The position numbers were made by a program, and so were the translations under genes. A stretch of 63,142 bases of DNA. It comes from Syntrophaceae bacterium. Its GTDB lineage: Bacteria > Desulfobacterota > Syntrophia > Syntrophales > PHBD01. The stretch covers positions 1 through 63,142 of the forward strand of contig JBFYXW010000027.1 in assembly GCA_041310335.1 (NCBI GenBank), given 5' to 3'. How positions within the stretch are numbered: position 1 is the first letter of the stretch; every line of letters begins with the position of its first letter. The notes under the pieces were generated by a model. That model did no database searches. It was not told where the DNA came from and saw nothing but the letters and a program-made list of their open reading frames with translations. Below are positions 1 through 63,142 of this stretch, piece by piece.

Positions 1-3000
1 TGGACGAGCTCGCTCTTCTTCACCCGGTCGATCAGGCCCGCCAGGTGCTTCTTCGTGTCCAGCCCCTCGAGGGTGAAGTACAGGTTCGCGTAGTTGCCGC
101 CCAGGGACGGCTTCTTCTCGACGATGTAGGACTGGAACCCCTGGTCCGCGAAGGAGAGGGCCGCCGTGATGCCCGCCAGCCCGCCGCCGATGATGAGGAC
201 GTTCTTGTTGACACCGAGCTGTCCCGGCTTCAGGGGTTTCAGGAACTGGGCCTTGGCGATGGACATGCGCACCAGGTCCTTGGCCTTCGCGGTGGCCGCC
301 TCGGGCTCGTGCATGTGGACCCAGGAATCCTGGTCCCGGATGTTCGCCATCTCGAAGAGGTAGCGGTTGAGGCCCGCCTTCTCGCAGTTCTCCTGGAAGA
401 GCCCCTCGTGGGTCCGGGGGGAGCAGGAGGCGACGACGACGCGGGTCAGGTTCTGCTCCTTGATGACCTCGCCCATCTTGACGGCCGTGTCCTGGGAGCA
501 GGTGAAGAGGTTCTCCGTGGCGAAGACCACGTTGGGAAGAGTCTTAGCGTACTCGACAACTCCCGGGACGTCGACCACGCCGCCGATGTTGATGCCGCAG
601 TGGCAGACGAAGACGCCCGTCCGGGGGCCGACTCCGCGGATGTCCGTCTCCAGGGGCAGTTCCGCCTCGGTGATCATCGTCCCGCGGCGCTCCGACAGGA
701 GGCCCGAGGCGCAGGCCGCGGCGCTGGAGGCCTCCATGACCGTCTCGGGGATGTCCTTGGGCCCGCCGAAGGCGCCGCAGACGAAGACGCCGTCCCGGCT
801 GGTCTGGACGGGGTTCTCGAGGGCAGTCCGGCAGAATCCGTGCTCCTCCAAGTCGACCCCCAGGGCCTGGGCCAGCTTCGCCGCTTCCGGGGGAGGCGTG
901 AGCCCCACCGAGAGGACCACCATCTCGAACTCCTCCTCGACGAGTTTGCCGTCCTCGGTGACGTACTTGATGAGAAGGTTCTTGGACTGCTGGAGCTCCT
1001 TGACGCTGGAGGGCATGGAGCGGATGTAGCGGATCCCGTACTCGTTCTTCGCCCGGTTGACGAAGCGGTCGAAATCCTTCCCGTGGGCCCGGATGTCCAT
1101 GAAGAAGATCGTCGGCTCCAGGTCCTTGGCGTGCTCCTTGCCGATGATGGCTTCCTTCGTGGCGTACATGCAGCACACGGAGGAGCACCAGCTGTTGCCG
1201 CAGGAGGTGTCCCGGGAGCCCACGCACTGGATGAAGGCGATCTTTCGCGGTTCCTTGCCGTCGGAGATGCGCTGGACGTGGCCGAAGTAGGGTCCCGAAG
1301 CGGACAGGATCCGCTCAAACTGGATGGCCGTCACGACGTTGGCGTAGGTCCCGAAGCCGTACTCGCCGCGGATGGAGGCGTCGAAGGTCTTGAAGCCCGG
1401 GGCGGCGATGACGGCGCCGACCTCGATGGTCTCCTCCTCGAAGGTGTCGTCGTGGTTGATGGCGCCGGCGATGCAGGCGTCGACGCACTGGTAGCACTCG
1501 GAGCAGATACCGCAGGCCAGGCAGCGCTGGGCCTCCCGGACGGCCTCCTCCTCGCTGAAGCCGATGCCGACTTCCTGGAAGTTCGTCCTGCGCTCCTCCG
1601 GCTTCCTGTGGGGGTACTGGACCCGGGGGGCTTTCGGGAAGGCGGAGACGTCGGCCTGGTCGGCCAGGCCTTTCGTCCAGTCCTTTGCCCGGCCTGCCGC
1701 CATGTCCTCACCCTGGAGGTACCGGTCGATAGACACCGCCGCTTCCTTGCCGGCGAAGACGGCCTTGACAACCGTCTGGGGCCCCGTGACCACGTCGCCG
1801 CCGGCGAAGACGCCGGGGACGTTCGTCGCGAAGGTGACGGCGTCGACGTCGAAATTCTTCCACTTGTTGATGGAGATGCCGCTCTCGGAGGGAACGAAGT
1901 CCAAGTCCGCCTCCTGGCCGATAGCGGGGATCAGGGCGTCGCAGGGGACGATGAACTCGGAGCCCTTGATCTCGATGGGGCGCCGGCGGCCGCTGGCGTC
2001 GGGCTCGCCCAGTTCCATCCGGGTGCACTCGATGCCCGTGACCTTGCCGTTCTCCCCCACGACCCGCTTGGGGGCCACGAGGAATTCCATCTTGATGCCC
2101 TCTTCCAGGGCCTCCTCGATCTCCTCCGGCGAGGCGGGCATTTCCGCCCGGGACCGGCGGTAGAGGATGAAGACGTCCTTGGAGCCCGTGCGGATGGCCG
2201 TCCGGACGGCGTCCATGGCGACGTTCCCGCCGCCGACGACGGCGACCTTGTCGCCCAGGAAGACCTTCTCGCCCAGGTTCACCCGCTTGAGATAGTCGAC
2301 GCCGTGGATGACGCCCTGCATGTCCTCCCCGGGAATGTTCAGCTTGCTGCTGTTGACGGTCCCGCAGCCGATGAAGACGGCATCGTAGTCCTTCTGCAGC
2401 TGGGCGAAGGGGAGGTCCTTGCCCACGGCTTTGTTCAGGTGGATCTTGACCCCCAGGTCCTCGATGACCTTGATCTCGGCCTTCAGAACATCCTTGGGGA
2501 GGCGGTACTCGGGGATGCCCACGGCCAGCCAGCCGCCGGCGACGGGGAGGGATTCGAAGACCTCGCAGTCGTAGCCCTCGGCGGCCAGGTAGTAGGCGCA
2601 GGTGAGGCCCGCGGGCCCGGCGCCGACGACGGCCACCTTTTTCCCCTTGCTCTCCTTTTTCTCGGGGATGTAACGGGTCTCGTCCTTCAGGTCCAGGTCG
2701 GCGACGAAGCGCTTCAGGTGCATGATGTCGATGGGCTCGTCGACCTTGCCCCGCATGCAGGCGGTCTCGCAGGGGTGGTTGCAGACCCGGCCGCAGACGA
2801 TGGGGAACGGGTTGTCCTTCTTGATGAGCTTGAGCGCTTCCTTGAATTTCCCCGTGGCGATCAGGGCCACGTAGCCCTGGACGCTGATGTGGGTCGGGCA
2901 GTTCGCCTTGCAGGGGGAGGTGCCGATCTTGTCGATGGCGAAGCCGCTGGGAATGGCCTGGGGAAAGTGCCGGTAGGTGGCCTTGCGCTCGCTTAAGTTT

Positions 3001-3392
3001 TCGTTGAATTCGGAGGGGACGGAGATGGGACAGACATTGGCGCAGTCACCGCAGCCGGTGCACTTGGAGAGGTCAATGAACCGCGGCGCCTTCGTCATCC
3101 GGACCTTGAAGCGGCCCGGTTCCCCCTCGACGGATTCGACGGTCCGCCGCGTCAGGATCTCCACGTTGGGATGCCGGCCCACTTCCACCAGCTTCGGGGA
3201 AAGGATGCAGGCGGAACAGTCGTTGGTGGGAAAGGTCTTGTCCAGCTGGGCCATGACGCCGCCGATGCTGATCCCCTTTTCCACCAGGTAAACCTTCAAT
3301 CCGGAGTTTGCCAGGTCCAGGGACGCCTGGATGCCGGCGATTCCGGACCCCACCACCATGACCGCACCGATTTTTTCACTTGCTTGAGCCAC
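1..3392 (-). CDS. HdrA-like FAD/FeS oxidoreductase with an inserted GltD/NfnB-like NAD(P)H module and a second HdrA-like module; 3' end runs off the window
   Basis: Absent from the ORF track because it has no in-window stop. None of the listed minus ORFs in 1-3392 share its frame, consistent with an open frame. My translation starts at GTG 3392 with a GAGGTG SD just upstream: VAQASEKIGAVMVVGSGIAGIQASLDL...TFPTNDCSACIL (HdrA signature). Then PCKANCPTH..CGRVCNHPCETAC, VAVVGAGPAGL and VAVVGGGNVAMD (GltD-like). Then CLACGICSECYQC, CSSVCC, VFVCHCGINIGG, and a new IIGGGLAGITAAL Rossmann start near position 200. Confidence 0.85.
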   Translation of the reverse strand, partial: MAQASEKIGAVMVVGSGIAGIQASLDLANSGLKVYLVEKGISIGGVMAQLDKTFPTNDCSACILSPKLVEVGRHPNVEILTRRTVESVEGEPGRFKVRMTKAPRFIDLSKCTGCGDCANVCPISVPSEFNENLSERKATYRHFPQAIPSGFAIDKIGTSPCKANCPTHISVQGYVALIATGKFKEALKLIKKDNPFPIVCGRVCNHPCETACMRGKVDEPIDIMHLKRFVADLDLKDETRYIPEKKESKGKKVAVVGAGPAGLTCAYYLAAEGYDCEVFESLPVAGGWLAVGIPEYRLPKDVLKAEIKVIEDLGVKIHLNKAVGKDLPFAQLQKDYDAVFIGCGTVNSSKLNIPGEDMQGVIHGVDYLKRVNLGEKVFLGDKVAVVGGGNVAMDAVRTAIRTGSKDVFILYRRSRAEMPASPEEIEEALEEGIKMEFLVAPKRVVGENGKVTGIECTRMELGEPDASGRRRPIEIKGSEFIVPCDALIPAIGQEADLDFVPSESGISINKWKNFDVDAVTFATNVPGVFAGGDVVTGPQTVVKAVFAGKEAAVSIDRYLQGEDMAAGRAKDWTKGLADQADVSAFPKAPRVQYPHRKPEERRTNFQEVGIGFSEEEAVREAQRCLACGICSECYQCVDACIAGAINHDDTFEEETIEVGAVIAAPGFKTFDASIRGEYGFGTYANVVTAIQFERILSASGPYFGHVQRISDGKEPRKIAFIQCVGSRDTSCGNSWCSSVCCMYATKEAIIGKEHAKDLEPTIFFMDIRAHGKDFDRFVNRAKNEYGIRYIRSMPSSVKELQQSKNLLIKYVTEDGKLVEEEFEMVVLSVGLTPPPEAAKLAQALGVDLEEHGFCRTALENPVQTSRDGVFVCGAFGGPKDIPETVMEASSAAACASGLLSERRGTMITEAELPLETDIRGVGPRTGVFVCHCGINIGGVVDVPGVVEYAKTLPNVVFATENLFTCSQDTAVKMGEVIKEQNLTRVVVASCSPRTHEGLFQENCEKAGLNRYLFEMANIRDQDSWVHMHEPEAATAKAKDLVRMSIAKAQFLKPLKPGQLGVNKNVLIIGGGLAGITAALSFADQGFQSYIVEKKPSLGGNYANLYFTLEGLDTKKHLAGLIDRVKKSELV

Positions 3393-3631
3393 TGGACACC
3401 ACCTCGGGATATCTCAGAATGTTTGCGTCCGTTCCGTCACCCTGTCCCGAAGCATGTCCAGACGCCGAACCGGGCAGGAATGCGGACCTTTTGAAAGAAC
3501 CAGACCTGGGAAGCGCCCCTTCGGGAGGGGCGGTCAGACCGTCGGAGCCGCTACCACGATTAGACCCTCCTGTCAAGTCGATTTCACCCCCCAAAGGAAC
3601 ACCCGCGGGGACCGTCCTGAAAGAGAACAAC

Positions 3632-3655
3632 CTCTTGCAACATCAAGGGTTTTTT
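3632..3655 (+). terminator. Intrinsic-terminator-like hairpin plus T6 run with no coding gene upstream on this strand
   Basis: CCTCTTG (3631-3637) / CAAGGG (3644-3649) forms a stem of 6 bp including one G-U. The loop is CAACAT, followed by TTTTTTGTT (3650-3658). Confidence 0.35.
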
Positions 3656-3856
3656 GTTACATGTCCCGGGCGTGCCAGTCGGCTGCAGAGGCCCCGGAAA
3701 GCCTTGGAGGGCTCGCCGGGTCCCGGCGAGACAATCGTCCGGCAGCCGGGGCGACGGGCCTCCACCGGAGCGGCCGTGCCGGAGACCCCGTCGCGATCCG
3801 GCAAAGCGAACGCCCACCGGACACCGTCCCGAGGTGCTCCAGAACCGAAGGGAAGC

Positions 3857-3988
3857 ATGACCGATCCTCCAAGAGGCCGCAGGGTCCCCAGGAATCACCT
3901 GGTCCGGGCCATCTCCGACGACGGCGGGGTCCTTGCCCTGGCCTGCGTCACCACGGAACTGGCGGGACTGATCGAGCGACTGGCCTGA
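3857..3988 (+). pseudogene. Possible relic of an Hsp33 (HslO) N-terminus, 43 codons
   Basis: ATG 3857 to TGA 3986-3988: MTDPPRGRRVPRNHLVRAISDDGGVLALACVTTELAGLIERLA. The HLVRAISDDGGVLALACVTTEL stretch resembles the conserved Hsp33 N-terminal strand pattern (xLVRAxxxDGxVRAxAxxTTxL). It then stops, and I saw no Hsp33-like continuation in other frames. Confidence 0.3.
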
Positions 3989-4201
3989 CGGATCGATCCC
4001 GGGCCCCGTCGGCTCGGGAGCCGCGTCGAACACCGAGGCCTTCCGGCTTCGCGAAGCCCCGGCCCCGCCGGTCCGGAAGCCTTGTTCGCCGAAGCCTTGC
4101 CCTACCGGGAATTCCAGGATCCCCGGACGCGGAGGCACCGTCGCGTCCATGGAAGGCGGGATCGAAGGACCCCTTTTGCGCAGACCCGGAAGGAGGCTGC
4201 C

Positions 4202-5443
4202 ATGAAAATCGACCGCATCGAACTCTTCCACGTGGCCATTCCCCTGCCCAAGCCGTTCTGGCCGTCCTGGATCCCCGGCTACCCCCAGACGGTGAACCGC
4301 TTCACCCTGCTCCGCCTCACCACCGACGGGGGCCTCCAGGGCCTCGCGGCGGGCATGGCCTTCGAGCGGGAGCGGGAGGGCCTGGGCGGCCTCATCGGAC
4401 CCTACCTGATCGGCCTGGACCCGACGGACCTCCGCCAGGTCCGCCAGCGGCTCCGGGAGGTGAGCTACCTGGGGTGGAGGAACTACTGGATCGAGGCGGC
4501 CTGCTGGGACATCCGGGGCAAGGCGGAGGGGAAGCCCGTCCGGGCCCTCCTCGGCGGAACGGATGATTCGCCCGTCCCCGTCTACGCCTCTACCGGCGAG
4601 GTCCACCCCCCGGACCAGCGGGCGGAGGAGGTGCTCCGCCTCCGGGAGATGGGGTTCCGGACGGTGAAGCTCCGCGTCCACGGCGCCACGCTCCGGGAAG
4701 ATATCGCCCAGGTGGAGGCGGTCCGCCGGGCCGTGGGGGACAGCATGGAGATCGGCGTCGACGCCAACCAGGGCTGGCCCGTCACGATCATCGAGCAGCC
4801 CCCGGTGTGGGATCTCGAGCGGGCGACGGAGTTCGCCCGGGCCGGCAGGGACCTGGGCGTCTCCTGGCTCGAGGAGCCCCTGGACATGTATGCCTGGGAC
4901 GAGCTGGCAGAACTGCGCCGCCGCTCCGACGTCCCCATCGCCGGCGCGGAGCTCAACGCCGGCTGGCAGGAGTACAAGGTCATGCTGGAAAAGGGGAGCT
5001 TCGACATCTACCAGCCCGACGCCACCATGGGCGGCGGCATCGGCGACTCGAAGCGGGTCATGGACGCCTGCGCCGAGCGGAGTCTGGGCTTCACCCCCCA
5101 CACCTGGACCAACGGCCTCGGCTTCCTCGTCAACCTCCAGGTCCATGCCGCGGGGCCCCGGAACCACGCCCTCGAGTATCCCTTCGAGCCCCCCAACTGG
5201 ATTCCTGAGTACCGCGACGGGATCCTGGCAGAGCCGATCCGGGTCTCCCCCCAGGGCACCGTGGAGCTGCCGAAAGCCCCCGGCCTGGGGATCGTCCTGG
5301 ACGAGGACAAACTCGCCCGGTACGGGGAGAAATTCTTCGAGGTCACCCCCGGGGGGATCGCCGCGAAGGCCATCCGGGAAAAGGGGCTCTTCACGGCCCT
5401 GAAGCTGGCCATGAAGAAGGGCAAGCAGGGGCGTTCCTCATGA
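4202..5443 (+). CDS. Enolase-superfamily enzyme (mandelate racemase / muconate lactonizing enzyme family)
   Basis: ATG 4202 follows GGAAGGAGG; the track start at 4082 is an upstream extension. MKIDRIELFHVAIPL..., KLRVHG, GVDANQGW, WLEEP and IYQPD are laid out as in MR/MLE barrels. Confidence 0.85.
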   Translation: MKIDRIELFHVAIPLPKPFWPSWIPGYPQTVNRFTLLRLTTDGGLQGLAAGMAFEREREGLGGLIGPYLIGLDPTDLRQVRQRLREVSYLGWRNYWIEAACWDIRGKAEGKPVRALLGGTDDSPVPVYASTGEVHPPDQRAEEVLRLREMGFRTVKLRVHGATLREDIAQVEAVRRAVGDSMEIGVDANQGWPVTIIEQPPVWDLERATEFARAGRDLGVSWLEEPLDMYAWDELAELRRRSDVPIAGAELNAGWQEYKVMLEKGSFDIYQPDATMGGGIGDSKRVMDACAERSLGFTPHTWTNGLGFLVNLQVHAAGPRNHALEYPFEPPNWIPEYRDGILAEPIRVSPQGTVELPKAPGLGIVLDEDKLARYGEKFFEVTPGGIAAKAIREKGLFTALKLAMKKGKQGRSS

Positions 5444-6471
5444 AGGCGATGCTCCTGAAGGGAATTTCCGGTTTTCGCGAGAACCAAGCGCCCCTGGAGC
5501 CGGCGGACGTGCCCGACCCCGTGCCGGGCGACGGCGAGGTCCTGCTCCGTGTTTCCGCCTGCGGCGTCTGCCACACGGAACTGGACGAGATCGAGGGCCG
5601 GACGCCGCCGCCCCGCTTTCCCGTCATCCCGGGCCACCAGGTGGTGGGCCGCGTGATCGGGCGAGGTCGCGGAGCGGATCGTTTTCAGGTCGGCGACCGG
5701 GTGGGCGTGGGCTGGATCTTCCGGGCCTGCGGACGATGCGGCTTCTGCCTCGGGGGCAACGAGAACCTCTGCCGGGACTTCGAGGCCGCGGGCCGGGACG
5801 CGAACGGCGGATACGCCGAGTACATGACCGTCCAGGAAGCCTTCGCCCATCCCATTCCGCAGGCGTTCAGCGACATCGAGGCGGCCCCCCTCCTTTGCGC
5901 GGGGGCCATCGGCTGGCGGTCCCTGCGTCTCTCGGGCATCCGGAACGGACAACGCCTCGGCCTCACGGGCTTCGGCGCCTCGGCACACCTGGTCCTGCGG
6001 CTCGTCCGGCACCGCTGGCCCGACACGCCCGTCTTCGTCTTCGCCCGCAACATGCGGGAGCGGACCTTTGCCCTGGAACTGGGCGCCGCCTGGACGGGCG
6101 ACACCGCCGATGAGGCCCCGGAGCGGCTCGACGCCGTCATCGACACGACTCCCGCCTGGCGGCCCGTCGTGGAGGCCCTGAAGAACCTGGCCCCGGGTGG
6201 CCGCCTGGTGATCAACGCGATCCGCAAAGAGGAGGGCGACCGGGAGACCCTCCTCGCCCTGAACTATCCCGAGCATCTCTGGTTGGAGAAGGAGATCAAA
6301 AGCGTGGCCAATGTGGCCCGCCGGGACATCTCGGAATTCCTGGCCCTGGCGGCGGAGATACCCCTCCGGCCGGAGGTGCAGTCCTATCCGCTGGCGGAGG
6401 CGAACCGGGCCCTTCTGGAGTTGAAAGAGGGAAAGATCCGGGGAGCGAAGGTGCTCGCGGTGGGGGGCTGA
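5440..6471 (+). CDS. Zinc-dependent alcohol dehydrogenase (MDR family)
   Basis: ATGA start/stop overlap with the upstream gene (5440-5443). Motifs: CGVCHTELDE, GHQVVG, CGRCGFC structural-Zn Cys cluster, GLTGFGASAH nucleotide fold. Confidence 0.9.
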   Translation: MKAMLLKGISGFRENQAPLEPADVPDPVPGDGEVLLRVSACGVCHTELDEIEGRTPPPRFPVIPGHQVVGRVIGRGRGADRFQVGDRVGVGWIFRACGRCGFCLGGNENLCRDFEAAGRDANGGYAEYMTVQEAFAHPIPQAFSDIEAAPLLCAGAIGWRSLRLSGIRNGQRLGLTGFGASAHLVLRLVRHRWPDTPVFVFARNMRERTFALELGAAWTGDTADEAPERLDAVIDTTPAWRPVVEALKNLAPGGRLVINAIRKEEGDRETLLALNYPEHLWLEKEIKSVANVARRDISEFLALAAEIPLRPEVQSYPLAEANRALLELKEGKIRGAKVLAVGG

Positions 6472-6669
6472 CGGAGATCCCGGGTGGCTTGCACAGGAAC
6501 GCGAGACGGCTTGGGCAAGAGGATCCGGCTCTTCCCCGGGTATGCCCATGAATCGGCCTGTCACAGGCGGGACCATCGCTGGATGGTCGGCCGACGGGTT
6601 CCCCGGGACACGGATAGCGACTTCTGACGTCTCCGCGGATTTACCCCCCGTGGACCCCGGCGGGATCGA

Positions 6670-6846
6670 TCATTCCTCGCCGGTTTCCTTCTTCTTCCTG
6701 TGGGCCCGGACAGCGATAAAGACGTACACACCCACGGCCGCCCCCAGCGAGATGATCAGGTTCACCAGCCCGCTTTCAATCCCGATGACCCGCTCGCAGA
6801 GGAGCCAGACCACCAGGTAGGTGACGGCTGTCAAGATCTCCTGCAT
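6670..6846 (-). CDS. Small (58 aa) two-helix membrane protein, function unknown
   Basis: MQEILTAVTYLVVWLLCERVIGIESGLVNLIISLGAAVGVYVFIAVRAHRKKKETGEE. It has two hydrophobic segments and a basic tail, with GGGAGG 12 nt upstream of ATG 6846. In-frame upstream starts at 6891 or further are possible. Confidence 0.5.
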   Translation of the reverse strand: MQEILTAVTYLVVWLLCERVIGIESGLVNLIISLGAAVGVYVFIAVRAHRKKKETGEE

Positions 6847-7053
6847 GTTGGAATGTTTCCTCCCTGCGCTGATTCCCGCGGCCCGCGTCATTTTCCGTTT
6901 CGTGGAAACCGGGTGCGCTTGAACGATTCGTGTTGCGGTATACCCATCCCCTTTCCAAAATTCAACGAAAAATTCCCGAAACATGCAACGGATCCGGATA
7001 TTATACAATTATTCCATACCATTCTGATGCACCGGCACCGGAAGGGGCGCCCC

Positions 7054-7108
7054 AGAAAAGGTGTCAGATTTATTTTTGCAGTGCACAAAGAAATCTGACA
7101 CCTTTTCT
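7054..7108 (-). terminator. 18-bp perfect stem-loop 30 nt downstream of the radical-SAM gene stop
   Basis: AGAAAAGGTGTCAGATTT (7054-7071) and AAATCTGACACCTTTTCT (7091-7108) are exact reverse complements, with a 19-nt loop. On the minus strand the 3' arm ends in CUUUUCU. Confidence 0.45.
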
Positions 7109-7137
7109 CAAAAGCAAATCCGACCCGTTTGCGAGGG

Positions 7138-8670
7138 TCATCGCCGGACCCAGGCCAGCCTCGCCCGGCCGAGGGCCCGGCCGAAGCAGGCCACGGCGTT
7201 CGGCAGGGGGGAGACGGGGTCGCGCCGGAAGAGGTAGATCCGCTCCACGCCGAGACGCTCCGCCTCCTCCGCCACGAGCCGGTGCGCCTCCGCGGGGCCG
7301 TCGGCGGGAATGTACAGGTGGACGGGCAGGCCGAGCCGGCTCACCGCCAGGACTCGGCCCAGGGCCCGCCCGAGCCCTTCCGGGGCCCCGGCGCCCCGCC
7401 CCCCGTCGCCCGGGGAGGGAAAGGGCAGCATCAGCCGGAGGGCCCGAACGGGAAAGGAGCGCAGCCGCTCCCGGAAATCCGGGGCATCCGGGAGCCGACG
7501 GCCCGTCGTCCACAGGACGATCCCCATCCACGGGGGCACGCGGCGGAGGACCTCCGGTAGATCCGCCCGGAGGAGGGCGTCCCCCCCGAAGAACTCGATG
7601 CTCCGGTAATTCGGGTCCACCGCCAGGAGATCGCGGATCACCGCGGAAGCGGGCCTCCCGGCCGGCCTCCGGGCCGCGTCGCACCCGGAACACCCGTCCG
7701 GGCACGGGGCCCCCAGGTCCACCTGGTTCGTCACGGCGATGGGGTAGAAGGGGCGGCCGGCCCCCAGCGGCTTGATGTGCTCCTCGATGTATTCGGGGTT
7801 CCGCATGGGACAGGTGTCGCCGCCCAGGCGGACCAGCGGGTGGGCCTGCATGCGCTCGAAGACCTCCACGACGGACTCCCGCGTGGCGTCGCCGAAGACG
7901 AGCGGCAGGTACGGGCAGGGGGTGATCCAGCCGTTGCTCATGACGTGGCAGAAGATGTTCTTGGCGGTACACTTGTTCGTCTCCCCCGGCGGCGTCCCCG
8001 GCGTGTGCACGTAGACGAAGGAGTCGTACCGGGGGTCGACGGAGCGGAAGAGGTCCCGCTCATGGCGGGCGGCGAAGGGGAGCCCGTCTGGGCTGGCCGC
8101 ACGGCCGGAGAACCGGGGCAAGAGCAGACGCACCTTGTCCGCCCCCCTCCCCAGGACGAAGGCCAGGAACCGGTTCATGTCGCCGCCGGTGAAGAACTCG
8201 GTCGTCTCGGGCACCACGGAGACGTGGACGGCCAGGGAGGTCGCGGCGGCCCGCTCCAGTGCACCCACGGCCCGCTCGAAACTCCCCGCCCGTCCGCGCC
8301 GCCGGTCGTGCTCCCCGGCCCGGTAGTCGTCGATGCTCAGGTAGACCTGGTCGAGGCCTGCCGCTTCCAGCCGCCGGACGAAGGTCTCGTCCAGGAGCCA
8401 GCCATTGGTCTCCAGGGACATCACGAACCCGTGGGCTTTCCCGCGGCGGATGATCTCGAAGAGGTCTTTCCGCAGGGTCGGCTCGCCGCCGAAGAGGTCC
8501 ACCACCAGGCAGCCCGCCAGCCGGAGGTCCCGGAAGAGGTCGTCGATCCGCTCCAGCGGGAGCTCTTCCGGCATGACGGTCCGCAGGTCCGCCACCCCGC
8601 AGTGCTCGCAGTTGAGCATGCACCGGTTGGTGAGGGTGAGCTGGACGACCTTGACGAGGGGCAGGGCCAT
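7138..8670 (-). CDS. Radical SAM enzyme with twitch/SPASM-like Cys region and a C-terminal second CX3CX2C + GGD module
   Basis: ATG 8670 (MALPLVKVVQLTLTNRCMLNCEHCGV); the track ORF to 9384 is an extension overlapping the upstream gene. Motifs: CMLNCEHC, DLFGGEPTLR, then KCTAKNIFCHVMSNGWITPC...GGDTCP. A second set follows: CPDGCSGC then IEFFGGDALLR. Confidence 0.85.
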   Translation of the reverse strand: MALPLVKVVQLTLTNRCMLNCEHCGVADLRTVMPEELPLERIDDLFRDLRLAGCLVVDLFGGEPTLRKDLFEIIRRGKAHGFVMSLETNGWLLDETFVRRLEAAGLDQVYLSIDDYRAGEHDRRRGRAGSFERAVGALERAAATSLAVHVSVVPETTEFFTGGDMNRFLAFVLGRGADKVRLLLPRFSGRAASPDGLPFAARHERDLFRSVDPRYDSFVYVHTPGTPPGETNKCTAKNIFCHVMSNGWITPCPYLPLVFGDATRESVVEVFERMQAHPLVRLGGDTCPMRNPEYIEEHIKPLGAGRPFYPIAVTNQVDLGAPCPDGCSGCDAARRPAGRPASAVIRDLLAVDPNYRSIEFFGGDALLRADLPEVLRRVPPWMGIVLWTTGRRLPDAPDFRERLRSFPVRALRLMLPFPSPGDGGRGAGAPEGLGRALGRVLAVSRLGLPVHLYIPADGPAEAHRLVAEEAERLGVERIYLFRRDPVSPLPNAVACFGRALGRARLAWVRR

Positions 8671-8717
8671 GCTATGCGCCTCGATTGCGGGCCGCAGGGA
8701 CAGTGGGGAGAGCGGGA

Positions 8718-9830
8718 TCAGGCATGGGACACCACGAAGGAGGCGAGTTTGCCCTCCTCCACCAGCCGCTCCAGGCGTTCCGCCTTCGCCTGCCGGTCCT
8801 CCTCGCCAAAGCGGGGTGTCAGGACCGCCGCCCGGGTCACCCGGTTCTCCCCGTAGCCGATGAAGACGGAGTGATCGAAACGGCGGGCGAAGGAAACGCT
8901 CGCCGCGAACTCCTCCTCCGTCTCCGTGGGGAAGGCAAAGATGAAGTGGGTGTAGACAAAAACGCCGGGATCGAGGGCCCGGAGCCGCAAAACCGCCTCC
9001 GCCAGTTCCCCGGGGTCGTACCGCCGGTTCATCAGCCCCAGGATCCGCGGGGAAGCGGACTGGACGGGCAGGCAGACGTAGGGAATGCGCCGCGCCGCGA
9101 AAAACGGCTCCAGGCGCTCCGCATACCTGAGGAACAGGGCCGGGAAAACGGTGTAGAGCTTGACCCGGAGGTCCGGGGCGACGTCGCAGATCCGGCCGAC
9201 CAGCTCCGGCAGGTCCGTCCCCCGGTCCAGGCCCCAGGAGCCGCAGTCGTCCGCCAGGAGGGTCACGGTCCGGACTCCCTGACCATAGAGGGTGCGGGCC
9301 TGGTTCTCGATCTCCCCCGCGGGCCTGCTCCGGACGCTCCCCTTGGCCAGCCGGATGCTGCAGTAGCTGCAGTCGTTGACGCACCCCTGGGCAATGAGGA
9401 GGTAGTGGTCTTCGGGCCCCATGCGGGGCTGGTAGGGGCGGTGCCCGTCGAGGCGGGAGATGTGGACGGCCTCGAAGGGGACACGGGCCCCGACGAGGGC
9501 GTCCAGCTCAACGCTCGCCCGGTAGGGGATGAACCGGATCCACCCGGCATCGGAGCCGAGGGACACCCGCAGGTCTTCCGGAAAGGCCGCCAGGCAGCCG
9601 AAGACGACGAAGCTCGCCCGGGGATGGCGGCGCAGGCCCTCCGCAACGGCGGCCTCGCAGCGCCGGCGCATCTGGTCGGTGACGACGCAGGCGCCCACGA
9701 GGACCAGGTCCGCCTCCCCGGCGTCCCCGACGACCCGGTGGCCGTTCAGCTCGAAATACCGCCGGGCCCGGGAGAGGAACAGGGCGTTGTTCTCGCAGCC
9801 CCGGTGGAGGTTCTCGATGCGGACGTTCAT
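8718..9830 (-). CDS. MiaB/RimO-family (methylthiotransferase-like) radical SAM enzyme lacking a recognisable TRAM domain
   Basis: Likely start is ATG 9830 (MNVRIENLHRGCENN); the track start at 9875 is TTG. The three N-terminal Cys expected for the UPF0004 domain are present (GCENN, GACVVT, FGCLA). The radical-SAM motif is QGCVNDCSYC. The protein ends about 60 aa after the barrel. Confidence 0.85.
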   Translation of the reverse strand: MNVRIENLHRGCENNALFLSRARRYFELNGHRVVGDAGEADLVLVGACVVTDQMRRRCEAAVAEGLRRHPRASFVVFGCLAAFPEDLRVSLGSDAGWIRFIPYRASVELDALVGARVPFEAVHISRLDGHRPYQPRMGPEDHYLLIAQGCVNDCSYCSIRLAKGSVRSRPAGEIENQARTLYGQGVRTVTLLADDCGSWGLDRGTDLPELVGRICDVAPDLRVKLYTVFPALFLRYAERLEPFFAARRIPYVCLPVQSASPRILGLMNRRYDPGELAEAVLRLRALDPGVFVYTHFIFAFPTETEEEFAASVSFARRFDHSVFIGYGENRVTRAAVLTPRFGEEDRQAKAERLERLVEEGKLASFVVSHA

Positions 9831-9841
9831 GGATTCACCGA

Positions 9842-9888
9842 AAACAGGTCCGTTTTTTTGGGCAGTGCCGAACAAATCGGACCTGTTT
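9842..9888 (-). terminator. Intercistronic 11-bp stem-loop (possible attenuator/processing site) between the ACAD and the radical-SAM pair
   Basis: AAACAGGTCCG (9842-9852) and CGGACCTGTTT (9878-9888) are exact reverse complements, with a 25-nt loop. On the minus strand the 3' arm runs into UUUUCGG, immediately before the GGTGA SD of the next gene. Confidence 0.3.
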
Positions 9889-9894
9889 CTCCTT

Positions 9895-11037
9895 TCACAC
9901 CCCCGTCATCCGGGCGATGATGCCCTTCATGATCTCGTTGGTGCCGGCGAGGATGCGGGTGACCCGGAGGTCCCGCCAGGTCCGGGCCATCGGGCCGTCC
10001 TCGTCGAGGCCCAGCCGGCCGTGGAGCTGGAGGCAGCGGTCGGCGACCCGCCAGGCCGTCTCGGTGGTCCACCACTTGGCCATGGAGACCTCCGGGACGA
10101 CGTTTTTCCCCTCCATGTGGTCGGCGATGAGCTTGTCCACGAAGGTCCGGCCGATTCTTGCCTCCGTTGCCAGTTCGGCCAGTTCGAACCGGACGTGCTG
10201 GAACGACGACAGGGGTGAACCGGCAATGTCCGTCGCTTTCACGTGGGCCAGGGTCCGTTCCAGGACCCACTCCGCCGCGGAGACGGCGCCGATGGCCACG
10301 ACGAGGCGCTCCGGCTGGAGGTGCTTCATCAGGTTCTTGAATCCGGAACCCTTCCCACCGAGGCGGTGGGTCCGGGGCACCCGGCAGTCGCGGAAGAAGA
10401 TCTCCGTCGTGTCCTGGCTGTGCCAGCCAGCCTTCTTCAACCGGCGGCCCCGCTCGAAGCCGGCGGTCTTCCCTTCCACCAGGTAGATATCCACGGCCCG
10501 ATGGGGATCCGCCGTCGCCGGGTCCTTCGCGGCCACCACGAACAGGTCGCCGTTGGTGCCGTTGGAGATGAAGGTCTTCTGGCCGTTCAGGACGAAGGCA
10601 TCGCCATCCTCCACGGCGCTCGTCCGGATGGCCGCCACGTCGCTCCCGGCGTGGGGCTCCGTCATGGCGATGCCCGTGACGATCTCTCCGGCGATGCAGC
10701 CCGGTAGATAACGGTGCTTCAGCTCCTCCGAGCCGAAGGACGTGATGTAGGGGACGACGACGTTGCTGTGGAGACGGGGCGAGAGGCCATAGAAATTCGT
10801 TTTCGCCATCTCGTCGACGACGATGACGGAATAGAGAAAGTCGAGGCCCCGGCCGCCGTAGTCCCGGGGCACATCGGTGCAGAGAAACCCCGCCGCGCCC
10901 ATCGTCAGCCAGGCCGACCGGGGAACGATGCCGTCGGCCTCCCACCGGTCCACGAAGGGGATGACCTCTTTCGCCAGGAACCGCCGGAATTCCTCCCGGA
11001 AGGCCCTGTGATCGTTCGTCCAGGGAAGGATCTCCAT
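9895..11037 (-). CDS. Acyl-CoA dehydrogenase
   Basis: MEILPWTNDHRAFREEFRRF...TEPHAGSDVAA...ILAGTNEIMKGIIARMTGV. ATGA overlap with the upstream ligase stop (11035-11039). Paralog of the genes at 24922 and 60708. Confidence 0.9.
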   Translation of the reverse strand: MEILPWTNDHRAFREEFRRFLAKEVIPFVDRWEADGIVPRSAWLTMGAAGFLCTDVPRDYGGRGLDFLYSVIVVDEMAKTNFYGLSPRLHSNVVVPYITSFGSEELKHRYLPGCIAGEIVTGIAMTEPHAGSDVAAIRTSAVEDGDAFVLNGQKTFISNGTNGDLFVVAAKDPATADPHRAVDIYLVEGKTAGFERGRRLKKAGWHSQDTTEIFFRDCRVPRTHRLGGKGSGFKNLMKHLQPERLVVAIGAVSAAEWVLERTLAHVKATDIAGSPLSSFQHVRFELAELATEARIGRTFVDKLIADHMEGKNVVPEVSMAKWWTTETAWRVADRCLQLHGRLGLDEDGPMARTWRDLRVTRILAGTNEIMKGIIARMTGV

Positions 11038-12560
11038 CACGCCTCCCGGAGGCGCTTCTGGAGGATGCGCTTGAGGATCTTCCCGCCGGGGTTCCTGGGG
11101 AAGGAGTCGACGAAGAAGATCCGCCGGGGCATCTTGAAGGGAGCGATCTTCCCCTGGAGGCCCGCCAGGATCTCCTCCTCCGTCACGACCTCGCCCTCCT
11201 TGAGCAGGACAAAGGCCGCCACCACCTCGCCCCGCTTCGGGTCCGGCATGCCCACGGCCGCGGCCTCCTTCACCGCCCGGAGCGACTGGATCGCCCGCTC
11301 CACCTCGGCGGGGTAGATGTTCTCCCCCGAGGAGATGATCATCTCCACCTTGCGGCCGATGATGTGGAGGAACCCGTCTTCGTCGCGCCGTCCCATGTCG
11401 CCCGTCCGGAACCACCCGCCCCGCTTGGCTTCCGCGGTCTCCTTCGGCTTCCGCCAGTAGCCGGAAAACACGTTGGGGCCCTTCACCACGATCTCCCCGG
11501 GCTCCCCGGGGGCCACGTCCCGGTCCTGCTCGTCGACGATGCGGAGCCGCACGTGGAAGACCTCCTTGCCCACGGACCCGGCCTTGCGGACGGCGTCCTC
11601 CAGGTCCAGGGACGTGAGGCGCCCCGTCTCCGTGAGGGCGTAGCCCTGGACGAAGCCGACCCCCTTCTCGTCCTGGTACTTCCGGATGACCGGCAGCGGG
11701 ATCGGCGCCCCGCCGGAGATGAAGAAGTGGACGTGGGACAGGTCCGCCCCGGGCCACTCGGGCGTCTCCGTCATCAACTGGAACATGACGGGAACGGCGA
11801 ACAGGTAGTTGATCCGTTCCCGGACGACGGTCGAGAGGACCTCCGAGGCGCTGAAGAAGCCCGACAGGACCACGGACCCGCCGGCGTAGATCACCGGCGT
11901 GACCGACGCCGCCAGGGCCCCGATGTGGAAGAGGGGCGCCACCACGAGGGACCGGTAGGTCCGGTTGACGCCGTAGCCAATCAGCGAGTGGATGGCCCCG
12001 AAGAGGATGTTCCCGTGGGTCAGGACGGCCCCCTTGGGGTCCCCCGTGGTCCCGGAGGTGTACATGATGAACAGGGGGTCCTCGTCCGTCACCTCCTCCA
12101 CCGGCGAGGGCTCTCCCTCCGGCTCCGCCGCCGTCAGGTCCGCCAGGAGCGACTCGCCCGCCGGGGCCTCGCCGCCGTGGCGGATCCAGTGGCGGATCCC
12201 CAGGCCCAGGTCCTTCAGCGGCGCCGTCTTCTCGGCGAACTCGGCGGCGTAGACGAGTCCCCGGGGGGCCGAGTCGCGGAGGATGTACTCGATCTCCGGC
12301 GCCGCCAGGCGGTAGTTCACCGGCACCAGGATGGCCCCTGTCTTGGCGCAGGCGAAGAAGATCTCCAGGAATTCGCTCGTGTTTCCCATCACGAGGGCCA
12401 GGCGCTCCCCCTTCACGATGTCCAGGTGCTGCAGCGCCCGGGCCGTCCGGTTGACACGCCCGTTGAAGGCCCGGTTGCTGAAGACCCGATCCCCGTCCTT
12501 CAGGATTTCCCGGTCTGGGTGGGTGAAGGCCCTCTTTGCAATCCATTCTCCGACGTTCAT
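11037..12560 (-). CDS. AMP-dependent acyl-CoA synthetase/ligase
   Basis: ATG 12560 (MNVGEWIAKRAF) in ATGA overlap with the upstream stop. Motifs: MYTSGTTGDPKG (A3), GYALTETG, TGDMGRRDEDGFLHIIGR, C-terminal GKILKR. Confidence 0.9.
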   Translation of the reverse strand: MNVGEWIAKRAFTHPDREILKDGDRVFSNRAFNGRVNRTARALQHLDIVKGERLALVMGNTSEFLEIFFACAKTGAILVPVNYRLAAPEIEYILRDSAPRGLVYAAEFAEKTAPLKDLGLGIRHWIRHGGEAPAGESLLADLTAAEPEGEPSPVEEVTDEDPLFIMYTSGTTGDPKGAVLTHGNILFGAIHSLIGYGVNRTYRSLVVAPLFHIGALAASVTPVIYAGGSVVLSGFFSASEVLSTVVRERINYLFAVPVMFQLMTETPEWPGADLSHVHFFISGGAPIPLPVIRKYQDEKGVGFVQGYALTETGRLTSLDLEDAVRKAGSVGKEVFHVRLRIVDEQDRDVAPGEPGEIVVKGPNVFSGYWRKPKETAEAKRGGWFRTGDMGRRDEDGFLHIIGRKVEMIISSGENIYPAEVERAIQSLRAVKEAAAVGMPDPKRGEVVAAFVLLKEGEVVTEEEILAGLQGKIAPFKMPRRIFFVDSFPRNPGGKILKRILQKRLREA

Positions 12561-13828
12561 GATTCTGCCCCAATGTTTGAAAATACAAGGGACACATACG
12601 TCCCCCCGTGGGAGATGCCGCTGAGGAGCCCCTGCCGGAGGTTTGCCCGGGCGGCCTGCCCCGTCACAAAGGCCAGGGGCCGGACCGGCTCTTCCAGGCC
12701 CAGGGTGGGCGGGACGGCACCGTCCCGGAGGGCCAGGGCCAGGGCCGCCGCCCGGAGGCCCCCGGAGGTGAAGCTCTCCCCGAGGGCGCCCTTCAGGGCC
12801 GATACGAGGGGCCGTTCCGCTGAAAGACCGAAAACCATCTCCAGCCCCTCGGCTTCCAGGAGGTCCGGCTGGATCCCGCCGTTGGCCGCCGCAAAGACGA
12901 CGTCCACGTCTTCCGGGGCGGAACCGGCAGACCGGAGGGCCCGGCGGACCGCCAGGACGAAGCCCCGGGGATCCCCCGGCCAGCCGGTCATGGGGGCCGG
13001 CGAGGAGGCCAGGCCCTCGCCGGCGATTTCCGCGTATATCGTTGTCCCCCGCTCCCGGGCGGCCTCCAGGGGCTCCAGGCAAAGGATGCCGCAGCCCTCC
13101 CCGGCGACGGGGCCGTTCCGCAGGAGGTCGAAGGGGCGGGCCCCCTCGGGACCGCCTCCCTGGAGAGGCGACAGGGCCCGGAAGCGGACCAGGGACTCAA
13201 AGTAGAAAGGCGCCAGGACGTCGGCCCCGCCGGCGAGGATCGCCTCCGCGGCGCCCCGGCGGACCTCCTGGGCCCCGAAGGCCAGGGCCGACTCCGCCGA
13301 GATGCCGTAGTGGTTGACCGTCGTGTTGATCCCCCGGAACCCAAGCTCGATGGAGGCGTGCCCCGCCGGGGCGTTCATGACCACATTGGGCACCAGGATG
13401 GGATTCGCCGCCCCCGGACCCTCCGTGACGAGGACCCGGGCGAAGGAGACCGTCACGTCGGTCCCGCCCCAGGCCGTCCCCAGGATCATGCCCAGGCGGT
13501 CCCGGTTCGCCGGCGTGACGCAGAGCCCCGCATCGTCCAGGGCCATCCGGGCCGCCGCCGTCGCCACGGCGGAGAGGCGGTCCATCCGCCGCAGGTTCTT
13601 GATCGAGACGAAGTCCTTCGGCCGGAAATCCCGGATTTCCGCAGCCAGCCGACAGGGCAGCGCCTCCGGGGAGAACGCCCCGAGCGGGGCGATTCCCGAT
13701 TCCCCGGCGAAGAGGGCCCTGCCGAAGGCCTCGCGGCCGCAGCCGAGGGGGGAAACGACGCCGATGCCCGTCACGGCGACTCTCCGGTCCATCCCGTTCG
13801 GCCTGTCCGGCCGGTCCGACCTATCCAT
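12557..13828 (-). CDS. Ketosynthase-fold protein lacking the Cys-His-His triad (chain-length-factor-like KS partner)
   Basis: RRVAVTGIGVVSPLG KS N-terminus. By hand alignment to the neighbouring KS, TACSSG aligns to HYGISA (Gly at the Cys position). CDSHHMT aligns to SSPAPMT, and NAHGTAT aligns to AAANGGI. The start may be 13828 or the internal ATG at 13792. Confidence 0.8.
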   Translation of the reverse strand: MDRSDRPDRPNGMDRRVAVTGIGVVSPLGCGREAFGRALFAGESGIAPLGAFSPEALPCRLAAEIRDFRPKDFVSIKNLRRMDRLSAVATAAARMALDDAGLCVTPANRDRLGMILGTAWGGTDVTVSFARVLVTEGPGAANPILVPNVVMNAPAGHASIELGFRGINTTVNHYGISAESALAFGAQEVRRGAAEAILAGGADVLAPFYFESLVRFRALSPLQGGGPEGARPFDLLRNGPVAGEGCGILCLEPLEAARERGTTIYAEIAGEGLASSPAPMTGWPGDPRGFVLAVRRALRSAGSAPEDVDVVFAAANGGIQPDLLEAEGLEMVFGLSAERPLVSALKGALGESFTSGGLRAAALALALRDGAVPPTLGLEEPVRPLAFVTGQAARANLRQGLLSGISHGGTYVSLVFSNIGAES

Positions 13829-15068
13829 TCCGCCCGCGCCCCCCTTCTGCGAACCTCCCGAAGACGAGAGACGTGTTGTTCCCCCCGAAGGCGAAGGAGT
13901 TGGACAGGACCACCGCGAGGTCCGCCTCCCGGGCCCCCTCCGTGACGTAGTCGAGGTCGCACTCCGGGTCCGGCACGGTGCAGTGAATCGTCGGGGGAAC
14001 GAACCGGTGGTGGATCGCCAGGACCGACGCGACCGCTTCGAGGGCCCCCGAGGCGCCCAGGGTGTGGCCCGTCATGGACTTCGTGGAACTGACGGGGATC
14101 CGCCCGGCCCGGTCGCCGAAAACGTTCCGGATCGCCCGGCTCTCCATGACGTCGTTGGGCGGCGTGGCGGTGCCGTGGGCATTGATGTAGTCGACCTGCT
14201 CCGGGGAAACCCCCGCGTCGCGGAGGGCCTCCCGCATCGAGCGGGCCGCTCCGGAGGCCTCCGGGTCGGGGGCCGTCATGTGGTGGGAGTCACAGGTGAC
14301 GCCGTAGCCCAGGACCTCGGCGTAGATGTGCGCCCCCCGTGCCCGGGCGTGGGCAAGGGATTCGAGGATCAGCATGCCCGCCGCCTCGCCGAGGGAGAGG
14401 CCCGCCCTGTTTCCCGCAAAGGGCTTGCAGGGCGACGGGTCCACCGCCTGGAGGGCGTTGAAGGCGGCGTAGGTGATGCGGCAGAGGGGCTCCGTCCCGC
14501 CGGCGATGACGATGGGGGCGGCCCCGCTCCGGATGAGGTCCCGGGCGTAGCCGACGGCGGTGGCTCCGGAGGAGCAGGCCGTCATGAAGGTCGTCTTGGG
14601 GCCCCAGAGCCCCAGCAGGGAGGCGATCCGGTCCGCCGAGGAGGCGCAGTAGACCGCCGACAGGGCGGAGAAGCGGGCCAGCCGGCCCCGGGTGCGCAAG
14701 TAGTCTCCGAAGAACCGCTCCCCCTCCAAGAGCCCCCCCCCGCCGCCGCCGATGACGACGCCCGTCTGCTCCGCCAGTGACGGAGGCAGCGGGTCCAGCC
14801 CCGCGTCCCGCAGCGCTTCCAGGGCCGCGGCAAATCCCAGGAGGTCCGCCCGGGACATGCGCTTCAGGGGGTATGAGGGGGGGATGTGGTCCCGGGGGTC
14901 GAAATCCTTCACCTCCGCGGCGACGTGCGTCCGGAACTCCGAGGCGTCGAAGACGGAGAAGGGCCCGATCCCGCAGCGTCCCTCCCGCAGGGCCAGCGCG
15001 AAGGTCCGGGCGCTCTTCGCAATCCCGTTGAGGGTTCCCAGTCCGGTGACGACGACCCGTTCCATCAT
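13821..15068 (-). CDS. Beta-ketoacyl synthase (FabF/KAS II-like) with intact catalytic triad
   Basis: MMERVVVTGLGT..., FMTACSSGATAVG (Cys), CDSHHMTAP (His), YINAHGTATPPND (His), SFAFGGNNTSLVF. The start abuts the murI stop (15068/15069). Confidence 0.9.
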   Translation of the reverse strand: MMERVVVTGLGTLNGIAKSARTFALALREGRCGIGPFSVFDASEFRTHVAAEVKDFDPRDHIPPSYPLKRMSRADLLGFAAALEALRDAGLDPLPPSLAEQTGVVIGGGGGGLLEGERFFGDYLRTRGRLARFSALSAVYCASSADRIASLLGLWGPKTTFMTACSSGATAVGYARDLIRSGAAPIVIAGGTEPLCRITYAAFNALQAVDPSPCKPFAGNRAGLSLGEAAGMLILESLAHARARGAHIYAEVLGYGVTCDSHHMTAPDPEASGAARSMREALRDAGVSPEQVDYINAHGTATPPNDVMESRAIRNVFGDRAGRIPVSSTKSMTGHTLGASGALEAVASVLAIHHRFVPPTIHCTVPDPECDLDYVTEGAREADLAVVLSNSFAFGGNNTSLVFGRFAEGGRGRNG

Positions 15069-15875
15069 TCAGAGTTTCACCAGCTCGACGTGGGCGATCG
15101 TCCGGCCGAGGAACCGCTCGGCCATGGTCTGGAAACGGAAGGGTACATCGGATACGTAGCAGGAATAGGACGGTTTCTCCCGGAGGGAGTTCCACAGGTG
15201 CAGTTCCGTCAGGAGGTTCGCCGCGACTTCCGCCATGGCCTCCCCCGAATCCACCAGGCGCACCTGGGGACCGGCGATCTTCTCCAGGAGGGGCTTCAGG
15301 AGCGGATAGTGGGTGCACCCCAGGACCAGGGTGTCCACATGCTCCGCCAGGACGGGCTTCAGGTATTCGTTCGCCGTCAGCCTCGTCACCGGGTGATCCA
15401 GCCAGCCCTCCTCCACGAGGGGCACGAAGAGCGGGCAGGCCTGGGAAAAGATGCGGGCCGCCGGATCCAGGGTGTGGATGGCCCGGGCGTAGGCATTGCT
15501 GTTCACGGTGGCGGGGGTGCCGATGACCCCGATGTGGCGGGAGCGGGTTTCGCGGACGGCGGACTTGGCGCCGGCTTCAATGACGTCCAGGACCGGCACG
15601 GGTGAGCGGCTGCGAACGGCCTCGCCGGCCACGGCGGCGACGGTGTTGCAGGCGATGATGACCACCTTGACCCCCTTCTTGAGAAGAAAATCCGTGATCT
15701 CAATGGCATACTGGGTCACCGTCTCGACGGACTTGACGCCGTAGGGCACCCGGGCCGTATCCCCGAAATAGACGATGTTCTCGAAGGGAAGCCGCTCCAT
15801 GAGGGCCCGGACCACCGTGAGCCCCCCCACGCCGGAGTCGAAGACGCCGATGGGCTGCTTTGCCATGTCTCCCAT
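15069..15875 (-). CDS. murI: Glutamate racemase
   Basis: PIGVFDSGVGGLTV, VIIACNTVAA (first Cys), LVLGCTHYPLL (second Cys). The layout is typical MurI. Confidence 0.95.
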   Translation of the reverse strand: MGDMAKQPIGVFDSGVGGLTVVRALMERLPFENIVYFGDTARVPYGVKSVETVTQYAIEITDFLLKKGVKVVIIACNTVAAVAGEAVRSRSPVPVLDVIEAGAKSAVRETRSRHIGVIGTPATVNSNAYARAIHTLDPAARIFSQACPLFVPLVEEGWLDHPVTRLTANEYLKPVLAEHVDTLVLGCTHYPLLKPLLEKIAGPQVRLVDSGEAMAEVAANLLTELHLWNSLREKPSYSCYVSDVPFRFQTMAERFLGRTIAHVELVKL

Positions 15876-15930
15876 GAACTCCTCCTCCCTGAAACGTTCC
15901 GTCTCTTCTTACCCCACGATGAAAGAAAAT

Positions 15931-17103
15931 TCAAACGCCCCGGTCGGGCTTCCGGCTGCCCCCGTAGAGCTCATACACGAGGAGGCGGCTCTCGATGTCC
16001 CCGTTCCAAAAGGGGATTCTCCGGCTCGTGCGGAGGCCGATCCGCTTGGCCAGGGCGAGGTTCCCGGTAAAGACGGCGCCCGCGTAGCCCTGGCAGGACT
16101 TCTTCAGGAAGTCCCCGATGCGGCTGTACAGGTCCTCCAGGACGGCCTCCTCCCCCAGGCGCTCCCCGTAGGGCGGGTTGAACACCACGAGCCCTCCCCC
16201 GGGGGGAACCTCCGTTCTCATGAAGTCGCCGGCGGAAAGGGAGATGTGCTCCTCCACCCCGGCCCGCCTCGCGTTCTGGCGGGCCGCCGCCACGGCCTCC
16301 CGGTCAATGTCGGTGGCGATGATCCGACCGGAAAAACTTCGCTTCGCTTCCTTCCGCGCCCGGCGGAGGAGGGCGTCCCACTCCTTCTCCGGAAAGCCCC
16401 GGATCGACATGAATCCGAAATGCTCCCGGAGGAGACCGGGGGCCCGGTTCAGGGCCATCAGGGCCCCCTCGACGGCCAGGGTGCCGCTGCCGCACATGGG
16501 GTTGACCAGGTTCCCCTCCCCCTTCCAGCCGGCGGCCATCAGGACCCCCGCTGCCAGGGTCTCCTGCATGGGCGCCGCCATGGGGATTTTCCGGTAGCCC
16601 CGCCGGGAGAGGGGCTCCCCGGAGGTGTGGAGGAAGACCTCCGCCCGACTGCCCTGCCAGTGAACGTGCACGACGGCCCCGGTGCGCTCGGGCCCCGAGT
16701 CGGGGCGGCGGCCCAGGCGGGCGGCCATGCGGTCCACGATGGCGTCCTTCGCCTTCAGGTTCACGAACCGGGAGTCGTTGATGGTGGGGTGGTTGACCGT
16801 GCAGGTCACCGTGAGGTAGCCGTCCTCGTGGAGGTACTCCTCCCAGGGCAGGTCCGTGATCCCTCCGTAGAGGCTGCCGGGGCCGTCGGCCGGGAGGGTC
16901 TTCAGGTGGTAGAGGACCCGGTGGGCCGTCCGGAGGCGGAGGTTCAGGCGCAGGGTGTCGGCGAGGGATCCCTCCGTTTCCACGGCCGTCTCCGTCTCGC
17001 CGCGGACGGGGAAACCCAGTCCGTTCACTTCGGCCAGGAGAAGGGGGACCATGCCCCGGGCGCAGGTGAGGACGATGCGGCGTGATTCCTTCCAGGGGTT
17101 CAT
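15931..17103 (-). CDS. THUMP-domain class I SAM-dependent RNA methyltransferase (RlmL/COG0116-like)
   Basis: ATG 17103 follows GGAGGG. MNPWKESRRIVLTCARGMV..., NPMCGSGTLAVEG SAM motif, VFNPPYGERL (NPPY). Confidence 0.85.
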   Translation of the reverse strand: MNPWKESRRIVLTCARGMVPLLLAEVNGLGFPVRGETETAVETEGSLADTLRLNLRLRTAHRVLYHLKTLPADGPGSLYGGITDLPWEEYLHEDGYLTVTCTVNHPTINDSRFVNLKAKDAIVDRMAARLGRRPDSGPERTGAVVHVHWQGSRAEVFLHTSGEPLSRRGYRKIPMAAPMQETLAAGVLMAAGWKGEGNLVNPMCGSGTLAVEGALMALNRAPGLLREHFGFMSIRGFPEKEWDALLRRARKEAKRSFSGRIIATDIDREAVAAARQNARRAGVEEHISLSAGDFMRTEVPPGGGLVVFNPPYGERLGEEAVLEDLYSRIGDFLKKSCQGYAGAVFTGNLALAKRIGLRTSRRIPFWNGDIESRLLVYELYGGSRKPDRGV

Positions 17104-17266
17104 GGTTTCCCTCCTATCACAACTCCCGGAAAAGGCAAAGCAAACCACGGCTTGCCGGGCCGCCGGGGACATATTTCCCCTTTCCATCGGGTCCCTCATC
17201 ATGTATAAGCAGGCCTTGTTTCAACACCTTGGCCGCTCCGGCGGCAGAACGGGAGGGAAAGAACCG

Positions 17267-18424
17267 ATGATCCGTCCGTTTACCTACACGGGAGCGAAAA
17301 AGATCGTCTTCGGCACGGGCTCCTTTCGTGCCCTGGCAGACCACATCCGGGAACTGGGGGGCACCCGGCCCCTGGTCGTCCTCGACCACGCGCTGGCGGA
17401 AGCGGGATTCCGGAAGACCGTGACGGGCCTTCTGGACGGAAGCGGCTTCCGCTACACCCTGTTTGACACCGTGGAGCCGGAGCCGGCCCTGGAGCGGGCC
17501 GACGAGGGCGCCAAGGCCGCCCGGGCGGGCAAGTGCGACCTCGTCGTGGGAATCGGCGGAGGCAGCGCCATGGACGTCGCCAAGGCCGTGGCCGCCGTGG
17601 CGGGCAACAAGGGAAAGGCCGTGGACTACCTGGGGCTGGGCAAGGTCCCCGGCCCGGGCCTTCGGACCATCATGGTCCCCACCACGGCCGGAACGGGCAG
17701 CGAGGTCACCTTCACGGCCGTTTTCGTCCGGAAGAACCTGAAGAAAAAGGAGGGGATGAACAGCCCCCACCTGTACCCCGACGTGGCCCTCCTGGACCCG
17801 CAGCTCACCCTCACCCTGCCCCCGAAAGCGACGGCCTCCACGGGGATCGACGCCCTCTGCCACGCCATCGAGTCCTACACCTCCGTCAACGCCTCGCCCA
17901 TGAGCGAGATGATCTCCCTGGAAGCCGTGGGCCTCATCGCCGAGAACCTGCGGACCTGCGTTCACAACGGCGGCGACATCGAGGCCCGGGAACAGATGCT
18001 CCTGGGGAGCCTCTACGCGGGCCTGGGCCTGGCCAACGCGGGCGTCACGGCGGTCCACTCCCTCTCGTACCCCCTGGGCGGCGCCTGGGGAATCCCCCAC
18101 GGGATGGCCAACACCCTGATGCTCCCCGCGGTCATGGCCTACAACCTCCCCGGCGCCGTGGAGAAGTTCGCCGTCCTCGCCGAGGTCATGGGGGAGGAGG
18201 TGGAGGGCATCTCGACTCGCGACGCCGCCACCCTGGCCCTGGACGCGGTGGAACGCCTCATCGAGGACTGCGGCCTGACGATGACCCTGGAGGAGTTCGG
18301 CATCGCCGAGAAGGACCTGCCGGCATTGGCGGACGTGGCCCTCACGGTGGCGCGGCCGCTGGCCAACAACCCCCGGAAGGTCACCCGGGAGGACGCCATC
18401 GGCATTTACCGGGAGGCGCTCTGA
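17267..18424 (+). CDS. Iron-containing (group III) alcohol dehydrogenase
   Basis: ATG 17267 follows GGGAGGG. Motifs: GIGGGSAMDVAKA, PTTAGTGSEVT, and His-rich metal site motifs CHAIESY and AVHSLSYPLGG..HG. Confidence 0.9.
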   Translation: MIRPFTYTGAKKIVFGTGSFRALADHIRELGGTRPLVVLDHALAEAGFRKTVTGLLDGSGFRYTLFDTVEPEPALERADEGAKAARAGKCDLVVGIGGGSAMDVAKAVAAVAGNKGKAVDYLGLGKVPGPGLRTIMVPTTAGTGSEVTFTAVFVRKNLKKKEGMNSPHLYPDVALLDPQLTLTLPPKATASTGIDALCHAIESYTSVNASPMSEMISLEAVGLIAENLRTCVHNGGDIEAREQMLLGSLYAGLGLANAGVTAVHSLSYPLGGAWGIPHGMANTLMLPAVMAYNLPGAVEKFAVLAEVMGEEVEGISTRDAATLALDAVERLIEDCGLTMTLEEFGIAEKDLPALADVALTVARPLANNPRKVTREDAIGIYREAL

Positions 18425-18469
18425 GAGCCCCGACCGGGAGCAATCCACATCAAGGATGGAGAAATACCC

Positions 18470-19672
18470 ATGTCCGGAATGGAACTGATCGGCAGCGAGG
18501 AAAAGAAGGAAATCCTGGACGTCCTGGAAACGGGCGTCTTCATGCGTTACGGCTTCGACCAGGAACGGAAGGGCGTCTTCAAGGTACACCAGTTCGAGGA
18601 GGAATTCGCCCGGCATCACGGCGCCGCGTACGCCCTGGGGGTCACCTCCGGGTCGGCGGCCCTGAAGGTGGCCCTGGAGGCCATGGGCGTGGGCCCCGGT
18701 GACGAGGTCATCGTCCCGGCTTTCACGTTCATCGCCACCTACGAGGCCGTCCTGGAGGCGGGGGCCATCCCCGTCGCCGCCGACATCGACGCGTCCCTGA
18801 ACCTGGATCCCGACGACATCGCCCGGAAGATGACCCCCTACACGAAGGCCGTCATCCCCGTCCACATGTGCGGCGCCCCGGCGGACATCGGCCGGATCCT
18901 GGAGGCCGCCCGGGTGCTCCAGCTGATGGTCTTGGAGGACAACGCCCAGTCCTGCGGCGGCAGCTTCCGGGGCAAGAAGCTGGGCACCTTCGGAGAGATG
19001 GGCATTTTCAGCCTGGATTATTACAAGACGCTCACCACCGGCGAGGGCGGGATGATCCTGACGGACCGGAAGGACCTCTACGACCGGGCCGACTGGTACC
19101 ACGACCACGGGCACGACCACAACCCAAAGGTCAGCCGGGCCATGGAGGGCCGCACCATCCTGGGCTTCAACTACCGGATGAACGAGCTGCAGGGGGCCCT
19201 GGGGCTCGCGCAGATCCGGAAGCTCGACTTCATCGTCGCGGAGCAGCGGAAAAACAAGTCCGCCGTGAAGGAGATCCTGGCGGGCGTTCCGGGCATCGGC
19301 TTCCGGGCGATCCCGGACCCGGCGGGGGACACGGCCACCCACCTGGCCTTCAACCTTCCCACGGCGGCGCAGGCGGAGGCCTTCCAGGCGGCCCTGGGCC
19401 AGGGTGGCGTGGACACGGTCTGCTTCCAGAAGAACAAGTGGCACTACCTGGCCAACTGGGAGCACCTCATCGCCTGGTCCACGGCCAACCCGAAGAGTTT
19501 CCCCTTCACGAACCCCATCTACCGGGGGAAGGTGGACTACAGCATCCGCCAGTACCCCCAGGCCCACGAGCTCCTGGGACGGACCCTGTTCCTGGGGCTC
19601 CCGATCCGGATGCCCGAGGGGAGGCTGGAGCAGATCCGGGCGGCGGTGCGGAAGGCGGCGGAGGCCCTGTGA
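18470..19672 (+). CDS. DegT/DnrJ/EryC1/StrS-family PLP-dependent aminotransferase
   Basis: GVTSGSAALKVAL, VIVPAFTFIAT, FSLDYYKTLTTGEGG (PLP Lys), NYRMNELQGALG. Confidence 0.9.
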   Translation: MSGMELIGSEEKKEILDVLETGVFMRYGFDQERKGVFKVHQFEEEFARHHGAAYALGVTSGSAALKVALEAMGVGPGDEVIVPAFTFIATYEAVLEAGAIPVAADIDASLNLDPDDIARKMTPYTKAVIPVHMCGAPADIGRILEAARVLQLMVLEDNAQSCGGSFRGKKLGTFGEMGIFSLDYYKTLTTGEGGMILTDRKDLYDRADWYHDHGHDHNPKVSRAMEGRTILGFNYRMNELQGALGLAQIRKLDFIVAEQRKNKSAVKEILAGVPGIGFRAIPDPAGDTATHLAFNLPTAAQAEAFQAALGQGGVDTVCFQKNKWHYLANWEHLIAWSTANPKSFPFTNPIYRGKVDYSIRQYPQAHELLGRTLFLGLPIRMPEGRLEQIRAAVRKAAEAL

Positions 19673-19738
19673 CACAGGCAGGCGGATGCGAAGTGAAGCG
19701 AGGCCTCCTGTGAGGGGGCGCGGAAGGGAGGAGCGGGC

Positions 19739-20731
19739 ATGATCGTCGTCACCGGCGGCGCCGGATTCATCGGCAGCGCCTTCGTGTGGAAGCTCAACGC
19801 CGAGGGGATCGAGGACATCGTCGTCGTGGACCGCCTGGGGACGTCGGAGAAGTGGAAGAACCTCGTGAACCGGCGGTTCGTCGAGTACATCCACAAGGAC
19901 GACTTCCTCAAGATGGTCTATGCCAACCAGGTCCCCTTCACCGTCCGGGCCGTGGTCCACATGGGGGCCTGCTCCTCCACGACGGAGCGCGACGCCGACT
20001 ACCTCTGGACGAACAACTACCTCTACTCCTGCCGCCTGGCCGACTGGGCCATCACCAACGGCGTCCGCTTCGTCTACGCCAGCTCCGCCGCCACCTACGG
20101 CGACGGCTCCCTGGGCTTCTCCGACGACGACGCCACCACGGCCCTCCTCCGGCCCGTCAACATGTACGGCTATTCGAAGCAGGTCTTCGACCTCTGGGCC
20201 CTCAAGCGCGGCGCCGACCGTCACATGGCGGGGCTGAAGTTCTTCAACGTCTTCGGCCCCAACGAGTACCACAAGGGGGACATGACGAGCGTCGTCTTCA
20301 AGGCCTTCCACCAGATCCGGGAAACCGGGAAGGTCCGGCTCTTCAAATCCTGCCGGTCCGAGTACGCCGACGGCGGCCAGATGCGGGACTTCGTCTACGT
20401 GAAGGACTGCGTGGAGGCGATGTGGTGGCTCCTGAACCACCCGGACGCCAACGGGATCTTCAACCTCGGGAGCGGGAAGGCCCGTACCTGGAACGACCTG
20501 ATGGCGGCGGTTTTCCGGGCCCTGGACCGGCCGGCGGCCATCGACTACATCGACATGCCGCCGGAGCTGGACGACCAGTACCAGTATTATACGGAAGCGA
20601 TGACTGAGAAACTCGCCGCGACGGGCTGCCCCGTCCCGTCCACCCCGCTGGAAGAGGCTGTAAAGGATTACGTGGTGAACCACCTCTCACAGCGCGACCC
20701 GCACCTGGGTCCGTGCTGTGCCATCCAGTGA
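19739..20731 (+). CDS. hldD: ADP-L-glycero-D-manno-heptose 6-epimerase
   Basis: MIVVTGGAGFIGS, GACSSTTERD, YASSAATYG, FFNVFGPNEYHKGDMTSVV, RDFVYVKD and GIFNLGSGKA match the E. coli HldD/RfaD pattern as I recall it. Confidence 0.9.
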   Translation: MIVVTGGAGFIGSAFVWKLNAEGIEDIVVVDRLGTSEKWKNLVNRRFVEYIHKDDFLKMVYANQVPFTVRAVVHMGACSSTTERDADYLWTNNYLYSCRLADWAITNGVRFVYASSAATYGDGSLGFSDDDATTALLRPVNMYGYSKQVFDLWALKRGADRHMAGLKFFNVFGPNEYHKGDMTSVVFKAFHQIRETGKVRLFKSCRSEYADGGQMRDFVYVKDCVEAMWWLLNHPDANGIFNLGSGKARTWNDLMAAVFRALDRPAAIDYIDMPPELDDQYQYYTEAMTEKLAATGCPVPSTPLEEAVKDYVVNHLSQRDPHLGPCCAIQ

Positions 20732-20734
20732 GCC

Positions 20735-21421
20735 ATGAGAACCCCCCTGGACAAGGCGAAGCGGGACCCGGAATCCACGAAAGCCCGGATCCTGAAGGTG
20801 GCCCGGAAGGTCTTCGGCGAATACGGCTATCACGGCGGAACGACGCGGATGATCGCCGAGGAGGTGGGGATCGACCTCTCCACCATCCATTACCACTGGG
20901 GCGAGAAGAAGGACCTCTACGAGGCGGTCGTCCTCGACATCAACAATGACCTGGGAAAGGCGCTCCAGAACGTGGAGATGCGGATTCACGGGCGCCCGCT
21001 GGACGAGCGCATGGAGATCGCCTTCGACATGATGACGGATTACCTGTTCGAGCACCCGGAAGTGTCGAACCTGATCCTCCTGAACTACTTCTCGAAGACG
21101 CGGATCGACTCCAGCCTGGACGTCGCGGTGCCCGAGTTCACCAGCGACATCGCCCGCTCCATGGGCCTCATGAAGGACAGGAAGCCGGCGTCCCCCCGGG
21201 CCATGCTGGAGGTCCTGATCGTCATGAACGCCGTCCACGGCGTCATCTCGGGGGAGAGCTTCTTCCTGAAGGTGCTGGACATCGACCGGGATGCCTACAC
21301 CCGCCTCGTCAAGGAAACCCTGAAGTTCGTCCTGATCCCCGCCTTCGTCGGCCGGGAAAGGACGGAGGGGCCGGAACGCAAAGGCGACGGAGGCCCGCCG
21401 TCGGGACCTTCCCGGCGGTGA
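20735..21421 (+). CDS. TetR/AcrR-family transcriptional regulator
   Basis: An N-terminal HTH, ARILKVARKVFGEYGYHGGTTRMIAEEVGIDLSTIHYHWG, is followed by a helical ligand domain. Confidence 0.85.
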   Translation: MRTPLDKAKRDPESTKARILKVARKVFGEYGYHGGTTRMIAEEVGIDLSTIHYHWGEKKDLYEAVVLDINNDLGKALQNVEMRIHGRPLDERMEIAFDMMTDYLFEHPEVSNLILLNYFSKTRIDSSLDVAVPEFTSDIARSMGLMKDRKPASPRAMLEVLIVMNAVHGVISGESFFLKVLDIDRDAYTRLVKETLKFVLIPAFVGRERTEGPERKGDGGPPSGPSRR

Positions 21422-21533
21422 TCTCCCGGACCCGGGCCCCCGGGGCTCACGGCCGGCGTCAGGTCCTCCCTTTCACCTCCCCCGTCCCCGGGGTCCCCGG
21501 GGTCCCCGCGCGCCCGTCCCACCCGGCACTCCG

Positions 21534-23201
21534 CTACGGCAGCCCCTGCATGAGCTTGCGCAGCTCCCGCTTGAGGACCTTCCCCACGGCGCTCATGGGC
21601 AGGGCGTCCATGAACCGGACGACCTTCGGCACCTTGTAGGGCGCCACCTTCTCCTTCATGTAGTTGACGATCGACTCCCGCATCGCCTCGTCCTTTTCCC
21701 TGCCCGGCTTGAGCACCACCGCGCAGGCGACGATCTCCGAGCCCGGCCGCTTCGGGTCCGGCAGGCCGATCGTCGCGGCGGTGTCGATGTCCGGATGCTC
21801 GATCAGCTTGTCGTCCACCTCGCGGGTGAACACCTTGAAGCCGGAGACGCTCACCATGTCCTTCAGCCGGTCGACGATGTAGAAGTACCCGTCGGAGTCC
21901 ATGACCGCCACGTCCCCCGTGTAGATCCAGCCGTCCCGGAGGGTGTGGGCGGTTTCCCCGGGCTTGTTGTGATACCCGAGGGAAAATACCTGGGGTCCCC
22001 GGGCGACCAGCTCCCCCGGCTCGCCCACGGCGGTGAGCTGCCCGGTGCCCGGGTCCACCAGCTTCACCTCCGTGTCGCTGATGGGCATGCCGACGGACCC
22101 GATCTTCTTCGTGCCCTCCAGGGGGAGGGCCACGATGATCGGGCTGGTCTCCGTCATGCCGCAAACCTCCACCAGTTTCCCCCGGCCGACGATCTCCTCG
22201 AACTCCCGGATGTTCTCCGCGGGAAAGGCCGAGGCGCCGCTGACGAAAAACTGGACTCCCGAGAAATCAAGGCGCCGGAACTCCTCCAGCTTCATCAGCT
22301 CGAGAAAGATGGTGGGCACGTTGACGATCACCGTCGGCCGGTACGTTTCGATGGCCTTCACGATGTACCCGAGGTCCCGCGGGTTGGGGATGGCCACCAG
22401 CGTCGTGCCCATGGCCAGGTTCCACAGGACGATGAAGTTCCCCGCCTGGTGGAACATGGGAAAGGCCGACAGGGCGATGTGCTCCCCCATCCGGAGCCCC
22501 ACCCAGGCGTTCAGCTGCACGATGTGGTGGACGATGTTGTTGTTCGTCAGGAGCGCCCCCTTCGGGGGTCCCGTCGTCCCGCCCGTGTACATCATCAGGC
22601 AGGGGGCCGCCGGGTCGACCGGCACGTCCACCGGATCGGCCGGCACGGCGCCGATGGCTTCCCGGAAGCCCGGCGTTTCGATCCCCTCGACGGGGGCGAC
22701 CGGTCCCTGGGGAACGTCCTGGGGAAGGTAGTCGAAGATGGAGGCCACGACCGCGACCTTGACGCCCGTCCGGTTCAGGACCTTGGCGACGGTGGGGTAG
22801 AGCAGGTCCACGGTGACGAGGACCTGCGCGCCCGAATCGTTGAGCTGGTAGACCAGCTCGTCGGCGGTCAGGAGCGGGCTCACCCCCGTGAAGACGCAGC
22901 CCGCCTTCTGGATGCCGGCGGAGGCGATGTAGGCGGCCGGGATGTTGGGCAGGTGGCAGCCGACCACGTCCCCGGGCCGGCAGCCCTTCCCGATGAGGAA
23001 GCGGGCGAACCGGTTCGAGAGTTCGTCCAACTCGGCGTAGGGGATGTCCCTTCCCATGTACTGGACGGCCACGCGGGAGGGGACTTCCCGAAACGCCTTC
23101 TTCAGCAGCTCGGCATAGGAAATCGAGGGGTATTCGAGTTTCTCGGGAACCGTCCTGTCGTAGTGTTTGAGCCAGGGCTTCGCCGCGTATGCGTCATCCA
23201 T
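21534..23201 (-). CDS. Long-chain-type (FadD-like) acyl-CoA ligase
   Basis: PWLKHYDRTVPEKLEYP N-terminus, MMYTGGTTGPPKGA, CGMTETSP, TGDVAVMDSDGYFYIVDR, GKVLKRELRK. GAAGGAGG SD. Confidence 0.9.
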   Translation of the reverse strand: MDDAYAAKPWLKHYDRTVPEKLEYPSISYAELLKKAFREVPSRVAVQYMGRDIPYAELDELSNRFARFLIGKGCRPGDVVGCHLPNIPAAYIASAGIQKAGCVFTGVSPLLTADELVYQLNDSGAQVLVTVDLLYPTVAKVLNRTGVKVAVVASIFDYLPQDVPQGPVAPVEGIETPGFREAIGAVPADPVDVPVDPAAPCLMMYTGGTTGPPKGALLTNNNIVHHIVQLNAWVGLRMGEHIALSAFPMFHQAGNFIVLWNLAMGTTLVAIPNPRDLGYIVKAIETYRPTVIVNVPTIFLELMKLEEFRRLDFSGVQFFVSGASAFPAENIREFEEIVGRGKLVEVCGMTETSPIIVALPLEGTKKIGSVGMPISDTEVKLVDPGTGQLTAVGEPGELVARGPQVFSLGYHNKPGETAHTLRDGWIYTGDVAVMDSDGYFYIVDRLKDMVSVSGFKVFTREVDDKLIEHPDIDTAATIGLPDPKRPGSEIVACAVVLKPGREKDEAMRESIVNYMKEKVAPYKVPKVVRFMDALPMSAVGKVLKRELRKLMQGLP

Positions 23202-23340
23202 ATCACCCTCCTTCTCGTTCCAGGAACCATGACGGGTTTGCAGGAATCGTAGACGCCTTGATCACGCCGGTGCGACGGAACCGCTTACGAAACGGTCGTG
23301 CGGACGGGGTCCGCTTCCAAAGAACCTCCGTGGTGCACGA

Positions 23341-24894
23341 TTACAGGTTTTCCTGTGCCTTGGCAAATTTTTCCACGAGGAGGAACTTCTGGACCTTCCC
23401 CGTGGGGGTCATGGGGAGGCCCTCCACGAAGAACACCCTTTTCGGGGCCTTGAAGTGGGCGATCCGGTCGCGGCTGAAGGCCACGATCTCCTCCTCCGTC
23501 GCCTCCTGGCCCGGCCGCCGGACGACGGCGGCGCAGACCATCTCGCCCCAGGTCTTGTCGGGCAGGCCGATGACGGCGCACTGCAGGACCGCCGGATGGC
23601 CCATGAGCATCTCCTCCACCTCGACGGCGAAGACGTTCTGGCCCCCCGTGATGATCATGTCCTTGATCCGCCCGGCCAGGTAGAGGAACCCCTCTTCGTC
23701 GAACCGCCCCAGGTCGCCGGTGTGGAACCAGCCGTCCCGGAACATCTCCCGGGTCTTCTCCTCGTTCCGGAAGTAACCCGAGGTCACCGCCACGCCCCGG
23801 CCGATGACCTCCCCCACCTCCCCGGTGGGCACATCCTTGCCGTGCATATCAACGACTCGCACGTCGGCCCCGAAATAGAGCGTGCCCACGGACTCGGGCT
23901 TCCGCTCCTTGTCCTTCGGCCCCATGTTGACGAGGATGCCGCTCTCCTGGAGGCCGTAAAACTCGTAGAGGTTGGGACAGAGCCGCTTCTTGACCTCTTC
24001 CTGGAGCGCCACGGGAAAGGGCGAGGCGGCGAAGACCAGGGCCCTGAGCGACGTGAGGTCGTACTTCTCGATGTCCGGGAGGGCCAGGACGAAGCTCGCC
24101 ATGGTGGGCACCCAGTTGGAGATGGTGACCTTCTCCTGCTGGATGACTCCCAGGATCTTCATGAGGTCGAACTGGTGGATGACGTTCCGGGCCCCGGCGA
24201 AAATCGAGCAGGCAGACCAGGCGAAGCCGACGCGGCCGAAGATGGGAAACACCGTCATGACGACATCCTGCGCCGTGACGTCATGCATGTACGTCAGGAT
24301 GGGTCCCGCGCCGGCGTTGTTGTACTGGGACAGCATGTAGGCCTTCGGCAGCCCCGTGGTCCCCGAGGTCAGGTTCAGGTACTGGGGATCCTCCTCTTGG
24401 ATATCCACGTCGGGCTCCTCCGGCGAGGACCGGAGGATCAGGTCTTCGTAGGAAACGGCGAATTCGGGGATCTCCTCCCCGTAGCAGACGAACCGCTTGA
24501 CCTTCGGGAGCTGCGGGCGCAGGTCCTGGACCTGTTTCGTGAAGGAGGCGTCGAAGATCAGGTTCTCCGTGTCGCAGAAACCCATCAGTTCGATCATCTC
24601 CTGGGGCGACAGGCGGTAGTTGAGGGGCAGGCCGACGCTGCCGATCTTGCCCAGGGCGAAGTAGGTCTCCACGATCTCGTGGCGGTTATAGGAAAGAAAG
24701 GCCGTGTTGTCGCCCTTGCGGACGCCCAGGTCCAATAGCCCGTTCGCCAGCCCGTTGACCCGCCGGTTGACCTGCCGGAAGGTGAGGCGCCGGCCCGTGG
24801 TCATGCAGCTGATCGCCTCCCGGTTGCCGTACCGCGCGGCGGCGACTTTCGTGTAATTGCCGATGGTGAAGCACCCCGTCGCTTTTCCCGCCAT
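23341..24894 (-). CDS. AMP-dependent acyl-CoA ligase
   Basis: LNLTSGTTGLPKA, FYGLQESG, TGDLGRFDEEGFLYLAGR, PTGKVQK. AAAGGAGGAGG SD. Confidence 0.9.
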   Translation of the reverse strand: MAGKATGCFTIGNYTKVAAARYGNREAISCMTTGRRLTFRQVNRRVNGLANGLLDLGVRKGDNTAFLSYNRHEIVETYFALGKIGSVGLPLNYRLSPQEMIELMGFCDTENLIFDASFTKQVQDLRPQLPKVKRFVCYGEEIPEFAVSYEDLILRSSPEEPDVDIQEEDPQYLNLTSGTTGLPKAYMLSQYNNAGAGPILTYMHDVTAQDVVMTVFPIFGRVGFAWSACSIFAGARNVIHQFDLMKILGVIQQEKVTISNWVPTMASFVLALPDIEKYDLTSLRALVFAASPFPVALQEEVKKRLCPNLYEFYGLQESGILVNMGPKDKERKPESVGTLYFGADVRVVDMHGKDVPTGEVGEVIGRGVAVTSGYFRNEEKTREMFRDGWFHTGDLGRFDEEGFLYLAGRIKDMIITGGQNVFAVEVEEMLMGHPAVLQCAVIGLPDKTWGEMVCAAVVRRPGQEATEEEIVAFSRDRIAHFKAPKRVFFVEGLPMTPTGKVQKFLLVEKFAKAQENL

Positions 24895-24921
24895 GTTCCC
24901 TCCTCCTTTCTGGTTGCCCGC

Positions 24922-26064
24922 CTAGATTCCCATGAAGCGGGCGATGATCACCTTCATGATCTCGTTGGTGCCGGCGAAGATCCGGGCCGCCCGGCTGTCC
25001 CGCCAGGCCCTCGAGATCGGATACTCGTCGCAGTAGCCGTACCCTCCGTGAAGCTGGAGGCACCGGTCGGCCACCTGGAAGGCCATATCCGTCGTCCAGT
25101 ACTTGGCCATGGAGGTCTCGATGACCACGTTCCGGCCCTCCATGTGGTCCGCCACGAGCTTGTCCACGAAGGTCCGGCCGATCTTGATCTCCGTGGCCAT
25201 CTCCACCAGGGTGAACTGGTTCACCTGGAATTTCGAGACCGGCTTCCCGAAAACGGTCCGCTCCCGGCAGTACCGGAGAGTGATGTCGAGCATGTACTCG
25301 GCCCCCGCGACGGCGACGACGGCGCAGACGAGGCGCTCCTGCTGGAGTTTCTGCATCAGCTTCAAAAATCCCGTGCCCTTTTCGCCCAGCCGGTTGGCCT
25401 TGGGGATCCGGCAGTCCGTGAAGTACAGCTCCGCCGTGTCCTGGCTGTGACAGCCCGCCTTCTGGATCCGCCGGCCCTTTTCGAAGCCCGGCGTGCCCGC
25501 CTCCACGAGGTAGAGATCCACGGCCTCGTGGGCCTTCTGCACGGACGGGTCCCGGGCGGCCAGGACGCAGAGGTCGCAGTTGATGCCGCTGGAGATGAAG
25601 GTCTTCTGGCCGTTCAGGACGATGGTGTCGCCGTTCTCCAGGGCCGTCGTTTTCATGGCCGCCAGGTCGCTGCCGGCATTGGGCTCCGTCATGGCCACCG
25701 CCGTGACGATGTCGCCGCTGACGCAGCCGGGGAGGTACTTCTGCTTTTGCTCCTCCGCGGCGAAGGAAACGACGTAGGGGACGACGATGTCGCTGTGGAG
25801 CCACGTGGAAAAACTGGAGAGGTTCGCCCGGGCCAGCTCCTCGATGACGATGACGGAGTACAGGAAATCCGCCCCGGGGCCGCCATATTCTTCGGGAACC
25901 GACATCCCCAGGAACCCCTGCCGCCCCATCCTCCTCCAGACGTCCCTGGGCACGATGCCCGCTTCTTCCCACGCCTCGCTTTGAGGGGCCAGCTCGTTTG
26001 CCACGAACCGGCGCATGGTTTCACGATAGATCTTGTGTTCTTCCGTATAGTTGAGAATGTCCAC
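24922..26064 (-). CDS. Acyl-CoA dehydrogenase (paralog of 60708-61850)
   Basis: Likely GTG start at 26064, 6 nt after GGAGG (VDILNYTEEHKIYRETMRRF), by homology with MEILHYSEEHRIFRDTLRKF of the paralog. MTEPNAGSD, IFAGTNEIMK. Confidence 0.9.
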   Translation of the reverse strand: MDILNYTEEHKIYRETMRRFVANELAPQSEAWEEAGIVPRDVWRRMGRQGFLGMSVPEEYGGPGADFLYSVIVIEELARANLSSFSTWLHSDIVVPYVVSFAAEEQKQKYLPGCVSGDIVTAVAMTEPNAGSDLAAMKTTALENGDTIVLNGQKTFISSGINCDLCVLAARDPSVQKAHEAVDLYLVEAGTPGFEKGRRIQKAGCHSQDTAELYFTDCRIPKANRLGEKGTGFLKLMQKLQQERLVCAVVAVAGAEYMLDITLRYCRERTVFGKPVSKFQVNQFTLVEMATEIKIGRTFVDKLVADHMEGRNVVIETSMAKYWTTDMAFQVADRCLQLHGGYGYCDEYPISRAWRDSRAARIFAGTNEIMKVIIARFMGI

Positions 26065-26137
26065 CTTCTGCCTCCAACGAGATGTGCTGCTGCAAATCAC
26101 CTGTTTTCCGGATGGTCCCTCCGCGGAAGGGAACCCG

Positions 26138-27175
26138 CTACGACACCATGGCGCGGCGGTCCTCCAGGACCTCCCGCGCTTCCCGGACGATCCGTTCCAC
26201 GAGCTCCGCCACCGCGGGCTCGTCGTGAACCAGTCCCGTCACCTGCCCCATGGGCAGGAGCCCCTCCTCCGTGTCCCCCTGTTCCGTGGCCACCAGGATG
26301 CGCTTGTAGGCGTTGGCGAAATAGGCCAGCTGCCGGGCGTTCTTCCAGCCCGAGGCCAGGACACCGAAAAACAGCTTCCAGTAAGGCAGGCGCAACTGCG
26401 CCGCGATGATGCGGGAGTTGAAGAAGGCGGCCGGCAGGTTCAGGCCGCTCTTCAGGGCCCTCCGGGCCGCCCGGTTGTCCACGACCCGGCAGGGAATGCC
26501 GTCGAAGCGGGGTGAGTAAAGGGTATCATAAACGTCCTTTTCCAGGGACGCTTTCTTGTAGTTCCCGTGGAGGGCGCTCTCCCGGGTCGTCATGAAGCGG
26601 GTCCCCATGGCGACGGCGGAGGCGCCCAGGGACAGGGCGGCGGCGAGTCCGCGGCCGTCGGAGAAGCCGCCGGCGGCGATGACGGGGATCCGGAGCCGGT
26701 CCACGAGGTGCGGGATCAGGACGAGAGACGTCACCGGGCTGCCATGCCCCGCGGCCTCGTAGCCCGTGGCGATGACCGCGTCGGCCCCCTGGTCCTGGGC
26801 CCGACTCGCCTGGTGAAGATTGACCACCGTGGAGATCACCTTTCCGCCGTAGGCGTGGGCCTCCCGGATCAGCCAGTCGCCCTTTCCCAGCGCGAAGTTG
26901 ATGACGGGAACCCGCTCCTCCAGGAGGGCGCGGGCGTTGTCCCGGGCCCCCGGCAGCACCAGCGAGGTGTTGGCCCCGAAGGGCCGGTCCGTGAGGCTCC
27001 GGATCTCCCGGACCGCTTCCCGGACCTCGTCGGGATTCAGGGGACCCGTCGCGAGGATGCCCAGGCCTCCGGCGTTGGACACGGCGGCGACCATCTTCGG
27101 GACGCTGATCCAGCTCATGCCGGAGAGAACGAGGGGATACCGGATTCCGAACAGCTCCGTGATCTGCGTTTTCAT
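26138..27175 (-). CDS. NMO/FabK-like FMN-dependent oxidoreductase (nitronate monooxygenase family; enoyl reductase-like)
   Basis: ATG 27175: MKTQITELFGIRYPLVLSGMSWIS, AVSNAGGLGILA, ATGYEAAGH, IPVIAAGGFSDGRG, AVAMGTRF. Confidence 0.85.
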   Translation of the reverse strand: MKTQITELFGIRYPLVLSGMSWISVPKMVAAVSNAGGLGILATGPLNPDEVREAVREIRSLTDRPFGANTSLVLPGARDNARALLEERVPVINFALGKGDWLIREAHAYGGKVISTVVNLHQASRAQDQGADAVIATGYEAAGHGSPVTSLVLIPHLVDRLRIPVIAAGGFSDGRGLAAALSLGASAVAMGTRFMTTRESALHGNYKKASLEKDVYDTLYSPRFDGIPCRVVDNRAARRALKSGLNLPAAFFNSRIIAAQLRLPYWKLFFGVLASGWKNARQLAYFANAYKRILVATEQGDTEEGLLPMGQVTGLVHDEPAVAELVERIVREAREVLEDRRAMVS

Positions 27176-27218
27176 GGATGCTTCTTTCCCTTCCCGCTCG
27201 AATGGCCGTTTCGGATTG

Positions 27219-28208
27219 CTACGCCGCACAGGCCCGCTGCGTCTTTTCCGCCTGCTCGCGGGCCTCCCGGGCCATCCGCTCCAGGAGCTCCCGGCAGGTC
27301 GGGATGTCCCCGATGAGGCCGATGGACTGGCCCACCATGAGGGGCGCGTAGTCCACGTCCCCCGTCTCCCAGGCCTGCTTGACCCGCAGGCCCGAGAGGA
27401 GCGGCAGCAGTTCTTCGAAAGCGCCGCCGCGCTCCTCGATGGCCAGGACCTCCTGGAGGACCTTCGTCTTGAGGCCGCGTCCCTGGAGGCCGATGGACTT
27501 GCCGTAGATGACCGTCTCGAACTCCTGGCGCTTCACCAGCTCCTGCTTGATGTTCTCGTGAACGGGGCACTCCCGCGTGGCCACGAAGCGGCTGGCCATC
27601 ATGACCCCCTCCGCCCCCAGGGCCAGGGCCGCCGCCAGGGTCCGGCCGTCGGCGATGCCGCCCACGGTGACCACGGGGATCTTCACGGTCTCGGCGATCC
27701 GCGGGGTCAGGACCATGCTCGTCACGTCGTCGTTCAGGGGGTGACCGCCCTCCTCGATCCCGGCGGCGTAGATCCCGTCGTAGCCGACTTTCTCGGCGTG
27801 GACGGCGTGGCGGACGGACCCCACCTTGTGAAAGAGCTTCACGCCCGCCTTCTTCAGCATCTCGATGTACTCCATCCCGGCGGCCCGGTCCGCGGGCATG
27901 CCGGAGAACTCGATGCCGTCCACCTTCTCCTCGGCGCAGACGCGGATGTACATCTTGTGGTGCTCCGCGGTGATCCGGACGGAGGGCAGCATGGTGATGT
28001 TCACCATGAAAGGCTTCTTCGTGAGTTTCCGGGTCTCCCGGATGGCGTCGCGGAAGGCGGCGTCGGTCTCGTAATTGCCCGCCGTCACGTTCCCCATGCC
28101 CCCGGCATTGGAGATGGCGGCGCAGAACGCAGGCTTGCAGAGCCACATCATGGCGCCGCAGAGAATGGGGTACTCGATTCCGAACATCTCGGTGATTTTC
28201 GTCTTCAT
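27219..28208 (-). CDS. NMO/FabK-like FMN-dependent oxidoreductase, second tandem copy
   Basis: ATG 28208: MKTKITEMFGIEYPILCGAMMWL, AISNAGGMG, AAGIEEGGH, IPVVTVGGIADGRT, GVMMASRF. Confidence 0.85.
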   Translation of the reverse strand: MKTKITEMFGIEYPILCGAMMWLCKPAFCAAISNAGGMGNVTAGNYETDAAFRDAIRETRKLTKKPFMVNITMLPSVRITAEHHKMYIRVCAEEKVDGIEFSGMPADRAAGMEYIEMLKKAGVKLFHKVGSVRHAVHAEKVGYDGIYAAGIEEGGHPLNDDVTSMVLTPRIAETVKIPVVTVGGIADGRTLAAALALGAEGVMMASRFVATRECPVHENIKQELVKRQEFETVIYGKSIGLQGRGLKTKVLQEVLAIEERGGAFEELLPLLSGLRVKQAWETGDVDYAPLMVGQSIGLIGDIPTCRELLERMAREAREQAEKTQRACAA

Positions 28209-28285
28209 GGCTTCCCTTCTCTCGAATCGTTGCATGGTTGCCGCGGCGGGGCCGCGTCTTTCCGGGGATTCACAGGAACCGCCGC

Positions 28286-29071
28286 TCACTTCCCCCGGAA
28301 GACGGGGAACCGCTTTTCCACGAAGGCCCCCGCGCCCTCCTGGAGGTCCTCCGTCAGGAAGAGGTCGCCCACGAGGCCGGCCTCGAGAACCAGGCCATCC
28401 TCCAGCGACATTTCCACCCCCTCGTTGATGGCCCTTTTGCCCGCCTCGACGGCGAGGGGGGCGTTGGCGAGGATCGAGGCGGCCAGTTTCCTGGCCTCCG
28501 CCATCACCTCCGCCGCCGGGACGACCTTTTCCAGGAGCCCCAGCTGGAAGGCGTCCCGGGCCGTGAAGAAGTCCCCCGACAGGACCATCCACTTGGCCCG
28601 CCCCTTCCCCAGGAGCCGCGCCAGGCGCTGCGTGCCGCCGGCCCCGGGGATCAGCCCCAGCTTGACCTCCGGCACGCCGATGACGGCCTCCTCCGCGGCG
28701 ATGCGGATGTCGCAGGCCGCCGCCAGTTCGCAGCCGCCGCCCAGGGCCAGGCCGTTGATGACGGCGATGACGACGAGGCGCGAGTTCTCGATCTTCGAGA
28801 AGCAGGCCTGCATCGCCCGGGAGCCCCGGACAACCTCGTCCCGCTTGCCGAACATATCCCGAAATCCCTTGATGTCCGCGCCGGCGACGAAGGCCCGCTC
28901 CCCGGCGCCGGTGAGGAGGACCACGCCGATGTCCCCGCGGCCTTCCAGCTCCTCGAACACCGCCACCAGGTCCTCCATCACGGCCGTGCTCAGGGCGTTC
29001 ATCTTCGGGTTGTCGATGGTCACGACGGCCAGGCGGCCCTCCACTTCAAAGCGCACGTACTTTCGGTTCAC
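28286..29071 (-). CDS. Enoyl-CoA hydratase/isomerase (crotonase family)
   Basis: GTG 29071 after GGGAGGAAAGAC: VNRKYVRFEVEGRLAVVTIDNPKMNAL. Motifs: LTGAGERAFVAGADI, INGLALGGGCELAAACDIRIA. Confidence 0.85.
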   Translation of the reverse strand: MNRKYVRFEVEGRLAVVTIDNPKMNALSTAVMEDLVAVFEELEGRGDIGVVLLTGAGERAFVAGADIKGFRDMFGKRDEVVRGSRAMQACFSKIENSRLVVIAVINGLALGGGCELAAACDIRIAAEEAVIGVPEVKLGLIPGAGGTQRLARLLGKGRAKWMVLSGDFFTARDAFQLGLLEKVVPAAEVMAEARKLAASILANAPLAVEAGKRAINEGVEMSLEDGLVLEAGLVGDLFLTEDLQEGAGAFVEKRFPVFRGK

Positions 29072-29166
29072 GTCTTTCCTCCCGGTATCGATTTCGGGCC
29101 TCGCGGATGCACAGGCCGGCGGGGAGTCGGCCCCGCCCTTCCCGGGCACCATCGCGCCGGCCCCGT

Positions 29167-30318
29167 TCAGATTCCGCCCTTTTTCAACATTTCCTGGACG
29201 ATGATCAGTTTCTGGATCTGGGTGGTCCCGGCGCCAAACTCGATCCCCTTCATGTCTCGGTACATCCGCTCCACGGGAAACTCGCTGATGAATCCGTAGC
29301 CCCCCAGGATCTGGACCGCCTTGTCCACGGCCCGCATGCCCACCTGGGAGCAGAACAGCTTGGCGTAAGAGGCCTCCAGGCGGACCCGCCCGCCCTGGTC
29401 GGCCAGCGTGGCCGCCCAGTAGGCCATCAGCCTCGCCGCCTGGATCTCCGTCGCCATCTCCGCCAGCATCTCCTGGATCATCTGGAAGTGGACGATGGGG
29501 AGCCCGAACTGGACCCGCTCCTGGGCGTACCGGAAGGCCACGTCGAAGGCCCCCTGGGCGACCCCGATGGGACAGATGGAGTAGACGATCCGCTCCCGGT
29601 CGAGGCCGTTCATGAGGACCCGGATGCCCGCGTTCTCCACCCCGACGACGTTCTCCGCGGGGATCTCGCAGTCTTCGAAGACGAGTTCCCCCGTGGGGGA
29701 GCCCTTCACGCCCATCTTCTTGAGGGTCTTGCCGCTGGAGAAGCCGGTGAAGCCCCGCTCGACGACGAAGGCCGTGATGCCCTTGGGCCCCGCCTCGGGG
29801 TCCGTCTTGGCATAGAGGAGGACCACGTCGGCCACGGGTCCGTTGGTGATGAACATCTTCGTCCCGTTGACGATGTAGCGGTCCCCCTTCCGGACGGCCC
29901 GGGTCTTCATGGCGAGGGCATCGGAGCCCGCCTCGGGCTCCGTGATGGCGATGGCGCCGATCTTCCGCCCCGCCATCAGGTCCGGCAGGTACTTTTTTCT
30001 CTCCTCCTCGCTGCCGTTGCGGAAGAGGTTCTCCGTGCAGAGGATCGCGTGGGCCCCGAAGGTGTTGGCCGTGGAGGCGCAGCCCCGGCCGAGTTCCTCC
30101 ATGGCCAGGACGCAGGACATGATCCCCTCGTCGCTGCCGCCGTACTCCTGGGGGATGGAGATGCCGAAGAGGCCGAGGTCCGCCATGGCCCGGAAATTCT
30201 CCGTGGGGAAAATTCCGTCCTGGTCGATCTCCGGGGCCCGGGGGATGACGACCCCGTCGACGAACCGCCGCATCGTCTCCTTGAAGATCCGCTGGTCTTC
30301 GCTCAGTTGAAAATCCAT
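29167..30318 (-). CDS. Acyl-CoA dehydrogenase, isovaleryl-CoA-dehydrogenase-like
   Basis: MDFQLSEDQRIFKETMRRF, ITEPEAGSD, GLDRERIV (Glu at the IVD-type base position), and C-terminal IEFGAGTTQI as in the IVD YEIGAGTSE motif. Confidence 0.9.
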   Translation of the reverse strand: MDFQLSEDQRIFKETMRRFVDGVVIPRAPEIDQDGIFPTENFRAMADLGLFGISIPQEYGGSDEGIMSCVLAMEELGRGCASTANTFGAHAILCTENLFRNGSEEERKKYLPDLMAGRKIGAIAITEPEAGSDALAMKTRAVRKGDRYIVNGTKMFITNGPVADVVLLYAKTDPEAGPKGITAFVVERGFTGFSSGKTLKKMGVKGSPTGELVFEDCEIPAENVVGVENAGIRVLMNGLDRERIVYSICPIGVAQGAFDVAFRYAQERVQFGLPIVHFQMIQEMLAEMATEIQAARLMAYWAATLADQGGRVRLEASYAKLFCSQVGMRAVDKAVQILGGYGFISEFPVERMYRDMKGIEFGAGTTQIQKLIIVQEMLKKGGI

Positions 30319-30333
30319 CTCGTCATCCTTTCC

Positions 30334-30789
30334 TCACGCCCTCTTCCTTCCCACATAGAAGGAGGTGTGAAAGACCAGGCAGCTCTCGTCGCGCTGGTTC
30401 TTGATGGTCGCCTCGTAGCGGAGAAGCCCCATCCGCTCGTCCCGCTCCTGCAGTTCCGCCACCACGGCCTCGCAGCGGATGGTGTCGCCGATCTTGACGG
30501 GCCCGGTGAAGCGAACCCGGTCCATCCCGTGGAAAGCGATGAAGCTCTTGGGCAAAAGGACGTGGGGGCCCAGGCGGAACATCAGCGCCGAGCCGACGAC
30601 CAGCCCCAGCATCCCGTGGGCGATCCGCTCCTTGAAGAAGGACTTCTTCGCGTACTCCACGTCGGTGTGGAGGGGGTGCCAGTCCCCCGTGAAGGCGGAG
30701 AACAGGACGATGTCCGTTTCCGTGATCGTCCGGCCCGGGCTGACCAGGCGCTCCCCCACCGTGTAATCCTCCAGCCATACCTTTTCCAT
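30334..30789 (-). CDS. MaoC-like (R)-specific enoyl-CoA hydratase, hotdog fold
   Basis: FSAFTGDWHPLHTDVEYA, IAHGML. 151 aa. GGGAGG SD. Confidence 0.85.
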   Translation of the reverse strand: MEKVWLEDYTVGERLVSPGRTITETDIVLFSAFTGDWHPLHTDVEYAKKSFFKERIAHGMLGLVVGSALMFRLGPHVLLPKSFIAFHGMDRVRFTGPVKIGDTIRCEAVVAELQERDERMGLLRYEATIKNQRDESCLVFHTSFYVGRKRA

Positions 30790-30906
30790 GGTCTACCTCC
30801 CTTGTCCCGGACGGGACGCTCAAGGCTTCGCGCCGGACCAAACCGGCCCTTCCCCCGACATACCCGGGGACCGCGGAACGTCGCCGCCTCGCGCAACGAG
30901 CCGACG

Positions 30907-32436
30907 TCACCCCTTGTCCGCGAGACCCTTCTTCAGGACGTGCTTCAGGACTTTCCCGGAGGGATTCCGGGGCAGCATGGGGATGAAATGCACGGCCTTG
31001 GGGCGCTTGAAGCCGGCCAGTTTCTCCTTGCCGAAGGCCAGGATCTCCTCCTCCGTCGCCTCCGTCCCCGGCTTGAGGACGACGGCGGCGTGGATCTTCT
31101 CCCCCCACTGGGGGTCGGGAAGCCCGAAGACCCCCACCTCCGAAACCTTGGGGTGATGCAGGAGGGCGTCCTCCACCTCCTTGGCGAAGACGTTCTCCCC
31201 CCCCGTCTTGATCATGTCCTTGAGGCGGTCGACGAAGTAGAGGAACCCCTCCCCGTCCTCCCGCACGATGTCCCCCGTGTGGAGCCAGCCGTCGACGAAG
31301 GTGGCCGCCGTCTCCTCGTCCCGCTTGTAGTAGCCCTTGATGACCGCCGGCCCCTTCAGGAGCAGCTCCCCCGCCTGGCCGACGGGCACGCTCCCGCCCC
31401 GGTCGTCGACGATGCGGTATCCCAGCAGCGGGTTGACGACACCGATGGCACCGGATTTCCGGAAGGTGTTCTCGTGGGACAGGACCGTGGCGTTGCCGCC
31501 GCTGGACTCCGTCAGGCCGTACGAATAGACCAGCTTTGCCCGGGGCATGTACTGGAGCACGTCCCGCTTCAGCTCGTCGGGGAAGGTGGCCGCCGCGGTG
31601 GCGAAGAGGCGGACGTGGGTGATGTCGTGGGCGATGGCCTCGGGGACCGCCATGATCCAGCTCCACAGGAAGGGCGGAACCACGATGACGACGGAGACCT
31701 TCTCCTCGTGGATGGCCTTCATGAACTGCACGGCGTCGAACCGGTGCTGCAGGACGATGGAGCCTCCCGCCGCCAGCATGGGGTGGAGGCAGTTGTTCTG
31801 GATGACGTGAAACAGGGGCAGCACCTGGAGTCCCACGTCCTCGGGGGTGATGTTCATGGCCCCGATGGAGGTGTGGATCGCCGTCAGGGCGTTGAGGTGG
31901 CTGAGCATGCCCAGCTTCGAGACGCCCGTGGTGCCGCCGGTGCAGATGAAGCAGTAGACGTCCTCCGGCAGGACCTCCACGTCCGGCGCCTCATCGCGGC
32001 CCGACTGGAGAAGCGCCTCGTAGGCCCCGGCCCAGGGGGGGACATCGCCCCCGATCTGGAGCCAGGTCGAAACCTTTGGCAGGGCCGGCCGCATGGCCTC
32101 CACGGCCGGTTTGAAATCGGGATGAAAGATCAGGACCCGGGCGTCCGACAGGTCGACGAGGTACTCGATGTCCTTCGGAACGAGCCTGGACATGACGGGA
32201 AAGTAGACGAGCCCCGCCTTGGCGCAGGCGTAGTTCGCCTCGACGATGGCCGGAACATTTTCGGTGAGGATGGCCACCTTGTCGCCCTTCTTCAGGCCCA
32301 GGCCGATCAGCGCCTGGGCAAGGCGGTTGACGCGGCCGTCGAACTGCCGCCAGGTCCACCGCTCGCCTTCGAAGATCAGGGCAACCTTGTCGGGGTACTG
32401 GATCGCGTTGCGCGTGGGGATATTGCCGATGTTCAT
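30907..32436 (-). CDS. AMP-dependent acyl-CoA ligase
   Basis: FICTGGTTGVSK, SYGLTESSG, TGDIVREDGEGFLYFVDR, PSGKVLK. AAGGAGG SD. Confidence 0.9.
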   Translation of the reverse strand: MNIGNIPTRNAIQYPDKVALIFEGERWTWRQFDGRVNRLAQALIGLGLKKGDKVAILTENVPAIVEANYACAKAGLVYFPVMSRLVPKDIEYLVDLSDARVLIFHPDFKPAVEAMRPALPKVSTWLQIGGDVPPWAGAYEALLQSGRDEAPDVEVLPEDVYCFICTGGTTGVSKLGMLSHLNALTAIHTSIGAMNITPEDVGLQVLPLFHVIQNNCLHPMLAAGGSIVLQHRFDAVQFMKAIHEEKVSVVIVVPPFLWSWIMAVPEAIAHDITHVRLFATAAATFPDELKRDVLQYMPRAKLVYSYGLTESSGGNATVLSHENTFRKSGAIGVVNPLLGYRIVDDRGGSVPVGQAGELLLKGPAVIKGYYKRDEETAATFVDGWLHTGDIVREDGEGFLYFVDRLKDMIKTGGENVFAKEVEDALLHHPKVSEVGVFGLPDPQWGEKIHAAVVLKPGTEATEEEILAFGKEKLAGFKRPKAVHFIPMLPRNPSGKVLKHVLKKGLADKG

Positions 32437-32486
32437 GGGTCAACCTCCTTCCGAAAACCGGCCCCCGCGAACACTTGCCGCGCGAG

Positions 32487-32502
32487 GGCAAAGGGAATGC
32501 CG
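32487..32502 (-). promoter_or_regulatory. Candidate internal sigma54 (-24/-12) promoter upstream of the ligase at 32436
   Basis: The minus strand reads CGGCATTCCCTTTGCC. GG-N10-GC spacing is correct and TTGC is present. It is weaker than the other two (C after TTGC, TT instead of CG after GGCA). Confidence 0.35.
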
Positions 32503-32530
32503 CCCCGGCAGGGGCTTCCTCCAGGGTCCG

Positions 32531-33691
32531 CTACAGGCGGATCTCCAGGTCCGACAGGGGGTAGGCCAGGCAGGCGTGGACGTGGCCGGACCAGCGGTCC
32601 GCTTCCCGGATCGCTGCCCGGTCCGGCATGAAGACCCGGCCGCTTAAGACCTTCATCCGGCAGTACCCGCACTCGCCGCTCCGGCAGAGGGAGGGTGCGG
32701 AAATCCCGTGCTGCTCGAGGGTGTTGAGCAGGGGCTCCCCGGCCCGGGCGGGAATCGTCCGCAGTCCACGCACCGCCACCTGGAAGACGCGATGGGGCTC
32801 TGCATCCGCCGGCCAGCCCGCCTCTTTCGTGACGTCCGCCAGGGGCCCGGAGGCCTCGCACCGGATCCTCCGGCGGGGAACGCCCAGCTTCTCCAGTTCC
32901 GGTTTGACGAAGCGGTACATCTCTTCCGGCCCGCAGAGAAAAAAGGTCTTTCCCTCCGGGGATCCCGCGAAGCGCCGGATCGCCTCGGCCGTGAGGAAGC
33001 CCCGGGGACCCCGGTAGCCCGGCGGGGGCTCCGAGATCAGGAAGCGGACCCGGATGCGGTCATGGGCGCGGGCGAGGGCGGCGAGTTCGCGGCGGTAGAT
33101 GACGTCGCCGGGGGTGCGGCTCCCGTAGAGAAGCCCGATCCTCCGGGGAAGCCCCCGCTCGACGGTTTCGCGGATCAGGCTGCGGAAGGGGGTAATCCCG
33201 GAGCCGCCGGCCAGGAAGACCAGGTCGTCCGTGTCGATGAGGGGCTCGTGATAGAACGTGCCCGCGGGGCCCGAGATCGTGAAGGCGTCGCCGGCCTTGA
33301 CCTCGTCCAGGAGGAAGGGGGAGACGAAGCCCCCCGCCTGCCGGCGGACGGTGAGCTCGTAGAAGCCCCGCTCGTGGGGCGGCGAGGCGATGGAGAAGGC
33401 CCGCCCCGTCCTCACGGCGCCGACCTCCACGGACCAGTTTACGTACTGGCCCGCCCGGAAGGGGGGAAGGTACCCGTCCCGGGCCGCCAGCCGGAACGTT
33501 TTGGCCGTGGGGGTTTCCTCCCGGACCTCCGTCACGACGACGCCGATCTCCCGGGGATGCAGGCGGCCGATGACCTCCGCCGCGAAATGCCCGGGCAGCG
33601 CCACATCGCCGCGGGCCTTCTCCAGGACCTGCCGCTCCTGGAAGGCTTCCGCGAACCCGTCGACGTGGGCGAGATATTCCTGGATGTCCAT
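32531..33691 (-). CDS. FNR-type flavin reductase fused to a C-terminal plant-type [2Fe-2S] ferredoxin domain
   Basis: RAFSIASPP (RxYS-type FAD motif), FLAGGSGITPF (NAD(P)H motif), C-terminal CRSGECGYCRMK...HACL (C-x4-C-x2-C...C). Confidence 0.85.
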   Translation of the reverse strand: MDIQEYLAHVDGFAEAFQERQVLEKARGDVALPGHFAAEVIGRLHPREIGVVVTEVREETPTAKTFRLAARDGYLPPFRAGQYVNWSVEVGAVRTGRAFSIASPPHERGFYELTVRRQAGGFVSPFLLDEVKAGDAFTISGPAGTFYHEPLIDTDDLVFLAGGSGITPFRSLIRETVERGLPRRIGLLYGSRTPGDVIYRRELAALARAHDRIRVRFLISEPPPGYRGPRGFLTAEAIRRFAGSPEGKTFFLCGPEEMYRFVKPELEKLGVPRRRIRCEASGPLADVTKEAGWPADAEPHRVFQVAVRGLRTIPARAGEPLLNTLEQHGISAPSLCRSGECGYCRMKVLSGRVFMPDRAAIREADRWSGHVHACLAYPLSDLEIRL

Positions 33692-33704
33692 GCGATCCCT
33701 GCCT

Positions 33705-35213
33705 TTACTGGAGTTTCTTGAGGGCCATGCCGCCGGCGATGAACCCGGAGGTCATGCAGGTCTGGTACCCCCCTCCGGGCAGCGTCCAGGCCGAAGCGAA
33801 GTACAGGCCGCCGACGGGGGGCCGGTTGCCCAGCCGCAGGAGCCCCGAGTCCGAAAGGTACTGGTCGAATCCGTAGATGGCGCCTCCCGGGTTGCCGGTG
33901 TAGCGCATGTTCGTCAGCGGCGTGGCCACCTCGACCACCTCCAGGTGGTCCCGAAGCCCCGGGAAATACCGCTCCGCCCGCTCGAACAGGACGGCGGCAA
34001 AGGCGTTCTTCTCGTCCACGTACCGCTCCGGGGGAATGAGGTACCAGGGTTGGGCGTAGCTCGCCGCGGTCAGGACCATGACGGACGTCCCCGGCGGCGA
34101 GAACTCCGGGTCGGAACTGGTGTAGCTCGTGAACAGCATCCCCCGGGGCGCCCCCAGGGTGAAGGCCGTCGCCCAGGCCTCCTCGATCCCGCGGCCGAAG
34201 TCGATGAAGTTCTCGTGCACCAACGCCCCCACCGCAGCGGGCGGGCAGTCGAGGCCCGCGTAAACGTTCACCGTGGAAAAGCCGACCTGGCGGCTGTTGA
34301 CCTGGCGGCGGTAACCCTCCGGGACCTGGTCGGCCCCCACCAGGTCGCCCAGGGTCGAGGGGATGCTGGCGTTGGAGACGACGACCCTCGTCTCCACCTC
34401 CTCCCCCTCGTCGGTGACAACGGCCCGGACGGCCCCGTCCTTCAGGAGGATCCGCCGGACGCCGCAGCCGAAGCGGACCTCGCCTCCGCACTCCGTGAAG
34501 GCCTCCACGAAGGCGTTCGACAGGGCCTGGTTCCGGCCCCGGATGTGCACCGGGTGCTGCTTGAGAAGGGCGTCCCAGCAGGAGGCCATCATGTGGAAGG
34601 GGACCTTCGACGGCGGCAGGCCCAGGTAGGACCAGAAGGGGGAGACGGCGCTCTTGAGGTCCTCGTCCTGGAAAAAACCGGTGAGAACCTCGCCGTAGGT
34701 CTTCATTCCCCACCGCGCGAAATCGGGGAAGCTCTCCGGCGTCAGGTCCGTGGCGCGGCGGCCGGCGGCCGCGAAGACGCCCGACAGGTCCCGGGCGAGC
34801 CGCTTCATGAGGGCGAAAAACTCCCGGATCTTTGCGGCTTCTCCGGGAAAGCGATCGCACAGCGTGTCGATCGTCCCCTCCCAGTCGGGCGGGAGGGTAA
34901 CGTCGATCCGCTCGTCCACGACGCGGTAGAGCTCCTTCAGGGGAAGGAACTGAAGTTTGCCCGCCACGCCCAGGAAGTCGAGGTACTCGTAGAGGCGGCC
35001 TCTCTGGCCCGGGAGTCCGATCCCCGAGAGGACGTGGAGGGAGGCGTCGAACTCGAAGCGCCCCCTCCGGAAGGAACTGGCGTATCCCCCCGGGACGTGA
35101 TGGCGCTCCAGGAGGAGGACCTGCTTCCCGCTCCGGGCCAGGAAGGTCGCGGCGGACATCCCGCCCAGACCAGCCCCGACGACGACGGCGTCATATCGCT
35201 TCTGCACGTGCAC
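33705..35213 (-). CDS. Phytoene-desaturase-family (CrtI-like, COG1233) FAD-dependent oxidoreductase
   Basis: GTG 35213. YDAVVVGAGLGGMSAATFLARSGKQVLLLERHHVPGGY dinucleotide fold. About 500 aa, with a C-terminal GGYQTCMTSG-type motif region. Confidence 0.85.
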   Translation of the reverse strand: MHVQKRYDAVVVGAGLGGMSAATFLARSGKQVLLLERHHVPGGYASSFRRGRFEFDASLHVLSGIGLPGQRGRLYEYLDFLGVAGKLQFLPLKELYRVVDERIDVTLPPDWEGTIDTLCDRFPGEAAKIREFFALMKRLARDLSGVFAAAGRRATDLTPESFPDFARWGMKTYGEVLTGFFQDEDLKSAVSPFWSYLGLPPSKVPFHMMASCWDALLKQHPVHIRGRNQALSNAFVEAFTECGGEVRFGCGVRRILLKDGAVRAVVTDEGEEVETRVVVSNASIPSTLGDLVGADQVPEGYRRQVNSRQVGFSTVNVYAGLDCPPAAVGALVHENFIDFGRGIEEAWATAFTLGAPRGMLFTSYTSSDPEFSPPGTSVMVLTAASYAQPWYLIPPERYVDEKNAFAAVLFERAERYFPGLRDHLEVVEVATPLTNMRYTGNPGGAIYGFDQYLSDSGLLRLGNRPPVGGLYFASAWTLPGGGYQTCMTSGFIAGGMALKKLQ

Positions 35214-35246
35214 CTCGCAACTCCGGATCGGCGAAAGGGAAGCGTC

Positions 35247-36053
35247 CTATTTCCCCCGGTAAACGGGCGGTCGCTTTTCCATGAAGGCCATGGCCGCCTC
35301 CACCATGTCCTCGGAGGGAATCATGGCGGCGTTTTTCTGGGCGACGTATTCCATGCCCGCTTGGATTCCCCGGTCCCTGCTGTAGAGGAGCACCTCCTTC
35401 GTGCCCTGGACGGCCAGGGGCGAAAGGGACGCGATCTCCGCCGCGATTTCGCGGGCGCCCTCCACCAGGGCCTCCCGGTCTTCGTAGATCCCGGTGATGA
35501 ACCCCATCTTCAGGGCCTCCCCGGCGCCGAAGTCCCGACCCGTCAGGGCCAGGTGGCGGAACCAGCCGTGGCCGATGATGTGGGGCAGCCGCTGCAGGGT
35601 GCCCACGTCGGCAATGAAGGCCACCCGCACCTCCCGGACGCTGAAGACGGCGTCCCGGGCGGCGAGGCGGATGTCGCAGGCCGCCAGGAGGTCCACGCCG
35701 CCGCCGAGGCAGTGGCTGTGGGCAGCGGCGATGACGGGTTTCCGGCAGCGCTCGACCCAGTCCATGCCCTCCTGTCCCTTCCGGATCAGGAGGCGCAGCT
35801 CCTCCCGCTGACCCGCGTTCTTTTCACCGTAAAACGTTGCCAGCTCGCCCAGGTCCGTGCCGGAGGTGAAACATTTCCCCTCCGCCCGGATGACCACCAC
35901 GCGGACGTCCGGGTCCTCGTCGAAGGCCCGGAAGTGCCGGCCGAGTTCATCGAAGAAGTTCAGTCCCATGGAGTTGCGCTTCTCCGGACGGTCCAGGATC
36001 AGCCACGCGATGGGTCCTTCACGCTCCACTCGGAAAGGGTCTTTTCGTTCCAT
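35247..36053 (-). CDS. Crotonase-family enzyme, dienoyl-CoA-isomerase-like (paralog of 59860-60669)
   Basis: ATG 36053: MERKDPFRVEREGPIAWLILDRPEKRNSM. Motifs: AEGKCFTSGTDL, HSHCLGGGVDLLAACDIRLA, FMEKRPPVYRGK. Confidence 0.85.
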   Translation of the reverse strand: MERKDPFRVEREGPIAWLILDRPEKRNSMGLNFFDELGRHFRAFDEDPDVRVVVIRAEGKCFTSGTDLGELATFYGEKNAGQREELRLLIRKGQEGMDWVERCRKPVIAAAHSHCLGGGVDLLAACDIRLAARDAVFSVREVRVAFIADVGTLQRLPHIIGHGWFRHLALTGRDFGAGEALKMGFITGIYEDREALVEGAREIAAEIASLSPLAVQGTKEVLLYSRDRGIQAGMEYVAQKNAAMIPSEDMVEAAMAFMEKRPPVYRGK

Positions 36054-36097
36054 GGTCACCCCCATCAGGGAAATGCAGATTTCGATCCAGTGCAGGC

Positions 36098-36113
36098 AGC
36101 AAGAGACATGCCC
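36098..36113 (-). promoter_or_regulatory. Sigma54 (-24/-12) promoter for the operon starting at 36053
   Basis: The minus strand reads GGGCATGTCTCTTGCT, compared with the consensus TGGCACG-N4-TTGCW. The GC element lies about 45 nt upstream of ATG 36053. Confidence 0.6.
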
Positions 36114-36349
36114 GGCGGACGGGGCGGGCCCGCCGGATCGGCCCCTGGCGCACAAGGGATCATTCACGAATGATTTCCATTGGATGCAAAAAGCGGGCGC
36201 CGGGAGGCGCCGCCGGAAACCGCGGGGTGTCCGCGGCGGGATGGATGAAGTCCATCCAGTGCCCATCCGGGAATTTTGCCCCTACCCCGCAACATCAATG
36301 GAATCGGCCTGGTGCGGGCGGATGAAAACGAATCAGCCCTTGGTCGGGT

Positions 36350-37708
36350 TTAATCCGGGGGGAGGGATCGCAGGATGCGGCGCAGCCTCTGGCGGGTGAT
36401 GCCCAGGGCGTCCGCGGCCTTCGTCCGGTTGTGCTGATGCCGAGAGAGCACGTCCTCCGTATAACTCTTGATGAGGAGGTCCAGGGGCATCTCCTTGAGG
36501 TACTTGACGTTCGATCCCCCCGGGTCGGCCTGCCCTCCGGCGATCTCCAGGGGCACGTCCCGCAGGCCGATGACGGCGTCATCGCTCAACAGGACGACCC
36601 GCTCGATCACGTTTCTCAATTCCCGGACATTCCCGGGCCACGGGTAGCGAGTCAGGGCCTCCATGGCCTCCGCGTCGAGCTGGCGCCCGTTCTTTCCCAG
36701 GAGCTTGCCGTACAGGCCCAGGAAGTGCTCGGTCAGGAGGGGGATATCCTCGCGCCTCTCCCGGAGGGGGGGGATGTTCAGCGCCACCACGTTCAGCCGG
36801 TAAAACAGGTCTTCCCGGAACCGCCCCTCCTCGACCCGTCTGAGGAGATTTCGGTTGGTGGCGGCGATGATGCGCACGTCCACGTTGATTTTCTTCGTTC
36901 CGCCCACCCGCTGCAGTTCCCGCTCCTCCAGGAACCGGAGCAGCTTGATCTGGGTCGCGGGGCTGATCTCCCCGATCTCGTCCAGGAAGAGGGTCCCCTG
37001 GTCCGCCAGCTCGAAGAAGCCCTTCTTCTGCTTCACGGCGCCGGTGAAGGCGCCCTTTTCATGCCCGAAGAGCTCGCTTTCCAGGACCCCTTCCGACAGC
37101 ATGGCGCAGTTGACCGCCACGAAGGGATGGTTCGCCCGGGGGCTTCCGTAGTGAATGGCGTTGGCAAAGAGCTCCTTGCCCGTCCCGCTTTCCCCCTGGA
37201 CGAGGACGGTCGACCGGCTGCCGCCGGCCACCCGTCGGCTCATGTCGAGGATGGGCCTCATGACGGGACTGCAGGTGAGGATCTTGTTGAAGCTGTAGAG
37301 CTCCTTCCCCCTCGACCGCATCTGGTCGACTTCGGCCTCGACCTTGCGGGAAGCCAGGCAGCGGGCGACGATGATTTTCAGCTCGTCGATGTCGAAGGGT
37401 TTGGCGACGTAATCATACGCGCCCGACTTCATGGCTTCCACGGCCCCCTTGATGCCGCTATAGGCCGTCATGACGATGATCGGGGTGTCGGCGTCCACCT
37501 GCTTGATCTGCTGCAGCACCTGGATGCCGTCCGTGTCGGGCAGCTTGACGTCCAGGAGGATCAGGTCGGGGCTGTTTTCCTCGTAGGAAAGGAGGGCCTC
37601 CCGGCCGGTGCCAGCCGTCAGGATCTCATATCCCTCGCGGGAGAGGGCCTTTTTCAGGGACTCCACGATCAGCCTCGTGTCATCCACGATGAGAATGGTC
37701 GATTTCAT
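36350..37708 (-). CDS. Sigma54-dependent response regulator (NtrC family bEBP)
   Basis: Receiver domain ILIVDD...LLDVKLPD, AAA+ GESGTGKELFA, the GAFTGA loop (EKGAFTGAV), and a C-terminal HTH (NRTKAADALGITRQRL). Confidence 0.9.
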   Translation of the reverse strand: MKSTILIVDDTRLIVESLKKALSREGYEILTAGTGREALLSYEENSPDLILLDVKLPDTDGIQVLQQIKQVDADTPIIVMTAYSGIKGAVEAMKSGAYDYVAKPFDIDELKIIVARCLASRKVEAEVDQMRSRGKELYSFNKILTCSPVMRPILDMSRRVAGGSRSTVLVQGESGTGKELFANAIHYGSPRANHPFVAVNCAMLSEGVLESELFGHEKGAFTGAVKQKKGFFELADQGTLFLDEIGEISPATQIKLLRFLEERELQRVGGTKKINVDVRIIAATNRNLLRRVEEGRFREDLFYRLNVVALNIPPLRERREDIPLLTEHFLGLYGKLLGKNGRQLDAEAMEALTRYPWPGNVRELRNVIERVVLLSDDAVIGLRDVPLEIAGGQADPGGSNVKYLKEMPLDLLIKSYTEDVLSRHQHNRTKAADALGITRQRLRRILRSLPPD

Positions 37709-38508
37709 GGCGCACCCCGGGCGGTCAGCATCCGTTCCGCCATCCGAACTCCCGTTTCCCGGGGAAGAAGCAAGGGGACCTGGGAATCGTCATCCGAACG
37801 GCAAAGGCTTTCCGGTTGCACGATCACGATGCCGATGTCATCCAGCCCCCCCCGGACCCTGTGGGCGGTCTCGCCGATCTCCTCGATCATCTCCGGGTAA
37901 TTCGGACACGTTTTTATCAGGCCTTCCAGGAAAGCAACGGTCCCCCGGCCGCAGGAACGCGCCAGGGACGCCAGCCCGTCGGAAGCGACGAGGAGGAGGT
38001 CGTCCTCCCGGAACGGCGCCGTTTCCGCCTGGAACAGGCCCGGCGCCCGGCCCACCAGGCAATGGTTGGTCCGGCTCAGTTGGAGGGCCGTCCCCTCCCC
38101 CGGCCGGAGGCGGAAGATGAGGCTGTCCCCGGCGTGGAGGATGGCAAAGCGCCGGTCGTGCCCGAAAACCGCCGCGGAGAAGGTCGTCCCGTCATGGTAG
38201 GCCGTTTCCCGGATCAGGCGATTCGTGGCCGACACCAGGCTGTCGAAAAGATCGTCCACAAGCCGGTTCGTCTCCAGCGGGTCGATCAAGCGGGACATGC
38301 CGACCCAAAAACGCTTCAGGAAGGTCGATGCCGCCTGCGGATTTCGTTCCGGCCCGTCGGCAACGGCGAAGATGCCCCTTTGCCCGTCGATCAGGACGGC
38401 ATCCCCGATCCCCTCCCAGGCCGCCTTTCCCGAACCGGGGAACAGGAGAACCGACCAAATGCCGGGTACATCGTATCGTTGCAATCCGCTCCCGTCGGAC
38501 TTTGCCAT
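37705..38508 (-). CDS. PP2C/SpoIIE-family Ser/Thr phosphatase, stand-alone domain
   Basis: ATG 38508 (TAATG overlap with the upstream stop) and ATGA overlap with the regulator start at 37705-37708. Motifs: FAVADGPERNPQAAS, HAGDSLIF, LLLVASDGL, GGLDDIGIVIV. Confidence 0.8.
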   Translation of the reverse strand: MAKSDGSGLQRYDVPGIWSVLLFPGSGKAAWEGIGDAVLIDGQRGIFAVADGPERNPQAASTFLKRFWVGMSRLIDPLETNRLVDDLFDSLVSATNRLIRETAYHDGTTFSAAVFGHDRRFAILHAGDSLIFRLRPGEGTALQLSRTNHCLVGRAPGLFQAETAPFREDDLLLVASDGLASLARSCGRGTVAFLEGLIKTCPNYPEMIEEIGETAHRVRGGLDDIGIVIVQPESLCRSDDDSQVPLLLPRETGVRMAERMLTARGAP

Positions 38509-40517
38509 TACAGGTTCAAAGCCTCCAGATGGCCCTCGGCGATGGCGTCGCTGAATTTCCGCGGCGCCTTCGCATCCCCGATTACGATCACCTCGACGCC
38601 CAGGGAGCGGCACTCCTCCTCCAGGCCGCGGACGGGCCGGGAGCCCACGGCCAGGATGACCGTGTCGGCCCCGATGGACTCGGTCCCCCCGTCCGTCTCC
38701 ACGATCACCGCCTCGCCCGTGATTTCCAGGAGCCGCGTCCGGGGGCGCAGCTCCACGCCGTGGCGGCGCAGGCTCTGCATCAGGACCCAGCGCGTCGAGG
38801 GGCCCACATTGGCCCCGATGCGGTCCACCATGTCGATGACGGTGATCCGGCGCCCGCTGTCCGAGCTCCGCCTCTTCAGCGTCTCGGCGTCCTCGGCGTC
38901 GTGGCGGGCGAGGAACGCGAAGGTCTCCGCGTCCAGGAGCCCCTCCGCGGCGACCCACTCCGCCGTCTCCAGGCCCACGGCATTGCCGCCGACGACCACG
39001 ACCCGCCTGCCGATGCGGGGGACCTTTCCCATCAGGACGTCCCAGGCGTCCACCACGTGCCCCGCGTCCACCCCGGGAACGGAAATGCGCAGGGGCCGCG
39101 CCCCCGTGGCCACCACCACGGCGTCGGGGGCCGCCTCGCGCACGTCCTCCACCGTCAGGGAACAGCCGCACCGGACCTCCAGACCCTCGTGCCGCAGCCG
39201 CTTCTCCATGCCGTCGCGGATGTGGACCAGTTCGCCCTTCCCGGGCGGCCGGGAGGCGATGTCGATCTGCCCGCCCAGGCGATCCTCCTTCTCGAAGAGC
39301 GTCACCGCGTGGCCGAGACGCGACGCCGTCAAGGCGAACTGCATCCCCGCGGGGCCGCCCCCGGCCACCCAGATTTTCCGGGGTCGGGATGCCTTCGCGG
39401 GCTCTGCCTGCTCCTCCCGCCCCACCCGGGGGTTCACGGCGCAGAAAATGCCCCTCCCCAGGAAGATGCTGTCGAAGCAGCCCTGGTTGCAGGAGACGCA
39501 GCGGACGATTTCGTCGTGACGGCCCTCCTTCACCTTTCGGGGCAGGTCGGGGTCGGCGATCAGGGGCCGTCCCCAGCAGATCAGGTCGGCGGCGCCGGCT
39601 CGCAGGACCCGCTCCGCCACGGCGGGGTCGCCGAGGCGGTTCGAGGCGAAAACGGGGACGGACACCTTTTCCTTGATGCCCCGGGCCAGGTAGGCGTAGG
39701 CGCCGGGGGGGACGGAGGCGGTCAGCTGGGGAACCGCCGTCTCGTGCCACCCTCCCGTCACGTTGACGGCGTCCACGCCGGCCTTCTCGGCCTCGGCACA
39801 GAAGAGGGCCGACTCGTCGTTCGTGTTGCTCCCCTCCATGAAGTCGTTTCCCGCCACCCGGATGCCCAGGGCCGCGTCGGGTCCGACGGCGGCCCGGACC
39901 CGGCGGATCACCTCCAGGCCGAAGCGCATGCGGTTGTCCCAGGATCCGCCGTAGGCGTCGGTGCGGTGGTTCGTCAGGGGGGACAGGAACTGGCTGATCA
40001 GGTATCCCGTGCAGGCGATGATCTCGATGAAGTCGAACCCCGCGGCAACGGCCCGGACCGCCGCCCCGGCGAAGGCCTCCTGGACGCGGTCGATGTCCTC
40101 TTCCGTCATGGCCTTCGGGACGTCCCCCGTCAGCCGGCTGCGGACGGCGGAAGGCGCCAGGGCCGGCTCCCCCGTGAAGAGCCGCGCCGGGGCGTTTCTC
40201 CCCATGTGGAAGAGCTGGACGCCCAGCTTCGCCTCCGTGTCCCGGTGGAGCTCCGCCGTCAACTGCCCGAGGACGGGAAGGTTCGTGTCGTCAAAGAGGC
40301 CCGGCATGACCGGCGCCCCGCCCTTGAGGTCGATGGCCAGGGGGCCCACGATCATCAATCCCACCCCCCCGTGGGCCCGCTGCCGGTAAAAGGCGGAATA
40401 TTTCTCGTTGAACGCATAGTCGTCCGTAAAGTGAAGCCCCATCGCGGGCATCACCGTGCGGTTGGCGATCCGCAACCGGTTGATCGTGACGGGCTCGAAC
40501 AGGCGTACGTACTCCAT
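38508..40517 (-). CDS. OYE-like FMN/[4Fe-4S] + FAD/NAD(P) reductase (2,4-dienoyl-CoA reductase FadH family)
   Basis: MEYVRLFEPVTINRLRIANRTVMPAM (an alternative start at 40526 adds MLT). Motifs: QLFHMGR, CVSCNQGCFD...FCAVNP FeS motif, KIWVAGGGPAGM and VVVVGGNAVGLE Rossmann folds. Confidence 0.9.
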   Translation of the reverse strand: MEYVRLFEPVTINRLRIANRTVMPAMGLHFTDDYAFNEKYSAFYRQRAHGGVGLMIVGPLAIDLKGGAPVMPGLFDDTNLPVLGQLTAELHRDTEAKLGVQLFHMGRNAPARLFTGEPALAPSAVRSRLTGDVPKAMTEEDIDRVQEAFAGAAVRAVAAGFDFIEIIACTGYLISQFLSPLTNHRTDAYGGSWDNRMRFGLEVIRRVRAAVGPDAALGIRVAGNDFMEGSNTNDESALFCAEAEKAGVDAVNVTGGWHETAVPQLTASVPPGAYAYLARGIKEKVSVPVFASNRLGDPAVAERVLRAGAADLICWGRPLIADPDLPRKVKEGRHDEIVRCVSCNQGCFDSIFLGRGIFCAVNPRVGREEQAEPAKASRPRKIWVAGGGPAGMQFALTASRLGHAVTLFEKEDRLGGQIDIASRPPGKGELVHIRDGMEKRLRHEGLEVRCGCSLTVEDVREAAPDAVVVATGARPLRISVPGVDAGHVVDAWDVLMGKVPRIGRRVVVVGGNAVGLETAEWVAAEGLLDAETFAFLARHDAEDAETLKRRSSDSGRRITVIDMVDRIGANVGPSTRWVLMQSLRRHGVELRPRTRLLEITGEAVIVETDGGTESIGADTVILAVGSRPVRGLEEECRSLGVEVIVIGDAKAPRKFSDAIAEGHLEALNL

Positions 40518-40541
40518 GGTCAACATTCCCCCTGCGCCCGG

Positions 40542-41027
40542 CTACGCCTTCGCCCACGGCACGGCGAAGCCCTCGGGAATCTTTCTCCCCTGCCAGACCC
40601 CGTGAACCAGGGCGACCACTTCCCCCCCGGCGTCCTTGAGTTCCAGGTCCAGGACGATGTCCGCCTTGCCCTTTTCCTCCATTTCCTTCGCGATGCCGTC
40701 GACAGTCTCCGCCGACACCTCGGCGACCAGCGTCACGTCCGTCAGGGCGGGGCGCCGGTAGCGGATGCGGATCTCCTTGGCGATGGGGAAGTATTTCATG
40801 TAATCCAGGGTCGCTCCGAAGAGGGCGCCGCCGATGACCTCTCCCAGCGCGAAGAGGGATCCCGCGTACATCATACCGATGTGATTCGTGTTTCTATCTA
40901 TGGGCATCATCATCTTGACGTATCGCTCGCGCATTTCGAGCACCTGGACGCCGGTCCGCCGAATGGCCTCCACGCCGTTCTGCGAGAAGTCGGCCACGTG
41001 CTTGTATTTTTCCTCGATCATCGTCAT
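40542..41027 (-). CDS. Hotdog-fold thioesterase (PaaI/YiiD_C-like)
   Basis: NHIGMMYAGSLFALGEV. About 160 aa. ATG 41027 forms an ATGA overlap with the upstream stop; ATG 41021 is an alternative, and the track start at 41039 is TTG. Confidence 0.7.
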   Translation of the reverse strand: MTMIEEKYKHVADFSQNGVEAIRRTGVQVLEMRERYVKMMMPIDRNTNHIGMMYAGSLFALGEVIGGALFGATLDYMKYFPIAKEIRIRYRRPALTDVTLVAEVSAETVDGIAKEMEEKGKADIVLDLELKDAGGEVVALVHGVWQGRKIPEGFAVPWAKA

Positions 41028-41830
41028 CTCCTCTTCCAATCGGGTTTGCGGCCTTCCATCAGGGCTTTCACCCCCTCCTGGAAATCGTCGCTCCTAAGGA
41101 GGGCACTCTGCAGGCCCACTTCCATGTCCAGGTGCGTCATGAGGTCGACCCCCTCGCCGCGCTTCACGATCCGCTTGACGGCCCCGACGGCCAGGGGCCC
41201 CATGGCGATGATGTCGCGGGCCAGCCGCTCCGCCTCTTCCAGCAGGGTCTCCGCCGGGAACACGTCGTTGATCAGTCCGTACTGCAGGGCCTGGGCGGCG
41301 GTGTAGGTCCTGCCCGTCATGAGGATCTCCATGGTTTTGGCGGGGCCAACGATCCGGCTCAGGCGGGCCGTGCCCCCCAGGTCGGGGACGACGCCGAACC
41401 GGAGCTCCGGCATGCTCCAGAGGCAGTCCTCGCTCATGAGGCGGATGTCGCAGGCCAGGGTCAATTCCAGCCCCAGCCCCAGCACGCGGTTGTGCATCGC
41501 GCAGAGGATGGGGATCTCGATGGCCTCCAGGCGGTTCAGGTACTGCTGGAACCGGGAGATGTCCGCCCGGATGGACGCCCCGCCGGCCGCCGAGTCGGTC
41601 ATGAAGCGGCCCACGAGGCCGGCGAGAGACGCGAAATCCACCCCCGCCGAAAAGACCTTTCCCTCCCCCTTGAGGATAATGACCCGGACCTCCGGGTCCG
41701 TGACCAGGCCCTCCACCATCCCCGAGATCGCCTCGATCATCTCGAAGGTGATGGCGTTCCGCTGGGCCGGGCGGTTCAGGGTGATATGGAAGATGGCCCC
41801 TCTCTTCTCGCCGATCACGTGTTCGTCCAC
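41024..41830 (-). CDS. Enoyl-CoA hydratase/isomerase (crotonase family)
   Basis: GTG 41830 follows GGGAGGAGG. AIFHITLNRPAQRNAIT, GEGKVFSAGVDF, MHNRVLGLGLELTLACDIRL. Confidence 0.85.
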   Translation of the reverse strand: MDEHVIGEKRGAIFHITLNRPAQRNAITFEMIEAISGMVEGLVTDPEVRVIILKGEGKVFSAGVDFASLAGLVGRFMTDSAAGGASIRADISRFQQYLNRLEAIEIPILCAMHNRVLGLGLELTLACDIRLMSEDCLWSMPELRFGVVPDLGGTARLSRIVGPAKTMEILMTGRTYTAAQALQYGLINDVFPAETLLEEAERLARDIIAMGPLAVGAVKRIVKRGEGVDLMTHLDMEVGLQSALLRSDDFQEGVKALMEGRKPDWKRR

Positions 41831-41873
41831 GATGCGCCTCCTCCCGGCGGGTCCTTCCCTCGTTTCCGGGCCG

Positions 41874-42881
41874 TTATCCCCGCGGCGCCACCTCCCGGCT
41901 GCCGCACGAGGACCTTTCCAGGTCTCGGACCCGGGCCAGGATGGCGTGGGCCCCCTCGACGATCTCCTCCACCACCTCCGCGATGGGCTTGATCTCGCGA
42001 ATGAGACACGCCCCCATGCTGCAGGCGACGGGCACGCCGTCGGGATCCCCCTTGGCGTAGGTTTCGCGGCCCACCTGGCCGCCCACCACGGTGAGCAGCT
42101 CCATCAGCGACGCCCCCCGCGCCTCCATTTCCAGGACCCGCTCCGTCGCCCGGTTCTTGTAGCACCGGAACGGGTTCTTGAGGGAGCGCATGATGAGGGC
42201 CGTGTCCGTCTCCCCGATTTCCAGGTAGCGCCGCTTGATGGTCTCGCTCATGGTGCTCTCGCGGGTGACCACGAAGCGGGTTCCCATTAGCACACCGTCG
42301 GCGCCCATGCAAAGGGCGGATGCGAAGCCCCGGGCGTCGACGATGCCCCCCGCCGCAACGACGGGGATGTCCAGCTCGTCCACCGCCCTGGGGAGGAGGA
42401 TCGACAGGGGGACGTCGTCCATCCCGGGATGGCCGCCGCACTCGAACCCGACGATGATGATGCCGTCGACGCCGCCCGCCGCGGCCTTCTTTGCGAACCG
42501 GATCGAGGGGACCTTGTGGAAGACCCGGACCCCCCCTTCCCGGAGGACGGGCAAGAGAAACGCCGGGTCGCTCCCCGCCGTCTCCGCCGCCGCGACCCGC
42601 TCCGCCGCGGCGATCCGGGCGAAGGAGAGGGAGCGCTCCCCCTTCCCCACGTCGGGGAGCATGCTGATGTTCACGCCGAAGGGACGGTCCGTCAGGTCCC
42701 GGGTCTTCTTGATCTCCTCCCGCAGGGCCTCCGGCGAGGGGAAGGTCTCCGCCGCGAGAAACGCCATGACGCCGGCGTTAGCGGCGGCGGCGGTGAACTC
42801 CGCCGTGGACAGCAGTTGCATCCCCCCCATCATGATCGGGTGGGGAATGCCCAGCATCTCGGTCAGGCGCGTCTGGAACAT
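41874..42881 (-). CDS. NMO/FabK-like FMN-dependent oxidoreductase, third copy
   Basis: ATG 42881 (TAATG overlap with the ligase stop): MFQTRLTEMLGIPHPIMMGGM. Motifs: VGFECGGH, IPVVAAGGIVDARG, GVLMGTRF. Confidence 0.85.
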   Translation of the reverse strand: MFQTRLTEMLGIPHPIMMGGMQLLSTAEFTAAAANAGVMAFLAAETFPSPEALREEIKKTRDLTDRPFGVNISMLPDVGKGERSLSFARIAAAERVAAAETAGSDPAFLLPVLREGGVRVFHKVPSIRFAKKAAAGGVDGIIIVGFECGGHPGMDDVPLSILLPRAVDELDIPVVAAGGIVDARGFASALCMGADGVLMGTRFVVTRESTMSETIKRRYLEIGETDTALIMRSLKNPFRCYKNRATERVLEMEARGASLMELLTVVGGQVGRETYAKGDPDGVPVACSMGACLIREIKPIAEVVEEIVEGAHAILARVRDLERSSCGSREVAPRG

Positions 42882-44557
42882 TACGAACTCCTTGCGGCCT
42901 TGATGGCCATCTCCCGCAATTCCCGCCGGAGGATCTTTCCCACGGCGGACTTGGGCAGGCTCTCCACGATTTCGTAGATTTTGGGGACCTTGTAGGCCGC
43001 CAGGTGCTTCCGGCAGAATGCATCGAGCTCCGCGGACGTGATCACCTCGCCCGGGCGGGGCACGACGCAGGCCTTCACCGTCTCTCCCCTGTACTCGTGG
43101 GGGAGCCCGATCGTGCAGGCCTCCAGCACCTTGGGGTGCCGGTACAGGACCTCGTCGATGTCCCGCGGGTAGATGTTGTATCCCCCCGCGATGATCATGT
43201 CCTTCTTGCGGTCGACGATGTAGAGGAACCCGTCCTCGTCCATCCGCCCGATGTCCCCGGTGCAGAACCAGCCGTCCCGGACCGCCTGGGCCGTCTCCTC
43301 GGGCATGCCGTAGTACCCGAGGCACTGCTGGGGCCCCCGGAAGAGGATTTCCCCCGGCTCGCCCACGGGCATGTCGACGGTCCCCGTTTCCAGGTCGACG
43401 ATGCGGATGTCCGTGTTGGGGAGGGGCACCCCGACGCTCCCCGGCTTCAGTTTGCCTCGCCAGGGGGTCATGTGGGTGATGGAGGTGGATTCGGTCATCC
43501 CGTACCCCTCCACGATGGAGGCCCCCGTGGCCTCCTGCAAGGCCTCGATGGTTTCCACGGACAGCGGGGCCGCCCCCGAGAAGAACCCCTTGATGAAGGA
43601 CAGGTCCGCCTTCTTGAACTCTGGCATAGCCATGACGCCCACGTAGATCGTCGGGACCGCCAGGAAGATGGACGGCCGGTATTTCAGCGTCATCTCCATC
43701 ACCGCCTGCGGCTCCGGCCGCGGCACCAGGATGGCCGTCCATCCCTTGTAGATGGAGAGGTTCATGACCAGGTTGAAACCCGCCATGTGGAAGAAGGGAA
43801 AGATGGCCAGCTCGCTGTCCGCCCCGTCCGGGAGGTCGAAGAACCAGGCCCCCAGGATCTGGTTGATGCAGGAGATGTTCCGGTGGGTGATGATGGCCCC
43901 CTTGGAAACTCCCGTCGTCCCGCCGGTGTAGGGGATCAGCGCCAGGTCGTCCAGGCGCGGCGTCTCCAGGGCCTCCCCCGGAGGCGCGCTCCTCATCAGG
44001 TCCAGGAAGGCGTGGGTCCCGTCCGCTTTTTCATCGGGACGGTACATGGCTTTCTTGACGAAGGGAAACAACTGCTTCGCCGGGAACGGCAGGTAGTCGT
44101 TGATGTGGGCGGTGATGATCCTGGTGACGGACGTTTTCGCCTTCAGCGTGAGGACGCGCGGCGCCAGGAGATCCAGGGTGATGACGGCCGTCGCCCCGGA
44201 GAGGTCGGCCTGGTGGCGGATCTCCTCGTCCGTGTAGAGGGGGTTGCAGGGAACCGGGACGGCCCCGGCCCGCCAGAGGCCGTAGTAGGCGATGACGATC
44301 TGGGGGACGTTGGGCAGGAGCAGCAGCACCCGGTCCCCCCGCTTCACGCCGATGCTCTTCAGGGCCCGGGCGAAGGTCGACGCCAGCCCGTCGAGCTCGG
44401 CGAAGGAGATCCTCTTCCCCATGAACACGAGGGCGTCCCTCCGGGGAAAGCGCCGGGCCGTCCGGGCGAGGTATTCCGGCATCGTCACATCTTCGAAGGC
44501 CACCTCCCGGGGGACGCCGGGCATGTATTCCCTGTGCCACAGACGCTCTTCCATCAC
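42881..44557 (-). CDS. Long-chain-type (FadD-like) acyl-CoA ligase
   Basis: WHREYMPGVPREVAFEDVTMPEYL, IPYTGGTTGVSKGA, GYGMTESTS, TGDIGRMDEDGFLYIVDR, GKILRRELR. The start is GTG 44557 or ATG 44554. Confidence 0.9.
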   Translation of the reverse strand: MMEERLWHREYMPGVPREVAFEDVTMPEYLARTARRFPRRDALVFMGKRISFAELDGLASTFARALKSIGVKRGDRVLLLLPNVPQIVIAYYGLWRAGAVPVPCNPLYTDEEIRHQADLSGATAVITLDLLAPRVLTLKAKTSVTRIITAHINDYLPFPAKQLFPFVKKAMYRPDEKADGTHAFLDLMRSAPPGEALETPRLDDLALIPYTGGTTGVSKGAIITHRNISCINQILGAWFFDLPDGADSELAIFPFFHMAGFNLVMNLSIYKGWTAILVPRPEPQAVMEMTLKYRPSIFLAVPTIYVGVMAMPEFKKADLSFIKGFFSGAAPLSVETIEALQEATGASIVEGYGMTESTSITHMTPWRGKLKPGSVGVPLPNTDIRIVDLETGTVDMPVGEPGEILFRGPQQCLGYYGMPEETAQAVRDGWFCTGDIGRMDEDGFLYIVDRKKDMIIAGGYNIYPRDIDEVLYRHPKVLEACTIGLPHEYRGETVKACVVPRPGEVITSAELDAFCRKHLAAYKVPKIYEIVESLPKSAVGKILRRELREMAIKAARSS

Positions 44558-44593
44558 TGCAATACCCCCTCTCGCAAGGGTGGGGCGAGGGTC

Positions 44594-46276
44594 TCAGGCG
44601 GACGAGGACGATTCGCTCTGCCGCCTCTTCTCCATATCCCGGAGCTCCCGCCGGAGGATCTTGCCCACGGCGCTCTTCGGAAGGTCATCCATGAATTCGA
44701 TTCTCTTGGGAACCTTGTATGCGCTCAGCTTCTCCCGGCAGAAATCGAAAATCTCCGCCGCCGTCAGGGATTCGCCGGACCGGACAACGACGAAGGCCTT
44801 GACGGTCTCGCCCCGGTAGGAGTCGGGGACGCCGATGGTGCAGGCTTCCAGGATCTTGGGGTGCGAGAAGAGGACCTCGTCGATCTCCTTGGGATAGATG
44901 TTGAAGCCCCCGGCGATGATGACGTCCTTCTTGCGATCCACGATCTGCAAGTACCCGTCCTCGTCCATCACGCCGATGTCGCCCGTGTAGATCCACCCGT
45001 CCCGGATGATCTCCGCCGTCTCCTCGGGCTTCCGGTAGTACCCCGTCATGACCTGGGGACCCCGGAAGCAGATCTCCCCGGCTTCCCCGGGAGGCACCTC
45101 GGTTTCCCCCGTCTCGGCGTCCACGATCTTCATGTCCGTGCTGGGCACCGGTATGCCTACCGTGCCTGGCTTGATGCGCCCCCGCCACGGCGTCGCCGTC
45201 ACGACGGGACTCGTCTCCGTCATCCCGTAGATCTCGAGCATCACCGATCCCGTGGCGGCCTGAAGCTGCCGGATGACCTCCTCCGGCAGCGGCGCCGCCC
45301 CGGAAAAGAATCCCTTGATGAACGACAGGTCCATCTTCCGGAATTTCTCGAGAGCCAGGAGTCCCACGTAGGTGGTGGGCACGGCGCCGATGTAGTTCGG
45401 CTTGCCGCTGGCGATGGTATCGACCAGGAGAGCCGGCTCCGGTTTCGGGATGAGGACGTCCCTCAGGCCCATCCAGATGGCCAGGTGCATGCAGAGGTGT
45501 CCCGCCGAGTGGAAGAAGGGAAAGATGAACAGCAGGCGCTCGCCGAAAGGCACGTCGTGAATGTGCGCCGACAGCTGCTGGACGTTGGAGGACAGGTTGG
45601 CGTGGCTGAGCACGACGCCCTTGCTGACCCCCGTCGTTCCGCCCGTGTAGATCAGGACGGCGGTGTCCTCCCAGCCCGCCGTGTTTTCGAGGGGGTGCGC
45701 CGGGAACCGGCGGAGGAGTTCCAGGAACTCATAGACCTGCGCCTGGGCCGGGATCTTCCGGTACATGCCCTTCTTGACGATGGGAAAGAGCTGTTTCTTC
45801 GGAAAGGGTAGGTAATCGTTGAGGTGACAGTAGACGATCTTCTCGATACCCGTTTTATCCTTCAGGCCTGAAATCTTCGGCAGCAGAAGATCCAGCGTCA
45901 CGGCCATCTTCGATTCGGAGTCGCTGATCTGGTAGGCGAGTTCCCGGTCCGTGTAGAGCGGGTTCAGCATCACGGGAACGGCGCCGATCCGCATCGCCGC
46001 CAGGTTGGCGACGGCCGTCTGCGGCATGTTGGGCAGCAGGATCGCCACCTTGTCGCCCTTGCGGATACCCAGGGAGAACATGGCGCTGCCGAACCGGTTG
46101 ACCAGGCCGTCGAACTCGCGGAAGGAAAGGATTCTTCCCATGTAGTCGAGGGCCGCTGCGTCCGGGTTCCGTTCGGCTCGGTCCGCCAGCACCTGGGGCA
46201 TGGTGATCCGCTTGACGTCCAGTATCGGGGGCACCGCGGAGGGATAGCTCCGGTGCCAGCTTCTTTCAAAAGACAT
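44594..46276 (-). CDS. Long-chain-type (FadD-like) acyl-CoA ligase
   Basis: ATG 46276 follows GGGGAGG: MSFERSWHRSYPSAVPPILDVKRITMPQVL. Motifs: IYTGGTTGVSKG, IYGMTETSP, TGDIGVMDEDGYLQIVDR. Confidence 0.9.
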   Translation of the reverse strand: MSFERSWHRSYPSAVPPILDVKRITMPQVLADRAERNPDAAALDYMGRILSFREFDGLVNRFGSAMFSLGIRKGDKVAILLPNMPQTAVANLAAMRIGAVPVMLNPLYTDRELAYQISDSESKMAVTLDLLLPKISGLKDKTGIEKIVYCHLNDYLPFPKKQLFPIVKKGMYRKIPAQAQVYEFLELLRRFPAHPLENTAGWEDTAVLIYTGGTTGVSKGVVLSHANLSSNVQQLSAHIHDVPFGERLLFIFPFFHSAGHLCMHLAIWMGLRDVLIPKPEPALLVDTIASGKPNYIGAVPTTYVGLLALEKFRKMDLSFIKGFFSGAAPLPEEVIRQLQAATGSVMLEIYGMTETSPVVTATPWRGRIKPGTVGIPVPSTDMKIVDAETGETEVPPGEAGEICFRGPQVMTGYYRKPEETAEIIRDGWIYTGDIGVMDEDGYLQIVDRKKDVIIAGGFNIYPKEIDEVLFSHPKILEACTIGVPDSYRGETVKAFVVVRSGESLTAAEIFDFCREKLSAYKVPKRIEFMDDLPKSAVGKILRRELRDMEKRRQSESSSSA

Positions 46277-46399
46277 GATGCCTCCCCTTGAAGAAAAGGG
46301 GGGCGGGAATTCACCCCGATCCACAGTCCCGCTGCGGGCCGGCGATCCGGGATCGCCTCCCACACAGCGGGAACACGGGTCCGGTCCTTTCCGGCCCCG

Positions 46400-46876
46400 T
46401 CAGAGCACGGCGAAGTGCTTGATGTCCATCAGGTTTCCCGTGCGCCGCTCCTCGAAGACGGCCTTGACGCGGGCGCCCACCTTGACCTTCTCGGGATCGA
46501 CGCTGTCGAGGAAGTGGGTCAGGCAGGTGTCCGCCCCGTCCAGTTTCACGAACGCCCACGTGTACGGAACCGGGCGCTGGACGCCCGTGCTGGGGTCCAC
46601 GAAGCCGAACTGGACGATCGTGCAGACGTAGATCGTCCCCTCGTCCGAGAGGGGGACCATCTCGTCCATCGCCACGTAGCACTGCCCGCAGACGGGCCGG
46701 GGGGGTACGTAGACCCGTTTGCACTTGGGACAGCGGATCCCGACGATCTTCTTGTTGTCCCTCAGTTGCTGAAGAAAATAGGAGCCGTGTTTTCCCACGC
46801 TCCATTGGAAGGGCTGGCTGGTCTCACCCGAAGAAATGGAAAGGAGCTCCACGTCTTCCCTTTTTTTCTCATTCAT
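46400..46876 (-). CDS. DUF35-type Zn-ribbon + OB-fold protein (thiolase-partner family)
   Basis: ATG 46876 follows GGGAGG. CPKCKRVYVPPRPVCGQC four-Cys ribbon, then an OB-fold-like C-terminus ending KHFAVL. Confidence 0.85.
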   Translation of the reverse strand: MNEKKREDVELLSISSGETSQPFQWSVGKHGSYFLQQLRDNKKIVGIRCPKCKRVYVPPRPVCGQCYVAMDEMVPLSDEGTIYVCTIVQFGFVDPSTGVQRPVPYTWAFVKLDGADTCLTHFLDSVDPEKVKVGARVKAVFEERRTGNLMDIKHFAVL

Positions 46877-46910
46877 GACTGCCTCCCGACATGAGGATAA
46901 TCGCTTTTGA

Positions 46911-48107
46911 TTACGATGGCTTCTTCTTACCCAGCAGCATGACGTCACCCCAGTAGCAGCCGCCGAATCCCGTGGCTAAGGCCAGATTGACGTCCCCGCC
47001 CTTCACTTGGCGGGTCCCCGCCCGGCCCATGACCTGCAGCGCCGCCTCCCCTACCCGGATCAGGGCCGTCGCCCCGATGGCGTTGGAGGACATGACGCCG
47101 CCGGACGGGTTGACCGGCAGTTCGCCGTCCATGTCGGTGACCCCGTCCCACAGGAGCCGGGGGCCTTCCCCGTAGGCGCAGAAGCCGATGTCTTCGATCC
47201 ACTTCAGCCCCGCGTAGGAGTAAGGAAGATAGAGCTCGCAGACGTCGATCTCCTTCAGGGGCTCCTTGATCCCGGCCTTCTTGAACACCTTCTTCGAGGC
47301 CTCGGCGATGGTGGTGTTGCGGTCCATGTTCACGTCGCCGGCATAGACGAAATTGTGGCTGTTGGCCGTCGCGTGCACCCACGCCGGGACGGGGGCGATC
47401 TTCTCCGCCGTGCCCTCCGCCGCGAAGATGACCGCGGCGGCCCCGTCGGTGCGGGGACACATGTCGCTCATCCGGAGCGGGTAGGCGAGCATGGCGTTCT
47501 GCTCCGATCCGACGAGGAGGTCCACCAGCTGGTCCACGGGAATCCCCTTCATCCACTCCTGGTGGAGATGGGCGAAGGGGTTGTTCAGGGCGTGGAGGCG
47601 CTCCCGGACGGCCACCCGGGCCCCGTCGCGCTCCGTCGCCCCGTAGTTGGCCATGTACTTGCTGGCCTCGATGGCGAGCCCCGCCACGGCGCCGCCCAGG
47701 GTCGGCCGCTCCCAGACGGGGTGGAAGGCGGTGATGATGGCCCCCGTCGTGTCCGATTCGGAATTCTTTTCCCAGCCGATGGCCAGGACCCTTTTGAACA
47801 TGCCCGAGGCGACGTGATAGTAGGCGCACATGGCGACCGTCGTCCCCGTCGTTCCCCCGGTGCACACCTTGATGACCGGCTTCATCACCGCGCCGGCCCC
47901 CTCGGCGGACCACATGTCCACGTAGTTGATCCCCTCGAAGTGATCCATGTTGCCGATCACGACGGCGTCGATGTCCCGGATGGTCAGTTCCGCATCCGCA
48001 AGCGCGGTGTTCACGGCCTCGTTGATCAGCTCCACCCCGTTGACGTCCTTCCGGGAGCTGCGCTGATAGGTCTGGCCAAAACCGACAATGGCTACCCGTT
48101 TGCCCAT
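46911..48107 (-). CDS. Thiolase-fold (SCP-x/Ltp-like) protein, non-canonical active site
   Basis: MGKRVAIVGFGQT... Where the thiolase at 61986 has NYCATGT, this protein has CTGGTTGT. By hand alignment that puts Gly at the Cys position, with a Cys three residues earlier. The C-terminal GHP motif is replaced by SSNAIGAT. Confidence 0.85.
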   Translation of the reverse strand: MGKRVAIVGFGQTYQRSSRKDVNGVELINEAVNTALADAELTIRDIDAVVIGNMDHFEGINYVDMWSAEGAGAVMKPVIKVCTGGTTGTTVAMCAYYHVASGMFKRVLAIGWEKNSESDTTGAIITAFHPVWERPTLGGAVAGLAIEASKYMANYGATERDGARVAVRERLHALNNPFAHLHQEWMKGIPVDQLVDLLVGSEQNAMLAYPLRMSDMCPRTDGAAAVIFAAEGTAEKIAPVPAWVHATANSHNFVYAGDVNMDRNTTIAEASKKVFKKAGIKEPLKEIDVCELYLPYSYAGLKWIEDIGFCAYGEGPRLLWDGVTDMDGELPVNPSGGVMSSNAIGATALIRVGEAALQVMGRAGTRQVKGGDVNLALATGFGGCYWGDVMLLGKKKPS

Positions 48108-48119
48108 ATGATGTCCTCC

Positions 48120-49256
48120 TTACGCTCCCACGATAAACACGCAGTGAGCCTGTCCACAGGGACCGTTGATCCCGTGGGCGAGGGCCGTCTTTGCGCCCTT
48201 CACCTGCCTCTTTCCCGCTTCACCCCGGACCTGCAGGGTCGCCTCGACGAGCCGCACCATCCCGGCCACGAGGACCGGGTGGCTGGAAAGGACCCCCCCG
48301 GACGGATTGACCGGCAGTTCGCCCTTCATGCCCGTGGCGCCGCTCCGGATCAGTTCATATCCCTTCCCCTCGGGAGCGAACCCCAGACCCTCGTACCACA
48401 TCAGCTCCATGTAAGAGTACGCATCGTAGAGCTCCGCCACGTCCAGGTCCGAGAGGGGCTTCTGGATGCCCGCGGCCTTGTAGGCCTTCTTCGCCGCCGC
48501 CTTCAGGGCCCTGGACTTCGCGAGGTCGCGGTAGCCCAGGTTGAAGGCGTCCGCGCAGTGTGCCACGCCCTTGATCCAGACGGGATCCTTCTTGAACCGC
48601 TTCAGCCCTTTCCTGTTGGAGAGGACGATCGCCGCCGCCCCGTCGCCGATGGGGGAGCAGTCCAGGAGTTTCAGCGGTTCGGCAATCTTCCGGGAGGCCA
48701 GGACATCCCGGACGGAGACCTTCAGCGGCAACTGGGCATACGGGTTGTTCCGGGCGTTGCCGTGATTCTTGACGGAAACCCGGGCAAAATCCTCTTCCGT
48801 TGCCCCGCTCATGGCCATGTAGGACCGCGCCTGCAGGGCCGCCGCGGATGTTGCGTCGATGCCGAGTCCCCGCTGGTAGATGGGGTCGAACATGGCGTTC
48901 GTGATGAGGTTCATGATGCTCTCGGACCCCTTCATGTGGGAAACGACCAGCGTCGTGTCGAAGGATCCCGAGAGGATGCGCATCATGCCGTAGAAGGCGC
49001 CAAAGGTCCCGTCACCCTCCACCGTGGACACGTCCTTTCCCCAGGAGCCGGCGGCTTCCTGGACGGCCATGGACGAAATGGTCCGGCCGTCCCAGAAGTC
49101 GTTCGAGACGGTGACCACGTTGTCGATGTCGCCGACCTCGGCGCCGGCATCGGCCAGCGCTTTCGTCGCCGCCTCGAAAACCATCTCCTCGAAGGTGTCT
49201 TCCCTGCTCGAGGTGCAGGTTGTCTGTCCAACACCAACAATCGCGATTTTGCTCAT
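48120..49256 (-). CDS. Thiolase-fold (SCP-x/Ltp-like) protein lacking the nucleophile Cys
   Basis: ATG 49256 follows GGAGGAAAT: MSKIAIVGVGQTT. VEGDGTFG aligns to NYCATGTE, placing Glu at the Cys position. It retains NPSGGVLSSHP. Confidence 0.85.
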   Translation of the reverse strand: MSKIAIVGVGQTTCTSSREDTFEEMVFEAATKALADAGAEVGDIDNVVTVSNDFWDGRTISSMAVQEAAGSWGKDVSTVEGDGTFGAFYGMMRILSGSFDTTLVVSHMKGSESIMNLITNAMFDPIYQRGLGIDATSAAALQARSYMAMSGATEEDFARVSVKNHGNARNNPYAQLPLKVSVRDVLASRKIAEPLKLLDCSPIGDGAAAIVLSNRKGLKRFKKDPVWIKGVAHCADAFNLGYRDLAKSRALKAAAKKAYKAAGIQKPLSDLDVAELYDAYSYMELMWYEGLGFAPEGKGYELIRSGATGMKGELPVNPSGGVLSSHPVLVAGMVRLVEATLQVRGEAGKRQVKGAKTALAHGINGPCGQAHCVFIVGA

Positions 49257-49273
49257 ATTTCCTCCATCGCTCC

Positions 49274-49732
49274 CTATACCGGCGCAAAGTGTTTGATGTC
49301 GGCGATCGTACCGGTGCGCTCCTTGGCGAAGACCGCCTGGACCTTCATGCCCACTTTCAGTTTCTTGAAGTCCGTATCGCCGATCAGGTGAAGAAGGGCG
49401 CCGTCCGCACCGTCCAGCCGGATGAGTCCGTACGCCAGCGGGGCCTTCCGGGGCTGCATGTCGTGGCTGTAGTGGACGATGGTGAAGGACTCCAGGACCC
49501 CCGTGTCGCTCACCCGGACCCACTCGTCCGTGGGGACGAAGCACTCCCCGCAGCTCTTGACGGGGGGGACGTAAACCCGGCCGCACCCGGGGCATCGGTT
49601 GCCCCAGATTTCCTTCCGGTCCCGGATTCCCGTGAGAAAGCGGCTTCCGGTCATTCCGGCGTTCCAAAGGTAGGGAACCTTGATGCGCCCGGAATAGATC
49701 ATGTTTTTCACGTTGTCTTTCCAGTTGGTCAT
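49274..49732 (-). CDS. DUF35-type Zn-ribbon + OB-fold protein, second copy
   Basis: ATG 49732 follows GGGAGG: MTNWKDNV... CPGCGRVYVPPVKSCGEC ribbon; the C-terminus ends KHFAPV like the copy at 46400. Confidence 0.85.
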   Translation of the reverse strand: MTNWKDNVKNMIYSGRIKVPYLWNAGMTGSRFLTGIRDRKEIWGNRCPGCGRVYVPPVKSCGECFVPTDEWVRVSDTGVLESFTIVHYSHDMQPRKAPLAYGLIRLDGADGALLHLIGDTDFKKLKVGMKVQAVFAKERTGTIADIKHFAPV

Positions 49733-49861
49733 GCGCAAACCTCCCTTGTGCGGCCGGGAGGGGCCCTTGTGAACCCGCCCGGCCGCCTGAACCACAAAGT
49801 TTGTTGGGGCTGATCGACCCGATTGACCGGATTTCCCGGGAAGCCCGGAGGCTTCGGGCCC

Positions 49862-50827
49862 TTACTTCTTCTGGGGAAGGCCGAGCATTTCCCGTGCCTG
49901 GGCGACCGTCGCCACCTCGCGGTTCATGATCTCGGCCATCTGCTTGACCCGCTTCACGTACTCGGCGTTGCTCTTCACCTTCTGACCCTTCTTGAAATAC
50001 AGGTTGTCCTCCATGCCGACGCGGACGTGGCCGCCCATGATGATCCCCATGGCGTTCATGGGGATCTGGAACGTCCCCACGCCGATGACGGCGAACATGG
50101 AGTTGGGGGGCATCTCGTTGATGAAGGACAGCACGTTGGCGGGGGTCGGGAACGAAGATGTCTGGAAGCCCATGACGAACTGGATCATGTACGGGGGATC
50201 GATGCTGCCCTCCCGGATCAAATCCTGGAGCACCCAGTACTGGCCCTGGTGATAGATTTCCACCTCCGGCTTGATCCCCCTCTCCTTCATCGTCTTGGCG
50301 TAGAGGTTGACGTCGCTGTAGGACGCGGGGATGCAGGCGTCGAACACGAAGCCGGGCCGCGGATTGGCGATGGGCTCCTTGCGGTCCTTCAGGGGCATCT
50401 TCAGCATGAAGGGCCCCAGGTTCAGGCTCGCCATGTCCGGGGGCACCTCGGCAAAGAGGCAGCACATCCGCTGCTCCGTCGTCAGCCAGGGGCCGCCGCC
50501 GGTGGTGTTGTTGATGATGATGTCGGGACAGCGCTCGCGGATCAGCTTGTTGATCCGGGAATAGTCCTCGGCGTTCGACGACGTCAGCGACAGGTTTTCC
50601 GGCACCCGGGCGTGGATGTGCACGGAAACGGCACCGGCCTTGTAGGCCTCGTAGACCTGGTCCGCCTGCTCTTCCGCCGTCTCGGGCAGGTTCTCGTTGT
50701 ACTCCTTGCCCTGCACGCCCCCGGTGATGGCACAGGTGATCATCATCGGCGGGAACTTCCCCGTCATGTTCCGGGTCATCCACTCGTACGGATTGCGAAA
50801 ATCCCAGATGTAATCCTCCTTCTTCAT
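49862..50827 (-). CDS. BKACE-family enzyme (3-keto-5-aminohexanoate cleavage enzyme-like, DUF849)
   Basis: ATG 50827 follows CGGAGG. PMMITCAITGG, SVHIHAR (HxH Zn motif), HVRVGMEDNLY. Confidence 0.85.
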   Translation of the reverse strand: MKKEDYIWDFRNPYEWMTRNMTGKFPPMMITCAITGGVQGKEYNENLPETAEEQADQVYEAYKAGAVSVHIHARVPENLSLTSSNAEDYSRINKLIRERCPDIIINNTTGGGPWLTTEQRMCCLFAEVPPDMASLNLGPFMLKMPLKDRKEPIANPRPGFVFDACIPASYSDVNLYAKTMKERGIKPEVEIYHQGQYWVLQDLIREGSIDPPYMIQFVMGFQTSSFPTPANVLSFINEMPPNSMFAVIGVGTFQIPMNAMGIIMGGHVRVGMEDNLYFKKGQKVKSNAEYVKRVKQMAEIMNREVATVAQAREMLGLPQKK

Positions 50828-50915
50828 AAGGCACCTCCGATGTTTGGATTGTTTGGAGCACACTCCGGCGGCTGCGTCCCGGAGCATTGCGGGAACCCAC
50901 CCTGGAGGGATCAAC

Positions 50916-50931
50916 AGCAAGGGACATGCCG
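50916..50931 (-). promoter_or_regulatory. Sigma54 (-24/-12) promoter for the operon starting with the BKACE gene
   Basis: The minus strand reads CGGCATGTCCCTTGCT, compared with the consensus TGGCACG-N4-TTGCW. It differs from the element at 36098-36113 at two of 16 positions (the first base and one base of the N4 spacer). It lies about 90 nt upstream of ATG 50827. Confidence 0.6.
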
Positions 50932-51043
50932 CGGACGGGCAAAGCGAGGCAGGGAGTCTATACCAATATAATCATGTAGATGAGTGCTTCCGGGGAGGGA
51001 ATTTCCGGAGGGGGAAAAGGGGGCGGCGTATGATTTTAACCCA

Positions 51044-51074
51044 CCGGTGCCGGTTCGGCGGAACCCGGCACCGG
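51044..51074. repeat. Perfect 10-bp GC-rich inverted repeat (kinase terminator hairpin and/or activator binding site)
   Basis: CCGGTGCCGG (51044-51053) and CCGGCACCGG (51065-51074) are separated by 11 nt, with three further inner pairs possible. It lies about 85 nt downstream of the kinase stop and about 115-140 nt upstream of the sigma54 promoter. Confidence 0.4.
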
Positions 51075-51157
51075 CCACAAATCAATAACTAGCCGATCGG
51101 ACATGCGTTATCGGGGGTCGGATGAGTTCGATCCACGGGGTGGATGATTTCAACCCA

Positions 51158-52813
51158 TCACAGGAGGGGCAGCGTGACGCGGAAATTCGTCCCCCGCTTC
51201 TCGTGGCTCTCCACCTCGATCATGCCGTTGTGATCCTGGATGATCCGGTGGGACACGGCCAGCCCCAGGCCGGTGCCGACCTTCTTCGTGGTGAAGAAAG
51301 GGTCGAAGATCTTGTTCAGGTGACCCGCGGGAATGCCGACTCCATTATCCCTGAAATCAATCACGATTTTCTCTTTCCGGCCGGGAGCGCTCCGCAGGGT
51401 CGCCCGGATGACGATCTCTCCCTGTTCGCCGATCGCGTCGATGGCGTTGAGCGCCAGGTTGAGGAACACCTGGCGCAACCGCTGCGGGTCCGCCTTGATG
51501 TGGAGGACCCGCCGGTCGAAGTCCTGCTTCACCGTGATCTTCCGTTTCAGCGCCTCCTTGCCCAGGAGGGCCATGGTCGAGGTCAGCAGTTCGACGACGT
51601 CCACCTCTTCCATCTGCAGGCTGAGCGGCCTGGCCAGGTCCAGGGTTTCCCGCAGCATTTTCTCCAGGCGGTCCACCTCCTCGAGGATGCTCTTGAGATC
51701 CTTTTTCTGGGGGCTGTCCTCTTCGCACTCCATCTCGAGGTTCTGGACGGTCGTGGCGATTCCCGACAGGGGATTCCGGATTTCATGGGCAATGACGGAG
51801 GCGATGTGACCGAGGGCGGCGAACTTCTCCACCCGCACCAGGTAGTCGTCCATCCGCTTCTTCTCCGTCACGTCGGACACCTCCGTGACGATGCCCAGCG
51901 TTTTCTGGTCCTCGTCCACGATGGCGAAGCAGCTCAGGTTCAGGACGAGCCGCTTCCCGTCCCGGCGGACGTAGGTCCGCTCGTAGTGGCTGATGTTCTC
52001 GTTCCGCTTGAACACCTTGTAGAGCCGGTCCCGCTCTCCCTCGTCGAGTTCCGACAGGTCCTGGGCAAGGAGACGCCGCGCCTCCTGTTCCGACAGGCCC
52101 AGGATCTCCTCGGCCCGGGGGTTGAAGTGGAGGATGTTGCCCATGATGTCGCTGATGACGATCCCGTCGACGGAGCACTTGATCACGCCCTCCAGGAGCA
52201 CCTTCTTTTTGTGCAACTCGTTGTAGAGGCGGGCGTTCTCGATGACGATGGATGCCTGGTTGGCGAAGATGACGAGGGCCTCGATCTCCTCCGGGGTGAT
52301 CTCGACACGCGTGCGGTAGCGGTCGGCGCCGATGAAGCCCAGGATTCTCCCCTTGTGCTTCAGGGGCACATAGATCAGGCTCTTCCGCTCCTGCCCGTGG
52401 CGGAGGTGGATCTGGTTGATGGCCCGGTCCAGCATGGTGGCGTGGGGGTCCTCCGCCGCGTTCTGGATGTACAGGGGGACTCCCGTCCGCACCACCCGCG
52501 TTTCGTAGCAGTCGTGATGCTCCATGTTGAAGGGGGTGTCCCAGGCATGCTTCTCGCCCTCCTCGGTCAGCCCCTTCATGCACTGGCATTTCAGCCTTGT
52601 CCCGTCCTCGCCGAGAAGCATGATCACCATGCGGTCGAACCGGAGGGCCGCCATGGCCCGGTCCAGGATCTCGTGAAAGACCCGGTCGAGATCGGGCGCT
52701 TCGGCCAGGAGGGACGTGAGTTCGTGGATGTGGTTGAGGAGGGTGACCTTCAGGGGAACCTTGTCGACGGGACCCTGCTTTCGAATCCTGCGCCCGGCGT
52801 TCGATCGGTTCAT
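51158..52813 (-). CDS. Cytoplasmic GAF-PAS sensor histidine kinase
   Basis: No obvious TM segment. A GAF-like N-terminal half and a PAS-like middle are followed by the H-box SVIAHEIRNPLSGI. N/G boxes: LNLALNAIDA, DNGVGI, GTGLGLAVS. Confidence 0.9.
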   Translation of the reverse strand: MNRSNAGRRIRKQGPVDKVPLKVTLLNHIHELTSLLAEAPDLDRVFHEILDRAMAALRFDRMVIMLLGEDGTRLKCQCMKGLTEEGEKHAWDTPFNMEHHDCYETRVVRTGVPLYIQNAAEDPHATMLDRAINQIHLRHGQERKSLIYVPLKHKGRILGFIGADRYRTRVEITPEEIEALVIFANQASIVIENARLYNELHKKKVLLEGVIKCSVDGIVISDIMGNILHFNPRAEEILGLSEQEARRLLAQDLSELDEGERDRLYKVFKRNENISHYERTYVRRDGKRLVLNLSCFAIVDEDQKTLGIVTEVSDVTEKKRMDDYLVRVEKFAALGHIASVIAHEIRNPLSGIATTVQNLEMECEEDSPQKKDLKSILEEVDRLEKMLRETLDLARPLSLQMEEVDVVELLTSTMALLGKEALKRKITVKQDFDRRVLHIKADPQRLRQVFLNLALNAIDAIGEQGEIVIRATLRSAPGRKEKIVIDFRDNGVGIPAGHLNKIFDPFFTTKKVGTGLGLAVSHRIIQDHNGMIEVESHEKRGTNFRVTLPLL

Positions 52814-52945
52814 CGCGCACCTCGCTCGGGATGCCGTGTTGCACGAAGACCGCGGACGGCGGGGACACCGCCGCCGCGGTCGTGAAAAGACATGGTTTGA
52901 ACAGCCGGAGACGGAATCCGTTCCGACCCGCCGCGGGCCGGGAAC

Positions 52946-54811
52946 TCAGGCTCCGAAGCTTTCCTCCGGGATTGCGAGCATGGAGAGGTCCTCGCTCCGG
53001 ATCGACTTCACCGTCGCGTCCACTTCCGGCAGGACGTGCTTGATGAAATACCGGGCGGCCTCGATCTTGCCGATGTAAAAAGCCGCCTCGGCATCCTCCC
53101 CGGCCAGGGCGTTTCGCTTCGCCCCGTCCCGGGCATCGACGCCCCGGCCTGCGCAGAGGGACTCCAGCTTTTCCGCGGCCACCCCGGCCTCCCACAAGAG
53201 GAGCCAGGCCGTCACGATCTTCCCCATCATCATCAGGAAGGGATACGCGTTGGCGACGGGAACCATGAACTTGCCGGACTTCATCGTCCCGGCGAAATAC
53301 ACCGCCGTCTCCGCCATGGCGGAGACGGCCCCCTGGACGTCCTCGGCCAGCGGCTTCAGGCTTTCGTTCCCCCGGCACTTCTCGACCGTGGCCGTCATCT
53401 CGCCGATGAGGGTCATGAAGTAGAGGCCCTTTTTCTGCCCCAGCTTGCGGCCCACCAGGTCCAGGGCCTGGATGCCGTTGGTCCCCTCGTAGATCGAGGC
53501 GATCTTGACATCCCGCATGATCTGCTCCACGGGATACTCGGAGCAGTACCCGTACCCGCCGTAGGTCTGAATGGCCACTTCCGTGACCCGGAAGGCCATG
53601 TCGGAGCAGTAGGCCTTGCAGATCGGCGTCAGGACCTCCAGGATCCCCTTGTACTTTTCACGGTCCCCTTCCGAGGCCGTGTTCAGTTCCAGGTCCGCGC
53701 ACCAGGCCGTGTAGTACAGGAGCGCCCGCATCCCGTCGACGTGGGCCTTCATCCACAAGAGCATCCGCCGGACGTCGGCGTGCTGGATGATCGGCACCCG
53801 CGGGGCCTCCGGGTTTCTCATGTCCATCAGCGACGAGCCCTGCAGGCGCTCCTTGGCGTACTGGAGGGCGTGGAGGTAGGAGACGGACGCGGCGGCCAGG
53901 CTCTGGAGGCCTACCCCGATGCGGGCCTCGTTCATCATCTGGAACATGACCTTGATGCCCTCGCGCTCCTTGCCCAGCAGTTCCGCGTAGCAGTCGCCGC
54001 CGTCGCCGAAGTTCATGACACAGGTGGAACTGCCGTTCAGTCCCATCTTGTGCTCGATCCCGCCGATGGAATAATCGTTGCGGCGGCCGAGGGACCCGTC
54101 GTCGTTCACCAGGTACTTCGGAACCAGGAAGATGGAGATGCCCCCTGTCCCCGGCGGGTCCCCCTCGATCCGGGCCAGGACGGGATGGACGATGTTCTCC
54201 GTCAGGTCGTGGTCGCCGCCGGTGATGAACTGCTTCGTCCCCTGGAGGCGGAACGTGCCGTCGGGCATGCGGACGGCCTTGCACTTCAGGGCGCCCACGT
54301 CGGATCCGGCGGAGGGCTCCGTCAGCGCCATCGTACCGCCCCAGACGCCGGCGTACATCTTCTCCATGTACTTCTTCTTCTGGACGTCGGTTCCGTAGAC
54401 CTCGATCAGGTGGGCCGCCGCCTGCGACGCCTCGGGATAAATGAAGAACGAGAAATTCTGGATGAACCACTCCTTGGCCGCCAGGGTGATGACGTAGGGA
54501 AAGCCCTGGCCTTCCGCTTCCTGGGACACCCCCATGTTGATCCAGCCGCCGTCGCGGTACAGGTCGAAGCAGCGGCGGAAGGACGGCGGCGTCAGGACCT
54601 GGCCGTTTTCCAGCCGGCAGCCTTCCCGGTCACCCGTTGCGAGGGCCGGGAAAATCACGTCCACCGCCAGGCGCTCCGCCTCTTTCAGCACCATGTCGAA
54701 CGTGTCCGGGGAGAAGTCCGACCAGGCCGACATTCCGCAGAGGTCATCCGTGTTCAACAATTCGCGCAGGACAAACTGCTGGTCCCGACGATCCAAAATC
54801 AAATTTGCCAT
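52946..54811 (-). CDS. Long (621 aa) acyl-CoA dehydrogenase with C-terminal extension domain (FadE/AidB-like)
   Basis: LTEPSAGSDVG, IYEGTNGIQALDLVGRK (canonical YEG Glu), plus about 150 aa of extra helical C-terminus. GGAGGAAAT SD. Confidence 0.9.
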   Translation of the reverse strand: MANLILDRRDQQFVLRELLNTDDLCGMSAWSDFSPDTFDMVLKEAERLAVDVIFPALATGDREGCRLENGQVLTPPSFRRCFDLYRDGGWINMGVSQEAEGQGFPYVITLAAKEWFIQNFSFFIYPEASQAAAHLIEVYGTDVQKKKYMEKMYAGVWGGTMALTEPSAGSDVGALKCKAVRMPDGTFRLQGTKQFITGGDHDLTENIVHPVLARIEGDPPGTGGISIFLVPKYLVNDDGSLGRRNDYSIGGIEHKMGLNGSSTCVMNFGDGGDCYAELLGKEREGIKVMFQMMNEARIGVGLQSLAAASVSYLHALQYAKERLQGSSLMDMRNPEAPRVPIIQHADVRRMLLWMKAHVDGMRALLYYTAWCADLELNTASEGDREKYKGILEVLTPICKAYCSDMAFRVTEVAIQTYGGYGYCSEYPVEQIMRDVKIASIYEGTNGIQALDLVGRKLGQKKGLYFMTLIGEMTATVEKCRGNESLKPLAEDVQGAVSAMAETAVYFAGTMKSGKFMVPVANAYPFLMMMGKIVTAWLLLWEAGVAAEKLESLCAGRGVDARDGAKRNALAGEDAEAAFYIGKIEAARYFIKHVLPEVDATVKSIRSEDLSMLAIPEESFGA

Positions 54812-55020
54812 ATTTCCTCCGAATCATCACAACGTGCGGACCCGCCGGAACGGATTCCCGCTCCGGCGGACCGCCTTCAGACAGGCGCGGGCCCGCCGGC
54901 GCGTCGACGCAATCCGCCGCGACACGCCGGGACGGGAACCCGCGCGGTTGAAACGTGGGGGGGACACGGGCGGCGTCCCCGCTCCCGCCAACTTCACGGG
55001 AGCGGTGAACAGGAGGGTCC

Positions 55021-55473
55021 CTAGGAAACGGCCGCCACAAACGATCCCGTCAACTTGACGCCGCCCTGCTTGTCGGTCACCTGGATCTCGCAGCGGATCC
55101 TCTTCTCCCCCGCCTGCTCGAACTTCTCGACGACGGTGCCGGTCACGACGACGGTGGCCCGGGCCGCCGAGTTCGGGTCGTCCAGGTCCATGGGCTCCGT
55201 CATCCCGGAGAAGCGGACGCCGAACTTCCGCAGGTTCTTGTCGTCCACCCAGTCCACGATGGCCTGTCCCGTAATGCCCATCACGAGCATCCCATGGGAG
55301 ATGACCCGCGGCATGCCGAAGAGTTTCACGAAGGTCTCGTCGTGGTGGAGGGGGTTGAAGTCTCCCGAAGCCCCCGCGTAGCGCACCAGGTGCGTTCGGG
55401 TGAGGGGTTCCGACGTGAAGGTCGGCATTGCGTCGCCTACCTGGATGCGGTCGAATTTCAATGATTGCGTCAT
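55021..55473 (-). CDS. MaoC-like hydratase subunit with hydratase motif
   Basis: YAGASGDFNPLHHDETFV, ISHGML. 150 aa. GGAGGAGG SD. Confidence 0.85.
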   Translation of the reverse strand: MTQSLKFDRIQVGDAMPTFTSEPLTRTHLVRYAGASGDFNPLHHDETFVKLFGMPRVISHGMLVMGITGQAIVDWVDDKNLRKFGVRFSGMTEPMDLDDPNSAARATVVVTGTVVEKFEQAGEKRIRCEIQVTDKQGGVKLTGSFVAAVS

Positions 55474-55482
55474 GGCCTCCTC

Positions 55483-55956
55483 CTATCGTTCCACCAGCGT
55501 CGACCGCTGCCGAAGCACCAGCTCGCCCCGCTGATTCGTGATTTCCGTCTGCAGCACGGTGAATTCCATGAATTTCCCCGGCTTGTCCTTTTTCTCCTTG
55601 TCGTACATCTCGACCACCCGGGTCTTCCCCGTCACGACGTCGCCGGGGTGAATGGGGGCCAGGTACTCGTACTCCTCCTCGCCGTGCAGCAGCCGTCCCA
55701 GGTTGATACCCAGGGCCTGGATCATGGGCATCAGGCCCGCGCCGCCCCAGAGGCCGAAGCAGGTCTGGAACGTGGGCGGGGGGACGATGTCCCCGTAGCC
55801 GGCGGCCTTCGCCGCCGCGGCATCCGCGTAAATTGGCTTCACCTGGCTCTTGTTCTCCTTCTGCGAGACGGCCATGGCGAATTCAGCGATCTTCCCCTTT
55901 TCCACCTCGAGGGTGTAGGGGGGAAACTCCATTCCCAGCTTTGATTTGTCTGCCAT
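55483..55956 (-). CDS. MaoC_N-like hotdog subunit (non-catalytic partner type)
   Basis: ATG 55956 follows GGGAGG: MADKSKLGMEFPPYTLEVEKGKIAEFA. PPTFQTCF, LLHGEEEYEY. 9-nt gap to the next MaoC gene. Confidence 0.8.
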   Translation of the reverse strand: MADKSKLGMEFPPYTLEVEKGKIAEFAMAVSQKENKSQVKPIYADAAAAKAAGYGDIVPPPTFQTCFGLWGGAGLMPMIQALGINLGRLLHGEEEYEYLAPIHPGDVVTGKTRVVEMYDKEKKDKPGKFMEFTVLQTEITNQRGELVLRQRSTLVER

Positions 55957-56030
55957 GTGAACCTCCCTTCCAGTTTCTGGTTCTTGTCCATTTTTCCGGG
56001 ACGCGGAACCGGGGCCCCGCATCCCCGTCG

Positions 56031-57212
56031 TCACGAAAAAAGTCCCGTTCTCTCGAACGCTTCGATTTCCTTCTCTCCATATCCCAGACCGAGGAGGACC
56101 TCCCGGTTGTGCGTTCCCGCCTTCACCCCCGCCGGACCGTACGCGGGCGGCGTCTCCGAGAACCGGATCGGGCAGGCGGGCTGCCGGACGGTGCGGCCGT
56201 CGGGCAGGGCGACCTCCGCCACCATGCCCCGCTGCCGGACCAGGTCGCTGTCCAGCGCCTCCGACAGGGACAGGACCGGTTCCATGCAGGCGTCGGTCCC
56301 GGCGAAGATCGCCTCCCACTCCCTGCGCGTCTTGCCCGCAAAGATGGTCCGGACTTCCTCCTTGACGGCGGCGCAGTCCGGCGGCGCCACCCCCCCGGCG
56401 ATCAGGTCCGGACGGCCAATGGCCCGGCAGAAGGCGGAGAAGAACTGCGGCTCGATGCCGCCGAAGCCGAGATACCCGCCGTCGGACGTGCGGTAGAAGT
56501 CGTACAGGGACCCGCCGTTGAGGATGAAGCCCTCCCGCTCCACCTCCTCGCCCACCGCCAGGCAGGCGGCGGCGGCCATGGCGTTGAAGGCGACGGCGCC
56601 GTCGGTCATGGAGATGTCGAGGTGCTGTCCCTTCCCCGTCCTCTGCCGGTGGATGACCGCGGCCAGGATGGCGATGATGGCATTGTGGGAGCCGGACGCC
56701 ACGTCGGCGATTTGCAGGGGCATCGGAACGGGACCCGTCTCCCTCCTTCCCGCGTAGCCCATGAGGCCGGAGAGGGCGAGGTAGTTGATGTCGTGACCCG
56801 CCCGGTCTCTCAGCGGGCCCGTCTGGCCGTACCCCGTCAGGGAGCAGTAGACCAGGGACGGGAACGTCTCCGCCAGCTGATCATGGGCCAGGCCGAACTT
56901 CCTCATGACCCCGGGACGAAACTGCTCGACGAGGATGTCCCGCGTTTCGAGCAGGCGGTGGACGACCTCGATCGCCCGCGGATCCTTGAGGTTCAGCGTC
57001 AGGGACCGCTTGCCCCTCCCCAGGTAGGCCGAGGCGACGGACAGGTCCGTCCCGGGCAGGAAGGGCGGCAGGAAGGCCGTCAGGTCCGGCCGGCTTCCGG
57101 AGACCACGGACAGGACATCCGCGCCCATATCCGCCAGGCTCATGGTGGCGTACGGTCCCGGCAGCAGGGTCGTGAAGTCCAGGATTTGCAAACCCTCAAG
57201 CGGTCCGGGCAT
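56031..57212 (-). CDS. Family III CoA-transferase-fold enzyme, alpha-methylacyl-CoA racemase-like
   Basis: LQILDFTTLLPGPYATMSLADMGADV N-terminus. GHDINYLALSG matches the AMACR/Mcr motif as I recall it. IADVASG Asp. Confidence 0.8.
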   Translation of the reverse strand: MPGPLEGLQILDFTTLLPGPYATMSLADMGADVLSVVSGSRPDLTAFLPPFLPGTDLSVASAYLGRGKRSLTLNLKDPRAIEVVHRLLETRDILVEQFRPGVMRKFGLAHDQLAETFPSLVYCSLTGYGQTGPLRDRAGHDINYLALSGLMGYAGRRETGPVPMPLQIADVASGSHNAIIAILAAVIHRQRTGKGQHLDISMTDGAVAFNAMAAAACLAVGEEVEREGFILNGGSLYDFYRTSDGGYLGFGGIEPQFFSAFCRAIGRPDLIAGGVAPPDCAAVKEEVRTIFAGKTRREWEAIFAGTDACMEPVLSLSEALDSDLVRQRGMVAEVALPDGRTVRQPACPIRFSETPPAYGPAGVKAGTHNREVLLGLGYGEKEIEAFERTGLFS

Positions 57213-57266
57213 GTTCCCTCCCCGGGCCCGCGAAGGGGCCGCCGCGATCTGGCAGGCCGGGATCCC

Positions 57267-58067
57267 TCATTGCTTCCCTCCTTTGAAGAACGGCTGGATG
57301 AGCTTGAAGAACTCTCCGGAGAAGACCATGATGGTCTGGTTGCGGTTCTCCAGCGTGACGGCCGCCTCGAGAGACGGCGCGTCGATGTTCTGGTCCAGGA
57401 CCCGCTTGGTCAGCTTCAGGGCCGCGTAGGACTTGGCGGCCATGGGCCGGGCATAGGAGAGGGCCGCCTCCAGGAGTTCCTCCTTCGGCACCACCCGGTT
57501 GACCAGGCCGATCCGCTCCGCGTCGTCCGCTTTCACCTTCCTGCCCGTCAAGAGGATCTCCGAGGAACGGGCGACGCCGATCAGCCGGGGCAGCAGGTAG
57601 GAGGTGCCCAGTTCGCCGCCGGACAGCCCGATGTTGGCAAAGGAGGCGACGAAGGAAGCCTCCGGGGTCGCCACGCGGACATCGCTGGCCAGGGCCATGG
57701 AGAACCCTCCCCCCGCCGCGGCGCCGTTGACGGCGGCGATGACGGGCTGGGGAATCCGCCGGAGTCCCAGGATCAGGCCGGCGTAGCGCTCCTGGACGAG
57801 GCGGAGGAAGTTCTCCGGGTCGGCAAAGGCATCCGAGTCCTTGTGGGCGATCGCGTCGTTCAGGTCGGCCCCGGAGCAGAACCCCCGGCCGGCCCCGGTC
57901 AGGATGAGAACCCGGATGGCGTCGTCCTTCGCCAGGAGCGCGAACAACTCGTTGAAGTCGTCCAGCATGGCGACGCTGATCGCGTTGAGCTGCTCCGGCC
58001 GGTTCAGGGTGACGAGCCCCACCCGCGGCTCGACCTCCTGGAACAGGAATGTCTGGAACTCTCTCAT
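57267..58067 (-). CDS. Enoyl-CoA hydratase (crotonase family)
   Basis: VGLVTLNRPEQLNA, GAGRGFCSGADL, VNGAAAGGGFSMALASDVRVA. AAGGAGGAAG SD. Confidence 0.85.
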   Translation of the reverse strand: MREFQTFLFQEVEPRVGLVTLNRPEQLNAISVAMLDDFNELFALLAKDDAIRVLILTGAGRGFCSGADLNDAIAHKDSDAFADPENFLRLVQERYAGLILGLRRIPQPVIAAVNGAAAGGGFSMALASDVRVATPEASFVASFANIGLSGGELGTSYLLPRLIGVARSSEILLTGRKVKADDAERIGLVNRVVPKEELLEAALSYARPMAAKSYAALKLTKRVLDQNIDAPSLEAAVTLENRNQTIMVFSGEFFKLIQPFFKGGKQ

Positions 58068-58148
58068 GGCTTCCTCCTTGACCGGGACGGGGGAGGGAAC
58101 CCGAAGTCGCCGTCACCAGCGGCGGCGGGTTTTCCTCCCCGGGTTCCG

Positions 58149-59822
58149 TCACGCCTGCTGCTTCTGCGCCTCTCTGTCCCGGAGCTCGCGGCGCAGGATC
58201 TTGCCGACGCTGCTCTTGGGCAGCTCCTTCATGAACTCAACGGTTTTCGGAACCTTGTAGGCCGCCAGGTGCTCCCGGCAGTGGGCAATCACCTCATCCT
58301 CCGTCATCTGCTCCCCTTCCTTCAGGGCGACGAAGGCCTTGACGGTCTCCCCCCGGTACTTGTCCGGAATGCCGACGGCGCAGGCCTCCACGATCTTCTC
58401 GTGCCGGAAGAGGACCTCGTCGATGTCTTTCGGGTAGATGTTGTACCCCCCCGCCACGATCAGGTCCTTCTTCCGGTCCACGATGCGCAGGTACCCCTCC
58501 TCGTCCATCGTGCCGATGTCGCCCGTGTAGAGCCAGCCTTCCCGGACGGCAAGGGCCGTCTCATCGGGGCGGTTGTAGTAGCCCGTCATCACATGGGGTC
58601 CCTTGATGCAGATCTCGCCGGTCTCTCCGAGCGGGAGGTCCGTGTCGCCGGTGTCGAGGTCAACGATCTTCACCTCCGTGTTCGGCAGCGGCAGGCCGAC
58701 CGTCCCCCGCTTCACCTTCCCTCCCCAGGGGGTCGCCGTGCCGAAGGCCGTGTTCTCCGTCATCCCGTAGATTTCGTACACGTCCTTGCCGGTCAGGTTC
58801 TTCAGGTCCTGGCAGGTGTCGGCGGCGATGGGCGCCGCCCCGGTGAAGAAACCCTGGAGGAACGACTTGTCCATGCTGCGGAACTCCGGGTCGGCCAGGA
58901 GCCCCACGAAGATGGAGGCCACGCCGGGCAGGAAGTTGGGTTTGTATTTCTTCACGGTCTCCAGGAGGATGCCCGGCTCCGGCCGCGGGATGATCGTCGA
59001 GGTCCAGCCGCTCCAGATGGTCAGGTTCTGGCTGGCCGTGTAGCCCGCGGAGTGGAAGATGGGGTAGGTTCCCACGATGTGCACCTCGCCGTCCTTGAGG
59101 TCCGGCAGCCAGGCCCGGAAGATCTGCACGACGACGGAGAGGTTCGCGTGGGTCAGCATGGCCCCCTTCGAGACGCCCGTGGTCCCGCCCGTGTAGATCA
59201 GGGCACCCAGGTCGTCCCAGCGGGAGAGGTCCGGAACCGGGTTCGACGATCGCCGGCGCATCAGGTCCAGGAACTCGTGGACGCCCTTTTGGGGCGGCAC
59301 CTTCCGGTACATCGCCTTCTTCACGAAGGGGTAGAGCTGCTTCTTCGGGAAGGGCAGGTAGTCGTTGATGTGACAGGTGACGATCGTCTCGACCTTCGTC
59401 TTTCCTTTGAGGGCCAGGGCGCGCGGGAGGAGCAGGTCCAGCGTGACGAGCACCTTCGCGTCGCAGTCGGCCAGCTGGTGCGCCAGCTCCTGCTCCGTGT
59501 AGAGGGGGTTGTTCATCGCCGTGACGGCGCCCAGGCGGTGCACGGCGTGGTTGGCGATGATGAGCTGCGGCAGGTTGGGCAGCAGCATCGCCACCTTGTC
59601 TCCCGCCTTCACGCCCAGGTCCTTCAGGGCGTTGGCGAACCGGTTCACGAGCCCGTCCAGTTCGCGGAAGGTGATCCGCCGACCCATGAAGATGAAGCCG
59701 ACGTGATCGGGGAACCGCTTCGCCGTCCGGATCAGTGCCTCCGCGACGGTGATCTTCTGTATTTCAACCGCCGGGGGAACCCCCGGCGCGTAGGATTTGT
59801 GCCAGATTCTGTCAAAGGCCAT
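58149..59822 (-). CDS. Long-chain-type (FadD-like) acyl-CoA ligase
   Basis: IWHKSYAPGVPPAVEIQKITVAEAL, IYTGGTTGVSKGA, IYGMTENTA, TGDIGTMDEEGYLRIVDR, GKILRRELR. Confidence 0.9.
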   Translation of the reverse strand: MAFDRIWHKSYAPGVPPAVEIQKITVAEALIRTAKRFPDHVGFIFMGRRITFRELDGLVNRFANALKDLGVKAGDKVAMLLPNLPQLIIANHAVHRLGAVTAMNNPLYTEQELAHQLADCDAKVLVTLDLLLPRALALKGKTKVETIVTCHINDYLPFPKKQLYPFVKKAMYRKVPPQKGVHEFLDLMRRRSSNPVPDLSRWDDLGALIYTGGTTGVSKGAMLTHANLSVVVQIFRAWLPDLKDGEVHIVGTYPIFHSAGYTASQNLTIWSGWTSTIIPRPEPGILLETVKKYKPNFLPGVASIFVGLLADPEFRSMDKSFLQGFFTGAAPIAADTCQDLKNLTGKDVYEIYGMTENTAFGTATPWGGKVKRGTVGLPLPNTEVKIVDLDTGDTDLPLGETGEICIKGPHVMTGYYNRPDETALAVREGWLYTGDIGTMDEEGYLRIVDRKKDLIVAGGYNIYPKDIDEVLFRHEKIVEACAVGIPDKYRGETVKAFVALKEGEQMTEDEVIAHCREHLAAYKVPKTVEFMKELPKSSVGKILRRELRDREAQKQQA

Positions 59823-59859
59823 CGGTTTGGTCCTCCTTGGCCCCGCTCGCCGAGCCTAT

Positions 59860-60669
59860 TCATTCCCCGGTAAAGCGGGGTGCACGCTTTTCAAAGAAGG
59901 CCGCTACGGCCTCCATCAGGTCCTTGCTGGGAAGGATGGCGGAATTCATCTGCGCCACGTAATCGAGTCCGGGATAGATGCCGTTGTCCCGGTTGTACAG
60001 GATGACCTCCTTGACTCCCTGCACGGTCATGGGGGGGTTGGCAGCGATCTCTTCGGCCAGGGCGAAGGCGGCCTTCTGGACGGCCTCGCGGTCCTCGCAG
60101 AGGCGGTTCACGTAGCCGATCCGGTACGCCTCCTCGGCGGTGAAATCCCTGCCCGTCAGGGCCAGCTCCCGGAAGAGCCCCTGGCCGACGATGGTGGGGA
60201 ACCGCTGGAGGGTCCCCACGTCGGCGACGATCCCGATCTTCGTCTCGCGGATCGAGAAGACGGCGTCCCGGGAGGCCAGGCGGATGTCGCAGGCGCTCGT
60301 CACGTCGATGCCGCCGCCGACACAGTGCCCGTGAACGGCGGCGATGACGGGCTTGCGGCAGCGCTCCACGGCGCTGATGCAGTCCTGGAGCCACCGGATC
60401 TTCCACCGCGTTTCCCCCCGCTGTTTCGCCGAACCGTCGCCGAGGATCGCCGCCCCCTCCACGAGGTCCAGCCCCGCGCAGAACGTCTTCCCCTCGGCCT
60501 GGACCACGACGGCCCGCACCTCCGGATCGGCGTCCAGGCTTCCGAAGTGCTCCGTCAACCCGGTGAAGAAATCGAAGGTCATGCAGTTGCGCTTCTCCGG
60601 CCGGGCGAGAATCAGCCGGGCCACGTGCCCTTCCTTTTCGATCCGGAAGGGGGCAGCTTTTTCCGTCAT
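59860..60669 (-). CDS. Crotonase-family enzyme, dienoyl-CoA-isomerase-like (paralog of 35247-36053)
   Basis: FRIEKEGHVARLILARPEKRNCM, AEGKTFCAGLDL, HGHCVGGGIDVTSACDIRLA, FFEKRAPRFTGE. Confidence 0.85.
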   Translation of the reverse strand: MTEKAAPFRIEKEGHVARLILARPEKRNCMTFDFFTGLTEHFGSLDADPEVRAVVVQAEGKTFCAGLDLVEGAAILGDGSAKQRGETRWKIRWLQDCISAVERCRKPVIAAVHGHCVGGGIDVTSACDIRLASRDAVFSIRETKIGIVADVGTLQRFPTIVGQGLFRELALTGRDFTAEEAYRIGYVNRLCEDREAVQKAAFALAEEIAANPPMTVQGVKEVILYNRDNGIYPGLDYVAQMNSAILPSKDLMEAVAAFFEKRAPRFTGE

Positions 60670-60707
60670 CGTTCTTCCTTTCGTGAAAAAATCGCCCCTC
60701 GGGCCCG

Positions 60708-61850
60708 CTACAGGCCCATGAACCTGGCGATGATGGTCTTCATGATCTCGTTGGTCCCGGCAAAGATCCGGGTGATGCGGATGTCCCGCCAGGCCCGGGA
60801 GATCTCGTACTCGTCGCAGTAACCGTATCCGCCGTGAAGCTGGAGGCAGCGGTCGGCGACCCGGTTGGCCATGTCGGTGACCCAGTACTTGGCCATGGAG
60901 GTCTCGATAATGATCTGCCGCCCCTCCATGTGGTCCGCCACCAGCTTGTCCACGAAGGTCCGTCCCAGTTTGATTTCCGTCGCCATCTCGACGAGGGAGA
61001 ACTGGTTGACCTGGAACTTGGAGACCGGCTTCCCGAAGACCGTCCGCTCCCGGCAGTACCGGAGGGTGATCTCCAGCATGTACTCCGCGGCGGCGACGGC
61101 GCCGATGGCCAGGACCAGGCGCTCCTGCTGGAGCTTCAGCATCAGCTTTAAAAAGCCCGTGCCTTTCTCCCCCAGCCGGCTGCCCGCCGGAATCCGGCAG
61201 TCCGTGAAGTACAGCTCCGCCGTGTCCTGGCTGTGCCAGCCGGCCTTCTTGATGTTCCGGCCCTTCTCGAACCCGGGCGCGCCGGCCTCCACGAGGAACA
61301 GGTCGACGGCCTTATGGGGGTCTGTCTCCCGGGGGTCCTTGGCGGCCACGACGCAGAGGTCGCAGACGATTCCGTTGGAGATGAAGGTCTTCTGGCCGTT
61401 GAGGACGAAGCCGTCCCCGTTTTCCGCGGCCGTCGTCTTCATGGCCGCCAGGTCGCTCCCGGCGCCCGGCTCCGTCATGGCCACCGCGGTGATGATGTCG
61501 CCAGTGACGCATCCGGGCAGGTATTTCTGCTTCTGCTCCTCGGAACCGAAGGAGAGAATGTAGGGTACGATGATGTCGCTGTGCAGGGAGGCGGTGAGGC
61601 CCGAGAAGTTCGCCCGGGCCATCTCCTCGTTCACGATGACGGAGTACAGGAAGTCCGCCCCGGGCCCGCCGTACTCTTCGGGAACCGACGTCCCCAGGAA
61701 GCCCTGCTGGCCCATCTTCTGCCAGGCGCTCTTGGGCACGAGGCCCGCCTCTTCCCACTCCTCGACGTGGGGGATCAGTTCATTGGCCACGAACTTCCGC
61801 AGCGTGTCGCGGAAGATTCGGTGTTCTTCGGAATAATGGAGTATTTCCAT
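60708..61850 (-). CDS. Acyl-CoA dehydrogenase (paralog of 24922-26064)
   Basis: MEILHYSEEHRIFRDTLRKF, MTEPGAGSD, IFAGTNEIMKTIIARFMGL. GAGGAG SD. Confidence 0.9.
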   Translation of the reverse strand: MEILHYSEEHRIFRDTLRKFVANELIPHVEEWEEAGLVPKSAWQKMGQQGFLGTSVPEEYGGPGADFLYSVIVNEEMARANFSGLTASLHSDIIVPYILSFGSEEQKQKYLPGCVTGDIITAVAMTEPGAGSDLAAMKTTAAENGDGFVLNGQKTFISNGIVCDLCVVAAKDPRETDPHKAVDLFLVEAGAPGFEKGRNIKKAGWHSQDTAELYFTDCRIPAGSRLGEKGTGFLKLMLKLQQERLVLAIGAVAAAEYMLEITLRYCRERTVFGKPVSKFQVNQFSLVEMATEIKLGRTFVDKLVADHMEGRQIIIETSMAKYWVTDMANRVADRCLQLHGGYGYCDEYEISRAWRDIRITRIFAGTNEIMKTIIARFMGL

Positions 61851-61985
61851 GGATTGTCTCCTCGATGGGGCGCCGATGACCCCGCATGGGCGGGCGACGC
61901 CGACTCAGGCTCTTGCACGGCAGGAGGGCCGGCCGGGGCGAAGGGGTCGATCCCCTTCACCCCGGGCCGGTTTGCACAGGAAACC

Positions 61986-63142
61986 TTACTTCCCGTATTT
62001 GCCGATGATGGAGATGGCGCACACGTTCTGGTGGGGGAACCCGCCCAGGTTGTGCGTCAGTCCCAGTCGGGGATCCTCCAGCTGGCGCTTCCCCGCCTTC
62101 CCCTGCAACTGCAGGTACATTTCGTAGAGCATCCGGAGCCCCGAGGCCCCGATGGGGTGGCCGAAGCACTTGAGCCCGCCGTCGATCTGGGCCGGGATCT
62201 TGCCGTCCCGGTCGTACATCCCGTTCAGGGCGTCCTTCCAGGCCTGTCCCCGCTCGGAGATGTGGAGGTCCTCGTAGGTGACGAGCTCCGTGATGGAGAA
62301 GCAGTCATGGAGCTCCATCATGCTGATCTCCTCCTTCGGATTGGTGACCCCCGCCTCCTTGTAGGCGGCGGTGCTGCAGACGCTCGCCGTGACGAAGTGC
62401 TCTCCGTCCCACTCGTTGAACCCCCCCTCGTAGCCGTTGCTGACGGACAGCTGCGTGGCCTTGACGGTGATGATGTCTTTCTTCCCGAGCTTCTTCGCGA
62501 TTTCGGGGGTCGTCACGATGGCGCAGGCCGAACCGTCGGAAACGCCGCAGCAGTCGAACAGGCCCAGGGGCCAGGCAATGATCGGGGACGCCAGGACCTG
62601 GTCCATGGTGACGGCCTTTCTCAGATGTGCCTTGGGGTTGAGGGCCCCGTTGGCGTGGCTCTTCACGGACACGTGGGCGATGGCCCGCTTGATGTCGTCA
62701 TTCTTGATCTTGTATTTGGCCGCGTAAGCCGAAGCGAGCTGGGCGAAGAGCCCCGGGGCCGTGGCATTGGGAAACCACTGCCACGCCAGCGTCCCCGCCG
62801 AGGCGCCCCAGGCGGGAAGGCCGCCGTAGCCCGTATCCTTCAGCTTTTCCACGCCCTGGGCGAGGCAGATGTCGTAGGCCCCCGAGGCGACGGCATACGC
62901 GGCGGCCCGGAAGGCCTCCGTCCCCGTGGCGCAGTAATTCTCCATGCGGCTGATGGGAATGTTCGGCAGCCGGAGGGAAACGCCGAGGGTCGGCGCTCCC
63001 TTGCCCACGTTGACCTCTTCGAAGCACACGCCGAACCAGGCGGCCTGGATGTCCTTCTTCTCGATGCCCGCATCGGCGATCGCTTCCTGGAAGGCCTCGA
63101 CGATGAGCCCTTCCGCCCCCACATCCCATCGCTCACCGAACC
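61986..63142 (-). CDS. SCP-x-type thiolase with canonical catalytic residues; 5' end runs off the window
   Basis: The frame stays open to the window edge (FGERWDVGAEGLIVEAF is a typical early thiolase segment), so the track start at 63122 is an internal GTG. Motifs: MENYCATGTEA (Cys), CFGHPIGASG (His), THNLGG. Confidence 0.85.
   Translation of the reverse strand, partial: FGERWDVGAEGLIVEAFQEAIADAGIEKKDIQAAWFGVCFEEVNVGKGAPTLGVSLRLPNIPISRMENYCATGTEAFRAAAYAVASGAYDICLAQGVEKLKDTGYGGLPAWGASAGTLAWQWFPNATAPGLFAQLASAYAAKYKIKNDDIKRAIAHVSVKSHANGALNPKAHLRKAVTMDQVLASPIIAWPLGLFDCCGVSDGSACAIVTTPEIAKKLGKKDIITVKATQLSVSNGYEGGFNEWDGEHFVTASVCSTAAYKEAGVTNPKEEISMMELHDCFSITELVTYEDLHISERGQAWKDALNGMYDRDGKIPAQIDGGLKCFGHPIGASGLRMLYEMYLQLQGKAGKRQLEDPRLGLTHNLGGFPHQNVCAISIIGKYGK

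Follow-up and report, generated by a model that had tools for sequence, protein, structure and literature searches.

Results

The window, that is, the whole 63-kb stretch of Syntrophaceae DNA analysed here (63,142 nt), carries on its minus strand six ORFs, all of them where a preliminary description of the sequence had placed them: the ketosynthase-type genes KSa (13821-15068, 415 aa) and KSb (12557-13828, 423 aa, or 411 aa if the start lies at 13792), a predicted ANL ligase gene (11037-12560, 507 aa), an ACAD gene (9895-11037, 380 aa) and two radical-SAM genes, rS1 (8718-9830, 370 aa) and rS3 (7138-8670, 510 aa). On the same strand lies the glutamate racemase gene murI (15069-15875), whose TGA stop codon (15069-15071) stands directly against the ATG of KSa (junction CTCTGAATGATG). 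This abutment recurs in the close relatives L001, L003, L016 and L017, and in the Syntrophus loci (L013, L014) a divergent OmpH-like gene occupies the place of murI upstream of the KSa module; murI is a lineage-specific neighbour, outside the pathway. The KSa and KSb reading frames share 8 nt when the KSb start is placed at 13828; this start is ambiguous with 13792, the position favoured by the gene caller and the relatives. ATGA overlaps had been claimed at two junctions; that between KSb and the ligase (12557-12560) is indeed ATGA, but the ligase and ACAD genes share a TGATG with an overlap of 1 nt (11035-11039). The four genes from KSa to ACAD are translationally coupled, and in the window the coupling extends to murI.

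ACAD and rS1 are separated by 64 nt (9831-9894), and this spacer contains, as previously described, a minus-strand hairpin with an 11-bp stem and a 25-nt loop, followed by TTTTCGG (9842-9888). Its predicted fold has an MFE of -24.6 kcal/mol (z = -2.9), equalled by 1 of 200 shuffled sequences. The hairpin is not conserved even in close relatives: it is degenerate in L001, is deleted in L003, and in L016 and L017 is replaced by a 2.2-kb AAA_21 and DUF4276 insertion located exactly between ACAD and rS1. The spacer marks the boundary between two modules, Module A, a conserved four-gene module (KSa-KSb-ligase-ACAD), and Module B, which comprises the radical-SAM genes. Directly 3' of the rS3 stop, a consensus scan alone called a terminator-like hairpin with a T-rich tail (7121-7140, minus strand), and the number of such sites that the scan found equals chance expectation. 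Further downstream, a minus-strand ORF for a 58-aa predicted membrane protein (6670-6846) has no Pfam match, is kept at 91-95% in L001 and L003 only and is absent beside the radical-SAM genes in other loci, so that its membership of either module is doubtful.

Both KSa and KSb contain the N- and C-terminal ketoacyl-synt domains of Pfam. When aligned by MAFFT with E. coli FabF, KSa showed an intact Cys-His-His triad (C163/H303/H340) and the Phe400 gate. Of the motifs proposed earlier, NAHGT does hold H303, but the histidine of SHHMT is not a triad residue, and the second catalytic histidine, H340, sits in GHTLG. The same alignment gives Gly163/Ala303/Glu340 in KSb, with K335 retained, which bears out the claim that the partner lacks the triad; KSb is, as far as its sequence can tell, a FabF-derived, CLF-like inactive partner. 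In the PDB, KSa matches B. subtilis FabF (339 bits) and amxFabF2 of anammox bacteria (9s5h_B, 331 bits) best. The KSb family extends across Syntrophales and Desulfobacterales at 56-85% identity, and a neighbour-joining tree placed KSb and the anammox protein amxFabFmut (PDB 9s5h_C) in one cluster with 97% bootstrap (200 replicates). Both proteins have Lys335 and Glu340 in common; KSb scores 231 bits against canonical FabF and 216 bits against amxFabFmut, and long-branch attraction could lie behind the grouping. The pair amxFabF2/amxFabFmut is an obligate heterodimer that decarboxylates malonyl-ACP, and such a KS/inactive-KS heterodimer of the atypical FASII family has been characterized both biochemically and structurally (bioRxiv 10.64898/2026.05.19.726425).

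The ligase contains the Pfam domains AMP-binding and AMP-binding_C, scores 460.3 against PRK06187 (cutoff 476) and matches 8weu/8wev (362 bits) and FadD13 (329 bits) in the PDB, which identifies it as an ANL-family ligase of the acyl-AMP/CoA type, FadD13-like or feruloyl-CoA-synthetase-like. The ligase at 11037-12560 is the copy travelling with the KS pair: it is 63-70% identical to the orthologues adjacent to KSa/KSb in L013, L014, L019 and L020, and 30-36% identical to the six other ligases of the window. The ACAD protein contains the N, M and C domains of its family, matches 2pg0 (418 bits) and LCAD (278 bits), is LCAD-like, and carries LAGTNEIM instead of YEGT. Its gene follows the ligase in L001, L003, L013, L014, L016 and L017, and belongs to a multi-copy paralogue family of the source genome, two other ACADs of the window being 58-61% identical to it. 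A member of this ACAD family adjoins an ApeP-like gene and an ACP gene in L020; this copy is 67% identical to the ACAD at 9895-11037 versus 69-70% to two paralogues elsewhere in the window (24925-26064 and 60711-61850), and the orthology is thus not clean. Both ligase and ACAD resemble ordinary CoA-type fatty-acid enzymes, of which the window contains many paralogues.

In agreement with its earlier assignment as a MiaB/RimO-type enzyme, rS1 contains UPF0004 and Radical_SAM domains, with Cys12/48/79 in the former and a radical-SAM CX3CX2C at 150-157; it has no TRAM domain and scores 172.9 against TIGR00089 (cutoff 251). Its relatives form a tight group of 360-375 aa at 53-84% identity, beyond which identity falls to 41%. 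Besides a Radical_SAM match, rS3 shows a sub-threshold SPASM match. Its N-terminal half carries a CX3CX2C (C17/21/24) and a GGE motif as well as the auxiliary cysteines Cys234/241/252/287, and its C-terminal half a second, invariant CX3CX2C (C323/327/330) and a GGD motif; compared by hhalign, the two halves match with 91.7% probability (E 7.6e-7). The protein is therefore a tandem radical-SAM protein whose C-terminal half is an internal duplicate, a half that has 25 representative relatives in all among 1.84 billion proteins. Between rS1 and rS3 the earlier reading had missed a remnant of a further gene, rS2 (8672-8725, minus strand), namely its first 14 nt (ATGCCTGATCCCGC), followed by a 17-codon stub ending 1 nt short of the rS3 ATG. 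A 388-aa rS2 occupies this position in all four close relatives (L001, L003, L016, L017); the module is normally a trio, and its middle gene has been deleted in the window. Module B is a rare, uncharacterised radical-SAM set: TRAM-less MiaB/RimO-type enzymes (rS1 and its paralogue rS2 share ~40% identity), each with cysteines for two [4Fe-4S] clusters, together with the tandem protein.

Modules A and B are neighbours on the same strand in at least five related genomes (the window, L001, L003, L016 and L017) and part company elsewhere. The radical-SAM set occurs free of KS, ligase or ACAD genes in L002, L006, L007, L008, L010 and L011, and such KS-free modules were found in Syntrophales, Geobacter and Desulfatiglandaceae; no KS gene lies within reach of the trio in any of six informative loci. 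Conversely, the trio stands beside the KS module in none of four informative KS-module loci. Syntrophus gentianae (L014) and a 4.0-Mb genome (L013) carry KSa-KSb-ligase-ACAD without it, and the contig of the 4.0-Mb genome contributes no orthologue to the rS1 match list. In L019 and L020, orthologues of Module A (KSa 67-68%, KSb 58-60%, ligase 68-70%) lie inside ~20-kb clusters that encode two ACPs, an SDR ketoreductase, an ApeP-like dehydratase and a phytoene-desaturase-like oxidase, along with LolA, a B12-binding protein, a 4HBT thioesterase, Dak2/DegV, GT2, PlsC/LpxL-type acyltransferases and an MMPL-methyltransferase. Two sets of tblastn queries, E. coli AcpP, FabZ, FabG and FabD on the one hand and a related cluster's ACPs, KR, dehydratase, LolA and B12-binding protein on the other, gave no match in the 63-kb window, the part of the source genome that this search covered. 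The reported lack of an ACP, KR or dehydratase in the gene string thus extends to the entire window; such genes do not lie just outside the string, as had been considered, but in other genomes they belong to the same cluster.

Discussion

Our findings favour, with a probability of roughly 0.6, two separable modules that are adjacent in one uncultured Syntrophaceae lineage only, Module A representing a sub-cluster split off from the atypical type II FAS/PKS pathway of 'ladderane-like/aryl-polyene-like' kind in Thermodesulfobacteriota, and Module B being independent of it. The KS half is a member of the deltaproteobacterial/anammox atypical FASII cluster family, similar clusters having been reported in Deltaproteobacteria by Rattray et al. 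2009 (PMC2649909). The preliminary statement that the gene set could not be matched to a described pathway hence applies to the radical-SAM half, but not to the KS half. Fragmentation of such clusters is real, since in the 4.0-Mb genome 2.9 Mb separates KSa-KSb-ligase-ACAD from the part with the B12-binding, 4HBT, Dak2-DegV and GT2 genes.

According to this two-module reading, KSa and the triad-less KSb might form a KS/chain-length-factor-like heterodimer that would decarboxylate malonyl-ACP and lengthen a chain carried on ACP; the part of KSb would be to shape the acyl tunnel. The FadD13-like ligase could turn a carboxylic acid, either a starter or a recycled one, into an acyl-AMP for transfer to CoA or to the ACP of the pathway, and the LCAD-like flavoenzyme might desaturate the thioester at the alpha,beta position or, in reverse, remove the double bond there. 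ACPs, KR, dehydratases, thioesterase, acyltransferases and the LolA/MMPL export components would be encoded elsewhere in the genome, and the product may be an acyl chain, modified and probably unsaturated, that is attached to a lipid of the envelope. Module B might act on a substrate other than RNA, plausible because rS1 lacks the RNA-binding TRAM domain, by inserting sulfur or methylthiolating it and by additional radical reactions, and this substrate is probably other than the product of Module A.

The deletion scar of rS2, a gene retained in all four close relatives and in most distant loci, could alternatively mean that a three-enzyme system has been inactivated in the window and that rS1 and rS3 are becoming pseudogenes. 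We regard such decay as unlikely, although it is the alternative that survives best: both genes are full-length with every cluster cysteine intact, the Geobacter locus L011 likewise has rS3 and rS1 and no rS2 within 21 kb, and partial redundancy of rS1 and rS2 is possible given their paralogy.

Somewhat less probable still is that Module A serves as a housekeeping fatty-acid accessory, KSa/KSb being an alternative FabF that uses the AcpP of the genome, and ligase and ACAD acting in a CoA-dependent manner on exogenous or recycled fatty acids, for instance in 'backtracking' to unsaturated acids or in salvage. KSa passes the cutoff of the PRK07314 FabF subfamily (413.7 over 387) but fails that of the fabF equivalog (422.5 against 493.75). 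Housekeeping FabF is not known to depend on an obligate inactive partner. The affinities of the ligase to FadD13 and fatty-acyl-CoA synthetases and of ACAD to LCAD-type enzymes, the close ACAD paralogues and the absence of a dedicated ACP from the window would all fit this role, yet in L019 and L020 the orthologous KS pair and ligase belong to APE/ladderane-like clusters with ACPs of their own. Coupling to murI, a housekeeping gene, would fit this role as well, but the linkage is missing in Syntrophus.

The two-module reading also departs from the preliminary view of one coupled string, in which the ligase would activate an acid, KSa/KSb extend it, ACAD desaturate it and the radical-SAM enzymes add C-S or C-C bonds to yield, for example, a thio- or methylthio-lipid. 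In favour of this single pathway are the shared strand and the 64-nt spacer, the adjacency of the modules in the window, L001 and L003, the two-cluster architecture that the TRAM-less rS1 has in common with methylthiotransferases that insert sulfur, and the frequent presence of radical-SAM or B12 proteins in related FAS-like clusters (PMC2649909). It nevertheless appears the least probable of the readings, since the modules never co-occur outside one genus-level lineage and are split by an insertion in L016 and L017, the hairpin between them is not conserved, rS2 has been lost while Module A is intact, the radical-SAM or B12 proteins that FAS-like clusters have of their own are of another family, and elsewhere the trio keeps company with an O-methyltransferase, HxsC-like and B12 radical-SAM enzymes and DUF3467 proteins, and with no FAS genes. 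The synteny comparison suggested earlier thus found the modules adjoining in the four close relatives but separate in other loci; both may be co-transcribed in the window, because their adjacency, their shared strand and a short spacer recur in these relatives.

Organization of the gene string

The genes discussed here lie on the minus strand of a window with a G+C content of 67%, and the closest relatives of the region are uncultured Syntrophaceae/Syntrophales MAGs. An rlmL-like methyltransferase gene (15931–17202) and murI (15069–15875) are followed by KSa (13821–15068, 415 aa), a ketosynthase with the Cys-His-His triad, its triad-less partner KSb (12557–13828, 423 aa, or 411 aa when read from 13792), an ANL ligase (11037–12560, 507 aa) and an ACAD (9895–11037, 380 aa), the last four genes being designated here as Module A. 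After a 64-nt spacer (9831–9894) come the radical-SAM genes of Module B, rS1 (8718–9830, 370 aa) and rS3 (7138–8670, 510 aa), which are separated by a gap of 47 nt (8671–8717). This string had been noticed in a preliminary description of the sequence and was confirmed by our analysis, as was each of the domain assignments made there, according to both Pfam and NCBIfam. The junctions also appeared as described, except that between ligase and ACAD, which reads TGATG and not ATGA, and the hairpin reported in the spacer was recovered with its 11-bp stem (MFE −24.6 kcal/mol, z = −2.9). None of the proteins of the string reached an equivalog cutoff in NCBIfam, the sole cutoff passed being that of the FabF subfamily model PRK07314 by KSa, and exact-sequence look-ups of rS1 and KSa from the window returned no record. 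The lack of ACP, ketoreductase and dehydratase genes, reported in the same description for the surroundings of the string, extended by tblastn to the whole 63-kb window, where neither E. coli AcpP, FabZ, FabG and FabD nor the ACPs, ketoreductase, ApeP-like dehydratase, LolA, B12-binding protein, thioesterase and glycosyltransferase of a related cluster found any match. No dedicated ACP accompanies KSa and KSb within these 63 kb; ACP genes do adjoin their orthologues in L020, one of the more distant loci compared.

Two probable modules, adjacent in a single lineage

The string had been interpreted as one cassette (7138–15068) in which an acid would be activated, extended, desaturated and finally modified by radical chemistry, a proposal that synteny does not support. 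The comparison included 21 loci gathered in several ways, among them a metagenome scan with KSb that gave three loci, two of which were close relatives. A block formed by rlmL, murI, KSa, KSb, ligase and ACAD and, further along, the radical-SAM genes and a Zn-ADH is common to four close relatives (L001, Syntrophaceae GCA_013177825.1; L003, HGW-Deltaproteobacteria-19; L016 and L017, JGI contigs of 637 and 727 kb), with protein identities of 77–92%. All four encode a trio composed of rS1, a paralogous rS2 (388 aa) and rS3, whereas rS2 has been lost from the window, leaving a deletion scar (8672–8725, minus strand) in which the first 14 nt of the gene, identical to those of the relatives, run into a 17-codon stub ending 1 nt before the start of rS3. 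Furthermore, a 2.2-kb insertion encoding a 436-aa AAA_21/AAA_15 ATPase and a 207-aa DUF4276 protein, a pairing that presumably resembles phage-defence systems, is placed exactly between ACAD and rS1 in L016 (13981–15922) and in the equivalent stretch of L017. Only a degenerate form of the spacer hairpin exists in L001 and none in L003, L016 or L017, and the hairpin was consequently rejected as a regulatory element. The loss of rS2, the insertion between ACAD and rS1 and the unconserved hairpin all argue against one functional unit.

Beyond this lineage the two halves occur separately. Six loci have the trio, at identities of 53–64%, and neither a KS nor an orthologous ligase or ACAD within reach: L002 (a 2.4-Mb Syntrophales-like contig), L006, L007, L008, L010 (a Geobacteraceae MAG) and L011 (Geobacter sp. 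L1geo). Conversely, two loci, L014 from the cultured Syntrophus gentianae and L013 on a 4.0-Mb contig, have KSa, KSb, ligase and ACAD (61–68% identity) and lack the trio; the 4.0-Mb contig contributed no rS1 orthologue to the list of rS1 homologues. Among the loci examined, Modules A and B were never together outside the window lineage, and what links them is solely their adjacency in that lineage. The case exposes a limit of neighbourhood inference: a single pathway had been suggested by the close packing of same-strand genes in one genome, a suggestion undone once other genomes were compared. In the two Syntrophus loci, ACAD is followed by two small ORFs of 130 and ~150 aa (L013:14041–14869; L014:6728–7553), paralogous and ~29% identical to each other and devoid of Pfam matches; the window lineage lacks them and has the radical-SAM genes in their place.

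The radical-SAM module

Both rS1 and rS2 belong to the MiaB/RimO methylthiotransferase family and, as paralogues, are ~40% identical to each other. With MiaB, RimO and MtaB, rS1 and, in the relatives, rS2 share an N-terminal UPF0004 domain with three cysteines and the radical-SAM CX3CX2C motif, and the residues concerned (C12/C48/C79, of the UPF0004 auxiliary cluster, and C150/C154/C157) are invariant in both proteins. rS1 aligns over ~345 residues with the structures of MiaB and RimO and stops at residue 370, where the TRAM domain of MiaB would begin. Unlike MiaB, RimO and MtaB, rS1 lacks TRAM, scores below the family cutoff (172.9 against 251 for TIGR00089) and is encoded in an operon with several radical-SAM genes rather than beside translation genes; rS2 is likewise truncated before TRAM and falls short of that cutoff. 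The third member of the trio, rS3, carries at its N-terminus a radical-SAM domain that has a GGE motif, together with four more invariant cysteines (234/241/252/287); its SPASM match scored 16.7, below the Pfam threshold of 21.5. Its C-terminal half (residues 305–510) is an internal duplicate of the N-terminal one (hhalign 91.7%, E 7.6e-7), in which a second, invariant CX3CX2C and a GGD motif keep the register of the first half. This C-terminal domain is rare, with 25 representative relatives in 1.84 billion proteins, nearly all of them showing the same architecture of ~510–540 aa.

Outside Syntrophales, the trio belongs to a larger conserved operon of 8–9 genes, as in L007 (6950–16620) and also in L005, L009, L010 and L011. 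Beyond the trio, this operon encodes an HxsC-like and a B12-binding radical-SAM protein, a protein of 290 aa, another of 393 aa with DUF3467 at its N-terminus, and an O-methyltransferase, which in L007 is fused to DUF3467; no fatty-acid-synthesis genes are found among these non-Syntrophales companions. Assignment of rS1, rS2, rS3 and the accessory radical-SAM proteins to Tes, GeoRSP, HxsC, NirJ/AhbD, PqqE or TIGR04072 was rejected, no NCBIfam cutoff being reached. Neither NCBIfam nor the literature offered a family model or paper naming the rS1-rS2-rS3 system, and literature searches on DUF3467 and on TRAM-less methylthiotransferases in gene clusters returned nothing relevant.

The known substrates of the methylthiotransferase family are only tRNA and ribosomal protein S12 (PMC10702137). 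Module B might constitute a new and rare branch of that family, composed of the TRAM-less rS1/rS2 and the tandem rS3, which would introduce sulfur or a methylthio group into some other substrate, be it a small molecule, a lipid or a peptide; in the Syntrophaceae lineage of the window, the module could have been recruited beside a lipid-building ketosynthase module. We advance this reading tentatively, at a probability of about one in three; if true, it would be the first substrate class of the family different from tRNA and S12. Module B is the more novel of the two modules and, with its unusual tandem radical-SAM protein, a candidate for a new methylthiotransferase-type substrate class. Downstream of rS3, a 58-aa ORF with a hydrophobic core (6670–6846, minus strand) is 91–95% conserved in L001 and L003; it has no Pfam match and was not found beside the trio outside these two loci. 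As it occurs only in the closest relatives, a role as precursor peptide of the radical-SAM enzymes was rejected.

The ketosynthase pair

KSa and KSb are adjacent paralogous ketosynthase genes, overlapping or abutting, of which one product conserves an intact Cys-His-His. Aligned by MAFFT to E. coli FabF and solved structures, KSa retains C163, H303 (in NAHGT), K335, H340 (in GHTLG) and the F400 gate, while KSb shows G163, A303, K335, E340 and a histidine at 400. The alignment thus bears out the earlier claim that the partner had lost all three triad residues and corrects the placement of a triad histidine in the SHHMT motif, since the histidines of the triad are those of NAHGT and GHTLG. Loss of the triad was observed in every KSb orthologue examined, position 163 being Gly, Ala or Glu, position 303 Ala or Cys and position 340 Glu, and is conserved in L013, L015, L019 and L020. 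Neither protein reached the housekeeping FabF equivalog TIGR03150 (422.5 for KSa and 276.1 for KSb, against a cutoff of 493.75). KSb might possess a 12-residue N-terminal extension (13793–13828, minus strand), MDRSDRPDRPNG, containing a DRP repeat; the extended gene would overlap KSa by 8 nt, and the start chosen by the gene caller and used in most relatives is the following Met (13792). In L017 (9276–10516) the KSa orthologue aligns in two frames meeting at codon 245, either a frameshift or an assembly error.

Among the systems closest to KSa and KSb is the pair amxFabF2/amxFabFmut of the anammox 'Cluster I' (KustE3605/3606; PDB 9s5h/9s5i), whose members correspond to chains B and C of 9s5h, respectively. 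The triad positions of chain C are occupied by Val, Asn and Glu, in agreement with the published description. The two anammox proteins show activity only when paired in a heterodimer, which decarboxylates malonyl-ACP, and the inactive subunit affects chain-length preference (bioRxiv 10.64898/2026.05.19.726425). Both systems consist of adjoining FabF-derived paralogues, one with Cys-His-His and the other without it, and amxFabFmut and KSb have in common the retention of Lys335 and a Glu in place of His340. In a neighbour-joining tree with 200 replicates, the KSb family grouped with amxFabFmut with 97% bootstrap, both branches being long, and the grouping of KSa with amxFabF2 was not robust. KSa matched chain B with 331 bits and KSb matched chain C with 216 bits, compared with the 231 bits of KSb against canonical FabF. 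The gene order is opposite, with the active ketosynthase upstream here and the mutant one upstream in anammox bacteria, and the Cys position holds Gly, Ala or Glu in the KSb family instead of Val or Thr. The companions differ as well: amxACP, amxFabZ, the phytoene-dehydrogenase-like enzyme and the B12 radical-SAM protein (TIGR04072) are absent from the window, where a FadD-type ligase and an ACAD adjoin the pair. The related cluster of L020 does share ACPs, a phytoene-desaturase-like enzyme and a B12-binding protein with Cluster I; identification of the latter protein as TIGR04072 ('rSAM_ladder_B12') was rejected (46.6, cutoff 360). As a working model by analogy, KSa and KSb might function as an anammox-type heterodimer, that is, an obligate pair that would decarboxylate malonyl-ACP and in which KSb would influence chain length.

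Ladderanes are known only from anammox bacteria, while the host here is a member of the Syntrophaceae. Most work on pairs of the FabF/FabFmut type has to date concerned anammox bacteria, for which genetics is lacking. In Syntrophales such a pair, together with a dedicated ligase and an ACAD, constitutes a conserved portable module, a fact that argues against its being ladderane-specific, and its presence in the cultured Syntrophus gentianae provides a more tractable system.

Relationship of Module A to known clusters

L019 (a 704-kb contig) and L020 contain orthologues of KSa (67–68%), KSb (58–60%) and the ligase (68–70%) within clusters of ~20 kb. These clusters also encode two ACPs, an SDR ketoreductase, an ApeP-like hotdog protein, a CrtI-family-like amine oxidase, LolA, further ketosynthases (one of them passing PRK09116), a B12-binding protein, a 4HBT thioesterase, a Dak2/DegV fusion, a GT2, PlsC- and LpxL-type acyltransferases and an MMPL-methyltransferase; in L020 an ACAD gene additionally adjoins the ApeP-like gene and an ACP. 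Such a gene content is that of aryl-polyene (APE) clusters and of the atypical FASII clusters common to anammox bacteria and Deltaproteobacteria described by Rattray et al. 2009 (PMC2649909). The deltaproteobacterial 'ladderane-like' clusters, found in Desulfotalea psychrophila, Geobacter and Pelobacter, were proposed to yield polyunsaturated hydrocarbons (PMC2649909). They share with Module A divergent FabF paralogues without active-site residues, and with L019 and L020 the ACPs, a phytoene-dehydrogenase-like protein, SAM/B12 enzymes, a CoA ligase and a glycosyltransferase. On the other hand, the window holds just four genes of the set, the remainder being elsewhere or absent, and its ligase is FadD13-like instead of phenylacetyl-CoA-ligase-like. 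In the 4.0-Mb Syntrophus-like genome, the part of the cluster comprising the B12-binding, 4HBT, Dak2/DegV and GT2 genes is located at 3.27 Mb, distant from KSa-KSb-ligase-ACAD at 0.31–0.33 Mb, which indicates that the pathway is scattered in Syntrophaceae and would explain the 'ACP-less' string without need for ACP-independent chemistry. Module A is an additional member of a known family.

APE systems offer a further comparison, since ApeO-ApeC is a KS/CLF heterodimer (PMC8358021; PMC8253772), a ketosynthase with an inactive partner in a type II system, as proposed for Module A. Much of the APE set, namely an adenylating starter-loading enzyme, two ACPs, ApeP-type dehydratases, a ketoreductase, a thioesterase, LolA-like and MMPL export proteins, GT2 and acyltransferases, is likewise found around the orthologues in L019 and L020. 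In the window the ApeP-type dehydratase, LolA-like protein, GT2, acyltransferases, MMPL protein, ketoreductase and thioesterase are absent, L015 having part of them. KSa and KSb scored below PRK09185 (310.8, cutoff 407) and PRK06519 (41.2, cutoff 320), respectively, which we take to be models of APE-type ketosynthases, and no Ape-named ketosynthase chain occurred among the 60 best of the 71 PDB matches of KSb (E <= 1e-20). A canonical ape cluster is not known to include an ACAD and, in contrast to APE, no aryl starter is implied for Module A. A literature search for antiSMASH 'ladderane' or 'arylpolyene' calls in Syntrophales found nothing useful. The KS-alpha/CLF of type II aromatic PKS (actinorhodin, PDB 1tqy) equally combines an active ketosynthase with a triad-less, chain-length-setting paralogue, but its CLF has a Gln at the Cys position for decarboxylative priming, where KSb has Gly and its relatives Ala, Gly or Glu, and KSb is far closer to FabF (231 bits) than to Act CLF (133 bits).

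Ligase, ACAD and the neighbouring catabolic genes

Among PDB matches, the ligase is closest to feruloyl- and fatty-acyl-CoA synthetases and FadD13, and the six other ligases of the window are only 30–36% identical to the cluster ligase; the ligase is a specific companion of the ketosynthase pair. The ACAD, closest to Geobacillus ACAD and LCAD, belongs to a multi-copy family, and the copy in the L020 cluster is no closer to it than to two other copies in the window, for which reason a clean orthology with the L020 enzyme is unsupported and the role of ACAD is the least secure part of Module A. Away from the string, the region 21534–63122 is a dense CoA-dependent catabolic island, with six further ANL ligases, three further ACADs (two of them 58–61% identical to that of Module A), four enoyl-CoA hydratases and MaoC. 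The island also encodes two SCP-x-type thiolases with a DUF35/ChsH2-like partner, a family III CoA-transferase, BKACE, two NMO-family proteins, an OYE/dienoyl-CoA-reductase-like protein, and TetR and sigma-54 regulators.

Follow-up and report, generated by a model that had tools for sequence, protein, structure and literature searches.

A Radical-SAM Protein with a Twitch Domain and a Second Radical-SAM-Type Core, Encoded Next to a MiaB/RimO-Like Gene in a Syntrophaceae Genome

Gene Organization and Domain Architecture

The window analysed here is a stretch of 63,142 nucleotides, which covers positions 1 to 63,142 of contig JBFYXW010000027.1 from a Syntrophaceae bacterium (assembly GCA_041310335.1). 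The target gene lies on its reverse strand and encodes a protein in which three domains can be distinguished (Table 1). The N-terminus of the protein, MALPL[VI]KVVQLT, agrees with that of the orthologues. The GC3 value is 0.91–0.96 along the entire gene, the C-terminal part included (0.91–0.93 in domain 3). The terminator-like hairpin that begins at the stop codon may mark the end of the transcription unit.

Table 1. Positions of the target gene, its domains and motifs, and the neighbouring partner gene in the window
Feature	Position	Strand	Residues and remarks
Target gene (radical-SAM core, twitch domain, second radical-SAM-type core)	7138..8670	(-)	510 aa + stop
Domain 1, canonical radical-SAM core of the MoaA/NifB/PqqE/SkfB type	7996..8670	(-)	Residues 1–225
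First CX3CX2C (CMLNCEHC), predicted SAM-cluster ligands C17/C21/C24	8599..8622	(-)	Residues 17–24; invariant in 58 sequences
GGE motif	8482..8490	(-)	Residues 61–63; G61, G62, E63, P64 and T65 invariant
Domain 2, predicted twitch (half-SPASM), with C234/C241/C252/C287	7771..7995	(-)	Residues 226–300
Domain 3, predicted second radical-SAM-type (beta/alpha)6 core + terminal beta strand	7141..7728	(-)	Residues 315–510
Second CX3CX2C (CPDGCSGC), C323/C327/C330	7681..7704	(-)	Residues 323–330; invariant in 58 sequences
GGD motif, counterpart of GGE	7579..7587	(-)	Residues 362–364; G362/G363 invariant
C495-F496-G497, loop leading from beta6 to the last strand of domain 3	7180..7188	(-)	Invariant in 58 sequences
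Terminator-like hairpin beginning at the target stop codon	7121..7140	(-)	Consensus scan only
Partner gene A, TRAM-less MiaB/RimO-like radical-SAM protein	8718..9830	(-)	47 nt upstream of the target; Pfam UPF0004 + Radical_SAM

The target family falls into 19 clusters at an identity of 50% and into about 100 at 90%, and it is found in several bacterial phyla and in some archaeal MAGs. The protein of the window has 12 Cys residues; ten of them are invariant in 58 homologues with identity down to 34%, and the other two, C54 and C241, are at least 90% conserved. Since the Cys residues, G362, G363, Y355 and the C495-F496-G497 stretch are conserved throughout this set, the motifs are more than a product of chance. 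Neither the protein as a whole nor domain 3 reached the cut-off of any NCBIfam or Pfam model; judged by its sequence, the target is a radical-SAM enzyme outside every curated family searched. The AlphaFold2 (AF2) model of the full-length protein (pLDDT 87, pTM 0.89) predicts a single compact globule.

Domains 1 and 2

The preliminary description, made from the sequence alone, had recognised a standard radical-SAM core in the CMLNCEHC motif and the DLFGGEPTLR stretch (residues 58–67) that follows it. This is confirmed: GGE is located 37 residues past C24, and Pfam Radical_SAM (PF04055) matches residues 12–146 with 91.9 bits against a cut-off of 29.5. Further motifs of domain 1 are E-T-N-G on beta3, S-x-D on beta4 (S112, D114) and HVSxVP on beta5. 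Its profile matches in the PDB are BlsE, GDGT-MAS, SkfB and MoaA, and a Foldseek search returned SkfB, BlsE, SuiB and MoaA.

The SPASM domain is defined by the seven-Cys pattern CX9-15GX4C ... CX2CX5CX3C ... C, which binds two auxiliary clusters. The Cys-rich stretch noted earlier after the first core is indeed present, with six residues and not seven between its first two Cys residues (C234-x6-C241-x5-G247-x4-C252 ... C287). C234, C241, C252 and C287 are the only Cys residues here, and CX2CX5CX3C is missing from the target. C234, C252 and C287 are invariant in the 58 sequences, and C241 is found in 54 of them; the dN/dS of the domain (0.03–0.04) is the lowest of the protein. The Pfam SPASM model gives 16.7 bits at residues 234–276, below its cut-off of 21.5, while homologues match it more strongly (1e-6), and the SkfB profile match of the target extends through residue 270. 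The Cys pattern of domain 2 fits a one-cluster twitch domain like that of SkfB, and one auxiliary [4Fe-4S] cluster is predicted.

Homology and Fold of Domain 3

The C-terminal extension, estimated at first as roughly 190 aa, has a length of about 196 aa, and the second CPDGCSGC followed by IEFFGGDALLR (residues 358–368) is located in it as described, with the GG pair 32 residues past C330. When domain 3 was compared with the N-terminal core of the same protein using hhalign, an alignment with a value of 98.4% and an E-value of 8e-15 was obtained, in which CX3CX2C, GG[DE], beta3 and beta5 are in register. In domain parsing with profile HMMs, suggested in the preliminary description, Pfam Radical_SAM matches 13 of the 18 isolated orthologous domain 3 sequences (best 1.7e-14), although the score of the target's domain 3 against PF04055, 13.1 bits (E 0.11), is under the Pfam threshold. 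Two Radical_SAM stretches were found in each of four proteins (P0098, P0096, P0079 and P0085). The profile matches of domain 3 in the PDB are radical-SAM cores only (YydG/EpeE, BlsE, SkfB, GDGT-MAS and MoaA) and fall at the radical-SAM motifs.

Structure prediction agreed with these results. AF2 predicts six beta-alpha units at residues 316–483 of the target, in a partial TIM barrel with the cluster loop after beta1; a separate model of domain 3 has a pLDDT of 83. The best 13 PDB matches of domain 3 in Foldseek are radical-SAM cores, among them NifB, SkfB, BlsE, viperin, LAM, LipA and SuiB (TMq 0.5–0.58). A few generic TIM-barrel enzymes rank lower among the matches. The sequence and the model thus indicate that domain 3 is a complete minimal radical-SAM barrel homologous to the N-terminal core. 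Of the earlier proposal of a duplicated second half-barrel, the homology to the N-terminal core stands, and the word "half" has to be dropped, since the barrel is predicted to be a complete (beta/alpha)6 unit with a terminal strand.

Conservation and Selection in Domain 3

C323, C327, C330, Y355, G362, G363 and C495-F-G are invariant in the 58 homologues, down to 34% identity. The second CX3CX2C is thus conserved in the homologues, and the earlier view that it is partly degenerate is not upheld, given that the Cys triad and the GG pair are constant across the family. In the 58 sequences, the residue preceding the last Cys of this motif is mostly G (30 sequences) or D (20), with H in four and E in two. 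Position 364 is occupied by D in 49 of the 58, by E in eight and by N in one, so GG is followed by an acidic residue in 57 of them.

The Gly before the last Cys had been taken as a sign of degeneracy. NrdG is an established SAM-cleaving enzyme, the stand-alone activase of a glycyl-radical enzyme, anaerobic ribonucleotide reductase. CVHECPGC and GGD occur in the E. coli protein, and its alignment with domain 3 (87%, first half only) is in register; the GGD of domain 3 is aligned with both the GGE of domain 1 and the GGD of NrdG. Because NrdG carries both the Gly and GGD, these residues do not indicate decay.

Other positions have changed. The beta4 S-x-D of domain 1, which we take to be the ribose-binding motif of radical-SAM structures, is replaced by K-V-x-L-P in domain 3, and E-T-N-G on beta3 is replaced by W-[ST]-T-x. 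The beta5 motif, PVHLYVP, resembles HVSxVP of domain 1, and domain 3 of distant orthologues retains GGE and SNG. From its sequence, SAM binding by domain 3 is plausible. C323, C327 and C330 are predicted to be the ligands of a third [4Fe-4S] cluster, and C495 may be a candidate fourth ligand of this cluster or an active-site Cys; if it were the fourth ligand, canonical SAM binding would be blocked.

The dN/dS of domain 3 is 0.28–0.32, versus about 0.1 for domain 1. Domain 3 is under purifying selection about three times weaker than that acting on the first core, and the partial relaxation is real. Homologues of about 320 aa from three loci lack domain 3 and keep the MiaB-like partner; domain 3 is therefore dispensable in some lineages. 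The invariant residues, dN/dS and GC3 of domain 3 indicate a functional domain.

MiaB/RimO-Like Partners and the Second Locus

TRAM is the RNA-binding domain of MiaB/RimO enzymes. Partner A matches the MiaB/RimO family model TIGR00089 (NCBIfam) with 172.7 bits, below the cut-off of 251, and because this match ends at position 361 of the 429 profile positions, the TRAM part is considered missing. The protein is 79% identical to the 'A' protein of an A-B-C cassette found in relatives. A MiaB-like gene adjoins the target in the window and in 20 of 22 related loci with full-length or near-full-length target copies, in which the orders A-B-C, B-C-A, C-A and B-C occur. In one of the two exceptions the locus is cut by a contig end, and in the other no partner was detected at E ≤ 1e-20. 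In some genomes, the MiaB-like protein and the target are fused (881–897 aa), and a fusion protein of 1260 aa with four CX3CX2C motifs exists.

A second locus contains genes for an RTX-repeat protein, DUF3467 proteins, an HxsC-like radical-SAM protein and an O-methyltransferase, to which other taxa add a B12-radical-SAM protein, a SecA2-like ATPase and a fusion of HlyD with an M50 intramembrane protease. In four loci, the same set of genes is found on the flanks of the cassette. In the window's genome, the second locus is on a separate contig, unlinked to the target, and in genome G024 it is also on another contig, with the same gene order. The DUF3467-399 gene is intact in exactly the eight of 41 relatives that have the target, and it carries in-frame stops in two genomes without the target; this co-occurrence rests on few independent lineages, namely one genus and G024. 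Neither an uncharacterised 290-aa protein of the system nor the DUF3467-393 protein has sequence relatives in the PDB, and a literature search for DUF3467 returned nothing relevant.

On neither side of the cassette is a small ORF that might encode a precursor peptide conserved across the loci. The window and its closest relative have just one small ORF in common, for a membrane protein of 58 aa.

Proposed Function and Alternative Readings

The data show that domain 3 has the homology and fold of a radical-SAM core, that its motifs are conserved and under purifying selection, and that the genes are linked, fused in some genomes and co-occurring with the second locus. The best explanation, in which we infer that clusters are bound, that domain 3 binds SAM, that a complex is formed and what kind of substrate is modified, is a three-cluster, two-core enzyme that forms a complex with one or two MiaB/RimO-like proteins within a two-locus system for protein or peptide tailoring. 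We place this reading as a whole slightly on the probable side. The target would be a three-domain radical-SAM enzyme with three [4Fe-4S] clusters: domain 1 would be the canonical SAM-cleaving core, and domain 2 the twitch domain with one auxiliary cluster. Domain 3 would be a diverged but complete radical-SAM core with a site-differentiated [4Fe-4S] cluster held by the three residues C323, C327 and C330, which retains the GG[D/E] turn binding the amino group of SAM. SAM is most likely still bound at this cluster, which would make domain 3 a second radical-generating or at least SAM-dependent site. Two radical steps might then be performed on one substrate, with the twitch cluster placed between both cores in the sequence. 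The enzyme would act in complex with one or two TRAM-less MiaB/RimO-like radical-SAM proteins, of which the window has 'A' only, and the pair would be part of a two-locus multi-radical-SAM system that matures a protein or peptide and not a lipid. Judged by gene context, on which the choice of substrate is based, maturation of a peptide or protein is probably the correct reading.

Domain 3 could also be a former radical-SAM core that is now an auxiliary-cluster domain only, with a [4Fe-4S] cluster bound by C323, C327, C330 and C495 and no SAM; we regard this as possible, if rather doubtful. Such a domain might transfer electrons, anchor the substrate, or provide the MiaB/RimO-like partner with a reservoir of sulfur or of clusters. 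The invariant C495, which the model places past beta6, in a loop at the cluster face of the barrel, fits this reading, as do the loss of S-x-D on beta4, the higher dN/dS and the ~320-aa homologues that keep the MiaB-like partner without domain 3. A precedent is the second, fully ligated CX3CX2C of GDGT-MAS/Tes, C73/C77/C80 + His (PMC9433317). However, the Tes motif belongs to a small non-barrel domain and not to a radical-SAM fold, a whole barrel with an invariant GG[D/E] turn would be superfluous for a mere cluster holder, and NrdG demonstrates that an enzyme with the unusual motif residues can cleave SAM. We see a next to negligible probability that domain 3 is merely decaying, as a relic without a function: its dN/dS is the highest of the three domains and the window's own copy is under the Pfam threshold, but a value of about 0.3 is still far from 1, ten residues, all four Cys among them, are invariant across phyla, down to 34% identity, and the fold is confidently predicted in the model.

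As for the origin of domain 3, the hhalign comparisons with its own N-terminal core, with the neighbouring HxsC-like radical-SAM family and with the domains of other tandem proteins all give values from 1e-11 to 1e-15; domain 3 is about equally close to HxsC-like cores (~1e-14) and to its own N-terminal core (7.5e-15). Since these scores do not discriminate, internal duplication and fusion with another radical-SAM core are indistinguishable. A Rosetta-stone fusion of two independent enzymes acting on successive intermediates, with domain 3 derived from an HxsC-like stand-alone enzyme, seems somewhat unlikely to us. It would be in line with FbiC, which has two radical-SAM domains and generates two 5'-dA radicals (PMC11917521), with the similarity of domain 3 to the HxsC-like N-domains of ~600-aa tandem proteins, and with the best match of domain 3 of distant orthologues, which is HxsC (1.5e-17). 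Also common are proteins with three or four cores and ~600-aa fusions of an HxsC-like with a SPASM-type radical-SAM core. On the other hand, domain 3 (196 aa) is much shorter than HxsC (~290–350 aa) and lacks its own extension for substrate binding, the AF2 model of the full-length protein is one compact globule, and the stand-alone domain-3 proteins in the searched library resemble fragments. It is quite improbable that the radical-SAM pair belongs with the KS-KS-acyl-AMP-ligase-ACAD string encoded upstream of it and that its substrate is a fatty-acyl or polyketide-like chain, on which it might, for instance, form a C-C or C-S bond at an unactivated carbon as Tes-type lipid enzymes do. These genes are on the same strand and tightly spaced (ACAD stop at 9895, A start at 9830), two same-genus relatives share the gene order, and GDGT-MAS is among the nearest structural relatives of the N-terminal core. 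The KS-KS-ligase-ACAD adjacency is, however, confined to one genus; in another locus, an insert of two genes (AAA_15 and DUF4276) separates the string from the radical-SAM genes, and KS, ligase and ACAD genes are absent from the neighbourhood of four cassettes, that of G024 included. The clusters in which the cassette is embedded in other taxa contain DUF3467, O-methyltransferase, M50 protease and SecA2-like genes. The Tes/GDGT-MAS family model (NF045702) gives 71.8 bits against a cut-off of 450, and its match covers the radical-SAM core only; the target, whose CX3CX2C starts at residue 17, has no N-terminal extension. Tes membership and a lipid role were set aside in view of the family score and the gene neighbourhoods in other genomes.

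Returning to the two-core tailoring enzyme, a more specific form of the reading, which we consider unlikely, is that both barrels cleave SAM and, together with the TRAM-less RimO/MiaB-like partners, introduce a sulfur-containing or cross-linking modification into the dedicated RTX-repeat protein. RimO acts on Asp88 of S12; by analogy, methylthiolation of the RTX-repeat protein at its Asp-rich repeats is one possibility. If both barrels are active and the RTX-repeat protein is the substrate, this would be a new two-locus protein-maturation system with up to six radical-SAM cores, and DUF3467 would be its recognition or docking module.

The analysis describes a conserved family with a core, a twitch cluster and a second core, which gene order and fusions tie to TRAM-less RimO/MiaB-like enzymes. 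The linked genes may outline an uncharacterised multi-radical-SAM maturation system of uncultured anaerobes. If the second core is active, the protein would offer a compact model for two radical-generating sites cooperating on one substrate. Should the second core instead be an auxiliary-cluster domain, the protein would illustrate how a radical-SAM barrel can be converted into one.

Comparison with Known Systems

Radical-SAM enzymes are normally described as one SAM-cleaving core with accessory domains. To our knowledge, no characterised SPASM/twitch enzyme has the architecture of the target, and FbiC is the only well-studied case with two radical-SAM cores. When we searched the literature for proteins with a second radical-SAM domain or motif, in tandem or otherwise, FbiC and Tes/MJ0619 were the only cases to emerge. 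Metagenomes contain numerous proteins in which two to four radical-SAM cores are combined, and these are unstudied. Since tandem and triple-core proteins are common there, the architecture of the target is uncharacterised and not unique; the earlier description of it as atypical applies to the characterised SPASM/twitch enzymes.

The twitch/SPASM group gave the best sequence and fold matches to the target. In these proteins, a partial TIM barrel is followed by a Cys-rich beta-hairpin domain, and SkfB (6EFN), BlsE (7VOB), SuiB (5V1Q) and MoaA (1TV7) have CX3CX2C, GGEPTLR, E-T-N-G and S-x-D in common with domains 1 and 2. Unlike the target, they have no second radical-SAM barrel after the auxiliary-cluster domain. 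In turn, the target has no CX2CX5CX3C half of SPASM and no RRE/PqqD-like domain, and all its NCBIfam scores are far under the cut-offs. Membership of the tetrapyrrole radical-SAM-SPASM families AhbD (101.7 bits versus 500) and NirJ (91.7 versus 515) was rejected.

Tes/GDGT-MAS (MJ0619, 7TOL) is likewise a radical-SAM protein; it resembles the target in size (about 500 aa), in having CX3CX2C twice and in its three [4Fe-4S] clusters (PMC9433317, PMC8941075), the number predicted for the target, and its radical-SAM core is among the closest solved relatives of the target core. The extra CX3CX2C of Tes, however, lies in a small N-terminal auxiliary domain, whereas that of the target is in a radical-SAM barrel. 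Further features of Tes are a rubredoxin domain and a C-terminal cluster that has Met among its ligands.

E. coli NrdG (b4237) is a minimal radical-SAM core of 154 aa, which shares with domain 3 residues of its CVHECPGC (CxxxCPGC), GGD and V-W-T-G motifs. No glycyl-radical enzyme partner is evident for the target, in which it differs from NrdG.

HxsB is a SPASM-type enzyme according to its NCBIfam family description. HxsB and HxsC are two radical-SAM proteins that always occur side by side and act on one substrate, as may the cores of the target. An HxsC-like radical-SAM gene is present in the system of the target, and fusions of the two core types occur in the opposite order. The window's domain 3 has no NCBIfam match, HxsC (TIGR03977) included, the cut-off of which (267.9 bits) is out of reach for a stretch of ~160 residues; the best orthologue reaches 1.5e-17. 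In the loci that were analysed, Pfam detected neither HxsA- nor HxsD-like genes. In the His-Xaa-Ser (HXS) system, HxsB and HxsC mature the protein effector HxsA (PMC13128918). The partners here are MiaB/RimO-like, and domain 3 is ~100–150 aa shorter than HxsC.

FbiC showed no sequence relationship to the target in any search made. It consists of two full-size enzymes, CofG and CofH, which also exist separately, and unlike the target, it has no twitch domain between the cores. What makes it comparable is that a single polypeptide carries two radical-SAM domains, each with its cluster, and generates two 5'-dA radicals in one overall reaction (PMC11917521).

Target Gene and Its Motifs

The target, a single gene read on the minus strand from 8670 to 7138 with its stop codon included, encodes a radical-SAM (rSAM) protein of 510 aa and is the final gene of its transcription unit. 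The GC content at third codon positions is 0.91-0.96 in each 300-nt slice of the gene, the C-terminal third included, so the whole frame can be considered coding. The N-terminus agrees with those of the orthologues. All motifs named in the preliminary description are present in the protein, which contains only 12 cysteines in total; the pattern of the middle cysteine stretch was also recovered, with a first spacing of six residues instead of the reported seven. The coordinates are collected in the table.

Positions of the motifs, genes and loci discussed in the text
Feature	Position	Strand	Remarks
First CX3CX2C (CMLNCEHC)	residues 17-24; window 8599-8622	-	
GGE of domain 1	residues 61-63		
Middle Cys stretch	C234-x6-C241-x5-G247-x4-C252 ... 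C287		
Second CX3CX2C (CPDGCSGC)	residues 323-330		
GGD of domain 3	residues 362-364		
Terminator-like hairpin	window 7121-7140	-	T-rich tail; starts at the target stop codon
Partner A, MiaB/RimO-like rSAM	window 8718-9830	-	UPF0004 present; 47 nt upstream of the target
Loss of partner B	window 8671-8717, 8718-9830; L005:8833-9999	-	
KS, Cys-poor KS, acyl-AMP ligase and ACAD string	window 9895-15068	-	upstream of the rSAM pair
58-aa predicted membrane protein (MQEILTAVTYLVVWLLCERVIGIES...)	window 6670-6846	-	downstream of the target
DUF3467 sites	L015:2593-3774; L015:10911-12263; L011:6702-7874; L095:6283-6627		
DUF3467-399 homologues with in-frame stops	G016:C17:19206-20402; G037:C227:778-1965		
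Second locus of the window's genome (L095)	contig C100, 1-8263		unlinked; RTX-repeat protein, DUF3467-399, HxsC-like rSAM, ~290-aa protein, O-methyltransferase, DUF3467-114

A search of 5.8 billion proteins revealed about 100 full-length homologues of ~510 aa, to which no source gives a functional name. Their source MAGs belong to Syntrophaceae/Syntrophales, Geobacteraceae, Desulfatiglandaceae, Methylomirabilis, Ignavibacteria, Myxococcota, Binatia, Omnitrophota and a few archaea. Across an alignment of 58 of them, the most distant at 34% identity, the residues that never vary are C17, C21, C24, G61, G62 and E63 in domain 1, C234, C252 and C287 in domain 2, and C323, C327, C330, Y355, G362, G363, C495, F496 and G497 in domain 3; the conservation of C54 and C241 is at least 90%. 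The second CX3CX2C motif, a lack of conservation of which would have refuted the preliminary interpretation, thus equals the first in conservation. Most homologues (52 of 58) carry a fourth cysteine within the first motif, at residue 19 (CQCNCxHC), a position occupied by Leu in the protein of the window and in its nearest relatives.

The CX2CX5CX3C half of SPASM is missing from the middle domain (residues 226-300), which has four cysteines and a match to the twitch region of SkfB; judging from its sequence, it is probably a one-cluster twitch domain. The test for membership in SPASM proper failed.

Domain 3 Is a Second rSAM Core

Four independent lines of evidence indicate that the C-terminal part of the protein is a second rSAM core. 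The family profile of residues 300-510 matches the one built from residues 1-230 with 98.4% probability (E 8e-15); in this alignment, CX3CX2C falls on CX3CX2C and GGD on GGE, with beta3 and beta5 in register. When isolated C-terminal domains of orthologues were scanned singly against Pfam, 13 of 18 matched Radical_SAM (best 1.7e-14), the window's own domain reaching only E 0.11, and the more distant full-length members show two Radical_SAM stretches per chain. The PDB matches of the domain 3 profile are rSAM enzymes only (YydG/EpeE, BlsE, SkfB, GDGT-MAS and MoaA), aligned at their cluster motifs. Finally, confident AlphaFold2 models (full-length protein, pLDDT 87 and pTM 0.89; domain 3 alone, pLDDT 83) contain six beta-alpha units (316-483) followed by one last strand. 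The 13 best Foldseek PDB matches of the isolated domain are all rSAM cores (NifB, SkfB, BlsE, viperin, lysine 2,3-aminomutase, LipA and SuiB), with a few generic TIM-barrel enzymes ranking below them. On this evidence, domain 3 forms a complete, minimal core similar in size to NrdG/PFL-AE; the second barrel suspected in the preliminary description is real, but it is not a half-barrel.

Possible SAM Binding by Domain 3

The domain had also been described as partly degenerate. Core 1 has a dN/dS of 0.09-0.13 among close relatives, compared with 0.03-0.04 in the twitch domain and 0.28-0.32 in domain 3; domain 3 is thus under constraint, though this is about threefold weaker than that on core 1. 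The S-x-D of core 1 beta4, which we take to be the ribose-binding motif, is replaced by K-V-x-L-P in domain 3, and E-T-N-G of beta3 by W-[ST]-T-x. These features agree with the description; however, the cysteine triad is kept in 58/58 sequences and the GG+acid turn in 57/58, and "degenerate" is an overstatement. In addition, beta5 (PVHLYVP) mirrors HVSxVP of core 1, and the most distant orthologues retain GGE and S-N-G; together, these sequence features argue against decay. The Gly before the last Cys, previously taken as a sign of degeneracy, is not a valid one. NrdG is an established SAM-cleaving activase, and the protein encoded by nrdG of E. coli K-12 (CVHECPGC, SGGDP, VWTG) aligns in register with domain 3 (87%).

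Three [4Fe-4S] sites are predicted in the target on the basis of its conserved cysteine ligands. We lean slightly towards the reading in which domain 3 still binds SAM and would supply a second radical-generating or SAM-dependent site. FbiC carries two rSAM domains on one chain, each able to fire (PMC11917521). A closed auxiliary cluster in place of a SAM site is somewhat unlikely, yet it has a precedent in Tes/GDGT-MAS, in which a second CX3CX2C can hold a fully ligated auxiliary cluster (PMC9433317); that motif, however, lies in a small non-barrel domain, whereas the motif of the target lies in an rSAM barrel. The invariant C495, which follows beta6 in a loop on the barrel's cluster face, could be the fourth ligand that closes such a cluster, or it could be an active-site thiol.

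Origin of Domain 3 and Multi-Core rSAM Proteins

The match of domain 3 to its own N-core (7.5e-15) is no closer than that to the HxsC-like domains at the N-terminus of other tandem proteins (~1e-14), and exceeds by little that to the neighbouring HxsC-like rSAM family (7e-12). HxsC is the best NCBIfam match of domain 3 in the three most distant orthologues (1.5e-17). Internal duplication and fusion with an HxsC-like core are therefore equally likely origins.

When 1.84 billion representatives were searched exhaustively with the profile, 19 clusters were recovered at E <= 1e-30, which constitute the family proper, and 250 at E <= 1e-10. Many of the latter are multi-core: proteins of ~600 aa (P0146, P0155, P0160 and P0163) join an HxsC-like core to a SPASM-type one, in the reverse order to that of the target, and others of 900-1400 aa have three or four cores (for example, P0138 and P0121, 1260-1406 aa). 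P0146 exceeds the HxsC cut-off. Such proteins are common in metagenomes yet unstudied, and the target architecture is thus not unprecedented. Membership tests of the target for Tes, AhbD/NirJ and HxsC failed, and it falls in no curated family. Its rSAM-twitch-rSAM architecture and the multi-rSAM system containing it are both uncharacterised, and the protein is experimentally tractable.

Genomic Context

Of the 22 related loci whose copy of the target is full-length or nearly so, 20 resemble the window in that the target (C) stands beside one or two MiaB/RimO-like genes (A, B); the arrangements are A-B-C, B-C-A, C-A or B-C. The remaining two are L023, truncated by the end of its contig, and L026, in which no partner scored. 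Partner A lacks the TRAM domain, the MiaB/RimO family model ending at position 361 of 429. Fusions of a MiaB-like protein with the target (881-897 aa), a 1260-aa chain bearing four CX3CX2C motifs and possibly a target-MiaB-like fusion of 942 aa provide strong Rosetta-stone evidence, which suggests that the target and its partners form a complex. Five of six same-genus genomes, as well as the relative G024, carry A-B-C. The paralogue B has been lost from the window's genome, which is 99.5% complete and retains A alone, with neither a remnant of B in the 47-nt gap nor an orthologue elsewhere; a Geobacter MAG (L011) likewise has C-A without B.

The KS-KS-ligase-ACAD string accompanies the rSAM genes only in the target's genus. 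An AAA_15 and DUF4276 pair separates it from them in L005 (404-7562), and it does not adjoin the cassette in G024, L001, L002 and L006; we therefore regard the string as a neighbour, and partnership is improbable. In the 78%-related locus L005, the 58-aa membrane protein recurs almost unchanged; it has no family match and was not encountered in more remote loci.

A Second Locus

In MAGs of Geobacteraceae and other deltaproteobacteria, the cassette lies amid genes for a DUF3467-domain protein of ~390 aa, an HxsC-like rSAM (~300 aa), a further protein of ~290 aa, a B12-rSAM, a COMT-type O-methyltransferase (in some cases a fusion with DUF3467), an M50 intramembrane protease joined to an HlyD-like part (daptide protease as best model, 1e-45) and a SecA2-like ATPase. 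The window's genome carries the same set on another contig (C100); in G024, the same gene order occurs on a separate contig (L098, C25), followed by an M50 protease. The target is present in 8 of 41 relatives (all seven genomes of its genus and G024). An intact DUF3467-399 gene is carried by precisely these eight, and it is absent from 31 others; the stop-bearing homologues in two target-less genomes look like decay following the loss of partner genes. This co-occurrence, which covers few independent lineages, fits one system over two loci. The three-domain architecture, the conserved second barrel and the genetic coupling to TRAM-less MiaB/RimO-like enzymes and the second locus are well supported.

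DUF3467 occurs as a stand-alone protein of 114 aa, at the N-terminus of the ~390-aa protein and at the C-terminus of the O-methyltransferase. A literature search on this domain found nothing relevant. Its behaviour resembles that of a shared module for recognition or docking, comparable to the RRE found in RiPP enzymes. HxsB and HxsC mature HxsA (PMC13128918); by analogy with that maturation, the present system would act on a peptide or protein, for which the conserved RTX-repeat protein is a candidate.

Follow-up and report, generated by a model that had tools for sequence, protein, structure and literature searches.

We found in the window (the whole 63,142-nucleotide stretch of DNA analysed here) a cassette of four genes coding for two different thiolase-fold proteins, TL1 and TL2, both devoid of the nucleophile Cys, and for two stand-alone DUF35 proteins. 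In our best reading, to which we give a probability of about 0.6, these four genes code for a heteromeric, DUF35-docked aldol-lyase complex whose substrate is a non-oxidisable 3-hydroxyacyl-CoA, the C-C bond being most likely cut via a retro-aldol route and not by thiolysis. We show that the cassette represents, in anaerobes, the double-DUF35/Ltp4/Ltp3 system of sterol-degrading actinobacteria, whose Ltp3 and Ltp4 have received little study.

A conserved four-gene cassette

The cassette includes, in order of transcription:

49274..49732, minus strand: DUF35B, first gene of the cassette, stand-alone zinc-ribbon and OB-fold protein, 152 aa
48120..49256, minus strand: TL2, Cys-less SCP2-type thiolase-fold protein of the Ltp4 lineage, 378 aa
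46911..48107, minus strand: TL1, Cys-less SCP2-type thiolase-fold protein of the Ltp3 lineage, 398 aa
46400..46876, minus strand: DUF35A, second stand-alone zinc-ribbon and OB-fold protein, 158 aa

Coordinates and intergenic gaps (17, 12 and 34 nt) were re-derived and agree with the tight spacing described in an earlier, sequence-only reading of this DNA. Each downstream gene is preceded by a Shine-Dalgarno site (GGGAGG upstream of the DUF35A ATG at 46876), and the TL2 stop codon TAA is followed by GGAGGACATCAT-ATG, where TL1 starts in the same frame as TL2. According to Pfam, TL1 and TL2 each contain Thiolase_N and Thiolase_C_1, while DUF35A and DUF35B each display the DUF35 architecture (zf-ChsH2 plus OB_ChsH2_C) and are 46.5% identical to each other (blastp). 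The four-Cys zinc ribbon previously noticed in both DUF35 proteins is near-invariant: Cys49, 52, 63 and 66 of DUF35A are present in all 78 rows, and the CxxC-N10-CxxC Cys of DUF35B (positions 47, 50, 61 and 64) are kept throughout 77 rows, except for the fourth, replaced by Asp in 2 rows.

All 72 related loci that could be read completely preserve the order of the four genes, with DUF35B upstream of TL2 in each. Such identity of arrangement in every informative locus is far beyond chance. Carriers belong to at least seven phyla, including Thermodesulfobacteriota, Spirochaetota, Chloroflexota, Actinomycetota and Poribacteria, with Abyssobacteria (filed under Hydrogenedentota) and Zymogenaceae as further carriers of an intact cassette, and the unit is retained whole in hundreds of uncultured anaerobes. 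The 2.8-Mb genome from which the window derives harbours seven TL2-TL1 pairs.

Relationship to Ltp3 and Ltp4

By sequence, TL1 and TL2 are paralogues of ancient origin that have duplicated jointly. In our tree they form one clade (SH-aLRT 98), which falls outside the Cys-bearing thiolases and apart from the clade of Sal, Ltp2 and 4U4E (SH-aLRT 99). A PRK08313 (Ltp3-type) protein is nested within TL1 (support 96), and a PRK07937 (Ltp4-type) protein lies inside the TL2 clade (SH-aLRT 100, set support 99). The kinship with Ltp2-type proteins proposed earlier must therefore be replaced by one with Ltp3 and Ltp4, and any aldolase chemistry would be convergent with that of Sal and Ltp2 or ancestral. 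PRK08313 is also the best NCBIfam match of TL1, at 354.7 bits against a cut-off of 514, and TL2 scores 192.2 against PRK07937, likewise below its cut-off (419).

An example of the Ltp4-Ltp3 system, of the Rv3521-Rv3522-Rv3523 type (NCBIfam PRK07937 plus PRK08313), is found on a Tsukamurella tyrosinosolvens plasmid (NZ_LR134446.1, 66828-70005). It shares with the cassette two different Cys-less thiolase-fold proteins in the order DUF35, TL2/Ltp4, TL1/Ltp3, and its neighbours also include an NMO-family flavoprotein, an EchA19-like crotonase and an acyl-CoA ligase. TL1 carries the Gly, Y-x-P and Asn signature that is present in all seven TL1 paralogues of the genome and in Ltp3-type proteins. However, TL1 is about 40% and TL2 about 30% identical to its counterpart, and TL2 differs from the Ltp4-type protein by a 3-residue deletion and by Tyr and His where the latter has His and Asn. 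Moreover, in the actinobacterial DUF35 protein the two modules are joined in a single chain and the N-terminal one lacks the ribbon, whereas the DUF35 modules of the cassette are separate genes flanking the pair, both with Cys4 ribbons. Finally, the cassette is found in strict anaerobes, frequently in association with a beta-keto acid cleavage enzyme (BKACE), and the window's genome has seven copies. In the passages of PMC6273163 and PMC8708139 that report Wilbrink 2012 (pmid 23059973), ltp3 and ltp4 are presented as genes for aldol-lyases, indispensable only for sterol side chains branched at C24; the evidence for this role that we found in such parts of the literature is genetic only.

Active-site residues of TL1 and TL2

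The nucleophile Cys is absent from both proteins, as the sequence-only reading had claimed. In phmmer comparisons with solved thiolases, TL1 Gly85 is aligned with the catalytic Cys of 6ESQ (CTG[G]TTG vs AA[C]ASG), and TL2 has a 3-residue gap exactly at the CST of 6HSJ. MAFFT alignments that included 17 paralogues or 8 PDB chains agree, placing TL1 Gly85 and TL2 Gly83, which follows Asp82, in the nucleophile columns. Details of the earlier alignment need amendment for TL2, where the position assigned to a Glu is occupied by Asp82/Gly83 or the deletion, Glu80 being two to three residues upstream. For TL1, the Gly at the Cys position stands (81/81 rows), and the Cys pointed out three residues upstream does exist (Cys82); it is Thr in 70/81 rows and is thus no displaced nucleophile. 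The canonical thiolase at 61986, taken as a control, displays MENYCATGTEA, HDCF and GHP.

The remaining motifs are TGG85TTG, Y293LPY, SSN342A and GFGGC384xW in TL1, and VEGD82G83 followed by the 3-residue deletion, Y277DAY, SSH326P and NGPC367GQxHC in TL2. The equivalent of HDCF is therefore YLPY or YDAY, with Pro or Ala in place of its Cys, and the C-terminal His motif was re-found as SSHP in TL2 and SSNA in TL1. Since an acyl-Cys intermediate is impossible in either protein, thiolysis via the known mechanism is excluded, which upholds the non-thiolytic character suggested previously.

TL1 matches the aldolase Sal at several positions whose roles are described in PMC12329534: Gly85 (Sal Gly89), the Tyr of Y-x-P (Sal Tyr302, Ltp2 Tyr294), the amide Asn342 (Sal Gln352) and Gly383 (Sal Gly391). 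As this invariant Tyr aligns with the catalytic base of both Sal and Ltp2, it is the best candidate for the base. The catalytic acids of these aldolases are missing from the TL proteins: the alignment shows Pro or Ala at Sal Cys304 (Pro295 in TL1) and Asn or His at Ltp2 Tyr344 (Asn342 in TL1). The active-site loops are near-invariant in TL1 and TL2 at 55-94% overall identity, arguing for catalysis and against decay. Nevertheless, the 'catalytic' positions of TL2 differ among paralogues, so TL2 may be structural only.

A probable heteromeric assembly

A heteromeric assembly of TL2, TL1 and the two DUF35 proteins, already proposed in the sequence-only reading, is strongly suggested by co-occurrence in 72/72 loci and by the tree, where TL1 and TL2 branch in parallel across the seven paralogous modules. 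A third indication comes from an AlphaFold2 model of the natural in-frame TL2-TL1 read-through (pTM 0.80), although this is a covalent fusion, modelled with only 13 sequences and biased to learned dimer geometry. By analogy with the alpha-beta-beta-alpha arrangement of Sal-Shy(DUF35), Ltp2-ChsH2(DUF35) and BbsAB, TL2 and TL1 would form a thiolase-type heterodimer, each subunit capped by its own zinc-ribbon/OB-fold DUF35 protein; as before, we infer the 2+2 stoichiometry and the physical binding to the DUF35 proteins.

Thiolase fold and DUF35 partner are common to the bile-acid side-chain aldolase Sal-Shy(DUF35) (PDB 9MYR) and to Ltp2-ChsH2(DUF35) (PDB 6OK1), and both Sal and Ltp2 have Gly at the nucleophile position and Tyr first in the HDCF-equivalent motif. 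Their retro-aldol cleavage of 3-hydroxyacyl-CoA (PMC12329534) is the model for the reaction proposed below. However, Sal and Ltp2 are homodimers of a single aldolase rather than a pair of paralogues, their DUF35 partner is one domain within a MaoC hydratase rather than a stand-alone protein, and the ribbon of Sal's partner is Cys3His instead of Cys4. Among the best sequence and fold matches are BbsAB benzoylsuccinyl-CoA thiolase (PDB 7PXP) and the archaeal thiolase/HMG-CoA synthase/DUF35 complex (6ESQ/6ET9), which resemble the cassette in their SCP2-type subunit and stand-alone Cys4 DUF35. Yet these are true thiolases with a nucleophile Cys, an HDCF or HDAF motif and one thiolase paralogue only, and the archaeal DUF35 forms a bridge to an HMG-CoA synthase that has no counterpart here.

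Gene neighbourhood and proposed reaction

The cassette is flanked by the following genes:

49862..50827, minus strand: BKACE, directly upstream of the cassette (Pfam PF05853, 1e-82)
44594-46363, minus strand: acyl-CoA ligase, directly downstream of the cassette (Pfam AMP-binding)
42881-44557, minus strand: second acyl-CoA ligase (Pfam AMP-binding)
41874-42881, minus strand: FabK/NMO-like flavoprotein, start overlapping the ligase stop (Pfam and NCBIfam)
41024-41830, minus strand: EchA19-like crotonase (Pfam and NCBIfam)
40542-41039, minus strand: DUF4442 thioesterase (Pfam and NCBIfam)
38508-40526, minus strand: OYE/FadH/BaiCD-like Fe-S flavoenzyme (Pfam and NCBIfam)

The last four make up the remainder of the operon (38508..42881). 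The best NCBIfam matches of both ligases are long-chain fatty-acid--CoA ligases, all below cut-offs. BKACE, with a likely start at ATG 50827 preceded by GGAGG, has matches to Kce, 3,5-dioxohexanoate:acetyl-CoA transferase and 3-oxoadipate:acetyl-CoA transferase, also all below cut-offs. A 42-kb cluster gathers ligases, acyl-CoA dehydrogenases, crotonases, MaoC hydratases and an AMACR-like CoA-transferase. It contains no 3-hydroxyacyl-CoA dehydrogenase gene; since genes for this enzyme and for Cys-thiolases do occur beside other TL modules of this genome, the absence is weak evidence.

In the proposed reaction, acyl-CoA dehydrogenases encoded nearby would produce an enoyl-CoA, which a crotonase or MaoC hydratase would convert to a 3-hydroxyacyl-CoA, such as a tertiary, beta-branched alcohol, whose oxidation to a 3-keto compound is impossible. 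The complex would then cleave the C2-C3 bond without a covalent enzyme intermediate, releasing acetyl-CoA or propionyl-CoA and a ketone or aldehyde. In this orthologue group, TL1 Cys384 and Tyr296 are candidate proton donors, and TL2 Asp82, Tyr277 and His326 a possible second site.

A BKACE gene is present in 38/80 related loci, adjoining the cassette in 26 of them, and BKACE genes also adjoin other TL modules of the same genome. This recurrence suggests that the carbonyl product is probably a beta-keto acid, as expected if the substrate resembles a 3-hydroxy-3-substituted glutaryl-CoA; together with acetyl-CoA, this acid would then be turned by BKACE into a shortened acyl-CoA and acetoacetate. 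AtoDA-type CoA-transferases, whose genes follow BKACE in one Anaerolineae locus, and the Cys-type thiolase encoded directly upstream of DUF35B in 14/80 loci could serve in acetoacetate disposal. An acetone-carboxylase-type enzyme was not found in the genome, nor a carboxyltransferase gene on any of its contigs bearing a TL module, so it is not evident how a methyl ketone or methyl branch would lead to a beta-keto acid. In some clades, genes for aldehyde:ferredoxin oxidoreductase and Fe-ADH are close by; no more than about 6 loci have aldehyde oxidoreductase genes in the vicinity of the cassette.

Alternative readings

Other non-thiolytic chemistry on the same fold is unlikely. The complex might hydrolyse a 3-oxoacyl-CoA in a retro-Claisen reaction, with TL2 Asp82 as base or nucleophile and a free acid as product, might decarboxylate malonyl-type or beta-keto substrates (cf. 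KS-CLF and the weak malonyl-CoA decarboxylase activity of TbSLP), or might transfer acyl groups independently of CoA, like PhlABC. All TL2 paralogues retain an acidic residue shortly before the nucleophile position; free-acid intermediates would be in keeping with the presence in the window of seven acyl-CoA ligases and a thioesterase, and the BKACE link places beta-keto acids or acetoacetate in the pathway. However, thioester hydrolysis in each cycle would be expensive for a syntrophic anaerobe, and we found no precedent for an Asp nucleophile on a thiolase fold. Although the DUF35-bound thiolase-fold acyltransferases PhlC and MucC are structural neighbours, PhlC relies on Cys and works with a KAS-III partner that is missing here, while the closest relatives, Ltp3 and Ltp4, have been assigned aldol-lyase roles.

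That the proteins are still thiolases with a relocated nucleophile (TL1 Cys384, or TL2 Cys367 or Cys372) appears very improbable. These Cys are conserved, in 81/81 orthologue rows for Cys384 and in most true TL2 rows for the others, and all lie in the C-terminal loop that holds the acid/base Cys of classical thiolases, but paralogous modules and Ltp3/Ltp4-type proteins have Thr, Met, Val, Gly or Ala there, no second Cys could serve as acid/base, and Cys82, by the old site, is mostly Thr in the other rows. We also consider it improbable that TL1 and TL2 are catalytically dead and constitute with DUF35 a scaffold, or an acyl-CoA/lipid carrier, organising BKACE, hydratases or a true thiolase. The loss of all canonical catalytic residues, the description of DUF35 as a 'molecular staple' (PMC12329534, PMC10398937) and the Cys-type thiolase gene upstream of some cassettes would agree with such a role. 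However, conservation in both proteins peaks in the loops of the thiolase active site (TGGTTG, ELYLPYSY and NPSGGVMSxN in TL1; VEGDG, ELYDA[FY]SY and SxHP in TL2), the 2.8-Mb genome keeps seven paralogous pairs, and the phenotype of ltp3 and ltp4 knock-outs is a catabolic and specific one in the passages of PMC6273163 that describe them.

Organisation of the cassette

The window is a whole contig of 61-71% G+C from a genome of 2.78 Mb that is 99.5% complete. It encodes two thiolase-fold proteins of the SCP2 type without a nucleophilic Cys (TL1 and TL2), flanked by two stand-alone zinc-ribbon and OB-fold partners (DUF35A and DUF35B):

Genes of the cassette
49732..49274, minus strand: DUF35B, 152 aa
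49256..48120, minus strand: TL2, 378 aa
48107..46911, minus strand: TL1, 398 aa
46876..46400, minus strand: DUF35A, 158 aa

These coordinates bear out the gaps of 17, 12 and 34 nt noted in the sequence-only reading, and a Shine-Dalgarno site precedes every downstream gene. TL2 and TL1 share a reading frame (TAA-GGAGGACATCAT-ATG) and are separated only by the TAA and 12 nt (window 48108-48119), an in-frame arrangement that also occurs in 15 of 70 related loci. Both carry the Pfam domains Thiolase_N and Thiolase_C_1, while DUF35A and DUF35B both carry zf-ChsH2 and OB_ChsH2_C above gathering threshold, and thus possess the Cys4 rubredoxin-like ribbon and OB fold by which DUF35 partners are recognised. 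The four-Cys zinc ribbon ascribed to these two proteins holds across the alignments: no row departs from the four Cys except at the fourth position of DUF35B, where 2 of 77 rows have Asp.

Neither thiolase-fold protein has the catalytic Cys of a thiolase

Against solved structures (phmmer), Gly85 of TL1 aligns with the nucleophilic Cys of 6ESQ, an archaeal thiolase, and a three-residue gap in TL2 falls at 'CST' of 6HSJ, the SCP2-thiolase of zebrafish. MAFFT L-INS-i alignments agree with this placement, both with 17 paralogues from the same genome and with eight PDB chains, giving TGG85TTG in TL1 and VEGD82G83 followed by a deletion in TL2. The loss of the canonical nucleophile Cys claimed for both proteins is thus confirmed, but the Glu assigned to this position in TL2 is not, the residue at or next to it being Asp/Gly or a gap. 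The Cys noticed three residues upstream in TL1 is indeed present here but is not conserved; since most orthologues have Thr instead (70 of 81 rows), we reject Cys82 as a displaced nucleophile. At the HDCF position TL1 has YLPY and TL2 has YDAY, and the His of the GHP motif is kept only in TL2 (His326, SHP), TL1 having Asn342 (SNA). The canonical thiolase at 61986 has the Cys, HDCF and GHP. TL1 and TL2 therefore lack both the nucleophilic Cys in the N-beta3/N-alpha3 loop and the HDCF acid/base Cys of thiolytic SCP2/archaeal thiolases.

The loops that form the active site of a thiolase are nevertheless near-invariant among relatives whose overall identity is 55-94%: NMDHFEGINY, K-V-T-T-G-G-T-T-G, WEKNSESDTTG, ELY-x-P-Y-S, NPSGGV-x-S-x-N and GFGGC-x-W in TL1, and SNDFWDGRTIS, VEGDG, H-x-KGSE, FDPIY-x-R, ELYDA[FY]SY, NPSGG-x-LS-x-HP and GINGPCGQSHC in TL2. 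Because conservation is concentrated in the active-site loops, the pattern fits an enzyme rather than a decayed copy.

For comparison with characterised aldolases, the sequence of the aldolase CtSal (Sal; 9MYR) was rebuilt from a printed alignment, and the resulting numbering matched PMC12329534 at all the residues given there.

Residues of CtSal and their counterparts in the cassette proteins
CtSal Gly89: TL1 Gly85; TL2 Gly83
CtSal Tyr302 (base): TL1 Tyr293; TL2 Tyr277
CtSal Cys304 (acid): TL1 Pro295; TL2 Ala279
CtSal Gln352 (the Ltp2 Tyr344 position): TL1 Asn342; TL2 His326
CtSal Gly391: TL1 Gly383; TL2 Gly365

Of the catalytic dyad Tyr302/Cys304 (YDCY) of Sal, a bile-acid C5 side-chain aldolase, the Tyr is present in both proteins (Y293 and Y277) but the Cys is missing. 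Likewise, of the two Tyr of the C3 side-chain aldolase Ltp2 (TcLtp2, 6OK1), the first, Tyr294 in YDHF, is present, whereas Tyr344 is replaced by Asn342 in TL1 and His326 in TL2. TL1 and TL2 thus retain the probable base, but the acids known from the characterised aldolases are gone. Nor do the proteins qualify as the benzoylsuccinyl-CoA thiolase BbsAB: against the NCBIfam equivalogs, scores are 97 and 143 bits for BbsB (cut-off 750) and 30 and 20 bits for BbsA (cut-off 250), and the nucleophile Cys is absent.

A model of the TL2-TL1 pair

Since TL2 and TL1 are in frame, the read-through product of the natural sequence (782 aa, with Gln for the TAA) was folded with AlphaFold2, together with 12 paired rows from related loci that are likewise in frame. 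A MAFFT alignment of fusions with single TL1 and TL2 rows stacked both paralogues (1624 columns), and only 13 naturally in-frame paired rows were used. The model has a pTM of 0.80 and a mean pLDDT of 75.6. Each half adopts an SCP2-type thiolase fold (Foldseek; target-normalised TM 0.8-0.9 to 7YVY, 6HSP, 6ET9, 4YZO and 6OK1), so that the five-layer fold and the Pfam domains both place the proteins in the thiolase superfamily. For a two-domain chain, a pTM of 0.80 suggests a defined mutual arrangement of TL2 and TL1, a result biased by the covalent link. The segments modelled with low confidence (TL1 56-74 and 117-140; TL2 54-59 and 111-132) are the most conserved loops, which would fit loops that become ordered upon binding of a partner or substrate.

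Relationship to the actinobacterial Ltp4/Ltp3 system

In a maximum-likelihood tree, TL1 and TL2 form a single clade (SH-aLRT 98), with support of 91 for TL1 and 100 for TL2. This clade is separate from the Cys-bearing SCP2/archaeal/BbsB group, which includes 4YZO, and also from a clade (99) uniting CtSal, TcLtp2, 4U4E and two other Cys-less proteins of the same genome. Membership of the Ltp2 type, which the sequence-only reading cited as precedent, is therefore rejected: TL1 and TL2 fall outside the Sal/Ltp2 clade and have no equivalents of Tyr344 and Cys304.

Their closest studied counterpart is found on a Tsukamurella plasmid (NZ_LR134446.1), where a 309-aa double-DUF35 gene is followed by genes for a PRK07937 and a PRK08313 protein, which we take, from their sizes and gene order, to be Ltp4 and Ltp3, respectively. 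Both pass the corresponding NCBIfam models (593 bits, cut-off 419, and 734 bits, cut-off 514), and NMO-family (FabK/NMO-like flavoprotein), crotonase and ligase genes lie upstream. The PRK08313 protein is nested within the TL1 clade (96), with which it shares the Gly / Y-x-P / Asn signature, and the PRK07937 protein within the TL2 clade (99); this placement comes from a rapid IQ-TREE search, supported by SH-aLRT values only, in which the Tsukamurella proteins represent Ltp3 and Ltp4 and the Ltp4-type branch is long. The sequences thus indicate that the family of TL1 and TL2 is the Ltp4/Ltp3 lineage, not Ltp2. By NCBI criteria they are relatives rather than members, as both fall below the NCBIfam cut-offs: TL1 scores 354.7 bits against PRK08313 (cut-off 514), and TL2 scores 192.2 against PRK07937 (cut-off 419), its best match being PRK08313 at 295.6.

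The two systems are alike in the order of the thiolase-fold genes and in having two DUF35 modules per pair, but these are two genes flanking the pair here and one fused upstream gene in Tsukamurella (L104:2996-3925), whose N-terminal module lacks the CxxC...CxxC zinc ribbon that the C-terminal module keeps. An attempt to pair DUF35A and DUF35B with the two halves of this protein was dropped, as scores do not discriminate. As for function, the literature presents Ltp3 and Ltp4 as aldol-lyases that are required only when the sterol side chain is branched at C24 (PMC6273163 and PMC8708139, citing Wilbrink et al. 2012, pmid 23059973), a requirement that defines the pair genetically, and we found no biochemical characterisation of either in the literature.

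With the read-through fusion as query we also retrieved 'double thiolases' of 708-754 aa from metagenome contigs (P0126-P0135). They are actinobacterial Ltp4-Ltp3 read-throughs, each on one contig only and mostly with out-of-frame-looking linkers. As they are probably assembly frameshifts, they were left out as evidence and are not regarded as Rosetta-stone fusions.

Conservation and distribution

A search with TL1 gave 3222 proteins at E <= 0.001 (among 8000 candidates scored). A scan of one genome per species located relatives at 465 places, the nearest of them in Syntrophaceae and Syntrophales metagenome bins. The order DUF35B-TL2-TL1-DUF35A is kept in 72 of the best 80 of these loci; of the remaining eight, seven are truncated where the contig ends and one carries a TL2 frameshift, so that every informative locus has all members of the cassette. 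At L015:7442-8576, from a long-read metagenome bin, TL2 is split into two overlapping pieces, probably by an assembly indel. Hosts include Thermodesulfobacteriota (Syntrophales, Smithella, Desulfomonile, Desulfarculaceae), Spirochaetota/Leptospirales, Anaerolineae, Ca. Solincola (Actinomycetota), Poribacteria, Abyssobacteria and Zymogenaceae. We found no description of the cassette in the literature on DUF35 with BKACE (the beta-keto acid cleavage enzyme), Syntrophus or Sterolibacterium.

Among the TL1 matches listed, all names are of thiolase type ('thiolase family protein', 'acetyl-CoA C-acetyltransferase', 'propanoyl-CoA acyltransferase'), and the first two are the names that public annotation gives to TL1- and TL2-type proteins. 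When the metabolism of syntrophic or hydrocarbon-degrading anaerobes is reconstructed, they are therefore counted as ordinary thiolases, which they cannot be. The scale is considerable, with 465 places across species and seven modules in the 2.8-Mb genome from which the window comes.

These seven TL2-TL1 tandem pairs (contigs C135, C22, C4, C27, C63, C101 and C147) are found among 18 Thiolase_C_1 genes. DUF35 genes, in varying positions, lie beside six pairs; for the C27 pair they lie on C50, where it probably continues. BKACE genes are near two further modules. In every TL1-type paralogue the nucleophile is replaced by Gly, HDCF by Y-x-P and the His by Asn. Every TL2-type paralogue carries the three-residue deletion and, immediately ahead of the nucleophile position, an acidic residue, but the HDCF and His positions vary among them. 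Paralogous modules branch in parallel in the TL1 and TL2 halves of the tree, which implies that the pairs duplicated as units. The genome also encodes nine Cys-bearing thiolases (seven matches to a classical thiolase query plus two of SCP2 type) and 12 3-hydroxyacyl-CoA dehydrogenases, two of them beside other TL modules; the module therefore supplements ordinary beta-oxidation and does not replace it.

Four related loci (L053, L055, L061 and L064) contain within their first ~3.4 kb a second, divergent module, TL2'-TL1'-DUF35A'-DUF35B', a few kb upstream of the main cassette and directly followed by BKACE in L055 and L064. The DUF35 and BKACE part of this arrangement is visible at the edge of L038, L045, L050 and L080, and the pattern is matched in the window's own genome on C4 and C27/C50.

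The two Cys-less proteins of this genome that group with CtSal, TcLtp2 and 4U4E (C143:5367-8197 and C222:967-2064) are of another kind, with Gly-Gly at the nucleophile position, YDSY or YIAY, and the GH kept. As the C143 protein is encoded after a Cys-bearing SCP2-type thiolase and before a DUF35 gene, it is a candidate Sal-like aldolase.

Genomic context and proposed function

The cassette constitutes genes 2-5 of an operon whose first gene is BKACE (49862-50827). It is followed by genes for two acyl-CoA ligases, a FabK/NMO-like flavoprotein, an EchA19-like crotonase, a DUF4442 thioesterase and an OYE/FadH/BaiCD-like Fe-S flavoenzyme, and next come genes for a PP2C-like protein (SpoIIE in Pfam) and a sigma-54 activator. 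The surrounding 42-kb minus-strand cluster encodes six ligases (a seventh lies further upstream, 11037-13082), four acyl-CoA dehydrogenases, five crotonases, MaoC hydratases, one Cys-thiolase, an AMACR-like family-III CoA-transferase and a CrtI-like flavoprotein with an FNR-type reductase. The annotation revealed no 3-hydroxyacyl-CoA dehydrogenase there.

BKACE is present in 38 of the best 80 of the 465 loci and adjoins the cassette in 26. One Anaerolineae locus runs ligase, Cys-thiolase, DUF35, TL2, TL1, DUF35, BKACE and AtoDA-type CoA-transferase, with AOR and Fe-ADH genes upstream; in two other loci the cassette is followed by acyl-CoA dehydrogenase, NMO, ligase, AOR, an SCP2-domain protein and Fe-ADH. 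Aldehyde oxidoreductase was dropped as a general neighbour, being present only in some clades.

The best reading of these sequences is the one proposed in the sequence-only reading, that the cassette probably encodes a heteromeric, non-thiolytic C-C lyase. BKACE enzymes convert a beta-keto acid and acetyl-CoA into an acyl-CoA and acetoacetate. A lyase acting on a 3-hydroxy-3-substituted glutaryl-CoA-type substrate would release acetyl-CoA and a beta-keto acid, exactly the two substrates of BKACE. In the classical pathway for the C24 branch of sitosterol, aldol cleavage also yields a beta-keto acid. For 3-hydroxy-3-isopropenylglutaryl-CoA in the anaerobic breakdown of limonene, the same scheme has been put forward with another enzyme family (PMC12583861). 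Given the chemistry of BKACE and these two parallels, we favour by analogy a TL2-TL1-DUF35 aldol-lyase acting on tertiary or beta-branched 3-hydroxyacyl-CoA, whose product would be taken by BKACE. Supply of BKACE by carboxylation of a free methyl ketone is not supported, because the genome has no acetone-carboxylase-type (hydantoinase-B-type carboxylase) gene.

If the complex is an aldol-lyase, the module would mark how strict anaerobes pass branch points that block normal beta-oxidation. It would also open to biochemistry the uncharacterised Ltp3/Ltp4 system by which actinobacteria, mycobacteria among them, degrade sterols. A thiolase-fold lyase that is heterodimeric and uses a new set of residues would, moreover, be of interest to enzymology and to biocatalysis as a source of C-C bond tools. 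In its boldest form, which we consider unlikely, the proposal is that the complex and BKACE make up a two-enzyme, ATP-free and oxygen-free bypass of beta-branch points, maybe with two distinct active sites per heterodimer. The glutaryl-CoA-type intermediate would come from isoprenoid-like or ring-opened alicyclic acids, and BKACE would spend the acetyl-CoA released by the lyase on converting the keto acid into acetoacetate and a shortened acyl-CoA, which would conserve the thioester. With seven modules per genome, syntrophs and other anaerobes would thereby possess an unrecognised and general branch of anaerobic beta-oxidation.

Two further features of the cluster concern flavoproteins. The CrtI-family flavoprotein paired with an FNR-type [2Fe-2S] reductase (window 32531-35213) lies inside the acyl-CoA cluster and hints at a polyene or isoprenoid-like substrate. 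Three NMO/FabK-like genes are present (window 26138-28205 and 41874-42881), of which the copy at ~27219-28205 is missed by simple ORF picking; an NMO gene neighbours the cassette in many other loci, as it does the Ltp4/Ltp3 genes in the actinobacterial locus.
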